From contig JAPMXV010000054.1 in the NCBI GenBank assembly GCA_026936335.1, positions 124,001-188,000 of the forward strand: a stretch of DNA of 64,000 nt, read 5' to 3'. Positions 1-64,000 of this stretch are shown piece after piece. Position 1 is the first letter of the stretch. Each line of letters opens with the position of its first letter. Source of the stretch: Mantamonas sphyraenae STR306 (taxonomy: Eukaryota > Protista > CRuMs). A model generated the notes under the pieces. That model worked only from the letters and a program-made list of their open reading frames with translations. It made no database searches and was not told where the DNA came from. Both the position numbers and the translations under genes were made by a program.

Positions 1-2044
1 CTTCTTGGGCGGCGGGCTCTTGCTGGCCTCCACGCACACGTCCGACTTGCCCTCGCGGTCGTAGATGTGGAAGAGGTTGTGGTACGAGCCCGTGGCCATG
101 TGGCTTCCGTCGCCCGAGAACGAGCACTCAAACTTGTCAAAGATAAAGTCGTTCTCGTACAGGTCGCACAGCTTCGAGCGCAGGTGCTCGTGGATCTGGA
201 TCGTCTTGACCGGCTTCGACTCCTGGTTGATGTCCCAGATGCGCAGCGTCAAGTAGTCACGCGACAGGATGTACCGTCCGTCGGCGCTGAACTTGATGTC
301 CGAAATCGACGAGATGATCTCCGAGAAGAACGACTTGTTCCCCGGGTCCTCGTCCTCCTCAAAGATCTTTGCGTACTCGTCGCACAGAGCAGAGTCACGC
401 ATGTCCGCCAGCTTGATGCTGCCCTTGCTGCTGCTGTACATAAACACGTTGCACTGCTGCGGATGGAACTCGGCCGCCGTGATCACCTCTGTCAGTTCCT
501 CCATGTTTGCCGGCTTGATGTCCACAATGTCTGTGTGGTGTGTTGCCAGCGGCGCCCACGTGTTAGACACAGCCCACCACCATCACCCACCCACCCACCT
601 CCATCCCCCCAACTCACTGAAACTCTGATCATTAATCCCCAGATTCCAAAGATTAATGCGCAGATCATCTGCACTGAGGTACGTCTCGCCATCCGAGTTC
701 AACGAAATGCTGTTGATGTGATACGCATGCCCGTTGGCAAACACCTTGCGCGGCACCGCTGTGATCTGCGTCTCGTAGGTGTTCAACTTTGGGATCATCA
801 CACTGTCCAGAGCGCGCTGCCCGCCGCCGTAGCTTGACGACCCCTCCAGGTTGTTCGACGACACCTCCTTCACCTCCTTCTCGTACACTTTCCACAGCTT
901 GATCGTCTTGTCTGTGTGTGTGTGTGTGTGTGTGTGCGCGTGTGTGTGTGTGTTGTGTTGTTTGTCGCACCACCACGAATGTGTGAGTCTCCACCCGCTC
1001 CCCTTTCCCTTTTTCCCCTCCCTTCTGCCGTCCCCATTCCCATCCAAACACAACGCCTGCTGAGCCACCGCCCTCCCACACCACGCCCAGCATGCACTCG
1101 GTTGCCCATTGGCGCCCTGAGGCTGCCCTGGCCCACCCATGCGTGTGCTAGGCGCCCCGTTGCCCTTTCTGAGCAAAATGCAATCTCTGTCCAGGGGCGC
1201 CGCCCTTCCTTTGCGCCCCTTTGCACACACACACGTCCCCGCACTCGCTCGACCCGTCCATGGCTCGCCCCATGCACCCATGCATGCCTGGACGGCGGAT
1301 GTGTGGTTGGCAGCCGCTTCCTGTGCCGCCGTGGGGCGTGTTGCAGCGGGGCAGGGGCGACGATCAGGCGCAAAACCCTCTTTGGGTGTAAACTCACCGT
1401 TGGTAGACACCAGGTAGTGGGAGTCGTTCGTCGACGGCAGCCACTTGATCTTGTTGATCTTCTCCTCGATCTCCAGCGACTTGAGGTAGTCGAATTCGGG
1501 CTCGTGGGACTGAAACTCGGTGTAGAAGCGATACTCAAAGTTGGACGCCTTGCTCTTGCGGCCTGTGCTCTTGCCGCTCTCCTTGGCCCGCTCAAAGATC
1601 ACCACGCGTCCACCCTTGTCGCCTGTGGCAATGTAGTCGCCCGTGCGGTCGAACTCCACCGTCGACACAATGTCGGCTGTGCAAACGGGTCCACGGTCAG
1701 TGTGCAATCCCAATCCTCCCCTCTCTCCCGCTTTTTCCCGTTCTTTTTCTTTCTCCCCCCGTGTACGCCGGCTCCATTCCTCTCGCTGCCTCTCTGCACA
1801 CTCACCTTCGCTTGCCAGTCCCTCGTCGATGGCATCCCGGTCGCCAAACACCTGGGAGAACTTCCAGTCTGCGCGTGTGTGTCCTGCGTGTGAGTTTGGA
1901 TGTCGGCGCCCCTCCCGACCTTCTCGACGCCTCCTTTGCTCGCGCCCCACACGTCCCACACGCCCCACCGCTCTCCCTCCCACACGCCCCCGAGCCCCAT
2001 GCCCACCCACGCCACCTACCAAGGTCGCTTTCAGTTGAGGACAT
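1..2044 (-). CDS. PPP2R2/CDC55: Protein phosphatase 2A regulatory subunit B55 (WD40), multi-exon, 3' end truncated by the window
   Basis: Spliced exons read MSSTESDL|DWKFSQVFG...[29 protein letters not shown]...[25 protein letters not shown]...STN|DKTIKLWKV...[28 protein letters not shown]...[23 protein letters not shown], which are B55 hallmark motifs. ATG at 2044 is followed by an exon ending at a GTAGGT donor. Confidence 0.96.
912..951. repeat. (GT/CA)n microsatellite in an intron (similar tracts near 13024, 13955, 16620, 18460, 20900, 47690)
   Basis: Directly visible dinucleotide tract near the splice acceptor. Confidence 0.9.
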
Positions 2045-2113
2045 GCTTCTGAATTCGCTTGCACGCGCCCACGCCGCCACGCCCCGGCCCAAACCAACCC
2101 AAAACCTGCGCTC

Positions 2114-4595
2114 ATGAGTGACAACGTCATCCGCGTGGAGCCCACACACGGCACCACCGCCAACGACGACGACGACGACGAGTCACCCACCGGCACCACC
2201 ACCACCACCACCACCACCACCACGCCGTCCATCCTCAACAACGGCGACGAGCCGTTGGACGACGAGGACGAGGAGGACGAGGAACTGGACGAGGCGGAAC
2301 CGTCGGAACTGGAACCACTGTCGTCGTCTGCCCATGTGGAGCATGTGAATGCGGACGACAGGACACGTGGGGCACAGGGAGAGGCAGAGGAGCCTTCGCT
2401 GGAGGGTGGCGCAGGGGTAGGCATTGGCAACATGCCACATGTGTCTGCAGAGGGCGCAGGGGCATTCACAGACGAGGCGTTTCCTGGCACGTTGAAGCTT
2501 GTGTCGGACGCACGGCTGACCATCCAGGAGCTGCTCAACAAACACGAGGTCATGGGACCCATGATCCGTCGCATCTGGTGCCAGTTTGCCTACGATTACA
2601 ACCAGGCCTCCCTGGGCTTTCAGGTCGAGGTGCTTCTTGAGCACAAGGCCACAGGTCGCCGCTTTGAGCTGCTTGGCGACAAACTCCGCGAGCTGCTGGA
2701 CGTCGATCACGACAACTACGTTCAATTCTACGGCATCTACGACAAGGACCTCTCCGCCTTTAACGTCTACCTCCAAGCATTCAACACAGACTTTGTCGTC
2801 CTCCCTGGCGACGCTGTCATCCTCGACATGTACCCCAATCTCCTCGACGAGGTACGCACATCATTTTCCCTCCCCTCCCGCCACAATTCGCCTCTCATTT
2901 CCCCTTCCCCCCCATGGTCCCCCTCCCCCAATCCACGCCCCCTCTCCCTCTCTCCCCCTGCTCACCCCCTTTGCCCTCATTCCCGTCCCTGATTCATGGC
3001 CTTGCGTCCCCACCCACACCAGAGCGAGGTGGACCTGGAAACCGATTACATGGCAGACGAATTCCTGAAAGGAATTGCCGAGGTGCTGGAACGCGTGTGG
3101 AGCTTTGTGGACTCGGACACGCTGGTGAGCTGCTCGATGGTGTGCAAGTATTGGCGACAGCTGTTGATGGAGAACGATGAGTTGTGGAAGCAGACGTGTG
3201 TGCGGGAGGGACTGTGGACGGACGAGTACGATCCCCGGCAGCAGACGCGGCAACAAACGCAGTACTACGACCAGTGGGGCTCCTACCTCTACGTGACCCC
3301 AGAGACGGTGACTGTGCCCACGCAACGTTACGACCAGTTTGGCAACTATGTGGACACGTTGTTTCCGAAGGACCACGCCCAGTACGTGCCTCCGCCGAAA
3401 GATCCAAGTGTCACTGAAACAGGTCTCATCGAACGCTGGGAGCCACCCACGGACTTCCGCCTGGTGGCCATTCGATACTACAACGCACGTCGCAACGTGC
3501 CAGCGCTGCTCAAGTTGATGGGCAGCACAGACCTGGCGAACAAGACGCCTCGCGATGGGGCCGACCTTGTCAAGGAACTCAACACCATGGGCATGTACTC
3601 TATCAAAGGCTTCCGCATTCCCGAGGATGTGTTTTACTACCTGCGCCTTGCAGACGGGGTACACGCAGATGGGAGGCGAATTGACCTGCACCAATGTCGC
3701 ATCGGGCCGCTTCAGCATGTGGAACCGCACCAACCGCAACCTGGCCGATCTCTACGAACAGGACGAGGCGTTGTGGCTGGACACCTGGAGTGTCATCGAC
3801 AACAACTGGCTGCGTGTGGCAGAGAGCAACACCAACAACGGCTCCATCTTTCTGGCCAACTGCGACTCGGCCAGCCCCTTTTTCGGCCACGTTGTCCTCG
3901 AGACCCCCTCCCGCCCAGGCTTCATCATGCTCCCATCCTTCACCCAGATGCTCGAGTACATGGCTCTGCGTCGCCTGGTCTTTGCCGCCCCGTCCTCTGT
4001 CAACAGCTACCCCTCCCAATCCCTGCCCGAGTTTGTTGCCAAACACCTCGCTGCACACCTCCTCTCTGTGCACCCAGACCTGAATCTCGAGGCCTTTGCC
4101 AATGGTGACGCAAAGGCTGCTGCTGCCGGTGCCTCCTCCTCCTCCTCCAACACCACCACCACCCCACCTGCCGTGGTCGACCAGGGTGCAGGTGTCTCTG
4201 TGCAGAGTGTGGAAATCGAGAGCATTGCCAGCGATGACGTGGTTGTCACAGACGCCGCCGCCGACACGGACATCCCAGAGCCCCCCACCTCGACCACCCT
4301 GCCCGAAGCCCTGCAGGGCCTCCCGTGTGCAGCCGAGTTTGCACGCCTGCAACGCTTTGTCATCGACATGACCGGTGCCAAGACCATGGCTCTCGTCGAG
4401 ACACAGACCACCACGGCCATCCACGCCGTCGCAGACCCTGAAACCATTGCCAGCTACGGCTACGAGACATCGGTGCCCCAGGACATTGCCAGTCGCGCCG
4501 CCCTGCGCAAGGAGCTCGAAAAGTTGTTTGAGAGCAGCGGTGCACAGCGTGAGCGCATGTGGAAGGAGCAGAACAGCACCTGTGTGCTCTTGTGA
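2114..4595 (+). CDS. F-box protein with SMI1/KNR4(SUKH)-like segment and C-terminal CaaX (CVLL); intron 2852-3022; apparent 1-nt frameshift at about 3656-3659
   Basis: F-box-like IAEVLERVWSFVDSDTLVSCSMVCKYWRQLL...LWK; FRIPEDVFYYLRLADG resembles the SMI1/KNR4 LPEDY..FL...DG motif; ends in CVLL-stop. Coding-like sequence switches frame at a GGGG run. Confidence 0.65.
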
Positions 4596-4749
4596 GGTGA
4601 GGTCTTGACGAGGAATAGACTGCAAGCCCACCCCCCCCCCCACCCCATCCCATCCAGACCATCCTACCCCTCATCCCCAACGTCCTGGTCACACCTGAAC
4701 CCTTCCCCCCCCTCCCCCCCATCCCATCCCACCCAACCAACCCCCAAAC

Positions 4750-6577
4750 ATGACCACCATCACCTCGGATTGGCTCCAAACCGCCTTGAAGGAGCTCCAA
4801 TCATCCAACAAGCACCTGAACCACCTTGTAGACACCTTCCACTTTGTCCAGGTACGTCTCCTCCCCCCCCAGCCTCCCCCCCACACCGCTCACCAATCCC
4901 ACCCCTCCCCCCCTCAATTCCCCCAACCCCCAACCCCAGACCTCCTCCGACAAAGAACTCATGCTTGAGGCTCTGCAAACACTGTACAAAATGCTGGCCC
5001 ACCTTTGGACCACAGGTCTGCTGGAACAAGGCTCTGTGCGTGCGCAGAAAAAGGCCAAAAAGTCCGCCGCCTCGTCCTCCTCGTCCTCCTCCTCCTCCTC
5101 CTCCTCGACGCAAGCAGCGGCTGGATGGGCCATGAGCCAATACCACGCGGTGTACACGTTCCTGTGCGACTCGATTGTATCGGAATCGACGTCTGGTCTG
5201 GATCTGGACGTGGACGCCCTGGCTGTGTTTTGCCAAGTGGGCATGCGTCTGCTGCGGCATGAAGCCGAGTCCGGCGGCGCCCTTTCCTACCCTGCGGCGC
5301 GTCTGCAAGAGTTGTTGGGTGCTGTGTGTGCCAAAGAGGATGTGAGTGAGCAGCTGCTGCAGTTTATGCTGGACACCTATCTCAACGCCCAGGCAGACAC
5401 GCTCCTGTACACCCTGCGCACCTTGCCCCGCCTCCTTGCCGACGATGCAGACATCACCTGTGTCCACTACCTCCTTGCAAGCATCGACATGCCACGCACA
5501 CAAACACAGCTGGCTGCCCTTGAAGACCATCTCCCTTGGGACTCCCCACCGGGTGCCCCCCACCCGGACACCTCTTCCTCCTCCTCTTCCTCCCGCAAGA
5601 AGCGCAAGGCATCCAACTCCAACCCATCCACCAGCACCAACGCATCCACACAAAACCACCCCATCCACTCTCTCCAAGACCTGCGCAAGGAGTACACCAC
5701 CGCCTGGCTTGCCCTGTTGAAATCGCCTCTGCTTACGGTGGACCTGTACAAACACATCCTGTCCTCCCTCCACGATGACATCCTGCCCAACCTCACCTCG
5801 CCCCTCCTCCTCATGGACTTTCTCACCGATTCGTACAACCAGGGTGGCGTGGTGGCCATCCTTGCCCTCAATTCCCTCTTTGAACTCATCACCAAACACA
5901 ACCTGGACTACCCCGACTTTTACCCCAAGCTGTATGCCCAACTCAACCCGTCTGTCCTTCAGGCCAAACACAGGGCACGACTCCTCCAACTCACCGATCT
6001 CTTTCTCACCTCCACCGTCCTCCCGGCCTACCTTGTCGCTGCCTTTGCCAAACGCCTCGCCCGCCTGGCCCTCACCGCCCCTGCCCCTGCCGTCCTCATG
6101 ATCCTTCCCATGATCTTCAACCTGCTGCAACGACACCCGTCCACACGTGTGCTCATCCACGCAGACTCCTCCCACGACGACCCGGCCTACCACGACGCCG
6201 ACGACGACGCCGCCCTTGCCTCTGTCCACATCAGTTCCGAACGCGGCCTGGTCCTCACACGCAAGGCTGACCTCGACACAGAGCCCCTCCTGGCCGAGGA
6301 TCCCTTTGATGAGGACACCGACGACCCTGCACACACCCACGCCCTCGACTCCTCCCTCTGGGAACTCCTTGCCCTGGAGCAACACTGCTCCGTACAGGTC
6401 TCCCGCCTCCTGCGCATGTTCCGCAATCCAGCCTCCTGGAAGGAACGCCTCAACGTCGCCAGCAACGCCTCGGCCTCCTACGCCTCCATGGTCCAGGACA
6501 CCCTCCAACGCAAGTGGAAACGAGGCCTTCCTCTCCGTGGCGAATGGATCCCTCTCACCCTTGATTCCTCAGCCTGA
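4750..6577 (+). CDS. NOC4: Nucleolar complex protein 4 (CBF/Mak21 domain); intron 4852-4939
   Basis: LMDFLTDSYNQGGVVAILALNSLFELITKHNLDYPDFYPKLY...FLTSTVLPAYLVAAFAKRLARLAL...ALDSSLWEL is typical of Noc4. Confidence 0.93.
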
Positions 6578-7665
6578 ATGAACAACCTTCTCCTCAACCC
6601 CACCCCCACCCCCTCCATCCCCACCATGCTCCACACACGCATCGAACGTGGGTATGCCTCGAAATCCACCATAGCCACATCTGCAGTGCCCTCGATGCTC
6701 ACCAACTCGACCCTTTCCCTTCCCATCATCGCTGTGGTGTTTGGTCCACGATGCGCACGCACCAACTCCCCGCTCTCCACGTCCCACACCTCGAATGGGT
6801 TCAATGCCCCCTTCCCTCCTTGCACCATCATCTGGTTCTGCCCAAACATCACCCCGTGGTGTCCATACCTCTCCGGGCCGTCGCTCAACTCCCGAACCAG
6901 CCTCCACGCCTCCCCCTCCATCCCATACCGCCACAACCCGCCATGCACACTCTCCACGTTGCCTCTTTCACCCACCTTCCTTCCCCCAAATAGCACCAAT
7001 TCCTGTCGTTCCCCATTCCACAGCAGTGTCGCCCCCTGCCTTGCCCCCACCTCCTCCCCGCCGCGATTGCCCAGCTCCCTCCACGTCCACACTCCATCCA
7101 CCTGCTCCAACACGTGCATTTCCATCTTTGTCACCGTTTTGTATCCCACATCCGCCTTTCCGCCTGCCACCACCACTCTGTCCCGGTCCAACTGCACCAC
7201 CATCGGCTGCAGCCTTCGCGCCGGCCCTCTGCCCACCAACTCGGTCGTGCCTGTCTCGTTTGTCGCCCAGCTCTCCTCCAACGACTCTCCCTGCAATCGC
7301 ACAAACTCCACACACTGCGACGCATACTGTGTGTGCCGAGCCATGCCCCCCAACACAACCAGCAAGTTGTCCTCCACCAGCGCAAGCGACACTTGCGACC
7401 GCCCATGCAAGCCCCTGTGCACACCAATCTCCACAAACGCACCCGTCTCCACATGCACTCCAAACAGTTGTGCGTCTGCCTCTGCGCTCGAACTCAACGG
7501 TTTGTTGCAGAACAGCACCGCCTTCCACATTGGCACATAAACACACGACCCCTCCCCGCTCGGGTGGAAATGCATCTCATGTGCCTCCCCCTCCACCACC
7601 ACAACACCCTCCTCCATGTCTTCCACTCCATCGTCCACTCTCTCTCTCGAGGAATTCCCGCCCAT
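6478..7665 (-). CDS. Kelch-repeat beta-propeller protein
   Basis: Repeated GG blades with downstream Trp (LVVLGG, VVVAGG...WTW, LVLFGG...W, MMVQGG...W) and R.GH motifs. The ORF tail overlaps the NOC4 3' end by 100 bp. Confidence 0.75.
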   Translation of the reverse strand: MGGNSSRERVDDGVEDMEEGVVVVEGEAHEMHFHPSGEGSCVYVPMWKAVLFCNKPLSSSAEADAQLFGVHVETGAFVEIGVHRGLHGRSQVSLALVEDNLLVVLGGMARHTQYASQCVEFVRLQGESLEESWATNETGTTELVGRGPARRLQPMVVQLDRDRVVVAGGKADVGYKTVTKMEMHVLEQVDGVWTWRELGNRGGEEVGARQGATLLWNGERQELVLFGGRKVGERGNVESVHGGLWRYGMEGEAWRLVRELSDGPERYGHHGVMFGQNQMMVQGGKGALNPFEVWDVESGELVRAHRGPNTTAMMGRERVELVSIEGTADVAMVDFEAYPRSMRVWSMVGMEGVGVGLRRRLFIQAEESRVRGIHSPRRGRPRFHLRWRVSWTMEA

Positions 7666-7695
7666 GTCAATCCCGGTTTTGTTTCTTTGCCGCCC

Positions 7696-9852
7696 TCATC
7701 GCCCTCCCTCAACCACAAACTTGCCCATGAAATCAGGCCGGATCTCCAACAGCCTCTTCAACGTCTCCGACTCCAACGCAGCATCAATCCCATCCTCCGC
7801 CGTTGCCTGGTGAGCCACCGTGTGGATCACGGCTGCCGTGGCACGCGTCCTGGCACCCCCATCCCCTGCCCGCAGCGCACCCAGCACATGCTGCACATCC
7901 ACCTCATCCTGTGCATTCATGCGCAACAGCCTCCAGAATGGCTGCCAGTTGCTGCGTGCCAGAATGGCATCCGACACGCTGTCTCTGGCCCCTGCCAACG
8001 CACGGTTCGACATGGCGATGCTCCGCTTGTACATCCCAATTGCCCCGCTGCGATCCCCAGCAGCCTCCAGGGCCAACCCCAACCAAAAGTACGGCATGGG
8101 CTTGTGTGGAAAGTTGCTGATCACCTTGCGCTGCAGGTACGTCGCCGTGTCTGGATGCATCGTCCGCCCAATCAGCTCGTGATCCCGCATCAGCTGCGCC
8201 GGACTGTACATGTCTGGAAACAGGGTGCGCAGAATGGGCAGGTACTCAGGGTACCGTTCCTTCTTCCGCATCTTGCTGGCCTCCTTGTACCTGTAAAACA
8301 CCATAAACGCATGCAGCTTCCTCGGCACCAGCCCATGCCTCGAGATGGTGATCCAAAACACCCAATCTTCCGATCCCCACGGCATCTGCGGCTCAAACCC
8401 TCCGCTTGCCACCCACAGCTCACGCGAAAACAGACTCATCGTCGGCCACGGCCCCTCCGACAACAGCCGCTGCGGCTGGTACTCCGGCACAATCCACTCC
8501 CCATACCTGTTCTGCGCCTTGAACTCGTCCTTGTAGTACAGCTGGTCCGCATAGATCAGATTCACCGTCGGGTCGCTGTACGCAACCATCATCGCCTCCT
8601 TCAGGTAGTCGTTCCGGATCATGTCGTCGCCGTCCAGGCAGCACACCCACTGCCCCGTGCTCATCTTGATGCCCAGATTCCGTGCTGCCGCTGCCCCTTT
8701 GTTGATGCTGTCGTGCACAATGCGAATGTTGTGATAGTGTGGCCAGTGCGTGGCCTTCAACAGTTGCGCGTGCTCTGCACACCGTTCCGGGGACCCGTCA
8801 TCCACCACCACCAGCTCCCAGTGCTTGTATGTCTGTGCCACCACGCTGTCCATTGCCTCGTACAGATGCTGGCTGTGTCCGTAGCATGGCATGATGATCG
8901 ACACCAGCAACCGTTCGCTGCTACCACTCTGCACCGTCGACACACTCCTTCTACCCTGCACCACCCTCAGTCTCCCCACATGTTCCTCCTCCTTGCGTGT
9001 GTTCCCCCCTCCGCCTCCTCCGTGTGTCTCCTTCTCCGTCCTCACCCCGTCCTTCACCCCGTCCGTCACTCCGCCTTCCTCTCCTCCCTTTCCACCCCCA
9101 CCACCACCCGTCCCCTTGCCCACAGACCCCTTCTCCTCCTTCCATACACCTGTGCTGCGTCTCACCTGCAGAAGCATCGACGATCGCACATTGTCCCTGT
9201 TAAACACCTGCACCGGCGTGTGCAGCGACAGCCTTTCCGCTTCCGACCCAATCCCTGCCTCATTCCCACTCTCCTCTTGTGACACGGACGACGAAGGCGC
9301 ATGCAGAGGCGATGTGCTGCTTGGTCCATGCGCTGACGGCGCGTCCCTCCCCGGCAACTGCCTCCCTGCTGCTCCTGCTTCTGACGTGGCGCTCATGCTC
9401 CTTCCGTCCGACCTCCTGTGCACTCCTGGTGGGCCTCCTCCTTGCCTTCCATTCCCATCTCCTGCCCCCAGGTCGTGTCGAGTGTGGCCCACACTCACAA
9501 AAGGCTGTGCGTCTCCCCGTTCCTCCTCCACTCGAAACAGCTCCGGCTGCTTGCTCACCGGATGGTGTCTCACTGCCGGGCCCTTGCTTCTCATCCACAG
9601 ACTACGCACACCCACAAACACCCCAAACAGCACCAATTGCACCCCACACAACAACACCAACTGCTTCAAGCCGCGCATGAACCACCCTGGTTGCAGCCTG
9701 CCCCTCGTTCCGTTCTCCTTTGTGCTGCCGCTCCCGCTGCTCATTCCTCGCCTTCTGCGCACGTGCACACTCTTCTTGCCCATCCGACGCTTCCGCCGCA
9801 CTGCATGTGGCGATGTACCGTGCTGTTGCGTCCCATCCACCCGCACATCCAC
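7696..9852 (-). CDS. Type II membrane glycosyltransferase family 2 (GT-A) with C-terminal TPR-like helices
   Basis: N-terminal TM (LVLLCGVQLVLFGVFVGV), low-complexity stem, VSIIMPCY...SVVAQTYKHWELVVVDDGS, GAAAARNLGI, CLDGDD (DxD), GGF...SEDW; TPR-like YFWLGLALEAAGDRSGAIGMYKRSI. No intron apparent. Confidence 0.88.
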   Translation of the reverse strand: MDVRVDGTQQHGTSPHAVRRKRRMGKKSVHVRRRRGMSSGSGSTKENGTRGRLQPGWFMRGLKQLVLLCGVQLVLFGVFVGVRSLWMRSKGPAVRHHPVSKQPELFRVEEERGDAQPFVSVGHTRHDLGAGDGNGRQGGGPPGVHRRSDGRSMSATSEAGAAGRQLPGRDAPSAHGPSSTSPLHAPSSSVSQEESGNEAGIGSEAERLSLHTPVQVFNRDNVRSSMLLQVRRSTGVWKEEKGSVGKGTGGGGGGKGGEEGGVTDGVKDGVRTEKETHGGGGGGNTRKEEEHVGRLRVVQGRRSVSTVQSGSSERLLVSIIMPCYGHSQHLYEAMDSVVAQTYKHWELVVVDDGSPERCAEHAQLLKATHWPHYHNIRIVHDSINKGAAAARNLGIKMSTGQWVCCLDGDDMIRNDYLKEAMMVAYSDPTVNLIYADQLYYKDEFKAQNRYGEWIVPEYQPQRLLSEGPWPTMSLFSRELWVASGGFEPQMPWGSEDWVFWITISRHGLVPRKLHAFMVFYRYKEASKMRKKERYPEYLPILRTLFPDMYSPAQLMRDHELIGRTMHPDTATYLQRKVISNFPHKPMPYFWLGLALEAAGDRSGAIGMYKRSIAMSNRALAGARDSVSDAILARSNWQPFWRLLRMNAQDEVDVQHVLGALRAGDGGARTRATAAVIHTVAHQATAEDGIDAALESETLKRLLEIRPDFMGKFVVEGGR

Positions 9853-10242
9853 CCCTCCCGCGTGTCAGTACACCGTTCCCAGCCCGTCTTATCCGAAATG
9901 GCCCCATGAGGAAAAAAAGGGACGTTGGCCTTCGTCTGCCCTGTCTCCCACACCCGACCCTCCACCCACCCACCCACCCACCCACCCATCCACCCATCCC
10001 CCCTCTCTCCAACTGCACACCCCACCCAACCAAATCCATCGTCCTCCCTCGTCCCACCTCCTCCCCCCAACCCCCAACCCCCCACCCTCCACACACTCAC
10101 CCCAATCAAAGCATCCTCCTCATCAAAAGACGAGTACTCATCCACATCATCCTCCAGCCTCATTCTCCCATGAACCTGAATGGTGAGAGATGACGAATTG
10201 GGCCTCGCAGCGCACCCCAACACAACTCCCACCTGCACCACC

Positions 10243-12050
10243 ATGCAATCCATTGTCCGCCGCAAATCCACAAAGCAGCAGGTGTTTGGCTCCCATGGCC
10301 TCAACATGTACACCTTGCCTCCCATCCACGACATCTCCCTCGAGGATTTCGAGCGCAGTGCCTTTGATCGTCTCCAGGTTCTCAAGGCCATCGAGAACCT
10401 CCGCAACAGCGGCTACAACTCGCACCAGAAGGAGTTTAAGGACAAGCTCAAGATCAAGCTCACCAAATACCTCCCTTCCTCCTCCTCTGCCGCCTCTGCC
10501 TCTGCCTCCTCCTCCTCTGCACCCGCCACAAAGCCCCACAAGCTCAAGGACACCATCTCTCATCACATCCTCAAACTCGCCTACTGCCGCACGTACGTCC
10601 CACCCTCCCCATTTGCTCCCCCCCCACCACCACCACCTTGCCCTTCTTTGTTCACTCACACTCCCTCCCACATATCACAGCGAGGAACTCCGCCGCTGGT
10701 TCCTCACCCAGGAGTGCGCCCTGTTCAAGTGAGTGCTTTTCGCGCCAAAATTCGCTCGCTTTCCCGACACCCGCTCACACTCACCCTCTTGCCCCGGCAT
10801 TCCCAGGTACCGCTTTGACGAAGCAGACGCCTCCCAGGTCGAGATCTTTCTCGAGGACAACGACCTTCACTACCCGACTGTGCGTTGTGCCTTGCGCGTC
10901 GTCGCCGCGCTGATCACACCTCCCGCGTTTCCCGCCAAAAATCGAAACACACTCACCCTCGCTCCTCCCCACACCGCAGATCCCCGACGAGGAATACGAC
11001 GAGATCCGCGAGCAGCTCGAGAGTGTGTATGCAGACGACAAGTACCACGAGCCAGGCAAATACTTCAAAGTGCCGTTTGAAGAGGCACCCAGTCTGGTCA
11101 AGCATCGCCGTGTCTTTCTCCGTGCCGGCTGGGCCTATGTGCCCCGCTACGAGCTCTCCACCATTGTGGTGGGCCAGTTCCGCGCTCGCCTCTCCCAAGG
11201 GCTGGCAGAAACCAGCAGGAGCATCCCTCGTGTCCACCTGGACGAGCGCCTTCGCCCCGTCCTCCTCAATCTCAGCAAGCAGCACCTGCACACAGACTAC
11301 AAGGGCAACGCAAGCGGCCATGTCAGCCTCAACGAACTCGATGAGCTCGCAAAGGGCGCCTTTCCCCTCTGCATGCGCACCATGCACGAGCACCTCAAGA
11401 ACAACCACCATCTGAAACACTTTGCCCGTCTCCAGTACGGCCTCTTTCTCAAGGGAATCGGCCTCAGCCTCGACGACGCCATGCAGCTCTGGCGCCGTGA
11501 GTTTACCAAAAAGATGTCGCTGGAAAAGTTCAACCGAGGCTATGCCTACGGCGTGCGCTACAACTACGGCATGGAAGGCAAGCGCATCGACTGGACTCCC
11601 CACTCTTGCATCAAAATCATCACCGGCGTCGCTGCTGGCCCAGGCACCTCTCACGGGTGTCCCTTTCGCAACTGGAACGCACAGCACATCCGCTCCGAGT
11701 TTGCCAAGAAGGGGGCCAACCGCGAAAAGGTCGACGAGGTCATTTCCCTTGTCGAGCGCAAGCACTTTCAGATCGCCTGCCGCGCCTACTTTGACCTCAC
11801 TCACCCAGATGCAGACGCCTCATCCGTTGGCAACCATCCCAACGCCTACTTTGACGCTGCTCTCGCAGACATCCGCGCCAAGAAGGGGCTGAAGGCCTCC
11901 TCGATGGATCTTGACGACAAGGCTGCCTCCAGCAGCAGCAGCAGCAGCAGCAGCAGTGGCAAGGACGAGCCCACCTCTGAAGCCGATCCCAGCACACAGG
12001 ACACGCAGAGCTCTGGCGACAACGACTCTGGAATGACCTTGGAAGAGTAG
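10243..12050 (+). CDS. PRIM2: DNA primase large subunit, multi-exon
   Basis: PPIHDISLEDFERSAFDRLQVLK, KDTISHHILKLAYC, FPLCMR...HHLKHFARLQYGLFLKGIGL, YNYGMEGKR...SCIKII...HGCPF...IAC (4Fe-4S cysteines), HPNAYF. Confidence 0.97.
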
Positions 12051-12147
12051 GCTCTCCGGGTGTGCATAAATTTTGATTGACGTACAAATTCCATCTCAAG
12101 GTTGCTCGAGCATATTCTGTTGTCAATCAAAATTCTAGCTTCTATTT

Positions 12148-13021
12148 CTATCCTGTCTTTTTCTTGCGAGCCCCCTTGCCTCCCTTTCCCCCTTTCGACC
12201 CCTTGGCCAGAGCAGAACGCTGCGCACGCTGCATCTTGGCCCGCTTTCGCCGCTCGAGCTCCTTCTTGTAGCGCTCGAGCTCGTCGTCCTTCTGCTTGCG
12301 CATGGCGTCGATTTTCGCCTCCACAAACTGATCCAGGTAGGCCAGCGGGTCGTCCTCCACCTCGTCCTTGCGCTTGTCCTCCACAGGAAAGCGCTCCTCA
12401 AACACCATGCGCCACAGTTCGCTCGGCGACGAGGCATACCCCTTGTCCGGCAACTTGCCGATGGCTGCAAACGTGTCTGTGCCCGCGTGCACAAACAGGG
12501 GCTTGCTATGGTCCGTCACCTGCGCCTTGCGGTTGCTGCTGCCAGGAAACACCATGGTGCCCAGCATGCTCTTGAACCGCGCCACCAGCGACTCGTCCGT
12601 AAGGCTTGTAAACACCAACGACGCCGCATGTGCGTGTGCAAACCACCGCAGCATCCTGCACATCACCTTGCGCCTGTCTGAATCCAACTGCGCAAACGAG
12701 TCGTAGTGTGTGCCCACAATGAGCAAGGGCACAGGAAACGGCGCCACACCCTGTGCAAACACGGTGTCTGCGTCCTCATTGCCCTCGTATGCCTCCATCA
12801 GCCGTGCCTCCAGTGCCCCACGCACCTCTTCCTGTTCCTCCTCCTCCATGCTTCCCACACATGTCTCCACAGCCTTGGCCAGCCGTCCCAGCCAGAACAG
12901 CAGAGTGTCCAGCACATCTGCAGGGCTGCTCAGATCCAGCGTCAACATCAACACTGGCCAGTTCTTCAACGCACGCTTGCTCATAGCTGTCTGCAACAGT
13001 GGCGCAAGCTTTGTTCCCGAC

Positions 13022-13054
<33 letters not shown>

Positions 13055-13596
13055 TGTGAGTACCTGATTGCGTGTGTGCTCCCGCCGTCGGATCCTCGCT
13101 CCCCTTACCCAGCTCAAACACCTCCACGATAAACTTGCCCAGCGAATTCGGCTTGGCCTTGCGTGAAAATGTAAACTCCAATGCGGTTGTGGCCTTTGTT
13201 TCGCTTTGGCCTGTGGTGTGTGTGTGTGTGTGAGCGCCGCTGTTGCCTGCCAGCCGTTTCGCGCGCCAATCCCGCCCCCGCGCGCCCCCCCTTGGCCCCG
13301 GCCCCTGCGTTTTGCCTTTCCCCTCTTTTTCCAAACGCACTCTTGTCCAGGAAGCGCTGGATGAGACTACTCTTGCCACTGCTTTTGTCGCCCATGGCAA
13401 ACACAGACACCACAGTGTCGCCATTGTTGTTGCTGGCTTTCACCACCCCCTGCGGCTCGTGCTTCTCCGTCGTCTCCTCCCCCCCCTCCTCTGCCGACGA
13501 CGAGGATGACGATGAGGCTGATGCCACCACCATCCCTCCTCCTGACGACGCCAATGATGATGACGATGATGACGACAAGGTACTCCAAATGTCCAT
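12148..13596 (-). CDS. DYNC2LI1: Cytoplasmic dynein 2 light intermediate chain (IFT dynein LIC), multi-exon
   Basis: P-loop GDKSSGKSSLIQRFL, TTALEFTFSRK, VFELG.G, PFPVPLLIVGTHYD, RWFAHAHAASLVFTS, DHSKPLFVHAGTDTF, EAKIDAMRKQKDDELERYK. Confidence 0.9.
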
Positions 13597-13631
13597 CCTT
13601 TCTTTGTTTTTGGTCCACCGCCGTCCCTTCC

Positions 13632-14777
13632 TCACCACTTCTTCCCCACCTGCATCACCACCTCATCATCCTCATCATCCTCATCATCATCCTCATCCAT
13701 CCACAAACTGTCCATGTGGCTCTCCACCATCATCTTGCCAATGGCCGAGTTGCCCGGTGCTCCAATGGGAGTATACCCGTGTGCCATGTGTGCATCGTGT
13801 TCGCTATGATGCTCCACAAACACACTGCCCAACAGAATCAATCCCATGCCCACCACTTCCATCAACACATGCAACACCGTCTTGCCAGCCCACTCCCCTT
13901 GGAACATCACCGACTCCACCACTCCAATCACGGGAATCAGATCTGCACTCCAACACACACACACACACACACAGTGTCAGCCATCCGCTCAACTCCCCCC
14001 TCCCTTCCCTTCCCCCCCCCCTCTCACTCACAATGATGAATGGACAGGCGAACGGCGCCGACTGCGTTCAAGAGAAAGAAAAACAAGGGATAGGCCAAGC
14101 CGGTGGCCACCACACCAATGTACAGCAACTCCAACACGGCTGTGGAGGAGACGGAGCCCAGAAAGGCAAAGTGAGGTGCATAGCCATGCGGTGGGGACTC
14201 AAAGTCGGTCAACAAGGCTGCCACGGTCAGCAACACGGCAGCATACAACATCTGCAACAGACCCACCACCAATGGGTTCAATGTAGCCACATACGAGCGT
14301 GCGTACACGGTGGCCCCCGCATGACACGCTGCTGCCACCAGGGTCAGCCCGAAATACAACAGATCCACAAACGACGACGCCAGCGTGGTGCCACTCGACA
14401 GCAATGGTTCCAAAGTGAGACACACCATGCCACACATGCCCAGGAACAACCCCATCACACGACGTCGACTGGTGGTCTCCACCTTGCCCCGCTGGGCGAA
14501 AAACACCACCCACAGCGGTGCCGTGCTCATGAAAATGGTCACCATGCCTGCGCTGATGTGCTGTGTGGCAAAGCTTTGCAGCAGAAAGGGCAGCACGTTG
14601 TTGAACACTGCCACCAGTAGGATCTGGGTGTGTGTGTTCAGATTGCCAAAATCACGGGACAGGTGCAGTGAGCCCACGCAGCAACACGTGAGCAACCCAG
14701 CCACTGCAACCCCGAGCCAGCACCGCAGTGCCGTCAGTGTAATCTTCCGAGTCCATTCCTCAACGGTGTCAGCGATG

Positions 14778-14815
<38 letters not shown>

Positions 14816-15027
14816 TATCCATGCAGTGGGGTGTGTTCCAGCAGCACCGGGGATGAGGGGCCGAGCAGAGGGGAGCTTTTCCGTCCCTTTTTGTTCCCAC
14901 ACGACGCCACCACTGCATCATCACTCACCGGCGGAAAGTGCTTCACTGCATCATGGTTCACCACAAAGAAGGTGCCCCAGATGGTGGAAAGCAACACCAC
15001 TCCCCCGTATGAGCCCAACGCGACCAT
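13632..15027 (-). CDS. EamA/DMT-family transporter, paralog 1, multi-exon
   Basis: LSTIWGTFF, ALRCWLG, NNVLPFLLQSFA...ISAG, YIGVVATGLAYPLFFFLLNAVGA, LIPVIGV; about 10 TM segments. Confidence 0.85.
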
Positions 15028-15185
15028 TGCTTGTCAATCGCAGGACGTCTCTTCCCTGGGTTCCTTTGCATCCACCCGAGAGTTGCCCACATCCAACATT
15101 CCACCCACCATATGACTCATATGACCCCTTCCCTACTGTACAGAGGTGTTCATTGCCCTCCATCTCCTTGCCTTCTTGCCACCCA

Positions 15186-16408
15186 TCAGCATTGTCTTTT
15201 CGTCCACCTCCTCCCCCTTCCCTTCCTCCCCATCCCCCCCTCCTGCTCGCCATCCTGTCCACCATGTTCCCTGCTCTCCACAAACACACTGCCCAACAGG
15301 ATCAGCCCCATGCCCACCATCTCCAGCACCACATGCCACACCGATTTCCCTGTCCATTCCCCCTGGAACAACACCGCCTCCACCATCCCAACCACTGGGA
15401 TCAGATCTGCACACGCATCGCACCACCGCGTGTCAGCCTCACTCCCATCCCATGCCCCCAACCCCCCCCCTCACCCCCTCCTCCCTCCCACACTCACAAT
15501 GATGAATCGACAACCTCACCGCCCCCACCGAGTTCAGTAGGAAGAAAAACAGAGGATAGGCCAATCCAGTGGCCACCACACCAATGTACACAGCCTCCAA
15601 CAACCCATCCACGCTCACATCTGCGAAAAAGGCAAAGTACGGGGCAAACCCAGGTGGAGGCGAGGCAAAGTCAGTGGCCATGGCCACCACGGTCAACATC
15701 AGAGCCGCATAGAACATTTGAAGGAGACCCACAACCATGGGGTGCAGTCCATACACGTGTTTCCGTGCATACACGGTGGCACCGGCATGGCTGAGGGCAG
15801 CAACCAGCGGCAGGAGAAAGGTCGCCACATCGGCGAGGGAAGAGGCCACGGTGGCTCCTTTGGACACCAGAGGCACCATTGTCACCATCAATGTGCCCAC
15901 CAATCCCACACACAGTCCCACCATGCGTCGTCGCCCTGTCGTCTCCACACCACTGCGGGCGGCAAAGAAAAACACCCACAGTGGGGCTGTGCTCATGAAA
16001 ATGGTGGTCATTCCCGCTTCAATGTACTTGGCGGCAAACGACAGGAGCAGAAAGGGCAAGCCGTTGTTCAGAAGAGCCACCACTGCCACGTGTCTGTGTG
16101 TGGGCAGCTCCCGAAACTCGGGCCCCCAATCCCACCAGCCACGGCCCCTGGCCACCATCAACATGAGCACTGCCACACCAGAGCCCATCCAACATCTCAA
16201 CGCCGTCAATGTGATCTGGGAATCAGTCGTGTCAGCGCTCTTTGGTGGTTTGTCTCACTGGTTGTCTCACTTGGTCTCCCCTCCACGCTCAACCCACAGG
16301 TGGGAAGTTCCTGACAGCATCCCTATCCACCACAAAGAATGTCCCCCACACTGTGGATAGGAGAACCACGCCTGCAAACGACCCCAGCATCCTCAAGAGA
16401 ACCGCCAT
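15186..16408 (-). CDS. EamA/DMT-family transporter, paralog 2 (tandem duplicate), multi-exon
   Basis: Same motifs and matching intron positions as paralog 1 (STVWGTFF, NNGLPFLL, YIGVVATGLAYPLFFFLLNSVGA). Confidence 0.85.
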
Positions 16409-16464
16409 GTTCGTCTCCCCTCTCTCTCTCTCTCTGTTGAACTGGTCCACATCCCGCACAGAAT

Positions 16465-17045
16465 TTACTCTTCCCCTTCCTGCCCCTCCTCCCCTTCCTG
16501 CCCCTCTCCTCTCCTCTTTGCAATCTCCAACGCCTGTGTGGCAAGCCCTGCCGCAGTGTCCATCTCTCCGCCCATCTGCACAACCCTCTGCGCCCTGAAC
16601 CCACACACCCCCCCCCCCCACACACACACACACACATGTGTCAGCATTGTCCATCCCCATTCCCTCCCCACCCTCTTTCTCTTTCTGCCCATCCTGTTCA
16701 CCCAACAAACTCACTCTCCAGTCATTTCCGACACCAACGCGTACAACTGACCCACCATCTGCTTGCGCCGCCCTCTCTCTCTTTGTGAGTGTGTGCCCCC
16801 CCACACCCCCACCCCTTCCAACCCCTCTCCTCCCTCCCCACACCCACCAGTTCAGAAGCCCCCACACTCTCCTCCGCCTCAATAAACTTGTACGACGCCT
16901 TCTGAAGCTCGTCGATCGATCCCGCGTCCTTCATCACACTCTTGTACGCCAGCACAGTGTCTGACAAGATGCCCCGTGCCTGTATTGCCTGTTCCTTCTT
17001 CACATGCGCCGCCACTGCCTGGTTCTGTCCCCCATTCTTGCTCAT
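16465..17045 (-). CDS. Small coiled-coil protein, 3 exons, possibly BORC subunit 7-like
   Basis: Inferred splice product MSKNGG...ARGILSDTVLAYKSVMKDAGSIDELQKASYKFIEAEESVGASEL|MVGQLYALVSEMTGE|AQRVVQMGGEMD...; size and pattern resemble BORCS7 from memory only. Confidence 0.4.
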
Positions 17046-17103
17046 GGTGGTTGACTTGGCTGCTGCGCTCTCCTCTCGCTCTCACCCAATCCAAACGTCC
17101 CTC

Positions 17104-18446
17104 ATGGACAAGTTTGTCTCTCTGCAGTACCTGCATCCTGACAATGGTACCCAATGCCCCATCCTCCCTGCAAGCAGTTCCACCCACGCCCCATCGCCTA
17201 ACACCCGTTGTACGCGTACGCACTCCACCCCTTCCCTCTCTCCCAGATGGCACGCACACCGCCGGTCTCGACGATTTCTACCTTGTGGGCACCTTGACTG
17301 CTGCCATGCTCCTCATCCGCTCCATTCTCTTTGCGTTTGTCTTTGCAGTACGTACACACGTACATCCAGAAGCCGTCGGGCGCCGCACCTTTTTCCCATA
17401 TCGGCGCATGACCCTCCCGTGCTGACCCGCCCCGCTCGTCCCCTTCCAGCCCCTCTTCCGTTCCTATAAGCTCAAACCCAAGATGATCGTCAAGGGCTGT
17501 GAGGCTGCCTGGTTTGGTGTCCTCTACTCAACCATGTTCATCTGGGGCTGGTACCTTGTCCGACGCGTAAGCAAAACGCTCCGGTTCCTTTCCCGCTTGT
17601 TTGCCAAAACACTAACCCACCCCTCCCCCCCTCCCAAACCCTTCAGGATGAGTGGCTCACGTGGCCCCTCACCATCTGGAAGGACTATCCCTTTGTCAAG
17701 ATGACCCCCGAATTCAAGCTGTACTACTTGGTGGAGCTCGCATTTTACGGTGAGTCGTGCTGCAAGCGCTGTGCATCCTTGCCCCACCTCATACCAACCC
17801 ATCCCAATCGCTGACACGAGCGAGGCCATCGCACGGACCACCAAACCTGCACTCACCCACCCACCTGCTCTGGGACCCCAAACCCCCAGTGCATGCCCTG
17901 ATTGTCATCCTCATTGAGGACAAACGCAAGGACTTTGTGGAGATGTTCATCCACCACAATGCCACCCTGTACCTCATCATCGCCTCGTATCTGCTCAACT
18001 ACACTCGATATGGCGCCTTGTTTACGGTCCTCCACGACTTTTCCGACATCTTTCTGTACTGGGCCAAGGTGTTCCACTACTGCAAGAGCCCGTACAAGGA
18101 CTACTCCTTTGCCATCTTTGGCGGCTCCTTCTTTGTTTCCCGACTCATCATGTACCCTGCGGTCATCTGGTCGTACTATGCAGAGAGTCCCGTCCAGATC
18201 CCTCTTCAGGGGTGGTTTCCCGAACAGGGCAACTACGTCGATTGGCGAGTGCGCCTCTCCCTCATCCCCATGATCACTCTTTTCCTTCTCCACATCAACT
18301 GGTTCCGCATGATTGCAACCATGATCTACGAAGCGTTCACACACGGTGAGCTGGGTCAGGACGTACGTTCCGACGATGAAATCGACGAGAACGACGAGGA
18401 CAACCACACCACCAACGGCAAGAAGGACACCAAAAAGTCAAAGTGA
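17104..18446 (+). CDS. CERS/LAG1: Ceramide synthase (TLC/Lag1 domain), multi-exon
   Basis: Lag1 motif RKDFVEMFIHH...LHDFSDIFL; FFVSRL; C-terminal DVRSDDE acidic tail and KKSK. Confidence 0.93.
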
Positions 18447-18498
18447 TCGCATTGTTGAAAACACACACACACACACACATAAATCAGTACACCACAGT

Positions 18499-19173
18499 TC
18501 ATCCCACACGATTCTCCTCGGGTGTGGGGTGCAGAAAAACATCCAGGGCGACGGGAAAGCCGAGGAGGGCAGAGAGAGCAAACCCGTAGGCCAAAAGACC
18601 AGGTGGAAACCTAGTGTTGCCACGTCGCATGATGCCATGGGCAAACATGGCGGAGCCAAAGGCAGCACAAAAGTCAAGTGGCAGGCCGACTTTGTCGACG
18701 AGAAAGAGATCGGCGAGGGTGTGAGCCTGACGTCGGATGCGATCTGCCTCGACGCCGTTGCTGGCCACAGTGAAGGAGACAGTGGCAGCCATGAGGACGG
18801 TGGAGGCCACAATGGCAGCACCGCGGCGTGTGCTGGTGCGAGCCAGGCTCTGCAACTCGGGTTTCGTCTGGTCCCCCACAGCAAAGTCAGACCACGCCAG
18901 CACCTGATCGACTCGCTGACAGTAACGTGCCATGGGGGAAGACGATGCCAGTAGGGGCTTGGGTGCACGGGAAGGGGAGGCGGCCACAACCAGACCCAAC
19001 ACAGGCAGCAGGGCAAGCGAACTCCTTGCGTCCCCATTGAACGGAGACATCAACGTCTCACTGGCTGGCACAATGTGCACCCTGCGTAGACTCCACCATT
19101 GATCGCTGTCGAACCATCGCTCAGACATGGATGACATGGGGAATGTGCTGGTTCGCCCGGAGAACCACAGCAA
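18499..19173 (-). CDS. Hypothetical membrane protein (upstream exons possible)
   Basis: 224-aa ORF with several hydrophobic segments; no family recognised. Confidence 0.4.
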   Translation of the reverse strand: MLWFSGRTSTFPMSSMSERWFDSDQWWSLRRVHIVPASETLMSPFNGDARSSLALLPVLGLVVAASPSRAPKPLLASSSPMARYCQRVDQVLAWSDFAVGDQTKPELQSLARTSTRRGAAIVASTVLMAATVSFTVASNGVEADRIRRQAHTLADLFLVDKVGLPLDFCAAFGSAMFAHGIMRRGNTRFPPGLLAYGFALSALLGFPVALDVFLHPTPEENRVG

Positions 19174-19836
19174 AACCTAAACCCCTGCCCGGTCATTCAT
19201 GGTACGTTGCACGCTATCAAGTCCCACATTCCCCCTGCTTCCCTCATCCTCCCCCCCTTTCCCTCCCTTCCCCCGCCCACCTCCTCCACTCCTTCCTTTC
19301 CCCAAGCCCCCCCTTTCCCTCTCCCCTCTGCATCGCGCACGTCAAAATTCGACCTGACACCCAGGCACACACAATGCACACACGCAACAGAGTGAGCAGA
19401 CGGAAAACAACACAGGCGTGGTGGAGAACACTGGCACGGATGAAACGGAGCAGACGGTGACAGAGACGTCGTCGGGAGGCCAGGGTACGTTTTCTCAGTC
19501 GCTGGCCGTACCGTTTTGGGGTTTGCATTTCACCAGCCACGCCACTGGGCAACACCGCTCACACACGACACGGCACACACCACACAGAAGAATCCAGGTG
19601 AGTGGTATCCAACCATCGGAGCCGTGTACAACACACACATTCCGTCCGGGAGGCGTGTGACGGAACAGAGAGGGCACAAACGGAATGTGGGCGCCAGGCC
19701 TTGGGCGCCAACCCGGAACGACGGGATTCTCAACCAGCCCCCACGCATCCCTACGCTTACCCACACCCGTAACTCACACGCAAACGTGCTTGCTGCGATG
19801 ATATGACACGAACCCCCCCACCGGCCACGCCCCACC

Positions 19837-20892
19837 ATGCACAGGAAACGCAAGCTGGATGACACAGACATTGCCGAGACGGCCGAGAGCGCCGACGACC
19901 TGCTGATGGGCGCGGACCTGGAAAAGGGCACTCACCTGCACGAGGTGAACGAACTGCCCGGCAGCAGCGCAGGTGGAGACGAGTCTGGAACGGTGGTGGA
20001 TGTGAGTGCCAGCAACGGAGAGGATGGTGTTGGAATGGGTGGAGGAGAGGCAGGCGGCGTGGGAGGAGGCTACGGTGTGGGACAGATCACCCAAGCCAGT
20101 TCGTACGACCCTCAGCTGGCAGCACAGCAGGCACAGGCAGCACAGGCGCAGGGGATGCAGGCCATGCAGATGCAGGCAGCACAACAGCAGGCCATGCAGG
20201 CGTATGGGTATGCACAGCCCGGTCAGGATGCCTACGGGTATGCCCAGCAACCCATGTATGGAGGAGGAGGGTACGGTGGAGGAGGCTATGGAGGAGGCTA
20301 TGGAGGCCAACAGGGAGGCTATGGAGGAGGAGGAGGGTACGGTGGGGGACAGCCCATGAAGCGAGACAAAAAGGCGTGCTTCCGTTGCGGTGGTTTGGGA
20401 CACATTGTGGCCATGTGCACCTCACCCTACGGTGCGGCAGAGACAGACATGGACAAGTGTGAACGATGCCAGGGGCGTGGTCACGACGCAGAGCATTGTC
20501 CCTCGGGTCTTTCTCCCGACGTCTGCTTCAAGTGCGGCCAGCCTGGCCACCATGGACGCGACTGTCCCACCACCGGCGGAAGCGGTGGCTTTGGCGGTGG
20601 CGGTGGAGGCGGCGGTGGCGGCTTTGGCCAACGCACATGCTACCGTTGTGGCAAGCCGGGTCACTTTGCGCGGGAATGTCCCGAGAACACAGGCATGGGT
20701 GGAGGAGGCTACGGCGGCGGCGGTGGAGGCTATGGTGGACAGCAGGGTGGCTATGGAGGCGGTGGAGGCTACGGTGGAGGTGGAGGTTATGGCGGTGGAG
20801 GCTATGGCGGTGGAGGCGGAGGACGCGGCAACTGCTACTCGTGTGGCCAGCCGGGACACATGGCTCGTGATTGCCCCAACCGACGATACTAA
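19837..20892 (+). CDS. CNBP-like CCHC zinc-knuckle, Gly/Tyr/Gln-rich nucleic-acid-binding protein
   Basis: Five CX2CX4HX4C knuckles ([70 protein letters not shown]) separated by GGGY repeats. Confidence 0.92.
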
Positions 20893-21007
20893 GCGGAGAC
20901 ACCACACACACACACACACACACATCGGTCATTCATGATTCTTTCCAAATGAACACTATTTTGATTTATTCCCTGCCACCCGCGCACGTTCACACAACAA
21001 CAACCCA

Positions 21008-24000
21008 ATGTCTGTCGACCGACGCATCCGTGGCCGTCTTCAGGACGCTCGCGACGAGCAATCGGTGGACATTCTCAACGAGGCATACGCCCTGCTGACT
21101 GGCACCCACGACCGTGTGGTGTATGGCGAGGATGGCGTCGTGGACGAAACCCTCACCGACGAGGTGTTTGTCCTTTGTGCCGAAACGGCGCTCGAGGTGC
21201 GTTCCTGACTTGGGCCTTCGGCGCCAACCAACCATGCGTTTTCCCGCGCCCGCTTGCCACCGTCCACACACACACACACTCGGAAACGGAACACTGACAT
21301 GTCGCCTGGCCACACATGGCATCGTACCTGCCCTTGCCGTCTTTGTTGCCATGCATCATGGCCCGCTCACAGCTGGGTCAAGCCGAGCTTGCGTTGCAGG
21401 CGTGCAACGTCTACTTCCATAGTCAGCCCCCCAACAACCAATTCTACTGCCGCGCCCTGTTCTGCCGTGCCCTCATTGAACAACACGCGGCAACGGCGCT
21501 TAAAATCCCTGATTCGGTGCAGTGCATCCACAAGGGGGCCGAGTTTCTGCGCAAAGCGTTGCGCATCGCCCTGTCCGACGCCAAGTACGATTTCCTCCTG
21601 TACAACACCTCGGTGCTGTTTTGGCGTCTCGTGCGTCCCCTCCTCCAGGAACCACAGTACATGACCAGCCAATTGCCCTTGCTGTCAGACATCACACGCG
21701 CCCTGGACGACGTGTTTCCCGACTCTCTGCACGACTGGCGCATCCAGTACTCCCTTGCACTGGCACAGAGCCTCGCTGCAGATGGCAAATACGACGAATG
21801 TGCAAAACAACTCGCCAAGGCTGCATCACTGGCTGACAAGAGCACTCCCATGCGTCGTCCATCCATCATGGCCCTCCAGGTGCATCTCCTGCGTTCCCGC
21901 AGCGACCTTCTGGCCAAGGCCAAGGCAGACGCCAATCAGGACCCCGTCCTCAAACTCCTCTACGCTCTGCAACTCGTCAAGAGCGGCGTCGTATCCGACC
22001 CAAAGGCCGTGGACAAGGAGTTGCGTGACGCATACAACACCCTCGTCGCACTCGCCTCCAAGGCCAGCAAGAAGCAGCAGACCTCATCATCATCGACCAA
22101 CACATCGTCCTCCACATCCTCATCTTCATCCTCGTCATCGTCGTCGTCGTCGGCTGTGCTCACCAACGATGGCGACGACGGCGACAACCGCACACCCACC
22201 GTGTACCTGAGCACCACGTACACGCTGACACGAGAGGAACTGATGGCCCAGGTGGGCCACTTGGCCATGATGCATGGTGTGGATGACCTGGTGGACAGTT
22301 GTGTGCAGGTGATGCTCACCGCGTCCACAGTGGACCCTCAGTTGCGTGCAGAGTACCTCCAAGCTTACCTTTCTGTGCGAGCACTGGGTCCCATGGCCTC
22401 TGTGTACACCAAAGCCATGGTGGGCACCCATGTGGCCGCTGCTCAGCGCATCCAGAGGGCCCTCTTTGCCGCCATGCGTCAGGACGACCCTTCCTCCCTC
22501 ATCCAGGACGGCGCAGTCCTCCTGTGGAATCTGAGCATGCCTCTGTTGCAACCCAACCTGAGGGTGCACCTGAAGAAGCCCTTTGAGGTGGCTGCTGCCG
22601 CCCTGGAGAAAATTGATTCCCCTCTGCGCCGTCTCCGCGCGCAGTTCCACTACGAGCTGGCCAAGTGCGAAGTGGACCAGGATCTGTTGGCCAAGGCCAG
22701 CATCCATGCCAACAAAGCCATGGGCATGGACTACGTTGGATTGGCCGACGCACGTGAACGCACGGGCCTGCTGCGTCCCCTCGACCGCCACCTGGCTCCC
22801 CTCCACCACACCATCGAGCTCAAGACCAAATTGTACAAAGCGCCCGAGGGTGTCCACGAGCAAACCTTGCTTATGATCGAACAGGCCAAGGAGACAAAGG
22901 ACATCACGCTGACGTCCACCATGCTGGAACGCGCAGCATCCATCCTCACCTCCCACCAAATCCTGACCAAGGATCCCAAGGCGCTGGCCGAGCAGACCAA
23001 GGAGCGTGCGTGGATCTGGGCAGAAATGGCAAAGGCTGCGTGGCACAAAAAGATCGGCAGTGTGGCACAGGCAGCAGCCGAACCGCTGTTGGAGTTTGCA
23101 TCGGACCCCGTGCGCGATGCAGACCTGATGCGCATGCAGGCGCAGGTGTGTTTCATTGTGGCCGAGACGCACATTGCCAAGCTTCAGGAGGAGGACATCC
23201 ACCTGGGCATCCTGGACGACGAGGACGGCGTGGACGAGGACATTCGACAGACGCACTCGCTGGTGCACCAGTACTTCCTTCGCGGACGCGACTACGGCGA
23301 ACAGCTTGGCGAGAGTTGGATTGTCAACAACACGGGCATCTACCTGTGGAACTACTACCTGCCTGCGTTCAAGCAGGGGCTGTACCATCAGGCACTGGAG
23401 TGGCTGGAGAGTGTGCACGCCTCATTGCGTGCCCTGCCCGACGACGAACGCGACAACGTCCTCAGCGCACGCGTGGCCTATGCTCTGTCCAATGCCCTCG
23501 AGCAGGCCTTCCTCTTGCGCATGCAACAAAGCAATTGGAGCAAGCAACACGGCGACGAAACAATGCCCCATCCGTTCTTCCTCCTGCAGAACGTACGTCT
23601 CATGCAAGCCAACTATGCCCAACAGCAGCAACAACAGCAGGAGCAAGGTGCCAGCGGCAGCAGCACCAAGGGAAAGAAGAAGAAACAGGCAGAGTCAGAG
23701 TCGGCGGAGGCCGAGGAGCAGCAGCAGAAGCAGAAGGGACAGCCGACGGGCGACACATCGAACCAGCAGCAGATGCAGATGCAAATGCCCACAGACGACA
23801 AAGCGGAAGAGTTGCAGCGTGCAGAGGCTGTGTGTGAAGAGCTGATTGGCTCTGCAGACCCGCGGGTGACCAAAGATCTGGTGTTGCAACTTGCACACAT
23901 CCAACGGCTGCGCAAGCAGACAAAGGCGTCGAGCAAGAGTAGCTCGCCCTACGTGCAGTGTGTCCTGGCTCTGGACACAGCCACGAGTCCATCCTTGTCG

Positions 24001-24187
24001 GTGTCTCGTAGCACACGCCAGGACGAGTGTCGCCGTGCGTTTGCTCTCATGCAGGAGTGGGTGGCACAGGAGAGCAAGAAGGGCAACGAGCTGAGCCCCG
24101 AGCTTTGGGCTCGCATTGCACGCGTGGCTGTGCAACTTGGCATGATCCAACTGTGCATCCAGGCAGCCCAGGAGGCCATTGCCATGC

Positions 24188-24218
<31 letters not shown>

Positions 24219-27200
24219 TGGCAAGGGAAGCGGAAACACACAAGACGAAGACGCAGATGATGACGACGATGATAAGCGCCGTTCGCGCAGCCGTGGCAAA
24301 TCGTCGCACAGGAACGCGGGAGCAAGCAGCAGCAGCAGCAGCAGCAGCAGCGGCGGTGCAGGTGGGGACAACACGACCACCAACGCGGGATCGCATGGGA
24401 CGGGAAAGAGGAAACGCACGCCGAAGCGCATGTTGCGGTGGTATTCGATGGCAGAGTGTGCATGGGGAGAGGCGATTGTGGGCATGATCGAGCCCGGGGA
24501 GCAGGAAAAGAGCTTCCAGGACAAGCTGCGTCGCGAGGGCATCCAACATTTTGTGGCCGCATGCAAACACGCAGGCGACGCTGGGTCACGCGTGCTGTTT
24601 ATGGAGGCGGCCATGCAGTTTTGGAACGCAGCCAACCCGCTGATGGGCATGCAGGTGACACGGCAGGTGCTTCTGGCACCGCTGCAGACCATTGTGGCAC
24701 AGGTGCCGCGCAAAGGGGTTGCCTTGGGTCCGCGCGAAGAGGTTCCTGTGTTGGCGGAGCTGGAACAGCGTAGGCGCAAGCAGGAGGAGGCCGAGAGTGT
24801 GTTTCTGGTCTCTCTCTACCGCGTCATGTTTGACTGCCTCACCGATGCCTCGCGTTGGGAAGAGGGGATGCAAGTGGCCTCGCAGGCATTTGCAGTCATT
24901 CCCGTGGCGCACCACAAGTCGTTGTGGCAGGCCAAGATCGAGTTTATGAGTCGCGTCGGCCGCAATGTGACCGCGGACATGGCCAAGATCAAGGAGTATG
25001 ACGAAGAGACGCAGAGCAAGGTGTGGTTGACACTTGCGCGTGCATCCAGCAACAAGTTTGAGCAACTCAGTGCCTACCAGCAGGCAGTGGACATCCTGCA
25101 GGACCAGCCGTGGAAACAGATCCAGGTGATGATTGAGTTTGGCGAGTGGCTGTTTGACAACGACTTTCCCGCACAGGACGCCGAAGACCAACTGGAATCT
25201 GCAGTGGACATCCTGTTGGACATTGAGGAGGAGGCGGCGGCGGCGGCGGCGTCCGTGGCAGCAGGCGGTGTGGGTGGCGACGACGAGACGGCGTCGGTTG
25301 CATCGGGATCGGTGTACAGTGCATCAAGCATGGCACGCAGCAGCGTGGGTGGGATGAGATCGGCAGCAGCAGGCAGTGGGTCGATGCTGGGCACTGGAAA
25401 ACGCAGTCACCGACGAGCAACGGCAGGGCGGCGTGGAGGGAGCACAGCGAGGCGCACACGTTCCGTGGTGTCTGGTGAGGGCACGGTGACGACGACGACG
25501 GGCACAGGCGGAGGTGGCATGCAACAGCAGGCCACACAGTTGACCATCGAACAGCTGGAGATGCTGTGTCGCATCCATCTGATGCTGGTGAAGATGGCGG
25601 ATGACGAGGAACGGCGCGTGGATTTTGTGCTGCTTGCACACCATTACATGCTGCGCATGTGGCAGACAACGGTGCGCACAGCAAACGAGGTGGAGGCGCT
25701 CAACAAGCACCTGGCGTCGGGTGAAAGCACCAACACAGAGGTTGTGGGACGTCCGGGGGTGGGATTGCGTGGCCTGCCTGTGGAAGAGGTGCACACGCTG
25801 CCGGTAGAATTGGCAGACTGGCTGGAATGGCGGCCAAGCGCCGCTCTCCTTGCATTGCTGCAGGACAATGACAGCGGACGCAGCGGACACCGCAACGCAT
25901 ACATGCTGGGCAAACACACGTTGCCTCGTCCCGATCTGTTGCAACACTACCTGTTGTATCTGTACGACACGCTGGAGGCGCAGCAGATGCAGTTGCACCA
26001 ACTGCCCGTGCTTGAGTTGCAACACCTGCTTGCCACCCACGTGCTGGACATGCCCGAGATGAGCCGTGTGGTGCACTTGCGTCGCGCCGTGCTCCTCTAT
26101 GCCATGAATCAACCGGCGTTGGGTGCACAGGCACGCGAGGCCGCCGGCGACGTGCGCATCACACCCGCCGAACGCATCCGTCACGCAGAAGACATCAAGC
26201 AGTACCAACAGATCAAAGCATTTGCAGGTGTGGACAACAAGGCGTCGTTGGGCGAGACCACAACCTCCCGAGAGGAGGTGGAGGAGGAGGAGGGCAAGTA
26301 TCTGCGTGCGGTGCGAGCTCACCAGGCGTGGCTGTGGATGGGTCGCAGTCTCGCCCAATTGGGTGAATTCAAATTGGCAGCCCATTTGTTGCAGGCGGCA
26401 GAGGAGCAGGCCCGCGCGTACGACGACCACGCGTGTTTGGCAAGGGTGTTGATGGCGCGTGCGCAATTGGTGCGTGTGTACCTGGACGACGTGGATGGGG
26501 CGGTTGCCATGCTGGAGGAGGCGCAGGAGCAGTACGCAGACATGGACTTTTGGCGGGACAGCAGCGTGCTTCTGGTGGAGTTGATGGTGGAGAGCGACGG
26601 GGTGCCCGCGGCAGAGGGCAAGCTCACACGCACGCTGGAGGCCATGGAGACGGTGGGCCAGCAGCGACCCAATGCCCAGAAGCAAGTGACACGCTGCCTG
26701 GGTGCGCTGCAACACGCCATGACTCGTCTGCTTCTGCACGAGGTGCGTTTCTTGGCAGGAAACGGCAGCCCGTTTGCCGATCGGTTGCGCGACGCCGTGG
26801 CTCACCTGGCACACAGTGAGCGCATGCTGAGGGATGTGCACGATCACCAGCAGTTGAGTGAGGTGTTGGTGGCCCATGCCGAACTGTTGCTGTCGCCGCT
26901 GTGTGCGCCTGCAAACCCGTCGCTTCTGGAGGAGCGCCATCGCATCGGGGTGCAGGCGTTGCAGCTGTTGGGAGAAGCCATGCGGTGTGCAGAGACGGTG
27001 TTGCGTCGCGTGACTCCGCCTGGGATGGGGCGTCAGGTGCACCTTGCGGCGGTGGGTCATCTTGCAGGGATCAAGGTGCGTGTGGCACGTGTGGAATTGA
27101 TGCTGGGTGCGTTGGAGGCAGACATGAAGGCAGAGGAGCAACGCAACAGGAGTGTGGAGCAGGTGTTGCAGGAGGTGTATCTGTACGATGACGACGAGCG

Positions 27201-29862
27201 CGAGGCACTGAAAGAGGCCAACCGTGCACCCACCCTCAGTCACGACGAGCGTGCCTTGACCCTGGCCACGGCCGCATACAACCTTGTTGCCGCCGTGCCT
27301 GCCCTGTGTGCAGACGCTCAGTTGGCAGTGGGTCAATGCATGCTCGCCATTGCCGATCGACGCGGCGTCCTGGACGGCATCTGGGCCAGCCGCGACGATG
27401 TCGTCAGCCACGAGACAGCCACACACAGCCATGGCACGGGTAAAGGTGGCGACGAAGACGAGCAAGGAGAGGCAAACAAGGAGGAGGACGAGACATCAAC
27501 GGCTCAGGCATCCGCGGATGCAAGGGCGAGCAACGCAGAAGCGTCGCAAGCAGGAGATGAGACAGGAAACGGAGATGACAAGGTTCGTGAGGAGCTGAAA
27601 CAGGTGCTGTTGAAGGCGAAGGAGGAGGTGGAATCGAGTGTGCACATGGCCAGCAGCGAAGACGTGGCGTTTCTTGGGGAGGCAGCAGAAGTGCTGTTGT
27701 CTGCGTTGGAGACGGCCAGGAGCCTGGGTCAGCTGGATGTGATCCAGGGTGCATCGATGGCACTGGCCGAGTGCTACGGAGTGGCCATCGACCCGTGGAT
27801 GACGGCAGAGGCGCTTGTGGCAGCACGGAGCGCAGCGTTTGCCCAGTTTGGTCGGCAGGTGTTTCTGGATGCGTGCGGCCGTGGCAACCGGGAAAAGTTG
27901 TTCTTTTGGCAACGGATGCACCTGGAGAGGGGACTGGTGGCAGCCCAGGAGACACAGGCGTACAAACGCAACGCAGCGTACCTTGTGCAACACAGCGAGG
28001 TGTGGGCACGCAGTCAGGTGAGCGATTCGTTGGAGGAGATGCGTGTGCTGTTGCCTGCGGGAGTGCAGGTGTTGCAGTTGGACGTGAGTGGCGACGGACG
28101 CCATTTGATGGTGGCCATGGTCAGCGAACAGGCCGATGCCACGCGTGTGATGCGTTTGCCCCTCGATCAACAGCTACTGGCTCGGGTGCATGCCAACCAC
28201 ACCCGTTTCCGTCGCATGGTTCACAGGTCCATGTTTCGCCATGCAAAGGCCGCCGCTGCGGTGTCGTCTGCAGGCAAGCGACGTGCTGCCAAATTGGCAG
28301 CCGCAGCCTCGGCATCGGGTGGCGCTGGTGGTGGCGCTGGTGCTGGAGGAGGAGGAGGGGACGACGACGAAGAGTATGGGTATGCACTGGGAGACGATGA
28401 GGATGGGGCAGGCACGGGCGAGGTGTTGGATGTGTCATACATCCCGCGACCGAGCACAGCAGCAGGCAGCGGTGCGGCGGCAGTGTTTGCAGCCAAACAG
28501 GCCGATGCGGCGCGCAAACGATTGGTGCGTCACTTGGCCAGCGACGATGCGTCGACGGTGATGAGTGGGGAGTTGATGGCGTATGATCCGGGGCAGTTGA
28601 GTTTTGTGCAGGCGGCGTTTGATGAAGTGGTGCGTGGGCTGGACGAATTGCTGGCAGGTGTGACGCAGGAAGTGAGTGCCGCGTATGCAAGTGTGCCATT
28701 CCATGCGCTGGTCCTGCTGGCCAACGAGCGCGTGTTTGCAGAGTTGCCTCTGGAGGCATTGCCGTACCTGCGCCTGTTGGCCGATCGCAACGGCGTGTGC
28801 ATCTCGCGTGACTTTTCCATGCACATGCTGGCACACAGGGTGCGTGCGTTGGGCAACCCCATTGTCGGTGGCGCTGCTGGCACACGTGCTGTCAGTGCCA
28901 CGGGAAGCACACGCAGCAGCGAATCCGCTGGCAAGAGTGGTGGCGGTGGTCGTGCTTCCCGACGCTCTGGTGGCAGCGGCAGCAAGCAATCCTCGCAGAC
29001 CCAACAACAACAGACAGCGCAACAGACACAGGGCCAAGACGAGGTGGCGGCATGGACGTTGGACTGGTCGACTCTGCAGTACATTGTGGACCCGCACGAC
29101 GAGGACGAAAAGGTGGTGAATGTGTCGCTGCGTGAGAGTGCTCGCATGGCGGAGGTGTGGGATGAGGTGAGCGCGCAGCATCGTCCTCAGGCACACGGCA
29201 GCAGCAGCAGCAGCAGCAGCAACAAGGCAAGCAAGCAGACACAGTCACAGACGACGGGGTGGCAGGGGGTGGTGGGTACGCAGCATGTGCCCAGCAATGG
29301 CGAGTGGCAACGTGCGCTGGCCACAGGCAATGCGTTTGTGTACCTTGGACTCAACCGTCTGCTGGGCTACTGTCAGGCCCAGGACGTAGCTGGCATGAAC
29401 CTGGGTGCCTGTCAGTTGGCCCTGCTGGCGGATGGCGTGGAGAACGAATTGTCGCGACGCAGACAGCTGAAGCTGGACGTGCAAGCCAACGCCCAGCAAA
29501 AGAGGCTGGAACAACCCGTGCACACGGCTGCCCTTCTCTCCATCCACGGTGTCCAGAGTGTGTGTGTGAACCAATGGCACACAGACGCAGACGCAAACGC
29601 ACAACTGATCAAGGGCACCTTTGCCGCCCTCAAGCGTGGCGAGCTTCTCGCGTGCGCCGTCCGCGCGTCGTTGACACCGGCAGCAGAGGCGATGTCTTCT
29701 TCTTCGGCTGCCGGTGGCGCTGCTGACAAGGAGGATGCCAGTGAGACTGGTGTCTTGGCAGAAGGGGCGGCGCAGGCGGAGGAGGAGGCGGCGGATGAGG
29801 AAGCGCTGCTCTTTCGTCGTTTCAACCCTGTTGTGTATGGAGTGGGCGTCATGCGCGTGTAG
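21008..29862 (+). CDS. CFAP46: Cilia- and flagella-associated protein 46 (central-pair projection); intron 21197-21372
   Basis: EVFVLCAETALE|LG...YFHSQPPNNQFYCRALFCRA, YDFLLYNTSVLFWRLVRP, LWNLSMPLLQPNLR, EFGEWLFDNDFP, ISRDFSMHML, CHAT-like C-terminus; about 2900 aa. Confidence 0.9.
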
Positions 29863-30084
29863 AGGGCGAACCAGGAGGGAGGGAGGGTGTGTGTGTGTGT
29901 GTGAGGAATTGGACGAAGCAAAAGAGGCAATGGACACCACAGGCATGGGAATGGGAATCTGTGCTGATCAGTTGCTTCTCTTTCTCGACAGGGCGTTGCG
30001 CAGACGACCAACGGAATGCAGCACGCGTCGGAAGTATCTGTTGAGTGCAAATGTCATCATGTCACTCACATCCTCCTGCTGTGT

Positions 30085-30846
30085 TCATGTGTGGTGGGGG
30101 GAATCCAATCCAAAGAAAACACTCACCTCGGCAAACCGCCGCGAGTCTCGGCGTCTCCTGGCGAGCCCTTCCAGCCAAGCATCCAACGCCGATGCCTGTG
30201 TGTTGCTCAGGGATTCGCCCTGCTGTGCCTCGTCGTATTGTGATTGGCTGACATCATCATCATCATCATCGTCACTCGAGGGAAGCCCCTCGTCGTCGTC
30301 TTGGGTGCGTCGTCTTCGCTTGCGCGTGTGGCTCTCCTCAGAGTTCAGGTGAGCCTGCAGGCCCGTCCAGAACGCAGGGGTGCGGACAAAGCGCAAGGCT
30401 GGGTCCAATCCACTGTGTGGGTCTGCCACCACGTGTACGTTGACACTGTGTTGTTGGATGCGATGCAGCGAGCGAGTGTTGAACATTTCGGCAAGCCACC
30501 TTTCGTCATCGTCAGGCAGCAGCAGCACTTCCTCGTCGTCTTCCCCTTGCCCATCATTGCCCACCTCCACAGGAAGACGCACCTGGACCACACCCTTGGA
30601 CAGGAAGCGCACAGGCGAGGTGTGGTCCATGTTGTCGTTGTCGTTGTCGTTGTTGGCAGCAGCTTCGTGCGTCGTGCTGCTGATCTGCTTCCGTTTCCGC
30701 TTGTTCTGTCGCCCCTTCTTGCCACGTTGTCGTTGGCTGCCATTTCTTCCGCCTTCCTCGTCCAACTCTTCCTCCTCCTCCTCTGTGCTGTCCAGCAGTC
30801 GCTTCGCTGCACGCAACAGGTGCAAATCCTGACGCGGCAGCGGCAT
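30085..30846 (-). CDS. Hypothetical protein with basic NLS-like and acidic tracts (3' exons uncertain)
   Basis: Coding-like ORF; donor GTGAGT after ...RRFAE suggests further exons. Confidence 0.5.
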   Translation of the reverse strand: MPLPRQDLHLLRAAKRLLDSTEEEEEELDEEGGRNGSQRQRGKKGRQNKRKRKQISSTTHEAAANNDNDNDNMDHTSPVRFLSKGVVQVRLPVEVGNDGQGEDDEEVLLLPDDDERWLAEMFNTRSLHRIQQHSVNVHVVADPHSGLDPALRFVRTPAFWTGLQAHLNSEESHTRKRRRRTQDDDEGLPSSDDDDDDDVSQSQYDEAQQGESLSNTQASALDAWLEGLARRRRDSRRFAEVSVFFGLDSPHHT

Positions 30847-31040
30847 TTCCCCCCTTCCTCCAACAATGCGCGTGCGGGAATACTTGGGTGCCCTGCCTCA
30901 CATCCAACCCTCCTCTTTCTTTCCCATCCACCCACCCACCCAACCACCCACCACCCACCCACACACTCACACCACAAAGTGAGTGCAATGAACGCAGGGG
31001 TTGGCGGCTGGGCAAGCAACCCATCCCCCCCCTTGCTCGC

Positions 31041-32750
31041 ATGCGTGGTGCAACCACTGTTGTCTTGACACTGTGTGCGTTGGCATGCACCGTGGTGGCA
31101 TTGACACACGGCAACGAGTATGCCTGGTCGTTTGGGGTGGCAGATGACAACGGAGGGGCCGGCGCTGCTGGGTCGGCTGCCTCCGATTCCGTCCCGGCGT
31201 GGTACCAGGGTCACAGCCTGCCACTGAGCGAGTCGGACCAGAGTCGATGGGACTCGTTCCGTCGGTGGGCCGAAAGCAAGCGTGTGCGCTGGTACAATCT
31301 GGAGCTGGGACGCTTCGGGGGCACCGACCGAGGTCTGCGAGCCAGCCGCCGTGTGCGTCAAGGGGAAGTGCTGTGTGCGGTGCCACGCACACTGTTGCTC
31401 AACAGTACGGCACTGTTGGAAAGCCAGCCTTTGTTGCGAGGCATTGTAGAGGGCATTCCGGGTGATTTGGAGGCGAGCAAACGGCCGCAGAGCAGCGATG
31501 TGCTTGCCCTGTGGCTGGTGTTGGAAACACGTCTGCGGGGAGCCCAATCGACATACCATCCGTACCTGGAGATGCTACCCTCACCAAGGGACTTTGTGGA
31601 TGTGACCAGCATGTCGGAAGAGAGCATGAAGTTGCTGGAGGGGTCGTCGGCACCGCAGTGGATCCGAGCGTACCAGGAGTGGAACCGACACACCTTTGAC
31701 CTGTTTTTCCGCAACAATGCCTACATCAAAGCACGCCCCAAACTCAACATCGTCACCTTTGACCAATGGCAATGGGCCATGATGGTGGTGCGTTCGCGCA
31801 CGTTTTCGTTTCGCAACTCGGACGACGACGACGACGATGCGGCGGAGGAGGATCATCAACAACAACCACAACAAGAAAAACAACAACAGGCAACCGCAGA
31901 GGGCGGTGGCATGGGTGAGAAGGGCACCCGAGGACGACAGAGTGGTGGTACGTTTGGATCGTCGGGCAGGCTGGTGAACGGGGTGGTGGGGCATGATGAC
32001 GAATCGTTGCTGCTGGTGCCGTTTGCGGATCTGTTCAACACGGATCCCAGTGCTCCGTTGGGCATTTGGCGAGTGGAGGGTGATGAGTTGGTGTTTCGGT
32101 CGCCTCAGAACTACGAGCAGGGGAGTGAGGTGCGGTTGAACTACCACGTGATGGCCAACATGCACCTCATGCTGTACTATGGCTTTGTGTTGCGCAACCA
32201 CCAGCAGGAACAAGTGTGGTTCCAACTGCCGCCTCTGTCCGACTCGGTGCCCAATGCACCGCGCAAACGGGCGCTGCTGCGACGCGAGGGACGGGTGCAC
32301 GGAGGCGACAACACAGCACAGGCCACTTTTCTGAAAACAGGCTACGATGGCAGCTTGGTGGCTTACATGCGTGTGGTGCAACTGGATGAGGCCGAGTTGC
32401 GTGCGTACACACCGTACGCCTCGTCTCGGCTCATCAGCTTGCCCAACGAACTTCGCGTCTTGCACGCCATCGAACGCATCGCCAAACGCATGCTGCGTGG
32501 CTACGGTGCAACCAGTGTGGAGGAAGACGAAGCACTGTTGGACGCCTCGCCTGCACCCGATTGGATGGGTGCCATGGAGCGCATGTGTGTGGTGGTGCGC
32601 ATGGAAGAGAAAAAGACCCTGCAGCTGACTCTCGACAGACTGCGCCGGGACATTCGCCACTTTCGACGCCAGGTGGAACAGGAGACGAGGAAGCAGCAGA
32701 GGAACAAACAAGGGAGGGCAAAGAGGCAAGTGTCAGGCAATGGCAGGTGA
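31041..32750 (+). CDS. SET-domain protein of the SETD3/Rubisco-LSMT class with an N-terminal signal peptide
   Basis: GTDRGLRA...GEVLCAVP, YHPYLEMLP, WAMMVVRSR, LVPFADLFN, VRLNY...LMLYYGF, followed by an LSMT substrate-binding domain (TSVEEDEALL...RMEEK). N-terminus MRGATTVVLTLCALACTVVALTHG. Confidence 0.85.
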   Translation: MRGATTVVLTLCALACTVVALTHGNEYAWSFGVADDNGGAGAAGSAASDSVPAWYQGHSLPLSESDQSRWDSFRRWAESKRVRWYNLELGRFGGTDRGLRASRRVRQGEVLCAVPRTLLLNSTALLESQPLLRGIVEGIPGDLEASKRPQSSDVLALWLVLETRLRGAQSTYHPYLEMLPSPRDFVDVTSMSEESMKLLEGSSAPQWIRAYQEWNRHTFDLFFRNNAYIKARPKLNIVTFDQWQWAMMVVRSRTFSFRNSDDDDDDAAEEDHQQQPQQEKQQQATAEGGGMGEKGTRGRQSGGTFGSSGRLVNGVVGHDDESLLLVPFADLFNTDPSAPLGIWRVEGDELVFRSPQNYEQGSEVRLNYHVMANMHLMLYYGFVLRNHQQEQVWFQLPPLSDSVPNAPRKRALLRREGRVHGGDNTAQATFLKTGYDGSLVAYMRVVQLDEAELRAYTPYASSRLISLPNELRVLHAIERIAKRMLRGYGATSVEEDEALLDASPAPDWMGAMERMCVVVRMEEKKTLQLTLDRLRRDIRHFRRQVEQETRKQQRNKQGRAKRQVSGNGR

Positions 32751-32814
32751 GGAAACGACCAACATCGAATGGAATTGTTGAAAAACCACCAATCATGGTC
32801 ATCATTGTCATCGT

Positions 32815-33783
32815 TCACGACAGTGTGGACAGCAGATGGGTGGTGAGATCGTTGTAAATGAGCCAGAAAAAGGTAGCGTAGCCAACATGCCAGATGGCAT
32901 GACTGTGGACGTGGTAGTCAAAGGTGCGGGTGAGAAACACCTCTGGGATTTTGAGGACAAAGATGGCCAGGGCCAGGGCGAGAATGACGATTGCCTGGAT
33001 GGGTTGGGTGTGGAAACGACCATACTCCATGACGTAGTGGGGCAGGGTGAGCAGGGTGGTGACACTGATGTTGGTGAACAGCAACCCTTTGGGGCACTCC
33101 CGCCAGTGCAGGGTACGCCACACCAACACATAGCCTGCCGTCAGTGATAGCAACCCAAAGGCCATGCGGAATCCTGTGGTGGGATCCAGGGCAAAGTCAT
33201 CGCCAAGGAGCCAGGAGAGGGTGAGGGGCCAGTTGGAGGCCACCGCCACCAGGAAGCCTCCCAGGGCCACGTTGATGCCAAACAGATCGATGATGGTCCA
33301 ATGATGGTAGTAAGGCGTGGAGCAGAAGATGTGATAGCACGCGGTGAGGATGAAGTTGACGTGGAGGGCAGAGATGCCCGTTTCCAGACCTCGGTACGCC
33401 AGTGTGGCACGTTGGCTGGGACTGAACAGCGAGTGGACCCGTGTATGTAACCAAACATTGTAGCAGAGACTAAGGAGGGATGTCCAAATGTTGCTGCTCT
33501 CATTGCTCCACGTGTACAGCAGCCGGAGGGCTTGTCGATGCGAGCTGAACCTGTGGAACCCCTTTCGCATGAATTTGTTCTTGTGCACGTGTGCTGGCGC
33601 CCGTTCAGACTCGAATGCAACTGTGTGGAGGGAGAACATGCTTGCACTGCGCATGGAAGGCAGTGAGCGCACGTCGTCGCTGTCCCTGTCGTCGTTTTCG
33701 GCGTGGATGTCGTCCGGTGTCGTCTCTCCGTCCTCCGAAGTGGCCTTGCGTTGCCGCACGCTTTTACGTGAGGCGTGCACCAT
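32815..33783 (-). CDS. PAQR/adiponectin-receptor (HlyIII) family 7TM protein
   Basis: NKFMRKGF, SNESSNIWT, YHIFC, IDLFGI, IPEVF...FDY..HSHAIWH (zinc-binding His motif). Confidence 0.9.
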   Translation of the reverse strand: MVHASRKSVRQRKATSEDGETTPDDIHAENDDRDSDDVRSLPSMRSASMFSLHTVAFESERAPAHVHKNKFMRKGFHRFSSHRQALRLLYTWSNESSNIWTSLLSLCYNVWLHTRVHSLFSPSQRATLAYRGLETGISALHVNFILTACYHIFCSTPYYHHWTIIDLFGINVALGGFLVAVASNWPLTLSWLLGDDFALDPTTGFRMAFGLLSLTAGYVLVWRTLHWRECPKGLLFTNISVTTLLTLPHYVMEYGRFHTQPIQAIVILALALAIFVLKIPEVFLTRTFDYHVHSHAIWHVGYATFFWLIYNDLTTHLLSTLS

Positions 33784-33914
33784 GATGGATGCAGTGCAAT
33801 GGCGATTCTAGATCGGTGTGTGGTGTGTGTACCTGTGTTCCTGTGTCCTGTGTCCTGTGCAGGAGGCGTGAATTGCGGTGTTTCGGACGGCGCCGCTTCC
33901 ACCACACCCGCGAG

Positions 33915-36479
33915 ATGATTCTGATTGTGAAAACCCTGACTGGGGCGCAATTGTCTCTGGAGATTGAAGGGAGGTACACCATGGCCACCATCTTTGCCAT
34001 GGTGGCGTACAAGCTGGGTATTCCGTACGAACAGATTCGGGGCATCTACGCCGGCAAACGGCTGGAAGAGAGTCGCACAGCAACCGATTACAATTTCACC
34101 GACGGTGGCACCATGCACATTGTCCTGCGTCTCCGCTCCTCCGCATGGACAAGGACCCTGAGTGTGCGTGAGAGACCGCGTGAGGAGACGAGTGGAAGCA
34201 GTGGAGGCAGCAGCAGCAGCAGCAGCGGCAGCAGCAGCGACGCTGTGGTGGAAGCCAGTGCGGTGGATTGGTCCTCATTCCGTCCCAGTGTGGAGGAGGT
34301 GGGCCAGGCACACGTGAGTGCAGTGACGCTGTACACAGCCATGAGTGGCGACGTGAGCCAGGTGGACGAGGTGAGCGGAACGGAGGACGTGTTTGCGCTG
34401 GAGCTGGTTCACGCCTCCCTTCGTACGGCGTTGTACGACGACCTGAGCAGCTTTGCATCGCAACACGGCGCCTCGTTGAGCAACGTACCGCTGTCGTCCA
34501 TGCCTGTGTTGCAAACACAGATGCACGTGCTGTCCCACGCCTACTTTGTGCCGTTGCTGCGCACACTTTTTGCCAAAAGCCTGGGCAGCGCCTTGAACCA
34601 CCTGCACCTCGCCTCGGGCCATCTCATCCACGCCAAAGCAGGCAGTGGGGAAGGTTCGTACGAAACGTGGTCCTACACCGACTCGGAGGGCCAGGTGACG
34701 AGCAAACACACCGACTCGTCGTTGATTACCATCAATCTGTGCTTGGGTGGCACGTTCCAAGGCAGCAACCTGCGCTTTGCGGCCACGCATCGTGGGCAGG
34801 AGGAGGCGAAAGGGGCAAAGAACGATGAGGAGGAGGAGGAGGGGAATGGTGGAGGGGTGTGTGTGAAGCAAGAGGCCGGACGTGCGGTTGTGCATCTGGG
34901 TGAACACAGCCATGAGGTGGAGGACATTGAGGATGGAGAACGCATCAATGTGGTGTTGTGGTTCAGCAATGACCCGCATGACGCAGGTGCACGTGTGGAT
35001 GCAGAGGTGTGGTCGAAACAGGTGCATTTTGTGGATGAGGAACGGTTGCAAAGCATGGGATTCAGTGCAGAGCAGATTCAACACGCCACAGAGGCATTGG
35101 AGGATCCCACCAACCTGGAAGTGTTGCAACAGCTCCTTGTACAACAGTGTGATGGGACATCCTCCTCGTCGTCTTCCTCAACTGCCTCTGCCGACAGCGA
35201 CGGACGAAGCAGCAGCAACGTCATCAGCAACGAAGAAAGCGAACGATTGGCACTGGAAGCACGTGAGGCGGCAGAGAGCAAGAGGGCAGCCATGGAAGAG
35301 CGTGGCAAGGCGGTGGACAAGGCTCGTGGCACATTGGCACCTGAGGGAGCCGATGCATGTTTGGAAACGATGCGGGAGTCGTTTGCAGAGGTGGTGCAGG
35401 GACACATGATGCCATGGTTGTCACAGGGTGATTTGGGTCGTTTGGCACAGGTCAGTCGTGGGTGGCGAGAGTGTGTGGACGAGCACCGTCAGTACGGCGT
35501 GTCGTCGCTGAATCTGGCCCCGTTTGCAGAGAACGTGATCCTGTGGGAGGGTGTGGAGCAGAAGGGACTCGATGGCGAGGAGAGAGACCAGTGGGTGCAA
35601 GCAGGCAGTGTGGTGTGGACGAAACAGGACGATGATGGGCCGTCATCGTCGACCTTGTTTGCCTGCCATGGCAGCGTGCGCCATGTCAACCTGAGTTTGT
35701 GGAATTCCATGTCTTCAGAGAGCTTCCTGGTGCCTGCAGAGCATGCGTGGATCGACTATGATGCCGTGCAGGGATACTATGAGCGAGACATGGCGATGGC
35801 CGAGGCACGTGTGGATCCGCTGGGCCAGGTTGCGTTGCATTGCCCCTTGTTGGAATCGTTGGTGGTGTTGGACACGGCTGGAGTCACTGTGTGGGGGCTC
35901 CAGCAGGTGTTTCTGCGCTGTCCTAACCTAAAGTCACTGACAATCGGCAGCCTGCGTGTGCAGACGCCGTCGCTGGTGGATGTCATCCTCGAGTACGGCT
36001 GCTTGCTGGAGGAGTTGCATCTGTTGGACCCGCCCGAACCGTGGGTGGAGCGTCTGCTCACCGAGTCGGAGGCTGTGTTTGTCAACATGACCCACCTGAC
36101 AGTGACGACCAGCCCGTACTCGCGCTCGTTTCCCTTTGACATCCCTCGCCGGTTCCCGTCTCTGGTTCAGCTCACTGTGGGGGCACGCACCTACGAGGCC
36201 CTGCTGGTGGGATGTCCAGACACAGTCTCCCTGCGTGCCACCAAGCTGGCCGTGGTGGTGATTGACACCGATGGATTCCTGCACACCCTCCACGTGGCAC
36301 CCGACCAGGAGGCCATAGAGCTGTCTGCCGCTGTGGAGCAGGCTCTGGGCAAACCCTTGTCCTCGGACGCCCAGTGGTGGATGTACAAAGGTCACGGCCG
36401 CGTGCCATTGCAGACCGAAGCGCCCAACCTGCTCACTGGATCGGGAGACCAGCTGGCGATTGTGGTCATGCGTGAATGA
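33915..36479 (+). CDS. Multidomain protein: ubiquitin-like + 2OG-Fe(II) oxygenase + UBA + F-box + LRR
   Basis: UBL MILIVKTLTG...GIPYEQIRGIYAGKRLE...HIVLRLRSS; 2OG HTDSSLITINLCLGGTFQG...HSHEV...GERINVVLW; UBA RLQSMGFS; F-box-like HMMPWLSQGDLGRLAQVSRGWR; LRR HCPLLESL and RCPNLKSLTI. One continuous ORF. Confidence 0.8.
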   Translation: MILIVKTLTGAQLSLEIEGRYTMATIFAMVAYKLGIPYEQIRGIYAGKRLEESRTATDYNFTDGGTMHIVLRLRSSAWTRTLSVRERPREETSGSSGGSSSSSSGSSSDAVVEASAVDWSSFRPSVEEVGQAHVSAVTLYTAMSGDVSQVDEVSGTEDVFALELVHASLRTALYDDLSSFASQHGASLSNVPLSSMPVLQTQMHVLSHAYFVPLLRTLFAKSLGSALNHLHLASGHLIHAKAGSGEGSYETWSYTDSEGQVTSKHTDSSLITINLCLGGTFQGSNLRFAATHRGQEEAKGAKNDEEEEEGNGGGVCVKQEAGRAVVHLGEHSHEVEDIEDGERINVVLWFSNDPHDAGARVDAEVWSKQVHFVDEERLQSMGFSAEQIQHATEALEDPTNLEVLQQLLVQQCDGTSSSSSSSTASADSDGRSSSNVISNEESERLALEAREAAESKRAAMEERGKAVDKARGTLAPEGADACLETMRESFAEVVQGHMMPWLSQGDLGRLAQVSRGWRECVDEHRQYGVSSLNLAPFAENVILWEGVEQKGLDGEERDQWVQAGSVVWTKQDDDGPSSSTLFACHGSVRHVNLSLWNSMSSESFLVPAEHAWIDYDAVQGYYERDMAMAEARVDPLGQVALHCPLLESLVVLDTAGVTVWGLQQVFLRCPNLKSLTIGSLRVQTPSLVDVILEYGCLLEELHLLDPPEPWVERLLTESEAVFVNMTHLTVTTSPYSRSFPFDIPRRFPSLVQLTVGARTYEALLVGCPDTVSLRATKLAVVVIDTDGFLHTLHVAPDQEAIELSAAVEQALGKPLSSDAQWWMYKGHGRVPLQTEAPNLLTGSGDQLAIVVMRE

Positions 36480-36589
36480 GTGGGCGAGCGAGTGAGTGTT
36501 GCGTACAGCAATGGATGATGATGATGTCAACACGTGGGATTTTTGTTCTGTTCTGCACATCGTGTTGCGGTGGCGTTCGCCCTCCGATT

Positions 36590-38266
36590 TTACCACCACC
36601 AAGCCCAAGACATGAAGCCAGCGTCCGAGTCCTTGACGTTGTCCTCATCGCGCACACCCGAGGGTTGCCACACGGGGCGCTTGTAGCAGTTCTTGTGGTT
36701 GCGCTTGACAATGGTGAAAGAGTCGCAGCCCTGCTTGTTGTACTGGCAGTTGCGCGCAATCATCTCCAGAAGGGCGACGTTACCACACAACCCCTGGTTC
36801 TTCATGTACAGCTTCTCAAAAGCGACGTACATCTGGCGCGAATCCTTGACATACTCGGCCCAGTTCACGAGGTTGGTCAGGATTGCGTTTGCCTCGGCCT
36901 CGTTCTTGGCCGTGGGGATGCCGTTGGGGTAAGGGAAAGGCTTGGCCATCTTGGGGATGGGTCCCTGCTTCTGGTTCATCTCCTTGTCGTCCGGCAGCTT
37001 CCACTCCTGCGGCTGCTGCTTGGTGCCAGGCTTCTGGATCTTCACCGTGGTGCCCACCTTGACGTTCTTGTAGCCCCACTTGGCGCAGTAGCGTTCCTTG
37101 ACACGCTTCTTGGGCTTCACTGCCACCTTGCGCACGGTACGGCGCACAAAGCGCACGGCACGGCGCACAATGGGCTTGCGCACAACACGGCGGACCACAC
37201 GCACACCACGACGCACAAAGCGCACGGCACGGCGCACAATGGGCTTGCGCACGACACGGCGGACGACACGCACACCACGACGCACAAAGCGCACGGCACG
37301 GCGCACAATGGGCTTGCGCACGACACGGCGGACGACACGCACACCACGACGCACAAAGCGCACGGTGCGACGCACACGGCCAATCACACGGCGGACGACG
37401 GGGCGACGCACGACACGACGCACGACACGACGCACGATGGGCTTGCGGACCACACGTCGCACCACACGTGTGACGCGGCGAATGAAACGACGACGACGAC
37501 GACGACGACGGCGACGCCACATGTCACCCACCTCCTGGTCATCCTCCTCACCCTGGTCCTGCTGCTGCTCCTCCTTGTCATCCTCCTCATCATCATCGTC
37601 ATCGTCCTGCTCCTCCTCAGCCTCCTGGTCTTCCGCGGAATCCACGCTGGGCAGAGCTTCCTTCTGCTCATCGTCCGACTCGTCGTTGGTGTCGGCACTG
37701 TCCATGGACTCAATCTGCTCGTCCTCCGACTCGGAATCGGAATCCTTGAGCACCCAGCGGTGGGCGTAGCGAACGCAATATTTCACGCGCTTCGTGGCCA
37801 CCTTGGCCACCTTTCGCGCCGGTGCACGCGCACGACGACGACGACGGCGACGGCGGCGACGCCACATGTCGCTCACCTCCTCCTCCTCCTCCTTGGCCTG
37901 TTCCTTGCCCTCCTCCTGTTCCTGGGACGTCGCAGAGTCCTTCTCAGCAGCGCTGGCCTCAGCGTCGGAATTTCCCTCTGAAACATCGGCCGGCTCGTCC
38001 GCATCCTCCGAGTCCTCATCTTGTTCCGACTCACTCGACTGCGATTCCTCGCTGTCAAACAGGTCGTCCTCATCGTCCGAGTCCTCCTGGCTCTGCTCCA
38101 CGTCCTGCTCACCGCCTTGGGGCAACGCCTCGATTGCGTCTGCGCCTTCGGCCGTGCCTGCAGCGCTCTCGACCACTCCCTGTGCCTCTTGGCTTGCAGA
38201 GGCATCTGCCACTACAGCCAGTGTAGCCGAGCACAAAACCAGAAGCAAGAGTACGGCCTTGTGCAT
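36590..38266 (-). CDS. Secreted precursor A: signal peptide, acidic pro-regions, poly-Arg and Arg/Val repeats, 4-Cys domain, C-terminal MSWAWWW (558 aa)
   Basis: MHKAVLLLLVLCSATLAVVADA signal; two acidic blocks each ending D-MW-R(10-12); VRRVVR repeats; CGNVALLEMIARNCQYNKQGC...NC; clear paralogy to precursor B. Confidence 0.8.
   Translation of the reverse strand: MHKAVLLLLVLCSATLAVVADASASQEAQGVVESAAGTAEGADAIEALPQGGEQDVEQSQEDSDDEDDLFDSEESQSSESEQDEDSEDADEPADVSEGNSDAEASAAEKDSATSQEQEEGKEQAKEEEEEVSDMWRRRRRRRRRRARAPARKVAKVATKRVKYCVRYAHRWVLKDSDSESEDEQIESMDSADTNDESDDEQKEALPSVDSAEDQEAEEEQDDDDDDEEDDKEEQQQDQGEEDDQEVGDMWRRRRRRRRRRFIRRVTRVVRRVVRKPIVRRVVRRVVRRPVVRRVIGRVRRTVRFVRRGVRVVRRVVRKPIVRRAVRFVRRGVRVVRRVVRKPIVRRAVRFVRRGVRVVRRVVRKPIVRRAVRFVRRTVRKVAVKPKKRVKERYCAKWGYKNVKVGTTVKIQKPGTKQQPQEWKLPDDKEMNQKQGPIPKMAKPFPYPNGIPTAKNEAEANAILTNLVNWAEYVKDSRQMYVAFEKLYMKNQGLCGNVALLEMIARNCQYNKQGCDSFTIVKRNHKNCYKRPVWQPSGVRDEDNVKDSDAGFMSWAWWW
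37144..37362. repeat. Three near-perfect 69-bp tandem repeats encoding VRFVRRGVRVVRRVVRKPIVRRA
   Basis: GCGCACAATGGGCTTGCGCA recurs at 69-bp spacing. Confidence 0.9.
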
Positions 38267-38566
38267 GAGTACGGGGGGTGTATGTGTTTTTCTTGCCGCC
38301 CCAAGCGTATCGGACGGCGAAAAAACACACCGTTCTTTTTCCCACTTTGTTGGAGCCCGGTAAAATCGCTGTTTCTTCGTGTGTGGGCGACCAACAGCCA
38401 TGGTAACAGCATGCCACACAATCTTGCTTCCCAGACACAGTGTCTCATGACACTGTGTGTGAGTGGGATGGCCATGCGTCCGTGCGGGAGGCGAATAACA
38501 CACAAAATTTCTCGGAGCGGAGGGGGCTCCAACGAAAAATCCCCACCCCCCCAAACCACGTACGCC

Positions 38567-40316
38567 ATGAGCAAGTTTGCCGTTCTGGTGCTCTTGGCAC
38601 TGTGTGCAGCTGCCATGGTCACAGCTTCGGAACAGCCGACGATTAGTGTCCAAGACAACCTGCAAAAGGGCGTCCAGGCCGCGAACGCCGAATCGAAGCT
38701 GCTGCAAGAGGAGCGTCTGCAGTTTGCCAGCGACGTCGAGAACGACGGCAACGACAACGCAGATGCCGAAAAGGAGCAGAGCGAGGCTTCGGAGGACGAA
38801 AAGTCCGCCGAGAGCAGCGCAGAGGACGTTGCCAGCAGCGACGACGAGGCCGAGCAGAACGCAGAGGACCGCGCCGCTCAGCAGCACCTTGACGAGTACG
38901 TTGCACGACCACACACCCCTCCACACACATCCCATGCCCTTGGCCATCCACACAGGCCTCGCTTCGTTGTCGTCCGCATGTACGGCGGGTCCTGCCGCGT
39001 ACGCACGGCGCGTCTCAAGACGAGAGCGAGGGTGGAGCGCAAAAGGCATTTCCGTTTTTTCCCCTCCAAGCTCCTTTGGCCGTCCGGCCGGCACACACAG
39101 GCACACAGGCATGACAAACGGATGCGCATGGACTGTACACACCCATTGGCCAGCGGAGGAACCTGTCGCTGACACGAATGGATTGCACGCGCGACCCCAC
39201 AGGACCGAACAAGCCGCAGCCGACTATCTGGAGCTGACTCAGCAGCTGGCAGGCGCCAGCAAGATGACGGAAGAGCTTTCGCAGGCCGACCAGGAGGAGG
39301 TGGACGCCCAGGCGGCACCTCTGGTGGCGGACGTGGCTCAGGAGGCCACCGCCCAGGAGAGCGCACGCAACTTTCCCACACTTGCGGTGCAAAAGATGAT
39401 TGCCGCCGTGGAGTCGGACGACGAAGACGAGAGCAAGGAGACGCCGTCGTACCTGCAGTCCAAGGACGTGAAGGACACGCTGCAGAAGGCGGGTGCGGCA
39501 TGGTGGAAGGTGCACGACGAGCTGTTCAAGCTGGTGTACGATCGCGAGCCGACCGAGGCGGAGCGGTACCATCATGTGGAGGACGAGGACTTTGCTGACG
39601 ACGGCGAGGTTGCAGAGCAGGACGATGCGGAGCAGGCTCAGCTGACGCCTGAGGAGGTGTCGTTGGAGGACAACGAGGAGCCGAGTGCAGAGACAGTGGA
39701 GGATTCGCCGGACGTGGTGTTTGACACCGACTACTGGGGACGCCGTGTGTTCCGCCGCATCGGACGTGCCTTCCGACGTGTGGGCCGTGCTGTGGGCCGT
39801 GCCGTGCGTGCTGTTGGCCGCTTTGCAGGCCGTGTGGTGCGCGGTGTGGTGCGTGGCGTCAAGTTTGTCGTGCGCGGTGTCGCACGTGTCGCCAAGTGGA
39901 CCGCACGCGTCATTGGCCGCGTGGCCAAGGCCGTGTGGAACGGCATCAAGTGGGTGGCCAAGGGCATCTGGAAGATCCTCAAGGCCATTGTCATGGCCCC
40001 GCTCAACCTGATCCGCGGACCCAAGAACGTCTACAAGGTCATCTCCAACTATCTGTTTGTGCCCAACACCGCCGACTGCCCCAACATCCTGCTGCTCCAG
40101 AGCCTGGCTCGCTCGTGCCAGTACCAGAAGAAGCACTGCGAGCTGCTCAAGGTGGCCGCCAAACGCTGGCCCAACTGCTACGCCCGCAAGGTCAGCAAGG
40201 GCTCCGTCTTCAAGGACGTCCAAGTGCAGGATGCCGAAGGTAACACCAAGAAGCTGTCCCAGGTCCAGGATGCCAACACCGACGAGGGTTTCATGACGTG
40301 GCGCTGGTGGTGGTGA
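38567..40316 (+). CDS. Secreted precursor B (paralog of A); intron 38896-39202; C-terminal MTWRWWW
   Basis: MSKFAVLVLLALCAAAMVTA signal; acidic pro-region ending DTDYW-GRRVFRRIGRAFRRVGRAV...; CPNILLLQSLARSCQYQKKHC...NC; DEGFMTWRWWW. A phase-2 GT-AG intron joins the two frames. Confidence 0.82.
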
Positions 40317-40443
40317 TCTGTCTGTCACCCACACAACCCACACACCCACACACAAACACACTCACGAGAAAATCCAAAGGTTTTTGATTCAACGCTCCTC
40401 CTTCCCTTCTGTCTCCTCCCTACTTCTCTCTTGTTTGGCCACG

Positions 40444-43400
40444 TCAGGCAGCACCGAGCATCTCCAGCGCCTGCTGGGCCTCTTGGCGTTGGTCGTCCGT
40501 CTCAAACGTGTCGCGTGCGATGGCAAAGGCGTGTACGGCGTCGTCCAGCTTGTCGACGTCCATGTAGGTGCGTCCGAGGAGCAGGGCACACTGTGCGTTG
40601 GCGTCGTTGTCCAGGGCGCGTGCAAAGCATCGGATGGCCACGTGCGGCTTGTTGTACTCCAGGTACTGGACGCCAATGCGCTGCAGCAGGTGTGCGTCGG
40701 CAAGGTCCAGCTTGAGGGCCTCTTTGAAGGCCTGGTCGGCCTGGGCCAGCTGATCAACGTAGAGGTTGAGCAGGGTGAGCTGGCCCCACACCAGTGGGTC
40801 CTGGTTGTTGTAGATGTTTGCTTCGCTGAGCGCATCCTCGGCCTGATCCCACTGTTCCAACAGCATGCACGCCTGGCCCACCAGCAGCCAGCCGTACGAC
40901 GACGGGTACATCTTGACAGCCTGCAGCAGCGTCTCTTTGCCGTCCACGTAGCGGCGCTGGTCCAGGTACAGCCTGCCCAGCAGGATGTACACCTTGTGTT
41001 CCGCCTCGTGGTTCTTGACGCCCAGGGCACTCTCAAACGCAGCCAGGGCCTCGTCGTCGCGGCCCTCCTGGACCAAACTGTACCCCAGCTGCTGCCATGC
41101 CAGTCCATTCTTGCTGTTCAGCCTCAGTGCCTCCTCAAAGTTCTCCTGCGCGCGCAGGTGGTCGTCTCGTTGCAGATACACTCGCCCCAGTCCCACGTAG
41201 ATGGATTCTCGTTGGCCCGCATTCTCCAGCTCCTGGCCCAGCACACGCTCCGCCAGCGCATCGGCGTGCACACCCAACAGGTACTCCGCCGTGGCCATGT
41301 ACACACTGTCATATGCGGCTATCCTGGAGCGACGCGACACAGACACCCTGGGTGCATCCGTGGTCGATTCGCCGTCGTCATCATCCACAGGCTCGTCCTC
41401 CTCGTCGCCCTCCCCCGTCTTTGCTGAGGAGGAGGAGGAGGAGGAGGCGGCAACCACAAAGGCACGAGATGAGGCACGGCTGCCTCCCGCTGAACCGGCG
41501 GCGGGAGTGTCGCCACGTGCTGCGCGATAGGCGGCGTCGGCTTGCTTGAGGGCACGCTTTGCCTCCTTGTCGAGTTCCTGGGCGTCCAGGTGCATGGCGT
41601 ACAACACCCAAGCGGTGGCGTTGTCGGGGGCAGCTTCGGTGGCGGCACGCAGAAAGGTGTCCGCTTCCTGTGCACGTTGTGTGCCTGCACTGGCGCACAG
41701 GACGCCGTACAACAGCAGCGACGGCACGTGGTACTCGCTCAGTGCAATTGCCTGCCGCAGACACTCCTCCGCCTTGCTGTAGTCGCGGATGCGCATGCAA
41801 AACTCGGCGTATCGGTACCACGCCAGGGCTGTCGGTTCGGTGGTGGTGCCATTGTTGCCTTTTCCATTGCCATTGCCACCTGCAATGGTCTCTTGGTAGG
41901 CTCGTGCGGCGCGGTCGTAGTGCTGCTGCAGCTCGGCGTCGTAGGCAACGCGAAGGAGCATCATGGCAGCCTGTGCATCTGCGTCGACGGAATCGCCAAA
42001 GGGTTTGAGCTGGGCACCCACACGCACGGTGGTCTCTGCCGCCGGATCCGGGGTGAACATGCCGTTGAGCACACGGTGCATCTCGGACACCAGATGCACG
42101 TACAGGTCGGAGCTGAACACTTGCAACTCCTGCGCGTCCTTGGGTGCCTGTGCGCGGTACCGTTGGCGCACGATCGAGGCGACCGCCGCCTTGAGTCGCT
42201 CCTTGAAGGCAAAGTATTGGCCTGTGTTGTTCAGCGCATACATCAGCTCCTGGCGCCTGTCGTTGAACTCCCCCGGGCTGTTGGCTTCCTTCACGGCACC
42301 CATTGTGTCCGCAAACATCACCCGGTACTCGTCCGCAAGGCCACGCACCACACGCGTCACCTCCTCCTCAAACTCTCCGTAGGGGCTTCCTTCACCCTTG
42401 CCCTGAGCCACCAGCTTGGGCAGTTCCTTGCGCGACGGAATCAAATCCGACGGACGAAGCAGCAGCTTCGGCGTGGGCGGACGGATCAGCAGCGGCTGGG
42501 CAAGCTCAAACTCAACCACCACAAACGTGCCCGCCTGCTCGTAGGTCACCGCCGTCGCTGCTGCCTCCCCTGCCTCGCCGCCGCCGTTGCCACCCTCTCC
42601 ACTGTCGTGTGTTGCGCCGCTGCTGCCCTCGTCCTCGGCCAGCACCTCTGCCACCCTTCGTGCAATCTTTTCCCGTTCCTTGTCGTGTTTGGAGGCCTTC
42701 TTGTCCGCTGCACTGCTGCTGCTGCTGCTGCCGGCCCCTCCGCCTCGGCTCGTCTTACTGCCGCGGCCGCTCTTGGGTGTGGTGCTCTCCACGTGTGTGG
42801 GCGAATCCTGCGTCACGGCCGCCGTCGGCTCGACAAAGGTGCCGTCACGCTGCACATGCACCACGGCAGACACACTGCGCACGCCCGGAGTGGCCAGTGC
42901 GCGGATGTCCACCCGTGCCACGCCTGCATACTGTGCCGCCTGCGGATCTGCCACAAAGCCCACCTTGGGTGGGGGCGGACGCACGCGACGGCGAATCTGC
43001 ACGTCCAGGTATGGGTCGTCCGATTGTGCAACCGCAAGCAGCTGCGCGGCACTGTCCACATACAGCGCGTACGACCATTCACCGCGTCCGTCTTTGGCAA
43101 ACTGCAAACTCGGTGCATACCGTTGCGCCTCTTCCTGGGCCTTTTCTTCAGCGTTGCCGCTGGTGTTCCTCTGCTGGCGCGGGCTGTTATCGTCGTCGTC
43201 GTCGTCGTTGTCTTGCTGCTGCTGCTGCGTGTCATCGTCTTCGTCGTCTGCGCCATCTTCATCCTCGTTGTCATCGTCCAACAGATCCACGTAGTCACCC
43301 TTGCTGGCATTCTGCTTGCCACCACCACTGGTGGTCGTCTTGGTCGAGGAGGAGGAGGAGGAGGAGGAACCAGCGGCGGCGGCTGCCTTTTTGCTCTGCT

Positions 43401-45034
43401 TGCGTGTGCCTCGCGTGGTGCTTCGTCCGCCTGCCCCACCTCGTCGTGTGCTTCCGCCTGCACTGCGTGAAGAGCGCGACTTTTCCGCCTTGGCAGCCGC
43501 AGCTGCAGCCGCCTCTGCTTCCTGTGCCGCCACAACGCTGGGATGCACCTCGCGCGCCTCGCTCACCGCCAGTGCCGTAAACACAGCCGCACGTACGTCT
43601 GCCTCCGGATCCACCACCGCCGCCGCTGCCGTCGTCGCCGCGTTGTTGTTGTTGGTGTTGTTGGCCGTCGCACTGCTGCGGTGGTTGCGTGCCGAAGAGC
43701 CCGGCGTACGTGCGCCGTCCTCCTTACCTGTGTCCTCACCAGCCGAGGAGCCACTGCCGTCCTCTGTGCCGTCGCCAGCACGTGCTGGCTCCTTGGTGTG
43801 GGGCAAGGGCACGCGCCACACATACTCAAATGGGTTGTCCGCCTCGCTGCGGTACACCGCGTTGCTGTTCCACGCACTGGGCAATGCGTACATGCCACCT
43901 GCACGCACACGCAACACATTGTGTCCCGAAATGCTCAGCTGTTCCCGTTCCCGCGCCACACTCTCCTCCGTTTGCGGCTCCCTGGCACGCGCCGCCTTTT
44001 CCGCCGCCCGTGCCTTTTCGGCCGCCTCCACCTCCGCCTGCTCCTCTGCACTCAGCACAAACACCGGCTCCGACGTGCTCACTTGCACGTGCAGCCGTGC
44101 GTGTGCCTCATCAAACTCGTCTTCGCTCAGCGTGTCGTCAATGTCTGCGTCTGCACCTTCGCCGCTGCTGCTTCCATCCTCCTGCTCCTCCCCGCTCGCC
44201 TGCTGCTCCCCACCACTTCCGTTGCTCACACCCATGGGTGTCTCCTGCACAATGGCACGCACAGACATGCGATGCTCCTTGCTCAGCACCATCTCGTGCA
44301 ACGCCAGCGTGCGGCGCCCAATAACCTGCTTTGTCGGCGCTGTGCTCTCGCCTCGCTTGCTTTTCTTCTTTGCCGTCCTTGCGTTGCTGCTGTTGCCACT
44401 GGCTTCTCCAGCCGCCTCGTCAGCCACCAAGAGAACCTCTACTGTCATGCCCTTGGTCATCAGTGTGTCCAGGTACTCCTGTGCATGTCAAAGGTGTGTC
44501 AGCGCAATTCGCCACGCCTCGAGAGCTAGCCGTTGACTTACCTGCGTCATTTCCACCTCTACGCTCTGTGCCAGTTCGTAGTTCGGCTCCATGCCCGTCA
44601 CCACTTGTGACTGCCATGTATACACCCTTGTGTCAGCTTTCCATGTCCATGCCACTTCCCTACCACGCGCACAGCGCACAAAACCCGCCAGCGGCAGTTG
44701 TGCCGCTTTCACCCTCATCGCTCACCTCGATCGGATCCTGATTGGGCAGCAGCACGCGCAGCTGTGTCTTGACTTCACTCTCGCCCTCCAACTGGTTGTT
44801 GAGACTGTTGGACGTCTGGTCGCGCACACTGTATGATGAACCCAGACGTGACAGCGTGCGTGGAGACTCGTCCGTCGTCGTCGCCGCGGCGGCTGCAGCT
44901 GCCGCCGCGTCCACCAGCAGCCGCACGTTTTCCAACTCCATGGCCTGCACATGCAACGTCACACTGCGTGCCATCCGCGTGTCCTTGTTTGCCGTGGTGG
45001 CGCTGAGATCCAGCGCAGAGACACGTGAGGACAT
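40444..45034 (-). CDS. CFAP70: Cilia- and flagella-associated protein 70 (TPR protein), multi-exon
   Basis: LMYALNNTGQYFAFKERLKAAVASIVR...FSSDLYVHLVSEMH, AEECLRQAI, AEDALSEANIYNNQDPLVWGQL; C-terminal TPRs; N-terminal C2-like exons. Confidence 0.88.
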
Positions 45035-45502
45035 TTGCGATTCCGTTGTGTCACCCCTCGCATGCAGATGAAGCCCACGCCGTTCTCGCTCTCGTCGCCA
45101 ATGTGGGTATTTACGACGTTGACAACGATGTCCTGTCCATGTACAAACTGCACTCCGAGGTGTTCACGTTGCGTCCATTGGTCATGCTGCCAGAGTATGC
45201 CAATCCCGACTTTGACGCTCACGCAGGAGGGCCAAGTTTTTGCGCTGCGGAATTGCGGGTAGACGCAGCCACTACAGGGGGGCTGTGCAGTGAGGGATGC
45301 AAGTGGGTTGAAGATTGCACTGGTGAGTCGAGGGAAAGACACGCGGAAGTATTCATTACGAATGATCGATGCTCTCCGGCCCATGCAGGACACTGTGCAA
45401 CAGAGTGTCACCCTTGATGACGGACATCTCCACAATCCAGCAACGCTCACCCATCCACACATGCGTGTTGCCTCGTGTGTGTCACTCCAACGCGTTCATT
45501 GT

Positions 45503-47616
45503 TCATTTGGGCTCAGAGCCTCCCACGCCTACGGCGCCGTCGACGCCGTGGCCGTCAAACATGTCGACGAGAGCCAGTGTGGCGTAGCGTTGAAGCTCTG
45601 CGTACTCACGCATGTTCTCCTGCAGAGTCTCCATGGTCTGCAGGTACTGGAACAGGTTGTCACGTGGCCAGTAAGTCTTGCGCTTGGGTGCCAGCATGTC
45701 CACGTCCGTTTCCAGATTCAGCCGCTGTTGCTTCTTGTGCATCAGCAGCAGTTCTTGGATGTGTTGCATAAACAGCCGCCCATCTTCGGTGTTGGGCACC
45801 TCAGGCACAAACGCCTCGTCCACCCGGCTTGTTTCCAGCCCTGCGCTCGAGTCCGACATCATGCTGTCCTCCATGCTCAGCATGCCCCCGTACGAATCCG
45901 AGTCTCCCAACGGCGTGATCGATCTGCTGTCCTTGCGACCACCACCACCACCTCCTCCTCGTCCCTTCTTGCCCTGTCCGCTCCTTTCGGCATCCTTGAA
46001 CGTGGGTCCATTCACAATCGCCTCCTTGCCCAGCCTGTCGTCGTGCACTGCACTGCTGTCCAATCCAGCGCCACCTCCAGCGCTGATATCCACCTTGCGT
46101 CGACCGCCTGCCTCGTGTGACTCTCCCATGCGGCTGCTTTCGCCTGTGGCTGTCCCTTTGGCACCTGATCGTTTCCTGTTCCCCTGCATGATTTCCTTTT
46201 TGATGCGCCTGTTCATGCGTTCCAGCTTGCGTTGCTCAGCACTCTCCTTCTCTTTGGCCTTGAGTTCTTTGCTGATGCTCTCAAACTTGTTCACCATCAC
46301 ACCCACCACTGTGTTGCGAAAGATAAACGCACCCACGCACACCCACGACACAAAGAAGAAGGTTGTCACTGCCGGAGACACCACCGTGCGCACGTCGTTG
46401 TGCACAAAGTACCACTGGTCCAATGTCAACATCTGGAACAGTGTCACAAAGCTCGATCCCAGCGACGAGAACTTGTCCCGGTACGCAATGTCGTCCCGCG
46501 GCGACAGCGTGTAGCTTTCAAACAGGTTGATGGCCATCACCGCGTAGATGTACGTGATGATAAGCAGCAGCACCATGATGAATGCCATCTCTTGGAACGC
46601 CTCCAAGATTGTTTTTACAATGATCCTCAGTGATTTGAAGCGCACAATCTGGGGAGTGAGGGTATGTGTGAGTGTGTGGGTGTGTGGGTGTGTCTCCTTC
46701 TCCTTCTCCACTCTGCCTTCTCTGTGTGTTTGTGAATGGCCAACAACGCACCAGCTTCAACGAGCGGAAGGTCCTGACCACGCGAAAGTTGTTGAGCACG
46801 CCCACGTTGGTCACCGAGTCTGGCAGGGCCGAGGCAAGGGTGATCACAAAGTCGAATAGGTTCCATCCGTCTAACCAGAAGGAAGAAAAGTCGTCGAGGA
46901 ACTTGAGGCAAATCTCCAGGATGAAAATAAGCACGGCCACCTGGTCCAACAACTCCAGCACGTGCAACGTCCCATAGTTTTCCGACGGTTCCAGTTCGGC
47001 CTCCACTCCCAACAGGATGGAATTGATAATCACCGTCGCCATGATGAACCATTGGAAGCGGTTGTCTGTGGTTGATCGTGCGGGTGCAGGACAAAAGGAG
47101 TGTGTGAGCCAAAAACGGCGGGCTTCCAATCATCCATCATCCACCCGTTTCGTCTCTCGTCCTCCCTCCTCGGACCATAGCGTCAACCTACCATTCACCA
47201 GCCACGACGCCCAGACCCCCAGAGGCACCCTGTTGAGATTCTTGGTGCGTGTCAGGCGTCTGTCCAGCTGCAGCTTGGCCAATTCGTCCGGGTTGCGTTT
47301 GAATATCTTGAACTTCACCAGCTGGTGCGGCGTTTCGCGCAGCAGCTTGTCCAAGAGATGCGGATCTGCACGAGGAGAACCAAAGGGGGTGTGGGGTTCA
47401 CACGGGCGCACCCATGTTAGTGTTCATCATGGCAACACACACACTCTCTGTGTACACCCACAACGCACTCTTTTCCAGATCCGCGGTGCTGTACACAGGC
47501 TCATTGCCCCTGTTGGCCCCCTCTTGGCGTCCAAACAGACGGAATTCCTCAATCAGGCGCGAGCGGAACACATGAGCCCGTTCAGAGATGTCTGTGAACA
47601 GCGGGCCACCAGACAT
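45503..47616 (-). CDS. CATSPER2: CatSper2-like single-domain 6TM Ca2+ channel alpha subunit, 4 exons
   Basis: N-terminal FRSRLIEEFRL...HQLVKFKI...PLGVWASWLV; S1-S6 with FWLDGWNLFDF, S4 FRVVRTFRSLKLIVRF, pore LFQMLTLDQWY; C-terminal WPRDNLFQYLQTMETLQENMREYAELQ, matching CatSper2-specific termini as I recall them. Confidence 0.85.
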
Positions 47617-47844
47617 TTGGGTCTCCCAGCAGCGATGTGTGTTTGTTTGTCTGTGCGTGCGCTGTGTGATCTGAGAGAGAGAGAGAGAGAGTGTGTGTGT
47701 GTGTGTGATGGATAGCCACACCATGCCACAGGCAGACATGAGTGGTCGACCGATTCCGTGTGTGTCTGTGTGCCGGAGGGGGAGGGGGGGGGGGGCCACG
47801 GAACTCTCCCGCGCGCATGTGAATGCAACCCAGCAGTCCCACGA

Positions 47845-48935
47845 ATGTCCACCAATGGCAAACAGCTGCCCACCGATCAGGTGTTGATGTATGTTGCCCA
47901 GCTCACCACACCTGTGAGCGCAGCCAAGCGTGAAGAGGCGCTGCACGAGCTCAGCAAGAACCGCGACTACATCTCCGACCTGGCCCCCTTGCTGTGGAAC
48001 AGCTTTGGCACCGTCACCGCTCTCCTCCAGGAGATTGTCTCTGTGTATCCGCTCCTTTCTCCTGCAAAGGTGGACCAGGAGGACAGCAACCGCGTGTGCA
48101 ACGCCCTTGCCCTTCTTCAATGCCTCGCCTCCCACCCAGACACTCGCAAGCCCTTCCTCCAGGCGCACATCCCCATGTACCTTTACCCATTCCTCAACAC
48201 TGTCAGCATCGAAGATCCCTTCGAGTACTTGCGTCTCACCAGTCTCGGCGTCATCGGCGCCCTTGTAAAGGTGAGTTTTGTGGCTGTGGCTGTGGCTGTG
48301 TGGCCCTCTTCGCCCTTGCCGTCGTTTTCCCGCCGCCGTCCAGCTCGCCTCCACCCCGCCTGTGTGCTCGTTGCAATGTCTCACACCCATGTCGTGTGCA
48401 ACGTGTGCACATGTGACCACAGAATGACGACGGTGACGTGATCAAATTCCTGCTGGGCACAGAGATTATCCCGCTGTGTCTGCAGATCATGGAAAACGGG
48501 TCGGACCTCAGCAAGACCGTGTCGACGTTCATTCTGGAAAAAATCCTTGTGGACGACAAGGGCCTCACCTACATGTGCCATTCCTACGAACGCTTCTATG
48601 CCGTCAGCACGGTGTTGGGTCACATGGTGGTGCAGCTGAGCAAGGAACCGCGGGACACCCAGCAGCAGGAGTACAACATTGCTCGTCTGCTCAAACACAT
48701 CATTCGCTGCTACCTTCGCCTGTGTGACAACTCAAAGGCACGTGATGCCCTTCGACAGACCCTTCCCGAGCAGCTTCGCGACCCCAAGTTTGTCTCGGTG
48801 CTCGATCGCGAACAGAGCTCCCAGAAGGTCCTCATGCGCCTCCTCCGCATCTTTCACACCAACAATGGCAACGGCAACGGCAATGGCAATGGCAATGGCA
48901 ATGGCAATGGCAACAGCAAACAGACGCAGAAATGA
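47845..48935 (+). CDS. CNOT9: CCR4-NOT subunit 9 (Rcd1/Caf40); one intron at about 48271-48422
   Basis: [10 protein letters not shown]...[19 protein letters not shown]...[13 protein letters not shown]...[17 protein letters not shown]...TEIIPLCL...[12 protein letters not shown]. Confidence 0.97.
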
Positions 48936-48951
48936 AGCGGAAGCAGTTCAT

Positions 48952-50010
48952 TCAAAGCAACACCTCAGTCGTCGCCTCTTCCCCCTCTCCATCATCAACA
49001 TCCTGCGACGTCGTTTCCTTCTTCTTCTTCTGCTCATCGTCATCGTTGTCCTTCGTCTCTTTCTTGTCAAGGTCGTCCATCCCCTCCTGCTCCAACGCCC
49101 TGGCCTTTGCCTCCTCGGCCATCCACCTGTCCACCACTGCGCTCCAATCCACGTTCTCGGCCGTGCCGTGGTAAAACTCGTCCAGGAAGCGGGGTGGGAT
49201 CTCCTCGTGCAGCGTCTCGTAGTCCTCCTTGAGCATAAAGATGCGTGATTTCATCTTTTCGTTCATGAACAGCTTGACGATGGCCCAAATCGCGCTCATG
49301 TACCACGGCTGGTTGAGAACATAGATGCCTCCCAGGCGCACGGGCATGCAGTCTTGGAACATGCGCATGGACATCTCCTGCTCTGCAGGGTCTGCCTTTT
49401 TGGCCATGGCAAGGGAAAACTCGGACAGATCCTCGGCAATGACAATGCCGCAGATTTGACAGGCCGGATGGGCAAGGAGCCTGTCCATCAGCAACCAACT
49501 CGCTTCAAACATGCCCTTCCACGATTCCAGCTCGTTCATCTTCTCCAGGTCCTTGGCAGACAAGCACTCGATCACTCGGCCGCGGTCGTCGGACAGAGGC
49601 ATCACATAGCCCGGACTGATGCGCAGCATGTCCTCCACCTGCTTCAGACTCAGATCCGCCCATTCGTTTGTGTTTTCCATGTCGCAGTAGTTGCGCAGGT
49701 TCAGCAGAGCGCGATCCACGTCGAATTTCCCTTTGCGAAGGAAGCGAATCAGAAAGTTGTCGTTGCGGTACCGCTCACGCACAAACTCGCTGTGCGTTGG
49801 GTTGTTCATGTTCTCATCTGCCTCGATGGCTTCGTGGAATTCTGCCAGTCGCAGTGTGCGCACTTCGGGTGTCTCGCCAAGTTCTCGTTCCGCCTTGCGG
49901 GCCAAGGCTCCCGTGCCAATGTCCAAACAGTCCTTGGGTGGGTTCCACAGTGCCTCGTATACGTCCCACACCAACTCGTCGGCGTGTTCATCTGCGCTTG
50001 TGCTGGTCAT
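48952..50010 (-). CDS. CRAL-TRIO (Sec14/alpha-tocopherol-transfer/clavesin-like) lipid-binding protein
   Basis: KAERELGETPE, DNFLIRFLRKGKFDV, QICGIVIAEDLS, FQDCMPVRLGGIYVLNQPW, LHEEIPPRFL.EF.G. Confidence 0.92.
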   Translation of the reverse strand: MTSTSADEHADELVWDVYEALWNPPKDCLDIGTGALARKAERELGETPEVRTLRLAEFHEAIEADENMNNPTHSEFVRERYRNDNFLIRFLRKGKFDVDRALLNLRNYCDMENTNEWADLSLKQVEDMLRISPGYVMPLSDDRGRVIECLSAKDLEKMNELESWKGMFEASWLLMDRLLAHPACQICGIVIAEDLSEFSLAMAKKADPAEQEMSMRMFQDCMPVRLGGIYVLNQPWYMSAIWAIVKLFMNEKMKSRIFMLKEDYETLHEEIPPRFLDEFYHGTAENVDWSAVVDRWMAEEAKARALEQEGMDDLDKKETKDNDDDEQKKKKETTSQDVDDGEGEEATTEVLL

Positions 50011-50094
50011 GTTATCGGCAATGCGTTTGCGTTTGTGTTGTCCTCGTGCGGGCAGTCGTGCTGTGTCATGTGCGCCAACCCAGCCACCCAATTC

Positions 50095-51733
50095 ATGCAA
50101 TCTCGTCCATCCCGGCTGAGACGACCCGTCTCCCTCCTAAACCGCTTGGTGCGCTCCAGTACAAGCACAGGGTGCAGTGGCCGTGGCCAGAGTGCACCGC
50201 CCAAGATGGTGGGTGCAGTCGTGCAGGCGCACACTTCGTCACTCGCGGTCGCCGCCGCTGCTGCTGCTCGTCCATCGCGAACCTCTGTGTCGTCGTTCGA
50301 CATGCACGCGTGCTCCAACACTCGACTCGGCCGTGTGGCATTTGAAAATGGCCAATCGACGTCCACACCCTCGCCGCTCGTGGGTTTTTCCTCAAGTTTT
50401 CACAGCTCTGGGGTGGTGGGACGTCACAGCGCCGTCCAGCTGTCGGAATCTACACACACGCCCTCGCAACCGGGAACAAGCACACAAAATGGCCATTTGG
50501 TCATCCTAGGCTCCGGATGGGGCTCCTTCCGTCTGCTCAAATCCATCGACACAAACAAGTTTGCCAAGGTCACTGTGATCTCTCCGCGAAACCACTTCTT
50601 GTACACGCCCCTGTTGCCATCCACCACCACAGGCACTCTGGAGTTCCGCTGCATTGCCGAACCCATCCGCTACGCCAAGGATGACGTCGATTACATCATG
50701 GCCGAGGCCACAGAGCTCGACGCAGAAAACCAACGTCTCACCGCACGCGCCGTCCTTGACGACCGCGTCTTTGACATCCCTTACGACCAGTTGGTCATTG
50801 GCGTGGGAGCCCTCCCTGCCACGTTTGGCATTCCGGGCGTGGAGGAACACACCCATTTTCTCAAGGAGCTGGGTGACGCTCGCAACATTCGCCAGCACGT
50901 CATCGAAAACTTTGAGCGTGCCGCCGAACCCAATGTCGATGACGACGAACGCAAGCGTTTGCTTCACTTTGTGGTGGTTGGTGGTGGCCCCACGGGATCC
51001 GAGTGGGCGTCTGAGCTTGCAGATTTCATTCGCTTTGACATCCGCCGCCACTATCCCGAGCTTCTCAAGGACGTGCGTGTGTCCCTGGTCGATGGCTCCG
51101 ACCGCGTGCTGGGTGCGTTTGGCGACCGTCTCAGCAGGTATGCAAAACGCACCATGCAGAAGCACCAGATTCACTTGCTGCTCGGATCCAACGTCGACCG
51201 CGTGGAGGAGAAGCGCATTGTGCTGAAGAATGGCACCGTGTTGGACTATGGCATGTGTGTGTGGAGCACGGGTCTCGATGCAAGGCCCATGATCAAGGAT
51301 CTGCCATTCCCCAAAACTCGCGACAACCGCCTGCTCGTCAACGAGTTCTTGGAAATCGCCGATCCGCACGTGCGCAACATCTACGCCATTGGGAGATTGT
51401 AGCCAACTGCAAGGGGATGCGCAGTTGGCTCCCACCGCCCAGGCAGCGCAGCAAGAGGGTGCCTACCTTGCCAAACTCCTGAACCACAGGGCCACCCATG
51501 GCATCGATGCCGACGATGAGCCATTCAAGTATCGCCACTTTGGCATGCTTGCCTACATCGGAGGCTACAAGGGCCTCACGGACATCGGCAACCTGAAAAC
51601 GGGCGGGTTTGCAAGCTGGGTGGTTTGGCGATCCGCGTACTTTTCCTACTTGGTTTCCTGGCGCAACCGCCTCCTGGTTCCCATGCACTGGTTCAAGACG
51701 TTTGTGTTTGGACGTGACGTGACGCGTTTCTGA
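50095..51733 (+). CDS. NDE/NDB-like: Type II (alternative) mitochondrial NADH:quinone oxidoreductase; apparent 1-nt frameshift at about 51390
   Basis: Arg/Ser-rich presequence; LVILGSGWG, SPRNHFLYTPLLPSTTTGTLEFR, FVVVGGGPTG.E, YAIG|DC, APTAQAAQQEGAYLA, WRSAY, FGRD. Confidence 0.93.
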
Positions 51734-51791
51734 TGATGATGGTGCAATGGCACAAATGCACTGCCAAGTTTCTTCCTCTTCTTCTTCTCCT

Positions 51792-54700
51792 TCATCGTCT
51801 TCGTTTCAGCTGCCGCACGAGATGCTGGTTGGACACGGTCTCGCCACACAACGGCACTCTTGAACGTGTTCCAATTCTCTGTGCGGTCTCGCTGCTGCAA
51901 CAGACGCACGAGCTCGTCGGTGTCCCACAGCAAATCGCTGGCTTTTCCTCCACATCGCGCAGTGCCAGTGTGCTGTATGACGCCAGCAGTTCCATCTTGT
52001 TCAGCATGACCAGCTCGGTGCACTGGTCGACTGTGCCAAACCGTCCGCCGCCGCTTTTGGCGCTGACCACGCGTGCCTTTGTCAAACCACGTCGCAACAC
52101 GCCAGCCGTGCCAAACACGTCGCCTCGGCCATACTCGGCCACCGTCACCCACTGCACGTGCTCCTTTGCACCATTCTTCTTGGACGGCACCTCGTTGCGC
52201 ACCTCGATGTGTCGCAGCGGCGCCTGCTCCATGGGATCGGCGTTGATCACTGCATCTGTGGAGCCCAAGTCGCCCACATCGCCTGCGATGCTGCTGCTGT
52301 TGCTTCCACTGCCCGTGCCACGAGCCATGTTCTTCCACCGGGGCCCATCCGTGTATGAACTGAACGGGTTCTTGTCGCTGGGCGGTTTCAGGGTGCCAAA
52401 CGCGCTGTGTTGCTCCACTTTTGGAGGATGGCCCACCTGCACCTGCACCAGCAGCCGGCCACGGTGCACCACATACAACTCGCCCATTGTGGTGCCCTTT
52501 TCCACCAGCGTGGCACCGGGGCCCAACACCACCCGGTAAATGATGCGTGCAATGTACGCGCTGCTCTTGGCAAACGGTTTGAACTGCGACACCAGCGACA
52601 CCAGTGTGCTCCACACATTCGCCACGTAGAACTTTTCGATCCTTGCATACTCCTGTCGCGTGACACGCAACACCTGCACCTTTGTCTTGGCCTCCACAAA
52701 CATCTTGTTGCCCGTGCGCTGGCTGCTCAGATCAACAGGCCCAAAGCAATCTCCAATGCACAGTGTGCCCAGCAGGTCTTCGATGCCTCGCCGTCGCCCA
52801 CCGCCTTTCGGTCGTTGCCGCTCATCCTCTTCCTTCAATTCCGTCAGCGCCTGTGCATTCCCGTCGCCGCTGCGGCTGCTGCTGCTGCTGTGACCTGCGA
52901 GTGCATCAAAGTCAAACAGCGTCTTAAAGTCCACCTTGCCTGTAAACACAATCCACAGGTCGTCGGTCTCCTCGCCAATGTCCAACATGGTCTCCCCGGC
53001 CTCGTAGTCGTACACCTGTGCCATGCGGCACAGCTCCTCGATGAGAAAGTTGTTGAAGCGGAAAAAGTGCAGAAACTCGCGCACAATCTGGGCCATTACA
53101 AAGGTCTCGCGCGGCCCACGGTCTGTGCTCTTGCTGTACAGTGCTGCCTGCACATCCTTGCCCAGCGCAATGCTTTCCACGTTGGCAATGCGCCGTGCAT
53201 ACACCTTCTCGTCCACCACGTGGCTTACCACATCCCGGAATTTGCTCATCATGTTCACGTTTGCAATCTCTCTCCACGTCGCCACATTGTACGTCGCCCC
53301 AAACCGTTCCGTGCCCAGCGACACGCGCTTTCCCCTGCGTCGTTGTTCGCTCACACGCCGCAGTTCGTCTGCAAAGTCTTCCATCGATTCGCGCTTGCTC
53401 ATCGATGCCGGTCGTTCCTGCTGCCCACTGCGTGTGCTTCTACCTCCCTTGCCAGCCTTGCTTTCCTTGCCCTTTCCCTTCTTTGCCATCTTCTTCCCTT
53501 TGCCATCCTTTCCCTTGTTCGAATTCGCCGGGTGCTGCTTCGCCGTCTTCTTTGCCTCTTGTTCGCTTGTGTCCCCCTTCACCTCCGCATGGCGATCTCG
53601 TCGTCGACGCACCTGCAACGAAAGGTCAACAGGCGCGCTTGTTTCTTTGTCCTCATCCTGGGTGCCCTCGCCTTCCTCTTGATCCACCTCTTTGTACAGC
53701 TCGGCGCTCTCGCCTCGTTCGAGCAGTTTGTGCTTTTTCCATGTGGTTGCCTCCTCCTCCTCACGCTCCACCTCCCGATGGTACTCCTTGTGTGTAACAG
53801 TGCTGCGCACGGGACGTAGGGTGGCCAGCCGTGCCACGGCACTCAGCTTCAGTTTGCGACCCGGATGTTGCAACAAACCACCCTTTCCGCCTTCTGCAGC
53901 TGCCTCATCCTCATCGTCCGACCAACCCTCCGAGTCTTCCGAGCCGCTCTCGCTGCTTACCATCTCGATGGACGCTTCAAACTGCGCCAGTTCCTCGTCC
54001 GTCGCCGCTGCAGGGGTCCTGGACACACTGTCGCTGTGGTACAACACACGCTCGTGATCCATGCTGTACTGAGACCGCCTGGGGCTGCGCGATTCGCGTT
54101 TGTGCTCCTCCATCTCGTCGTGCACCCAGTGACGATGCAGACTGCCAAACTCCTCCCGGTTGCGTGCCACCTCCTCATCCTTCCCGGACCCTTCCGGAGG
54201 CTGAAAGTCAAACAGTGACACACCCTTTGGATTGCGACGTCGCGAACGCAGCCGGCTGTTGGACTGTTGCGTCGACACGTCGTAGTTCTGCACCACAAAC
54301 CCCTCGCCAAGCGTCTCTGTGGACAACAGTCGCACTTCGCTGTGCTGCTGCTCTTCGTCTGTTTCGTCTCCCTCGTCCTCTTCTTCTCCCTTTCCTCTCA
54401 TGCTCTCACCCTCGGCCCCGCTTTCGCCTTTCTGTGTCTCCTCGGCGTTGTCGTCGTTGTCCTGATTGTCGTCGTCGTCGTCGTCATCGTCATCATCGTC
54501 GTCGTTGTCGTCATCGTCCGCATCCCACTCCTCGTCGTTGTCTCCCTGTGCGCCTATTGGCTCGAGACGCCTGCGCCCGTGCATGACCTTGAATCCCGTG
54601 ATGGGTTTGTCCGCATCGCGCATGTTCCACGGCTCTCCGTCGATGCCGTAGTAGTCCACCCACTCCAACTCAGAGGCAAACTGGAGCATGCGTTGGTTCT

Positions 54701-56141
54701 CCTCCTCGGCGGCCATGAGCGCGTCTCGTCTGTCCATCAGCTGGTCCATGAGCCGCGACAATTCGTCGTTCATCGTTGTGTGGTACGGCATGTCGAACCC
54801 CAACCCTGTCTGCTCGCTGATCCGCAGCTTTCCCTCCTTCCGTTTCCTTTCCTCAATGGTTTCCCGTGCCAACAGCCCACGAAAGCGACGCGCCCGTTCC
54901 TCCGTCGCCTCTGCCAGCAGCTTGCGCTGCATCTCTGCTCGATCGAACGCCGCGGCTGTTGTTGAATCGTTTGTACGTCGTGGCGACGAGCCAGCCTGCT
55001 GCTGCCGTGCATCCTCTTCCTCATCCTCTTGCACTCTGCCCAACGGACCCGACATGCCCAATGTGTGTGTTGCCAGCGAATTGGGCGTCACGCTGCGCCG
55101 CGGATCGCCTGCATCCCCCATCCCTTCCCTCCGTGGCAGATTCTCAAGATCCCACTCGATGCTGCTGCGACGCCGCGAATTGCGCGAGCGTCTGTCGCCC
55201 GGCATCAAATCCACGTCGACACTGAACGCCTTGGCCAACCCCAGGTCAAGGTTGTCCAGCGAAAACGAATCCAACCGCGACCGCGGTCGCATCTCTCGGA
55301 ACACATCGTAGCTCTCGGACGCTTGGGAACCCGTGTCTGCGTCGCCTCTGCTTCGTGTTCCCTCGCCCCTGGCAGTGCCTGTTGCTGACGAGCCTCGGGA
55401 ACTCCGGCCCCTGCCGGATCGCTCACCTGCTCGGTTGCGTCGCGCCTCCTCCTCGGCGCGTTGGGCTGCTGCACGTCGTCCACGCTCCTGGATGGTCAGC
55501 CCACCTTGGTTTTCTCCATCCTCACCCGCGTTCTGCCTGCGCTTCATGCGCCTGCGTCGCCTGCGCGTGCGTTCTTTCGAGGCCACCACCCCGGGGGGCA
55601 ACGGTCGTGCAAACTTGGTCACAAACTTGCCCGCCAGCGGCGTGAATTCAAACTCGCTGGCCGCCATTTCCTCCACAGGCTGTTCGTGCTTACCCACCAC
55701 GCGTCCTCCAATCACTTCGTGTTTCCATCCGTGCTCTTCGTCACGTGCGTCGCTGCGTTGACTCCGCTGTGAACTTGTCGTCCCCCCATGCCTTGCCACA
55801 TGCCGCCCCACCTGCCCTTGGTCCCCATCCTGCTCCTCCATCCTCTCTCCTTCCTCGTTGCTCTGTCCCCCTCCGCTGTTGTGTGATTTGCTTCCCGAGC
55901 GTCGATCGCGCAGTTTGCTCACGTACGTCAGATGGTTCAGCCGCTTCTTCAACGCGTTCTTTCGCCGCGCAAGCTCCTCCGCGTTGTACTCTCTCTGCAA
56001 CGGCGTCACTGTACGCAGCAGCTTCTCTCGACTCATCCGCAACTCCTCCTGTCGCTTGCGGAACGCCTCGCCGCGCTCCCGGTTGCGTCGCACAGACTCG
56101 GCCGAAGGCAGCTTCAGCACCGGCGTCCGTGTCGACGACAT
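51792..56141 (-). CDS. Large protein with two C-terminal cyclic-nucleotide-binding domains; probable frameshift at about 51945
   Basis: FFRF...ELCRMAQVYDYEAGETMLDIGE...IVFTGKV...GDCFG; second domain LVEKG...LYVVHRGRL...GDVFG; long disordered N-terminal region. Confidence 0.75.
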   Translation of the reverse strand: MSSTRTPVLKLPSAESVRRNRERGEAFRKRQEELRMSREKLLRTVTPLQREYNAEELARRKNALKKRLNHLTYVSKLRDRRSGSKSHNSGGGQSNEEGERMEEQDGDQGQVGRHVARHGGTTSSQRSQRSDARDEEHGWKHEVIGGRVVGKHEQPVEEMAASEFEFTPLAGKFVTKFARPLPPGVVASKERTRRRRRRMKRRQNAGEDGENQGGLTIQERGRRAAAQRAEEEARRNRAGERSGRGRSSRGSSATGTARGEGTRSRGDADTGSQASESYDVFREMRPRSRLDSFSLDNLDLGLAKAFSVDVDLMPGDRRSRNSRRRSSIEWDLENLPRREGMGDAGDPRRSVTPNSLATHTLGMSGPLGRVQEDEEEDARQQQAGSSPRRTNDSTTAAAFDRAEMQRKLLAEATEERARRFRGLLARETIEERKRKEGKLRISEQTGLGFDMPYHTTMNDELSRLMDQLMDRRDALMAAEEENQRMLQFASELEWVDYYGIDGEPWNMRDADKPITGFKVMHGRRRLEPIGAQGDNDEEWDADDDDNDDDDDDDDDDDDNQDNDDNAEETQKGESGAEGESMRGKGEEEDEGDETDEEQQHSEVRLLSTETLGEGFVVQNYDVSTQQSNSRLRSRRRNPKGVSLFDFQPPEGSGKDEEVARNREEFGSLHRHWVHDEMEEHKRESRSPRRSQYSMDHERVLYHSDSVSRTPAAATDEELAQFEASIEMVSSESGSEDSEGWSDDEDEAAAEGGKGGLLQHPGRKLKLSAVARLATLRPVRSTVTHKEYHREVEREEEEATTWKKHKLLERGESAELYKEVDQEEGEGTQDEDKETSAPVDLSLQVRRRRDRHAEVKGDTSEQEAKKTAKQHPANSNKGKDGKGKKMAKKGKGKESKAGKGGRSTRSGQQERPASMSKRESMEDFADELRRVSEQRRRGKRVSLGTERFGATYNVATWREIANVNMMSKFRDVVSHVVDEKVYARRIANVESIALGKDVQAALYSKSTDRGPRETFVMAQIVREFLHFFRFNNFLIEELCRMAQVYDYEAGETMLDIGEETDDLWIVFTGKVDFKTLFDFDALAGHSSSSSRSGDGNAQALTELKEEDERQRPKGGGRRRGIEDLLGTLCIGDCFGPVDLSSQRTGNKMFVEAKTKVQVLRVTRQEYARIEKFYVANVWSTLVSLVSQFKPFAKSSAYIARIIYRVVLGPGATLVEKGTTMGELYVVHRGRLLVQVQVGHPPKVEQHSAFGTLKPPSDKNPFSSYTDGPRWKNMARGTGSGSNSSSIAGDVGDLGSTDAVINADPMEQAPLRHIEVRNEVPSKKNGAKEHVQWVTVAEYGRGDVFGTAGVLRRGLTKARVVSAKSGGGRFGTVDQCTELVMLNKMELLASYSTLALRDVEEKPAICCGTPTSSCVCCSSETAQRIGTRSRVPLCGETVSNQHLVRQLKRRR

Positions 56142-56439
56142 CCGAGTTTGGTTTGTGCCCGCAGACGAAGCCCAAGACCCATCCCCACTCCACTCACCGC
56201 AGAGCAACCGTACCCAAGATGCCAGCTGCACAAGAGAACACCAAGGAGAGTCATGACATGCACACTGGGAGGAGAGGAGGAGGAGGAAGAAAAACTTGAA
56301 ATCTGCTTCGTTTGTTTCGCCTTTTCTGCGACCGGAAATCAGCATTCAGCATTCCTGACGCCTGGGTGAACATGCGGTACGACACATGCCAAAATAGATC
56401 CAGGGACACATGCTGGCATGGTGGTTCAGGTGGCCCAAT

Positions 56440-57163
56440 TTAGCCGAGGAACTTGCCAAAGATGTGCAGCATGACCACGACGAGCACAAAAGTGGCACAC
56501 ATGAACAGAGCCACCCAGGGGCCGACCTTGAAACCCGGGGCCTCGTCTGTGTAGAAGCGCAGCATGCCCGAACCGGCACCCACGCCCGAACCGACACCGC
56601 CGGAGCGGCCGCTGGAGCTGTGAACGCATCGACGTTGGAAGACGACGCGACGCCACGGTTTTTTTTCAAACCGGCACACGTACGGCACACACGCGAATGC
56701 TGTGTCAGTCACACCGTGCTCAAGGTCAATGCACACACTGTGCCCATGCACTGCACTCTGTGCTCGTCCATGTGCTTGCCTGCTGCGTGCCCACGTGCCG
56801 CCAGAGAGGGTTTGCGACGTGGCAAAATGCGGCGCCTCTTCGCCCTCCTGCGCCGTCACAACGGAAAAACCTGGCCCTCCCGCACACACTCACCGAGATA
56901 CGGCGCCTCCACTGCTGGAAGCTCCCTTGCGCTGTGTCAATCCTGCAGAAGATCCGCCCGCCGGGGTTCCACCTCGCACTGAGCTCGACTGTGTGGTGTG
57001 TGAAGCAAGCGCCAACGTGTCAGCCGCCGCATTGCAGACGCCGTTGCCCCGTTCCCGCCCTTCCACCCTCTCCCCCGTCACACTCTGCATCTGCCACACA
57101 CCCTCACACTGTGCACCGGTGTGTCTCACGCCGTCTGGATGGCCCCCCATATCCACGTACCAT
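56440..57163 (-). CDS. SEC61B: Sec61 translocon beta subunit (ATG-only first coding exon; exon 2 56988-56894)
   Basis: M|SSSVRGG...LTQRKG...|...MLRFYTDEAPGFKVGPWVALFMCATFVLVVVMLHIFGKF. Confidence 0.93.
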
Positions 57164-57232
57164 GTGTTTAGGTGTTTGTTCTGCGCCCACACGCGCACCC
57201 TGCCCCACGCACTCTGCCCCACTCATCCTCCC

Positions 57233-60200
57233 TCACTCTCCTGCGCCCAATTCGCCTCGAAGACTTTCGTGAAAGTCGTTGAAGGATGACTCGAGGCTGC
57301 TCTGGCCCTCAAAACGGTCTTCGAGGGCAATCTTGGGCAAACTCAGCATCTTGGCCGTCTCTGCGTCCAGGGTGCGCATTGGCGTGTGTACGCTCAACAC
57401 ACGTTGCTTCACCGTTTCTGTCGAACGCAACGGCTTCTGTTCGGGCCACGCAAACGCATTGTTCGACGTGCCCGAGTGCGTCAGCCGCGGTGTCATCAGC
57501 AACCCATACGTCTCCTCCTCATCGTCCTCATCGCCCCTCCTGTGTTGACGTCGCTGGCCCGGACTCAACAAGCGGCCATGCGAGTCTCGGCTCCTCGGCC
57601 TCTCCTTGCGTTGCCTCTCCTTCTGTCGCGATCGTTCCGCCTGCACGCTCTTGCGCGACAGTTTTGGCACGGGGGGCTTGGAGCTGGCTTTGATGCGCCG
57701 TTTGGTCTCCTCCTTCGGCTGTCGCTTCTGCCCGCCACCATCACCATCACCATCACCATCACTGTCGTTCTCCCGATCACCCTCCTTCTTTGCAGGAGTG
57801 CCACCCGCCGATGATGCGGATGCGTTGGCCATGGATTGCTTGTGCAGCCTGTGGTCAAACTTGCGGCGTGTGACAATGCGCATGAGAGTGCGATGCTCTT
57901 CGCCTCCGCCACCCACGAGCATGGCAAGTGTCTCGTGCAGCAGCTGGTGCCTGCGCTTGTGAAGTGTGGACGATTCGGGATTGCCCGAATCTCGTCGTGC
58001 CATGATGCTGCGTGCCTGTGGCGACCTCACATCCTGCAACAGATGCTGTACCAACGGACTTGTTGCGTACAGTCGATTGCGACGCGTGCGTACGCCGCGT
58101 TTGTTCCTCCTGCTCACGTCCGAGCTGCCCTTGCTGCTCTCCACGCTGCCAAAGTGACTCGTGAACATTTCCGGATCAAACAGAAGCACCACAAGCGTGT
58201 CCATCTGGTACAAGGAGGCGATGCCGTCGTCCGACTGCGTCCACCGCGGAAAGTTGCTCTTGAACAGCGCCTCCAGCGACACCCGCAGACACAGCAGCAC
58301 CATCGGAATGAAGCGCAACATGGTCCTCGTCTCACTGGTCATGCTCGCCGTCAAGTCATCGTACGCCTCAAACATGGCTACAAACAGCTTTTGCAGCGCA
58401 CGCGTACGTTGCCTCTCTGCTTCTTCTTCCTCCTCCTCCTCCTCCTTCTCATCGTCATCGGCATCATCGCCGTCTCCTCCCTCGCCCTCTCCGTCGTCTT
58501 TCGTCTGCTGCCTGCGCCCCGTGCGTCGTTTTAACCCACGTGCAGAGTCGTCCTTGAGGAACGAATACAGTTTGCGGCTGCGACGGTCATGCAAGGTGAT
58601 CCAATACATCAGATTACCCGTGAGCGAGATCAAACGGGCCATCTTGGCCGACAGCAGCACCTCCTGCAACAGTTTGGCTTCTTCCGCACTCAACTGCGTC
58701 GACGGATACATCGCCGGCGGGAATCGTTCCGAGAATGCCTCTTGGATGGCAGTGACCTTTGCCTGGTCACTGTCAAAGCCCCGTTCCAGCTCTGCACGGA
58801 TCTGGGCCACCTCTTTCCGCAGATGCACCGTGTGTCGCTCCCGCAGGGTCTTGAGCGCCTGCTCCTCTTCATCCACATGTTCATCCAACCAGTTCTCCGT
58901 CACCACCGGCTGCGCCGATCCGTCGGCCATCCCTGGACTGTGGTGGCCATCAAACAGCAACCCGTCCAGGCTGTACAAGCCGCTGTGGTCGCTCAACGAC
59001 GACGACGACGTGACTGAGGAGGAGGAGGAGGAGGAGGAGGATGAAGAGGACGACGACGACGTCGATGTGGCCGATGATCCAGCCATTGTGCTTGTCATTG
59101 CATGGCCCATGCTGCTGCTGTGTGATTTCCCTCCCGCAGAAGGGTGTGGTGTACGCTGTGGTGTGCCTCGTCGTCGTTGTGGCGTGCCCCGTTCCCCTCC
59201 TTGTTGCGAGCGCAACGTGCTGCGCATCGTGGCCATGTCGTCCTTGCGCTTGCGTGTGATGTTCAGCGCACTGGATGCCGTCCCTGGCCGCATGGAGGGC
59301 CTAGGAGGCGTCTGGTTGCTGCCACCACTGTCCCCTTTGTTGTTTGCCTGTGTGCGTGGCGTGGCGATGGTTGTAGTAGCCGTGTTGTCCACGTTGCTGC
59401 GAGTCTTGCTCGCCGACGCCAGCAATCCGCCTCGCTTGGCTGCCTGTCGCTCCCGTACGCTGCTCCACTTCCACCGTTCTGCCTCCTCCCTCTCCTCCTC
59501 CTCTCGCTGCTTCTGTGCCCGCTTGCGCTCCTGCGCCCGTGCACTGAGCGCATACCGCGGCGCAGGCTCCTCTTTCTTCCCTTCCATCTGTTTCCTCAAC
59601 CTCCGCTTCTCCTGCGCCTTGACCCTTGCCTGCTCCATCGCATTGCCTGGCGTCGCTGTGCGCACGTGTCCCGCTGTCGTGTGTGGCCTCTGCTGCTGAA
59701 GTTGTGTCCTGCTGGGTGTCCTGGGCGTCTTGGGTGTCGACGATGCCCTCATCATCCCCTGTGCCGTCGACGCACGCTGCTGCTGTGGGCTCGCCTGGTG
59801 CCGCATTGCAGATCGTGTTGTGGTGGATTCCATGCGTTCGTCGTTGCTGCTGTGTTGCATCACCTTGTGTGCGTGTTGCAAGCGCAGTGTGCGTTCGCTG
59901 TTGTCGTTCATCATCCGCGTCTGTGTGCGCTCCCTGCTACGTGCCAGTTTGTCCTGTCGTTCCTGCAATGCCCTCTCCATGGCTTCCAGATGTTTCAGGT
60001 CCCGGTTGGGTGACATCACTGTGCGTCGTTCGGCACGCTGCAGGCGGTGCAGCTCCGCAAACACGCCGTCCGTCTCACGCAGCTTCGCCTGAAAGTCCGC
60101 CTGGCCACGTTCGTAGCCGTAGTGTGGATGCACGGGCGAGTGCAACGTCTCTCGCATCTGTTCCCTGTGCTTGAGTTCGTTCTTGCGCCTTGCGTCTGCA

Positions 60201-61861
60201 AACTTGCGCTGCTGCACGTACTGCGAGTGCCGCGTGCCCAGCATCATGGCCGCTGCCTCCGCCGCCTGCATCACCTCCTCCTCGTCCGTCTCCCTGTCCA
60301 TCGACCCGTTGTTCAACATTTCCAGGTAGTCGTCCACCCCTTCGCTCTCCTCCACGTGATGCTGGTTGTACGGAGGCAGATACCGTTCCACAATGGTGCC
60401 CAGATCCGGCACCGATGCCTTGTCTGCCACACGTCGTGCAGACTTGGCCTTTGCTGATCGGCCTGCCAGGTCCGACAGGATGCCCACGCCTGTCTGTTCC
60501 CCCGCCGTGTTGCCTTTCTTCTTCTTCGTCCTTTTGGACGACGACGACGATGACGTGCCACCCTGTGCAGAGTGCGCTCCCGCACTCTCGTCCCGATCGC
60601 TGTCACTGTCACTGTCACTCTCACTGCCACTGCTGCTGCTGCTGTCACTCTCGCTGTCGCTGCCGCTATCCATTTCGCCGTCTGCCTGTGTCTGTGTACC
60701 GTTGTCGTTGTGGTGCGCAGCAGCGTCGCCCGTCACCCGTCCGTCGCCTTCGGCTGCCACGGCGTGGCTCTGTGCCACTCGACGTGTCCGTTGCGCCTGC
60801 TGCTTGCGTTTGGTGCGTTCACGCATCTGGCGTTCGACCATGGTGACCAGCGGGATGCCCGGGGCGCGGTCTTTCTGGATGCTGCGCTGAAGTTTGGCCT
60901 GCGACAACTGCTGCAGTTTCTGCTTGGCACGCATGGCCTTGACAGACGCCGCCTTGGCGGATTTGATCTTGTCATAGGTGCGCAGGGCGTGTGGGTTGAG
61001 TGGTTTGGGCGGCACGTCCTTCTTGAGCTGTGCAGGCGTGCCAAACTTGGTTTGGATGCGCGTGTTGCCAAACATGGCGTGTTCGGTGATGGTTGTCTCT
61101 TGCTCCTCGGCCAGTCTGCGCTCACGTGCCTCCTCTTCCTCCAATTCAATCTGTGCCAACGTGGCGCTGTTGTCTGTGGCCTGCATGGCGGCCAACTCCG
61201 ACTCCAACGACGGCAGATCCAGCCGCTCGGGAGGGTCCACCAGGGCAAAGTGCAGCATTTTGTTGGTAAACACCTTGAGATGGGCATACTGCTCCTTGTA
61301 CTTGTCCGAGTGCAGGTACCGGAAGTACTTCTGGTCCTGCGCCTGGGGCTCGATGTGCACCGCGTCTTCCACCCAGCCGTGGGCACGATAGAAGGGCACA
61401 ATGGCGTTTTCCGACACATTGATGTTGCTCAAGACCGCTTGGATGTTCTTGTTGGTGGGTCGCACGCCCATGTTCTCCAGGTAGTGGATGGCGTACTTGG
61501 TTTTCACCAGAGCCGTTGTTTCCTCGTTCAGCCGGACCCCGTCCTTGAACTGGGTGTCTCTGCTCTCGTAGGGCTTCAAGGGCAACTGCAACGCAACCTC
61601 GGCACTGCGCTTCTGGTTCAGCTTCCGAGCCTCCATCTCGCGTGCGGAAAACTGATGCCGTGTGCCATCCTGCTCCGTGGCAAACGTCACCGGCGCCGCG
61701 CGAATCACACTCCGCTGGATGCGTTTGCCCATGCCCATCGTCCTACGCAACGAGTCATCCTGCACGAATGGCTGGCCCGTGCGTGCTTGGAACCAATCGT
61801 TGGCACGCACGAGCAGATCGTCTGCAGAATCAAACGCGGAAGACTCGTCGGTGCTGGACAC
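57233..61861 (-). CDS. Large mostly disordered hypothetical protein with a C-terminal helical domain (possibly PPP1R36-like); true start uncertain
   Basis: 1542-codon open frame; globular segments near the N-terminus and around LMYWITL...FIPMVLLCLRVSLEALFKSNFPRW...LFDPE...TSPLVQHLL. Confidence 0.55.
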   Translation of the reverse strand: MSSTDESSAFDSADDLLVRANDWFQARTGQPFVQDDSLRRTMGMGKRIQRSVIRAAPVTFATEQDGTRHQFSAREMEARKLNQKRSAEVALQLPLKPYESRDTQFKDGVRLNEETTALVKTKYAIHYLENMGVRPTNKNIQAVLSNINVSENAIVPFYRAHGWVEDAVHIEPQAQDQKYFRYLHSDKYKEQYAHLKVFTNKMLHFALVDPPERLDLPSLESELAAMQATDNSATLAQIELEEEEARERRLAEEQETTITEHAMFGNTRIQTKFGTPAQLKKDVPPKPLNPHALRTYDKIKSAKAASVKAMRAKQKLQQLSQAKLQRSIQKDRAPGIPLVTMVERQMRERTKRKQQAQRTRRVAQSHAVAAEGDGRVTGDAAAHHNDNGTQTQADGEMDSGSDSESDSSSSSGSESDSDSDSDRDESAGAHSAQGGTSSSSSSKRTKKKKGNTAGEQTGVGILSDLAGRSAKAKSARRVADKASVPDLGTIVERYLPPYNQHHVEESEGVDDYLEMLNNGSMDRETDEEEVMQAAEAAAMMLGTRHSQYVQQRKFADARRKNELKHREQMRETLHSPVHPHYGYERGQADFQAKLRETDGVFAELHRLQRAERRTVMSPNRDLKHLEAMERALQERQDKLARSRERTQTRMMNDNSERTLRLQHAHKVMQHSSNDERMESTTTRSAMRHQASPQQQRASTAQGMMRASSTPKTPRTPSRTQLQQQRPHTTAGHVRTATPGNAMEQARVKAQEKRRLRKQMEGKKEEPAPRYALSARAQERKRAQKQREEEEREEAERWKWSSVRERQAAKRGGLLASASKTRSNVDNTATTTIATPRTQANNKGDSGGSNQTPPRPSMRPGTASSALNITRKRKDDMATMRSTLRSQQGGERGTPQRRRGTPQRTPHPSAGGKSHSSSMGHAMTSTMAGSSATSTSSSSSSSSSSSSSSSVTSSSSLSDHSGLYSLDGLLFDGHHSPGMADGSAQPVVTENWLDEHVDEEEQALKTLRERHTVHLRKEVAQIRAELERGFDSDQAKVTAIQEAFSERFPPAMYPSTQLSAEEAKLLQEVLLSAKMARLISLTGNLMYWITLHDRRSRKLYSFLKDDSARGLKRRTGRRQQTKDDGEGEGGDGDDADDDEKEEEEEEEEAERQRTRALQKLFVAMFEAYDDLTASMTSETRTMLRFIPMVLLCLRVSLEALFKSNFPRWTQSDDGIASLYQMDTLVVLLFDPEMFTSHFGSVESSKGSSDVSRRNKRGVRTRRNRLYATSPLVQHLLQDVRSPQARSIMARRDSGNPESSTLHKRRHQLLHETLAMLVGGGGEEHRTLMRIVTRRKFDHRLHKQSMANASASSAGGTPAKKEGDRENDSDGDGDGDGGGQKRQPKEETKRRIKASSKPPVPKLSRKSVQAERSRQKERQRKERPRSRDSHGRLLSPGQRRQHRRGDEDDEEETYGLLMTPRLTHSGTSNNAFAWPEQKPLRSTETVKQRVLSVHTPMRTLDAETAKMLSLPKIALEDRFEGQSSLESSFNDFHESLRGELGAGE

Positions 61862-61980
61862 TTTTCCTCCTTTTGTGTTTGCTGCCCTTGTGTGTGAGTG
61901 TGTTCATTCTTCCTATTTGCAAAACAGCGCGCCGTCGCACACAATCGTCACACCACGTATGTTCGACACACACACATCGA

Positions 61981-62200
61981 AAAAAGTCACGATCAGGTCA
62001 CAACGGTGTTAGTTGACGGCTAGGGGGGGGGGAGGTGGAACGGGCGAATCCGGGCAAATCAAATTCCCACAAACTCACATTTAGAATGTGTTTGGGTCGT
62101 GTGTTTCGTCCCAATGTGTGTTTGTGTGTGTTTGTGTGTGCGATACAGACGCGGTTGTTCTCAGGTGACCTGCTGCAGGTGTGGAGGCCGATGACCAAGA
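61981..62200 (-). ncRNA. Candidate Fanzor omegaRNA scaffold / element right end
   Basis: Lies immediately 3' of the Fanzor stop. Minus-strand hairpins TTGGGACG-aaacaca-CGACCCAA, AAACACATT-cta-AATGTGAGTTT and GTCAAC-taacacc-GTTGTGAC, then a T5 run. Boundaries are inferred. Confidence 0.4.
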
Positions 62201-64000
62201 AGGACGTAGCAAAGTCCAACCAGCCCAATGTTGAGAGCACCATTTGCATCACGATCAACGCAGCGTCGACGTTTGTCGGTGGCTGGATTGATATTGCTTG
62301 CAAGTGACATGGCAGTGCCGTTCACGGTGGTTTGGTGTGTGCGAAGAAACGTGCTTGTGGAGCAGTCGCATCGCTTCAACCTGCCAAGCGGGGCGTGTGA
62401 GCCTAGATCTGGTGCATACTGCATCTCTGCACCGCAGTTGGCACACATCTTGGACGTGAAGAACTCGTTGCAGCGCAGGACGATGTGTGTCCTTGCTAAG
62501 TACTCCACCCCTTTCTTGAAGCCTCCGCTCTCGCCTCGCCATGAAACGGTGCCCACGATGTAGATGACCATCCTTGGTTTCTGATTGTCCCGAGGGCGGG
62601 ATGCATTCGCCAACAGCTGCTGCGTGTGTGCATGCCGTCGCGTCCTGTGCATCTTGCCAATGCTGCCGTCAGGGTCTCCTCCTGCCGCTGCATGCCTTGC
62701 GAGGCTGTGTGTGTGGTCATTGACCTTTTGCTCGTGGTGTGGGAGGGTGGGGACATTCCACCATCGCCCAATGATGGTGTTTGCCCCAGCGGTTGAAGGC
62801 TCCAGCTGCGCACACACAGTATTGGTCTTGAACTTGCCCGGATCAATAAGACACAATTGAATACGTGTCTCCAGAAGTGTCTTGGTGTCCATGGTTTCCT
62901 GCTCCGTGAGCGTGGGGCGCAGGCGCAGGGTGTGGAGGTCCACGACGGCCGGGTCTCCCGACGAGAGCGTGACACCTGCATTCCGCAGGCCATTCAACAC
63001 TTGCCGTGCGCCCAGAAGTTCGCCAACGCGATCGTTGCCCAGCAGGTGGCACAGCCGCAGCACCGTGATCAGTTTGTCCTTTGGTTGTGCTTCCTCTCGC
63101 AGTGCATGCTTCAGCAGTGGGATTGCGTACGCAAGGCTGCGTTGGTGTGGCTCCACAAGCTCGAGTAGCGAAAAGAGTGCATGTTGGCGTGCTTTGGGAT
63201 CGGTCCAGAACGCCCTGAGCATGCTCATTACCCCTTGCGTGTGCCAACCCTGCGCCTTGCAGACCTTGCCCGCAACGACCATGGTTCCGGTCATGGTGGC
63301 CAACTTCCTGGCAGATAGATTGGCCACTCGTGGGCAAAGAAGAAACAGCAACGCAGGAGCAGCGTTTACACGTTCGCGTTTCGCCTCGCCAGACAAGGGG
63401 TCACCAATGAGGGTGTGTCCGGCAAACCGTTCCAATTGCTCAACCACCTTGGCTGCTAACGAGTGCTGGTCCTGATTCTCAAACGCCCATTCCATGATGG
63501 CCTTGTTGGCTCCTGGCACATTGTCGGGGGCATTTCGCACCGCTTGGGCCACATCCATGTAATCGTCGCCCAGCCACGCCGAGACCTTCTTGGATCGGAG
63601 GATGTGCAGCTGCGCGTGCGGGGCAATGCATATGTCAGGGCTAAGGGATCGATCCTTCTTGGGGAGCCCCACGTTGTGGCCATGCGCAACTGCGAGAGAG
63701 AGCTCGTTCCAGGCAGCAGCGTCTTGCGCCTGTGATTCTCGCCCGAAAAAATGCGCAGCGTCGCCGAGGACAGAGTTGTTGAGCTGCGTGCGCAGATTCT
63801 CATTCGCATCATGGAAGAACCCGTCTTGCTTGCCGTTTCGCTTTCCAAACTCTGCTTTCAGCTTGATCAGACGTTGCTCCACCGCAATTTCGCCCTCGCC
63901 AAGCTCGTTGGCAATGGTGCGGACGGCCAGGTCCTGCGGCAACTCCTGCATGGCAGACAACTCTGACTTCAGTGCGGTTGCGAGCTGGTAACGAGAAAGG
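62000..64000 (-). mobile_element. Putative Fanzor-carrying transposable element (right part only)
   Basis: Fanzor genes are normally transposon cargo. No transposase, TIR pair or TSD can be verified inside the window. Confidence 0.45.
62161..64000 (-). CDS. Fanzor: Fanzor (eukaryotic TnpB-family) RNA-guided DNA endonuclease, N-terminus truncated by the window
   Basis: RuvC-I LIDPG (D codon 62842-62844); VIYIVG at the canonical RuvC-II position; rearranged catalytic E in NEFFTSKMCANC (62464-62466); second zinc pair RCDC; RuvC-III DRDANGALNI (62248-62250); tail LGHRP. The frame is open to the window edge and intronless. Confidence 0.88.
   Translation of the reverse strand, partial: LSRYQLATALKSELSAMQELPQDLAVRTIANELGEGEIAVEQRLIKLKAEFGKRNGKQDGFFHDANENLRTQLNNSVLGDAAHFFGRESQAQDAAAWNELSLAVAHGHNVGLPKKDRSLSPDICIAPHAQLHILRSKKVSAWLGDDYMDVAQAVRNAPDNVPGANKAIMEWAFENQDQHSLAAKVVEQLERFAGHTLIGDPLSGEAKRERVNAAPALLFLLCPRVANLSARKLATMTGTMVVAGKVCKAQGWHTQGVMSMLRAFWTDPKARQHALFSLLELVEPHQRSLAYAIPLLKHALREEAQPKDKLITVLRLCHLLGNDRVGELLGARQVLNGLRNAGVTLSSGDPAVVDLHTLRLRPTLTEQETMDTKTLLETRIQLCLIDPGKFKTNTVCAQLEPSTAGANTIIGRWWNVPTLPHHEQKVNDHTHSLARHAAAGGDPDGSIGKMHRTRRHAHTQQLLANASRPRDNQKPRMVIYIVGTVSWRGESGGFKKGVEYLARTHIVLRCNEFFTSKMCANCGAEMQYAPDLGSHAPLGRLKRCDCSTSTFLRTHQTTVNGTAMSLASNINPATDKRRRCVDRDANGALNIGLVGLCYVLLGHRPPHLQQVT

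Follow-up and report, generated by a model that had tools for sequence, protein, structure and literature searches.

Two divergent Mantamonas paralogues belong to an apparently genus-specific family defined by an acidic stretch and a cationic amphipathic helix

Analysis of a 64,000-nucleotide stretch of the Mantamonas sphyraenae STR306 genome (the window; positions 124,001 to 188,000 of contig JAPMXV010000054.1) revealed two divergently transcribed genes, A and B, with start codons exactly 300 bp apart. In both predicted proteins a polyacidic stretch leads through a [D/N]-x-[W/F]-[G/R/F]-R-R junction into a long, strongly cationic amphipathic alpha-helix. We define this arrangement here as a cassette. 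It occurs at no fewer than 20 loci of the genome and appears from sequence comparison to be confined to Mantamonas, A and B being small members of the family. Mantamonads are described as voracious bacterivores, and we put at about even the chance that A and B are charge-masked, membrane-targeting effectors of such a bacterivore. The family as a whole probably attacks prey membranes.

Gene models and protein architecture

Codon usage supports both gene models, and A and B are real genes (Table 1). Compared with the neighbouring genes on which the log-odds score was trained, themselves at 0.30-0.42 per codon, gene A reaches 0.42 per codon in the proposed frame, the only positive one, with a coding signal that begins at 38266, and the frames of gene B reach 0.45-0.58. 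The score is negative upstream of both start codons and in all six frames of the gene B intron. This intron, absent from the description in the first-pass annotation, is the sole frame-compatible GT-AG join between the signal peptide and the long ORF; in the gene B searches the two exons were queried separately. An in-frame ATG upstream of gene A (38401) was rejected on account of its codon score (-0.28), its GC3 (0.44) and the family consensus start, which is M-x-K followed by hydrophobic residues.

The gene A protein contains two acid/basic modules. Ten Arg follow each of its junctions, SD/MW at the start of cationic block 1 and GD/MW at the start of the Arg/Val array, and both cationic parts match the family profile A4 (E 2.9e-6 and 6.8e-9, respectively). 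Hydrophobic periodicity in the array peaks at 94 degrees (z 3.0). The array is 42% Arg (59 in 141 residues) with moderate amphipathicity, and it could equally bind polyanions. Within it, two of the 69-bp units are identical and the third carries two synonymous changes when compared at codon level; the corresponding 23-aa units abut, with no spacers and no recognisable cleavage sites between them.

In gene B, a single junction (TD/YWGRR), located in exon 2, opens a 94-aa basic block with hydrophobic periodicity at 98-100 degrees (z 6.9), which AlphaFold2 models as one long helix (pLDDT 70-89). The logic of an anionic segment joined to a cationic amphipathic helix, proposed in the first-pass annotation, is real, and the helix periodicity of both proteins is significant.

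The C-terminal parts of A and B share 36% identity (E 9e-17), with identical C-x12-C-x6-C-x12-C spacing and a common GFM(S/T)WxWWW end. Both proteins begin with M-x-K, 15-17 hydrophobic residues and a small-x-small site, as judged by eye, and they have the D-x-W-(R/G)-R-R junction in common. On this sequence evidence A and B are paralogues forming an inverted tandem duplicate, and the head-to-head layout is what inverted duplication produces. Synonymous sites are saturated at this level of identity. The earlier description of a divergent pair with one architecture holds in every feature it listed. The shared C-terminal unit is a probable helical hairpin with two disulfides, followed by a short acidic linker and the Trp-rich end, as predicted by AlphaFold2 at low confidence (pLDDT about 50-70). 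The 300-bp region between the genes is presumed to be their shared promoter, and its inverted repeat could be a transcription-factor site. A family-wide promoter element was also considered for this palindrome and rejected, because the genome-wide search found it only once.

Table 1. Coordinates of genes A and B and of their features in the window
Feature	Position	Strand	Description
Gene A CDS	36590..38266	-	complete, intronless, 558 aa + stop; translation and codon usage
Gene A Trp-rich C-terminus	36593..36619	-	GFMSWAWWW, then stop
Gene A 4-Cys core	36686..36787	-	C-x12-C-x6-C-x12-C; aa 494-527
Gene A Arg/Val array	37100..37522	-	aa 249-389; 59 Arg, 44 Val, net +67
Gene A tandem units in the array	37157..37363	-	three units of 69 bp (23 aa); TRF period 69, 96% matches
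Gene A acidic block 2	37523..37744	-	aa 175-248, net -39
Gene A cationic block 1	37745..37867	-	aa 134-174, net +20
Gene A acidic block 1	37868..38200	-	aa 23-133, net -40
Gene A signal peptide	38201..38266	-	aa 1-22: M-H-K, hydrophobic core, A-D-A; by eye
Divergent intergenic region	38267..38566	.	300 bp; without coding signal; contains inverted repeat
Inverted repeat	38432..38461	.	13-nt arms, 4-nt spacer; single copy in genome
Gene B, whole	38567..40316	+	one 307-nt GT-AG intron
Gene B exon 1	38567..38895	+	signal peptide (38567-38629), start of acidic region; codon score 0.58
Gene B intron	38896..39202	+	307 nt, GTACGT...CAG, phase-compatible, splits a GAG codon
Gene B exon 2	39203..40316	+	370 codons + stop; translation and codon usage
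Gene B cationic amphipathic helix	39732..40013	+	94 aa, net +25
Gene B 4-Cys core	40077..40178	+	C-x12-C-x6-C-x12-C
Gene B Trp-rich C-terminus	40287..40313	+	GFMTWRWWW, then stop

The cassette family in the genome and the genus

The two junctions of A (SDMW and GDMW) and the one of B (TDYW) are alignable with 11 other copies. Searching the genome (25,061,354 bases, 78 contigs, about 59% GC) with A4, a junction profile made from 14 sequences, gave 26 matches with E <= 1e-3, which fall at no fewer than 20 loci; gene B itself is matched with E 3.2e-19. As a query, the basic block of gene B found 18 places in the genome. Gene B matches the C32 gene over the helix and the motif that follows it (E 9e-16), and gene A matches the Arg/Val array of the C18 gene (E 4e-10). 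Most members resemble B in being rich in Gly, Ala, Val and Lys with a clear hydrophobic face. Some of the helices run on into hydrophobic, Gly-zipper-like stretches, some members end in very long tails rich in Arg or in His and Arg, and the cassette is also present in glycine-rich proteins of the same 25-Mb genome. The M-x-K and hydrophobic start recurs in other members and in transcript P0001 of the sister species M. plastica. In this transcript the signal peptide and the acidic stretch are preserved together with a D-M-F-F-R-R junction, and identity over the beta-rich domain described below is 41%. Through this transcript, the family appears to be both conserved and transcribed in M. plastica.

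Two class-3 lipase ORFs carry the cassette, with above-cut-off matches to Lipase_3 (PF01764; E 2e-23 and 1.9e-24). In each, the lipase match is followed by the cassette and then by a further conserved C-terminal piece containing a D-L-V-T-R motif and an R-H or E-H pair. No fusion of the cassette with sPLA2 was recovered: PF05826 gave no match in the genome search, and PF00068 a single locus below threshold (C16:215771), where the secreted, sPLA2-like ORF has an acidic region and lacks a cationic helix.

In at least five giant secreted ORFs, the cassette precedes a beta-rich domain modelled as long beta-hairpins (pLDDT 78). The comparison with MACPF, gasdermin and aerolysin folds was applied to these giant relatives only. 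The best structural neighbours of the domain are weak ones, namely pore-state MACPF, pleurotolysin and gasdermin-like chains and OmpA-type barrels: the best Foldseek match has E 1.1e-3 with a TM of 0.18, VIA gives a Z of 8.6, inside the tool's stated background range, with an rmsd of 13-14 Å, and the Atlas gives a TM below 0.5. A sequence search of the PDB with this domain returned no match.

Genes A and B had been taken for an undescribed two-component system. An isolated system of this kind is unsupported, since the two are paralogues and only two of the 20 or more cassette loci, with further copies lying in multidomain proteins and enzymes.

Comparison with known families

The C-terminal domain with its four Cys and WWW end is, as far as the sequence searches reach, private to A and B. 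Word-index searches with region 400-558 of A and, at E <= 10, with region 255-370 of B found no homologue, nor did the M. plastica proteome in the searched database contain one. A HMMER profile of the domain had no match among 1.84 billion representative proteins, a sequence profile had none in the PDB, and a scan of metagenome contigs produced 230 pattern matches and no confirmed case. Nothing like the domain was retrieved by features from the ESM Atlas. Pfam contains no match to it and, for A and B as a whole, gave nothing at E <= 1 except noise. The first-pass annotation had recognised no family for the pair, and these searches agree with it. The genome-wide pattern W-x-W-W-W-stop was uninformative (673 matches versus 640 in the control) owing to (TGG)n microsatellites.

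Linear antimicrobial peptide (AMP) precursors of animals, such as frog preprodermaseptins and Hydra arminins, have an anionic propiece, as does eosinophil pro-major-basic-protein. The layout is similar in A and B: a signal peptide and an acidic segment adjoining a cationic effector segment, with presumed masking until release. However, A and B have no sequence relationship to these precursors and, according to Pfam, no cathelicidin domain. In place of the Lys-Arg site of the frog type, they have [D/N]-x-[W/F]-R-R, and the residues preceding the cationic parts are S-D, G-D and T-D. The cationic part is also longer (94-141 aa compared to 13-40 aa), an extra Cys domain, predicted to be folded, and a Trp tail are present, and in Mantamonas the cassette is found in lipase ORFs and in large proteins with several domains as well.

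Engineered Arg/Val/Trp lytic peptides (WLBU2) and Trp-rich AMPs (tritrpticin and the Trp-rich domain of puroindoline) bind at membrane interfaces. A resembles them in its Arg and Val composition, its alternation of about four residues and its W-x-W-W-W end; those peptides are short and either synthetic or processed, whereas the motifs of A and B belong to proteins 480-560 aa long. Apolipoproteins, phasins and synuclein-type proteins, whose 11-mer amphipathic repeats bind lipid surfaces, share with the cassette proteins long amphipathic helices that run without a break at about 3.67 residues per turn. Compared to these, the cassette proteins are far more positive, are predicted to be secreted and have the acidic pre-segment. 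Membership in the apolipoprotein or phasin family is not indicated by Pfam, where A and B have no match and the helices of relatives stay below the curated cut-offs (Phasin_2, 21.8 bits with a cut-off of 24.9; Apolipoprotein, 16.3 with a cut-off of 90).

Twin Cx9C/CHCH proteins, which have no signal peptide and are imported into the mitochondrial intermembrane space, share with A and B only the idea of a disulfide-stapled hairpin, which in A and B comes from a low-confidence model. The spacing in A and B is Cx12C...Cx12C, and both have, as judged by eye, signal peptides.

The pore-forming saposin-like proteins of protists include amoebapores, naegleriapores and Dictyostelium Apl (PMC11542183), and some of them derive from multi-unit precursors. 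They and the Mantamonas proteins are both candidate effectors of phagotrophic protists against bacterial membranes. No SapB domain was found in A or B with Pfam, and their four core Cys are spaced 12/6/12, unlike the six Cys and three disulfides of saposins; the active part of A and B would be a linear cationic helix.

Proposed mode of action and alternative explanations

The gene models, the architecture, the paralogy of A and B, the amphipathic helices and the family with its distribution are shown by the sequences. From them, we infer that A and B enter the secretory pathway, that their charge is masked, that their target is a membrane and that they have a role in prey digestion. The cationic helix would bind and perturb anionic membranes such as those of bacteria, and the neighbouring acidic segment would mask its charge in cis through ER translocation and storage. 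Proteolysis or acidification, for instance in the food vacuole, would then free the helix from its mask, while the Trp tail would anchor the protein at the membrane interface. A and B would represent minimal stand-alone effectors in an arsenal where the cassette elsewhere accompanies lipases and beta-hairpin-rich domains. In favour of this reading, the cassette borders domains with a link to membranes or lipids, namely Lipase_3 and, by weak structural similarity, the beta-hairpin domain, and helices of relatives give the sub-threshold Phasin and Apolipoprotein matches.

A bolder version, which we regard as possible and rather doubtful, is that a portable 'acid-latched cationic helix' cassette arose in mantamonads independently of animals, spread by shuffling to secreted lipases, to pore-former-like beta domains and to the stand-alone A and B, and is released from its latch in the acidity of the food vacuole, so that bacterial prey is killed and opened. 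If so, it would be an antibacterial effector architecture new among eukaryotes and a rare instance, outside animals, of antimicrobial effectors built on linear cationic helices. How heterotrophic flagellates kill and open swallowed bacteria is poorly known, and in amoebae saposin-like pore formers dominate. A family that is genus-specific and rapidly expanding, in which a charge-masked cationic helix stands alone, as in A and B, or next to lipases and beta-hairpin domains, would open prey killing in the deep-branching CRuMs lineage to concrete molecular tests. In it, the principle behind animal host-defence peptides, an anionic mask joined to a cationic helix, would have arisen independently, and it would supply new membrane-active sequences.

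As an alternative to stand-alone effectors, A and B may be AMP polyprotein precursors, cut at the acid/basic junctions into free cationic peptides and acting as a co-regulated two-component pair. We consider this unlikely. The parallel with animal AMP precursors, the two modules of A, a family-conserved [D/N]-x-[W/F] junction that could be a protease site and a 300-bp divergent promoter region common to both genes are all compatible with it. However, inverted duplication yields head-to-head genes, and the membership of these paralogues in a family of 20 or more loci comes with no sign of a specific A-B partnership. Processing at the junctions is further weakened by the presence of the cassette in large multidomain ORFs, including lipases, which is unlike a classical released-peptide precursor, and by the 23-aa units of A, which adjoin without spacers or defined cleavage sites. 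Dibasic cleavage would moreover shred the Arg-rich array of A.

Somewhat less probable again is a polyelectrolyte material with a structural or adhesive function in place of membrane attack, in which blocks of opposite charge and Arg/Trp cation-pi contacts would drive complex coacervation. Its product would, with the same low probability, be a secretory-granule matrix, a gliding mucilage or a wall layer. The large and nearly balanced charges within each protein (-79 versus +87 in A, -59 versus +33 in B) fit such a material, as do the extreme low-complexity composition, the recent repeat expansion, the Arg- or His/Arg-rich tails of some relatives and the gliding of Mantamonas on surfaces. On the other hand, B has exactly the hydrophobic periodicity of an amphipathic helix, a feature that simple polyelectrolytes can do without, the cassette adjoins lipases, and the Ser/Thr-rich motifs for glycosylation or cross-linking that matrix proteins typically carry are absent. 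Even as structural polyelectrolytes, these proteins would form an unusual orphan family.

Binding of nucleic acids and LPS is a classical property of Arg-rich helices. The high Arg content of the A array, combined with its modest amphipathicity, would suit secreted polyanion binders that sequester, from prey or biofilm, nucleic acids, polyphosphate, LPS or acidic polysaccharides without lysing membranes. We find this improbable; the clear hydrophobic face of B and most other members, with their Gly/Ala/Val/Lys-rich composition, and the Gly-zipper-like continuations of some argue against it.

It is highly improbable, and already largely refuted, that A and B lack function, whether as chance ORFs, as duplicates in decay or as an artefact of assembly. 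GC-rich DNA does give rise to many long spurious ORFs. In A and B, however, the proposed frames, and no others, show the same codon usage as conserved genes nearby, neither ORF is broken, copies just 36% identical still share the 4-Cys spacing and the tail, the changes among repeat units are exclusively synonymous, and the family is represented by a transcript in M. plastica.

Gene models and protein layout of A and B

Judged from their sequences, the divergent genes A and B appear to belong to a large family of secreted proteins with acid-masked cationic helices that is specific to Mantamonas; both are small members of it and share a private Cys/Trp domain. The observation itself is real and non-random: A and B are paralogues, both intact and codon-optimised, their ATGs lie exactly 300 bp apart, as the first-pass annotation had stated, and every detail of the architecture that it described for both (signal peptide, acidic region, aromatic junction, basic stretch, Cys domain and WWW end) holds. 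Gene A encodes 558 aa without introns. The 307-nt intron of gene B (GTACGT...CAG) interrupts a GAG codon, and the two exons served as separate queries in all searches. A log-odds score for codon usage, with five long ORFs from the neighbourhood as training set, is above zero in the proposed frames alone, and there in every sub-region, the low-complexity acidic and basic blocks included. All six intron frames score below zero, as does the in-frame sequence preceding either start codon.

Features of genes A and B with codon-usage scores, and the two cassette-bearing lipase ORFs (aa positions refer to protein A)
Feature	Strand	Position	Net charge	Composition	Score per codon
Gene A	-	ATG 38266 to stop 36590-36592			0.42
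A, signal peptide		aa 1-22
A, acidic block 1		aa 23-133	-40
A, basic block 1		aa 134-174	+20	M-W, then ten Arg
A, acidic block 2		aa 175-248	-39
A, Arg/Val array		aa 249-389	+67	M-W, then ten Arg; 59 Arg, 44 Val
A, linker		aa 390-493		Lys/Pro/Asn-rich
A, 4-Cys core		aa 494-527
A, C-terminal end		to aa 558		short acidic linker, then GFMSWAWWW
Gene B exon 1 (signal peptide and first acidic stretch in one frame)	+	ATG 38567 to 38895			0.58
Gene B intron	+	38896-39202
Gene B exon 2 (long frame)	+	39203-40316			0.45
Training genes					0.30-0.42
Lipase ORF, contig C57	-	region 133500-140000, ORF 2999-4252 within region
Lipase ORF, contig C32	-	region 112500-119000, ORF 2789-5758 within region

After its signal peptide, protein B carries about 265 residues at net -59, followed by a T-D-Y-W-G-R-R junction into a 94-aa basic block rich in Gly, Arg, Val, Ala, Lys and Trp (net +25), a 4-Cys core as in A, an acidic linker longer than that of A, and GFMTWRWWW. 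The C-terminal parts of A and B align with 36% identity (E 9e-17), with identical C-x12-C-x6-C-x12-C spacing and A-R-x-C-Q-Y-x-K motif, which bears out the conserved Cys domain noted earlier. The array of gene A contains three tandem 69-bp units, two identical and the third with two synonymous changes, and has therefore undergone recent expansion. At 38432-38461, in the middle of the intergenic region, two inverted 13-nt arms flank a 4-nt spacer; the 22-nt core of this repeat has no second copy across the 25-Mb genome. A neighbouring ORF (33789-36479, plus strand) encodes a ubiquitin domain (E 9e-13) with a weak F-box-like match.

Fourier analysis against composition-preserving shuffles indicates that the basic blocks are amphipathic alpha-helices, clearly in B (hydrophobicity peak at 98-100 degrees per residue, z 6.9) and moderately in A (94 degrees, z 3.0 for the array). 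In a single-sequence AlphaFold2 model of the last 201 residues of B, the whole basic block is predicted as one continuous helix (pLDDT 70-89), and the Cys core as short helices of low confidence (pLDDT about 50-70). Given these helices and the symmetric Cys spacing, a putative helix-loop-helix, held together by disulfides C1-C4 and C2-C3, is a reasonable model for the core of both proteins.

A genome search finds the C-terminal unit formed by the Cys core, acidic linker and Trp-rich end (the Cys/WWW domain) in two copies, those of A and B only. No relative was detected among 5.8 billion clustered proteins (word index), among 1.84 billion representatives (exhaustive profile search), or in metagenome contigs, PDB, Pfam or the ESM Atlas, in line with the earlier remark that no family was recognised. 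Since the protein sequences searched include the Mantamonas plastica proteome, the domain is either species-specific or diverged beyond these thresholds. Microsatellites of (TGG)n/(CCA)n are very common genome-wide, at hundreds of sites, so Trp-run DNA patterns are useless as a probe for further WWW-tailed genes.

The cassette family in the genome

The published FALCON assembly of M. sphyraenae comprises 25.06 Mb in 78 primary contigs with 59.19% GC (PMC10492846); the genome searched has 25,061,354 bases in 78 contigs and a GC content of about 59-60%, and the window lies on contig 54. The shared element of A and B, a cassette in which a polyacidic stretch meets a long cationic amphipathic helix at a [D/N]-x-[W/F]-[G/R/F]-R-R junction, is widespread in it. 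The basic block of B used as query hits 18 places, and A4, a profile from 14 aligned junction-plus-helix segments, gives 26 matches at E <= 1e-3 on at least 20 loci; A and B are no isolated pair, and the proposed two-component system needs widening to this family. Nearly all of the 17 family ORFs inspected contain the cassette, often with a poly-Arg run at the junction, and every one that retains its N-terminus has an M-x-K-plus-hydrophobic signal peptide as in A and B.

In medium-sized proteins on contigs C32, C51, C5 and C42, the cassette is followed by a hydrophobic motif and by amphipathic sequence rich in glycine; homology between B and the C32 gene extends over the helix and this motif (E 9e-16). 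Arg/Val arrays like that of gene A occur on C18 and C46, with a match between A and C18 at E 4e-10. In the giant secreted ORFs of C24, C37, C46, C47, C49, C44 and C43 (1.1-2.2 thousand aa), an N-terminal domain is followed by the cassette, then by a conserved beta-rich domain of 270 aa and finally by His/Arg- or Arg/Val-rich tails. The sole database homologue of these giant relatives outside the genome is the M. plastica transcript P0001 (EukProt proteome; 1897 aa, beta domain 41% identical), in which signal peptide, acidic run and junction (here D-M-F-F-R-R) are all retained; a sister species thus both conserves and transcribes the cassette. By sequence comparison, the family is specific to the genus Mantamonas.

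Several members have further peculiarities. A 943-aa ORF on C18 (region 53500-60000, ORF 732-3560, minus strand) combines an acidic beginning with an Arg/Val array that closely resembles the one in gene A, a Lys/Phe/Trp-rich stretch, a globular part and an alternating Gly-Cys C-terminus. On C32 (346000-355999), a 713-aa cassette gene ending in twelve Arg and a Trp has a convergent, near-identical inverted duplicate whose frame is lost after about 380 aa through frameshift, intron or decay. The giant ORFs of C47 and C49 are near-identical copies. The C-termini of the C42, C47 and C49 ORFs share a repeated Cys-rich unit (A-N-W, D-R-x-G, C-N-A-L-x-C, C-C-G-[WY]) without a Pfam match, a candidate for a new repeat that binds carbohydrates or surfaces.

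Lipases and beta-rich domains

The cassette keeps company with enzymes of lipid interfaces. The genome has 12 Lipase_3 loci, and two of them bear it, C57:136681 and C32:115549, both above the Pfam cut-off (E 2e-23 and 1.9e-24). In both, the cassette comes directly after the Pfam match, and beyond it lies a short C-terminal piece in which a D-L-V-T-R motif and then a pair of residues, R-H or E-H, are conserved; upstream, the ORF on C32 has three extra acid/basic junctions. We take this piece to be the segment carrying the catalytic Asp and His of class-3 lipases, which would make the cassette a putative insertion within the lipase fold. A secreted sPLA2-like ORF on C16 (region 214271-217570, ORF 1117-1935, plus strand) has a Y-C-G-P-G loop, a C-x-x-H-D-x-C-Y motif, a sub-threshold Phospholip_A2_1 match (23.8 bits) and an acidic N-terminal region without a cationic helix.

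The lipase evidence is firmer than that from the giant ORFs. Their beta domain, modeled from a 6-sequence alignment, is predicted to form very long beta-hairpins (mean pLDDT 78) and matches nothing in the PDB by sequence profile. Among solved structures, Foldseek places pore-state pleurotolysin, complement MAC and perforin-2 chains nearest (E 1e-3 to 1e-2, TM ~0.2), and VIA the gasdermin-like RCD-1 pore, C8 and OmpA/OprF/OmpW-type barrels (Z 8.6-7.8); these scores fall inside the background range that the tool gives for models lacking a clear match. The Atlas search stays at TM < 0.5. Membrane-type beta-hairpins are thus a lead only.

Proposed function and alternative readings

We infer that A and B may act as acid-masked membrane effectors, a reading to which we give an even chance. 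Mantamonads, flagellates that glide on surfaces in the sea, have been described as bacterivores "with a voracious appetite". The cationic helix would bind and perturb the anionic membranes of swallowed or nearby bacteria, and the adjoining acidic run would neutralise it in cis, making translocation and storage harmless to the cell's own membranes. Proteolytic cleavage close to the conserved junction, or Asp/Glu protonation in an acid vacuole, would open the latch, and the Trp-rich end would serve as an interfacial anchor. The junction Asp/Asn, two residues ahead of the aromatic, may just as well serve to N-cap the helix as to determine cleavage.

Frog dermaseptin-type precursors, Hydra arminins and pro-MBP are animal precursors that pair an anionic propiece with a cationic peptide. 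A and B would share this logic by analogy, but they lack sequence similarity to these precursors, a K-R site and any cathelin or SapB domain (Pfam); the Mantamonas cationic segments are several-fold longer, and the cassette also occurs inside multidomain proteins. The tail of A and B resembles Trp-rich antimicrobial motifs, and the array of gene A the engineered R/V/W peptides cited earlier, in both cases as a resemblance only. That A and B are processed antimicrobial polyproteins forming a two-component pair, as the first-pass annotation proposed, seems unlikely, given the multidomain ORFs that contain the cassette, the lack of spacers between the A repeats and the family size. A polyelectrolyte or coacervate serving as structural or adhesive material, somewhat less probable still, would suit the near balance of opposite charges and the gliding lifestyle but leaves the precise amphipathic periodicity and the lipase neighbours unexplained. 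Binding of polyanions suits the 42% Arg of A and fits B more poorly, and we regard it as improbable. It is very hard to believe that A and B are an artefact or pseudogene, in view of their C-terminal homology at E 9e-17, the positive codon usage in the proposed frames only and the exclusively synonymous differences between repeat units.

Follow-up and report, generated by a model that had tools for sequence, protein, structure and literature searches.

The window, a stretch of 64,000 nucleotides of the genome of the deep-branching protist Mantamonas sphyraenae (CRuMs), ends inside a minus-strand gene for a Fanzor protein (a eukaryotic relative of CRISPR-Cas12) of 1,683 residues that is encoded in three exons and of which the terminal 612 residues lie in the window. 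The stop-free frame enters at position 64000 and ends with a TGA at 62161-62163 after 612 in-window codons, in line with the initial annotation, which had recognized an open reading frame of more than 610 codons and had taken it to be intact upstream: extension past the window gave 1,683 codons without a stop. Two other parts of that annotation do not stand. The gene had been described as intronless and carries two introns with GT-AG borders, 251 and 72 nt long, both upstream of the window part, and the genome had been described as intron-rich and has genes that are 'mostly mono-exonic' (PMC10492846). The upstream exons, the probable FEN1-like domain, the IS630/Tc1-type host family and the junction scars described below did not figure in it.

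Window coordinates equal L051 coordinates plus 61499. The features of the gene and of the surrounding element in this copy (C54) are as follows:

61887..61907, minus strand: host flank just past the element, predicted guide (spacer) of the omega RNA; sibling copies diverge abruptly here
61908..61909, minus strand: dinucleotide at the 3' target site, here GA (right-end comparison)
61910..61935, minus strand: right end of the element, which carries the family motif GCGCGCTGTTTTGCAAA-N5 and repeats the left end imperfectly in inverted orientation (sibling comparison)
61910..62160, minus strand: 251-nt 3' non-coding region, candidate omega RNA scaffold, kept up to the element end in C54, C17 and C22
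61910..64000, minus strand: in-window part of the element (sibling comparison, ends)
62161..62850, minus strand: RuvC-I (IDPG), RuvC-II Gly and alternative Glu, C4 zinc finger (TNB), RuvC-III (RD) and stop codon (motifs, profile, fold)
62851..64000, minus strand: stretch that probably forms the WED/REC part of the Fanzor module, extending about 370 nt beyond the window edge (Atlas features, DUF8286)
62161..64000, minus strand: in-window part of exon 3 of the 1,683-codon gene (frame and splicing)
L051:5059-662, minus strand: exon 3, whole (splicing)
L051:2883-3236, minus strand, outside the window: in-frame 60-bp minisatellite (sequence)
L051:5131-5060, minus strand, outside the window: intron 2, 72 nt (GT-AG, spliced in run X3)
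L051:5379-5132, minus strand, outside the window: exon 2 (splicing)
about L051:5670-4760, minus strand, outside the window: probable FEN1/5'-exonuclease-like PIN domain (paralogue profile, motifs, sibling model)
L051:5630-5380, minus strand, outside the window: intron 1, 251 nt (GT-AG, spliced in run X3)
L051:6036-5631, minus strand, outside the window: exon 1 (splicing)

Both introns are spliced in run X3 (one run, which behaves like RNA-seq), and its spliced contigs are identical to the C54 copy. DNA contigs from two Illumina-like runs match this copy and cross its right junction into host sequence, and host genes lie on both sides of the element. The reading of the locus as a pseudogene, a contaminant or an assembly artefact, to which the missing transposase and left TIR of this copy might lend some weight, is largely refuted by these data and we consider it exceedingly improbable; a pseudogene in particular is ruled out by the stop-free 1,683 codons and the identical spliced contigs.

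The RuvC/zinc-finger module

The C-terminus of the protein is an intact Fanzor1-like RuvC/zinc-finger nuclease with a D/E/D triad, as predicted from its sequence and a structure model. The catalytic D of RuvC-I (IDPG) is encoded at 62842-62844, the D of RuvC-III (DRDANGALNI) at 62248-62250 and the catalytic E, which in the motif NEFFTSKMCANC lies six residues ahead of the first zinc-finger Cys, at 62464-62466; a Gly occupies the canonical RuvC-II site (62551-62553). With the RCDC motif and a GHRP tail, all motifs quoted in the initial annotation, including its G.RP tail, are present, and its proposals of a TnpB/Fanzor layout, of a rearranged active site with three acidic residues and of 126 residues between the RuvC-I D and the E are borne out. 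The layout D-X128-TS-KM-CxxC..CxC-X36-RD conforms to the published Fanzor motif D-X(125,275)-[TS][TS]-X-X-C4 zinc finger-X(5,50)-RD (PMC3627910), and the DPG of RuvC-I, the position of the Glu relative to the zinc finger and the Gly/Pro at the canonical site are those by which Fanzor and TnpB proteins are recognized (PMC10711439, PMC10530073). In an alignment of 21 rows (20 genomic copies and one database fragment, with 19-82% identity to the C54 copy) all rows share the E, the RD of RuvC-III and three Cys of the zinc finger, and at least 90% have the D of RuvC-I, which argues that these motifs are not due to chance.

The structural data point in the same direction. In a Foldseek search with the model of the C-terminal module (pLDDT 77.6), PpFz1 (E 4.6e-4) and SpuFz1 (E 1.2e-3) took ranks 1-6, followed by Cas12, in accordance with the Fanzor1-like placement proposed earlier, and structure comparison with VIA gave a top 16 made up entirely of Cas12, TnpB or Fanzor (best Z 13.6, rmsd 6.2, 197 aligned). 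The family profile matches ApmFz2 (9b0l) at E 2.8e-4. The Atlas features of the putative WED/REC region correspond, with low shared-feature counts, to clusters from giant viruses and Mucoromycota that carry DUF8286 (0.91-0.92), and some of the structural matches combine DUF8286 with a TNB domain. Estimates of dN/dS, with dS partly saturated, show purifying selection on the RuvC-TNB part (0.12-0.18) and on the N-terminal PIN stretch (0.08-0.32).

Given that the nearest structures are Fanzor1 and that the host is a DDE transposon and not an IS607 element with a serine recombinase, we suggest that the protein is Fanzor1-like rather than a Fanzor2; an IS607/Fanzor2 context is ruled out, as no serine recombinase was seen between the element ends and a DD34E transposase is linked instead. 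With SpuFz1, PpFz1 and GtFz1 (PDB 8gkh, 9cf0, 9cer; PMC10432273, PMC11423790) it shares the DPG of RuvC-I, the Gly and the alternative Glu six residues before the C4 zinc finger, the RD of RuvC-III and the RuvC fold, as well as a conserved non-coding 3' end that reaches to the transposon end, a DDE-transposon host with a mostly TA-type target, and introns. It differs from their solved chains (about 600-730 residues) by about 950 additional residues at the N-terminus, which include a repeat linker and a probable FEN1-like domain, and from all three by its host lineage (CRuMs) and by having no detectable sequence homologue in word-index and HMMER searches but one 216-residue fragment. Word-index searches, metagenome patterns and phage tblastn were all blank for homologues outside the genome, a single-sequence search of the PDB gave no match, and the full HMMER scan returned only a repeat-driven chance match (P0001) and this fragment, a TNB fragment on a 1.5-kb contig. 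The compact-REC2 subfamily considered in the initial annotation is rejected because the D-X128-TS spacing lies inside the published range, D-X(125,275)-[TS][TS] (PMC3627910); the protein is moreover nearly three times as long as the usual Fanzor of about 600 residues (PMC10530073) and, at 1,683 residues, not a compact tool in its present form. Candidate programmable nuclease appears a reasonable label for it.

The N-terminal extension

The N-terminus is probably a FEN1/5'-exonuclease-like domain, an assignment that for C54 is indirect. The C54 sequence itself found no match in a Pfam search; the paralogue at C34:213985 matches PF02739 (5_3_exonuc_N) at E 1.6e-6, below the cut-off, and alignment members have weak matches to phage exonuclease, PolI and Xni. 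A model built from three distant copies finds residues 48-112 of the C54 open frame at E 1.3e-5 (10.7 bits, against 2.5 for the best shuffle), and the Atlas features of the region include XRN_N at 0.87-0.89. The motif order, hydrophobic strand-D, hydrophobic strand-D, (E)AD(D/E), DxD and helix-G-x-x-D, is that of the PIN-like 5' nucleases FEN1/XPG/EXO1, T5-type 5'-3' exonuclease and XRN; compared with these, the C54 domain is very divergent, has lost the first Glu in its subfamily and is fused to a Fanzor. By motif reading, six of the seven PIN acidic positions, which we take to correspond to FEN1 residues, are acidic in C54, and the Glu of EAD is replaced by Ser. A sibling N-terminal model of low confidence (pLDDT 62.7, first strand absent) has 5' nucleases (9l56 and ExoIX) at Foldseek ranks 1-2 with E 0.13-0.34, and VIA had no clear outcome on it.

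Alternatively, the Fanzor may cut while the N-terminal domain, at least in the C54 subfamily, is degenerate or a non-nuclease that serves as a DNA-end binder or scaffold, a reading that would be compatible with homing. The replacement of EAD by SAD in C54, C17 and C57 and by PAD in C22 and the lack of a significant fold match speak for it; the retention of the remaining acidic positions, the purifying selection on the stretch and the distant copies with EADD and DxD and the Pfam match speak against it, and we regard it as possible but doubtful. If the domain is a 5' nuclease, this natural Fanzor would carry its own, an architecture of which we found no description in the literature and which is relevant to editors that bias repair. 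In the portions of the literature covered by our search, no Fanzor joined to an XPG or PIN domain was found, and Fanzor and FEN1 appeared together in engineering papers or reviews.

The host transposon and its 3' region

The Fanzor is encoded in a eukaryotic transposon, beside the right end. The whole C54 element measures 6,086 bp (G000:C54:185910-191995) and is non-autonomous, lacking a transposase and the outer approximately 26 nt of its left end; as the left TIR is thereby lost, the element is probably stranded and able to act only in trans. The check for further copies proposed in the initial annotation yielded about 58 Fanzor loci in the genome. Among 19 DD34E transposases, 17 sit 5.7-10.2 kb upstream of a co-oriented Fanzor (about 0.014 expected each); in the siblings C2, C57 and C11 the transposase lies between the shared ends and at 14 more loci it lies upstream. 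We assign the host element to an IS630/Tc1-type transposon family with a linked DD34E transposase. Right ends are exact, and the next dinucleotide is TA in 17 of 24 copies and one mismatch off in the remaining seven. In intact siblings the TIRs match in register at 11 of 15 positions (positions 6-20) and their outer 5 bp are unlike; the left ends of C29:139255, C4:91152, C70 and C34:213985 were looked for and not found. The family also includes young autonomous copies (98% identical trios), two clean copies flanked by a 2-bp TT duplication and a 72-nt mini-element with both ends. Superfamilies with a fixed 8-10-bp TSD (hAT, MuDR) are ruled out by the variable duplication lengths and the 2 bp of the two clean copies, and retrotransposition by the retained introns, the missing poly(A) tail and the mini-element.

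Like the Fanzor1 Mariner/Tc1 elements PGv-1, PUl-1 and PUl-4 (PMC3627910), the family combines a transposase gene with a Fanzor, mostly TA targets and Fanzor-only non-autonomous copies. In contrast to these, the M. sphyraenae TIRs are short, imperfect and unlike each other in the outer 5 bp, target choice is relaxed (TA, TT, TG, GA) and most readable copies have an additional right-flank duplicate; PGv-1 has an endonuclease encoded by a separate gene, as opposed to the 5' nuclease that is probably fused in C54.

By analogy with Fanzor architecture (PMC13565253), the flank at 61887..61907, which is not conserved among copies, is predicted to be the guide. Folding of the 3' region gave a z of -0.42, no better than shuffles, C54, C17 and C22 contain no compensatory pairs in it and Rfam has no match to it; the transcript data consist of contigs of one probable mRNA run. 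The protein could be an RNA-guided DNA binder, or could have lost RNA guidance (nuclease-dead or repurposed) and be kept for another role in transposition, as no structured omega RNA was detected and no homologue was found outside the genome in sequence databases and metagenome patterns. The D/E/D retained across very divergent copies, a 3' region conserved exactly up to the element end and scars that fall in the expected cut window make this quite improbable.

Junction scars and a possible homing cycle

Nine left junctions were read among the approximately 58 loci and compared for right-flank sequence at the left junction. Seven of the nine have a duplicate of right-flank sequence there, and the left end is often ragged; for the duplication in C54, C11, C46, C63, C2 and C17 the null P is <0.0002 to 0.01. 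The C54 duplicate (L051:6497-6521, outside the window) is exact over 14 nt and extends to about 24 nt if one substitution and a gap of 1 nt are allowed, and part of it (ATGAAC plus a CA repeat) is a motif that recurs in the genome. At C44:42866-47851, the left-hand site copy has 6 nt in place of 17 nt, starting 8 nt past the TA, and a 424-bp exact duplicate, which ends in TG, directly adjoins an intact CAGG left end. For comparison, the recorded distance between the TAM and a Fanzor cut is 9-21 nt (PMC10432273). The short duplicates vary and terminate in microhomology. Conservation among the presumed TAMs (CCATA, ACATA, CGATG, CAAGA, CAATG, AGGTT, TGGTT) is loose, and the perfect match beyond the dinucleotide is at most 10 nt in every copy read, as expected if full matches are re-cut.

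Combining these data, we lean towards the view that C54 contains an intact Fanzor1-type, putatively omega RNA-guided endonuclease with a probably FEN1-like N-terminal extension on an IS630/Tc1-type cut-and-paste transposon, and that it takes part in homing. The polarity of the scars fits, on balance, cutting of the vacated site by Fanzor followed by one-ended copy-back repair. The small number of left junctions read, the loose TAMs, the recurrence of part of the C54 duplicate elsewhere in the genome and the folding result for the 3' region count against this reading. In this model, (i) the transposase of autonomous siblings would excise elements and insert them at TA-like dinucleotides, (ii) RNA that starts in the right end and continues into the adjoining host sequence would guide Fanzor to the re-closed empty site, where left-flank/TSD bases would serve as TAM and the cut would fall roughly 10-20 nt inside the right flank, (iii) repair from the sister chromatid or homologue would copy the element back (restorative homing), and (iv) where the distal broken end alone invades, copying of the element would begin at its right end and proceed to its left end, and end-joining would link the product to the fragment on the TAM side; the right end would then be exact and the left end ragged, with a short right-flank copy at the left, as in C54. 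The 5' nuclease domain may trim ends or flaps and in that way favor copy-back repair. The full scheme of a two-nuclease RNA-guided homing machine in a eukaryote, in which a Fanzor cut, resection by the fused 5' nuclease and one-ended copy-back re-insert the transposon, is put forward only tentatively.

Alternatively, an active Fanzor1 may reside on the element and the duplications may stem from transposase and host repair alone, by one-ended or alternative-end strand transfer or by gap repair after excision; in the one-ended variant, the right end would be joined exactly and the left end resolved via end-joining. As the two ends do not match in their outer 5 bp, transfer of the left end could be inefficient, and the 424-bp duplicate resembles alternative-end transposition. 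However, an excision break lies at the element border and puts no right-flank sequence on the left fragment, the duplicates are short and variable with microhomology at their ends, the C44 indel lies 8-25 nt inside the flank, away from the TA, and an equal pattern occurs in Fanzor1 Helitrons with an unrelated transposase (PMC3627910). We therefore hold this alternative to be rather unlikely.

The homing model parallels, as a proposal, restorative homing by TnpB of IS605/IS607, with a right-end RNA guide, a cut at the vacated site and copy-back repair (PMC13565253); the bacterial case is experimental, whereas that of M. sphyraenae is known from genomic scars alone, and a 2026 review gives restorative homing as demonstrated for bacterial TnpB/IscB only and lists none for Fanzor (PMC13565253). 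M. sphyraenae is in culture, and its genome has about 58 loci, young autonomous copies and both clean and scarred junctions, so that the role of Fanzor in a eukaryotic host becomes directly testable; the scars, moreover, predict the position of the Fanzor cut. If the model is correct, the polar duplications would document Fanzor activity in its native host directly at the genomic level.

The Fanzor1 Helitron2 elements CRe-1/2/3 of Chlamydomonas (PMC3627910) likewise have intact 3' ends, truncated 5' ends and variable duplications of about 7-19 bp, sometimes of hundreds of bp, taken from directly past the target motif, and this pattern has almost never been reported for Fanzor-less relatives (PMC3627910). 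CRe-1/2/3 are rolling-circle elements in which it has been read as one-ended transposition (PMC3627910), whereas the M. sphyraenae host is a DDE element; the occurrence of the scars in both points to Fanzor as the common cause, and a homing machine, if real, would also account for the variable duplications of the Chlamydomonas elements.

The Fanzor gene and its nuclease module

The gene studied here (the C54 copy, after its contig in the assembly, G000) occupies a minus-strand frame without stops from window position 64000 to a stop codon at 62161-62163; in the assembly the window corresponds to G000:C54:124001-188000. All of the motifs quoted in the initial annotation are present in it, and motif reading places the key residues as follows:

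62842-62844, minus strand: catalytic Asp of RuvC-I
62551-62553, minus strand: Gly
62464-62466, minus strand: Glu, six residues ahead of the zinc finger
62248-62250, minus strand: third catalytic Asp

The open frame runs past the window edge for 1,483 codons in all, and comparison with sibling copies recognised two further coding exons. The gene thereby totals 1,683 codons in three exons (406, 248 and 4,398 nt), which are separated by two GT-AG introns (251 and 72 nt). The host, Mantamonas sphyraenae, is a diploid protist of the CRuMs group in which most genes are mono-exonic; its assembly was made with FALCON (PMC10492846). In sequencing run X3, which is labelled "DNA?" and behaves like RNA-seq (uneven depth, spliced contigs), contigs skip intron 2 exactly and join exon 2 to exon 1 letters. 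Because these contigs splice out its introns, the C54 copy itself is transcribed and spliced, as supported by single contigs from one study. Just past the window end lies a young in-frame 60-bp minisatellite (L051:2883-3236 in local coordinates of the extracted locus); the linker regions of the copies on contigs C17, C22, C34 and C70 hold other, differing in-frame repeats.

For the last 239 residues, Pfam gave only a weak, Cas12f1-like TNB match (E 3.4e-5). When the C-terminal 450 residues are aligned (21 rows, identity down to 19%), the Glu, three Cys and RD are invariant and the RuvC-I Asp is kept in 90% or more. The C-terminal family profile found a single PDB chain, the mimivirus Fanzor2 9b0l (E 2.8e-4), and searches with the AlphaFold model of the C-terminal module (pLDDT 77.6) placed PpFz1 and SpuFz1 first in Foldseek (ranks 1-6), while the 16 best VIA matches were all Cas12, TnpB or Fanzor chains. 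RuvC-TNB dN/dS is 0.12-0.18 between the C54 copy and the C17, C22 and C57 copies. The 500 residues ahead of the module show similarity to DUF8286 clusters from giant viruses and Mucoromycota, which we treat as a lead only; homologue searches found no full-length relatives outside the M. sphyraenae genome.

The protein passed all Fanzor sequence and structure tests run. The initial annotation had proposed a possible compact subfamily, and this proposal does not hold: the RuvC-I Asp lies 126 residues from the Glu, and the corresponding D-X128-TS spacing falls within the published D-X(125,275)-[TS][TS] (PMC3627910). Given this spacing and the DPG plus alternative Glu that constitute the Fanzor signature (PMC10711439), the protein is a Fanzor and not a compact one, most likely a Fanzor1. 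That Mariner/Tc1 elements bear Fanzor1 is already known.

A probable 5' nuclease-like N-terminal domain

Among the copies, the N-terminal ~350 residues show a motif series that runs strand-D, strand-D, (E)AD(D/E), DxD, helix-G-x-x-D, the arrangement of FEN1/XPG/T5-type 5' nucleases. One distant copy matches Pfam 5_3_exonuc_N (E 1.6e-6), N-termini of family members match exonuclease, PolI and Xni weakly, and Atlas features of a sibling N-terminus point to XRN_N. A sibling N-terminal model (pLDDT 62.7, first strand missing) has 5' nucleases as its top two Foldseek hits, but at E 0.13 or worse. A model built solely from three distant copies retrieves the corresponding C54 stretch (E 1.3e-5), with 10.7 bits as against a maximum of 2.5 over 200 shuffles. 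We assign a FEN1/XPG/T5-type fold with fairly good confidence, and membership of the C54 copy in this family is probable. Its EAD motif has Ser in place of Glu, and we are somewhat hesitant to predict that the domain is catalytically active. A literature search found no description of a Fanzor-5' nuclease fusion, nor does the literature consulted describe a Fanzor of this size, this host lineage or scars in a DDE element.

The transposon family and its ends

The family profile detected 58 loci in the genome (25,061,354 bases, 78 contigs), mostly with open frames of 1,300-2,250 codons. The C2, C57 and C11 copies are near-identical (about 98%) and hold an IS630/Tc1-type DD34E transposase between shared ends; genome-wide, 17 of 19 DDE_3 matches have a Fanzor in the same orientation 5.7-10.2 kb downstream of them. 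DD34E transposases at G000:C29:71522 and C57:42615 have no Fanzor match downstream. Similarity between siblings ends abruptly 100-255 nt past the stop codon (window 61910 in the C54 copy), a subterminal GCGCGC-TG-TT-GC-AA-like motif recurs in all subfamilies, and the dinucleotide after the right end is TA in 17 of 24 cases and GA, TT or TG in the remainder, with a possible error of 1-3 nt in the boundaries of distant subfamilies. At C22 and C57 the insertion is clean (GG-TT|CAGG...GGAA|TT), and the imperfect TIR matches in register at 11 of 15 positions.

The C54 element spans 6,086 bp (G000:C54:185910-191995) and contains no transposase. Comparison with a C43 fragment that is 99% identical to it shows the loss of the outermost ~26 nt from the C54 left end, TIR included. 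This fragment (G000:C43:404701-405337) comprises the left 620 nt of the C54 element with the left-end motif intact, fused to other sequence. An X3 contig that bears the shared left stretch with C43-locus letters has a much higher depth than the contigs of the Fanzor itself; by this depth, a poor measure, the C54-type left end may act as promoter of a chimeric transcript.

A mini-element of 72-78 nt (G000:C46:127782-127853; L049:3782-3855) has left and right ends fused via a shared TGCGACG and a 10-11-nt duplicate in its flanks; it is comparable to 'ghost' loci, yet too short for the 251-nt 3' region. Short left-end remnants at G000:C1:240951-241091, C6:58116-58227 and C44:212594-212607 had no matching right-end motif, and broken or truncated members with open frames of 120-580 codons lie at C68:191896-193197, C4:296716-298068, C46:152992, C43:180194, C29:87017-87385 and C51:218748.

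Junction scars and a proposed mode of action

When right-flank sequence was sought at the left junction, its first bases were repeated there in six of the eight junctions tested (C54 and C11, 12 nt each; C46, 10; C63, 9; C2, 8; C17, 7); the probabilities under the null range from below 0.0002 up to 0.01. Part of the C54 duplicate is a motif recurrent in the genome. Scarred joins often run through microhomology, and left-end bases are lost in four of the six. In a ninth copy (C44:42866-47851), about 450 nt of right flank are duplicated on the left (with a 424-bp exact duplicate; L048:816-1255 and about 7936-8387, on both sides of the copy). The sole difference is that the left duplicate has 6 nt in place of 17 nt beginning 8 nt past the TA, an indel 8-25 nt after TA. 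This long duplicate looks like alternative-end transposition; possibly, the 424-bp duplicate is an assembly artefact.

Because the excision break lies at the element border, excision alone cannot place right-flank sequence on the left fragment, whereas a second cut, made within the right flank of a re-closed site, can do so. Cuts by characterised Fanzors fall 9-21 nt from the TAM (PMC10432273). Past the dinucleotide, perfect matches extend for at most 10 bases at every left junction read, as predicted if survivors had escaped re-cutting; in the C54 copy the longer duplicate is mismatched at position 11. Bao and Jurka reported this same pattern, without explaining it, for Helitrons that carry Fanzor1 and hardly ever for those that lack a Fanzor (PMC3627910).

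Combining these data, we lean towards a model in which elements would transpose into TA-like sites through the transposase of autonomous siblings, RNA of the right end plus flank would direct the Fanzor to cut the vacated site, and copy-back repair would restore the element, at times one-ended and leaving scars; the fused 5' nuclease would assist resection. The C54 protein is predicted most likely to work like a Fanzor1 homing nuclease. From the architecture, a putative guide RNA would be expected in the 251 nt from stop codon to element end. This region shows conservation among the three closest copies; it folds no better than shuffles (z -0.42), shows no compensatory pairs among these copies and matched no Rfam family.

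A co-oriented host gene of 1,542 codons (window 57233-61867) starts about 45 nt beyond the C54 right end, so that the predicted guide would overlap its promoter region; its transcript contig extends to window ~61866. The C54, C11, C2 and C63 copies lie on the stop codon of a co-oriented host gene or at most about 30 nt behind it, in many cases adjacent to AATGAA/ATGAA, which may be the organism's 3'-end signal, and host-gene read-through could drive their expression. Left of the C2 copy, a host gene (L057:597-1517; G000:C2:225396-226316) has, by its motifs alone, the look of a peptidoglycan-binding plus M15-type peptidase with an HSWG..D motif, possibly for digestion of bacterial prey.
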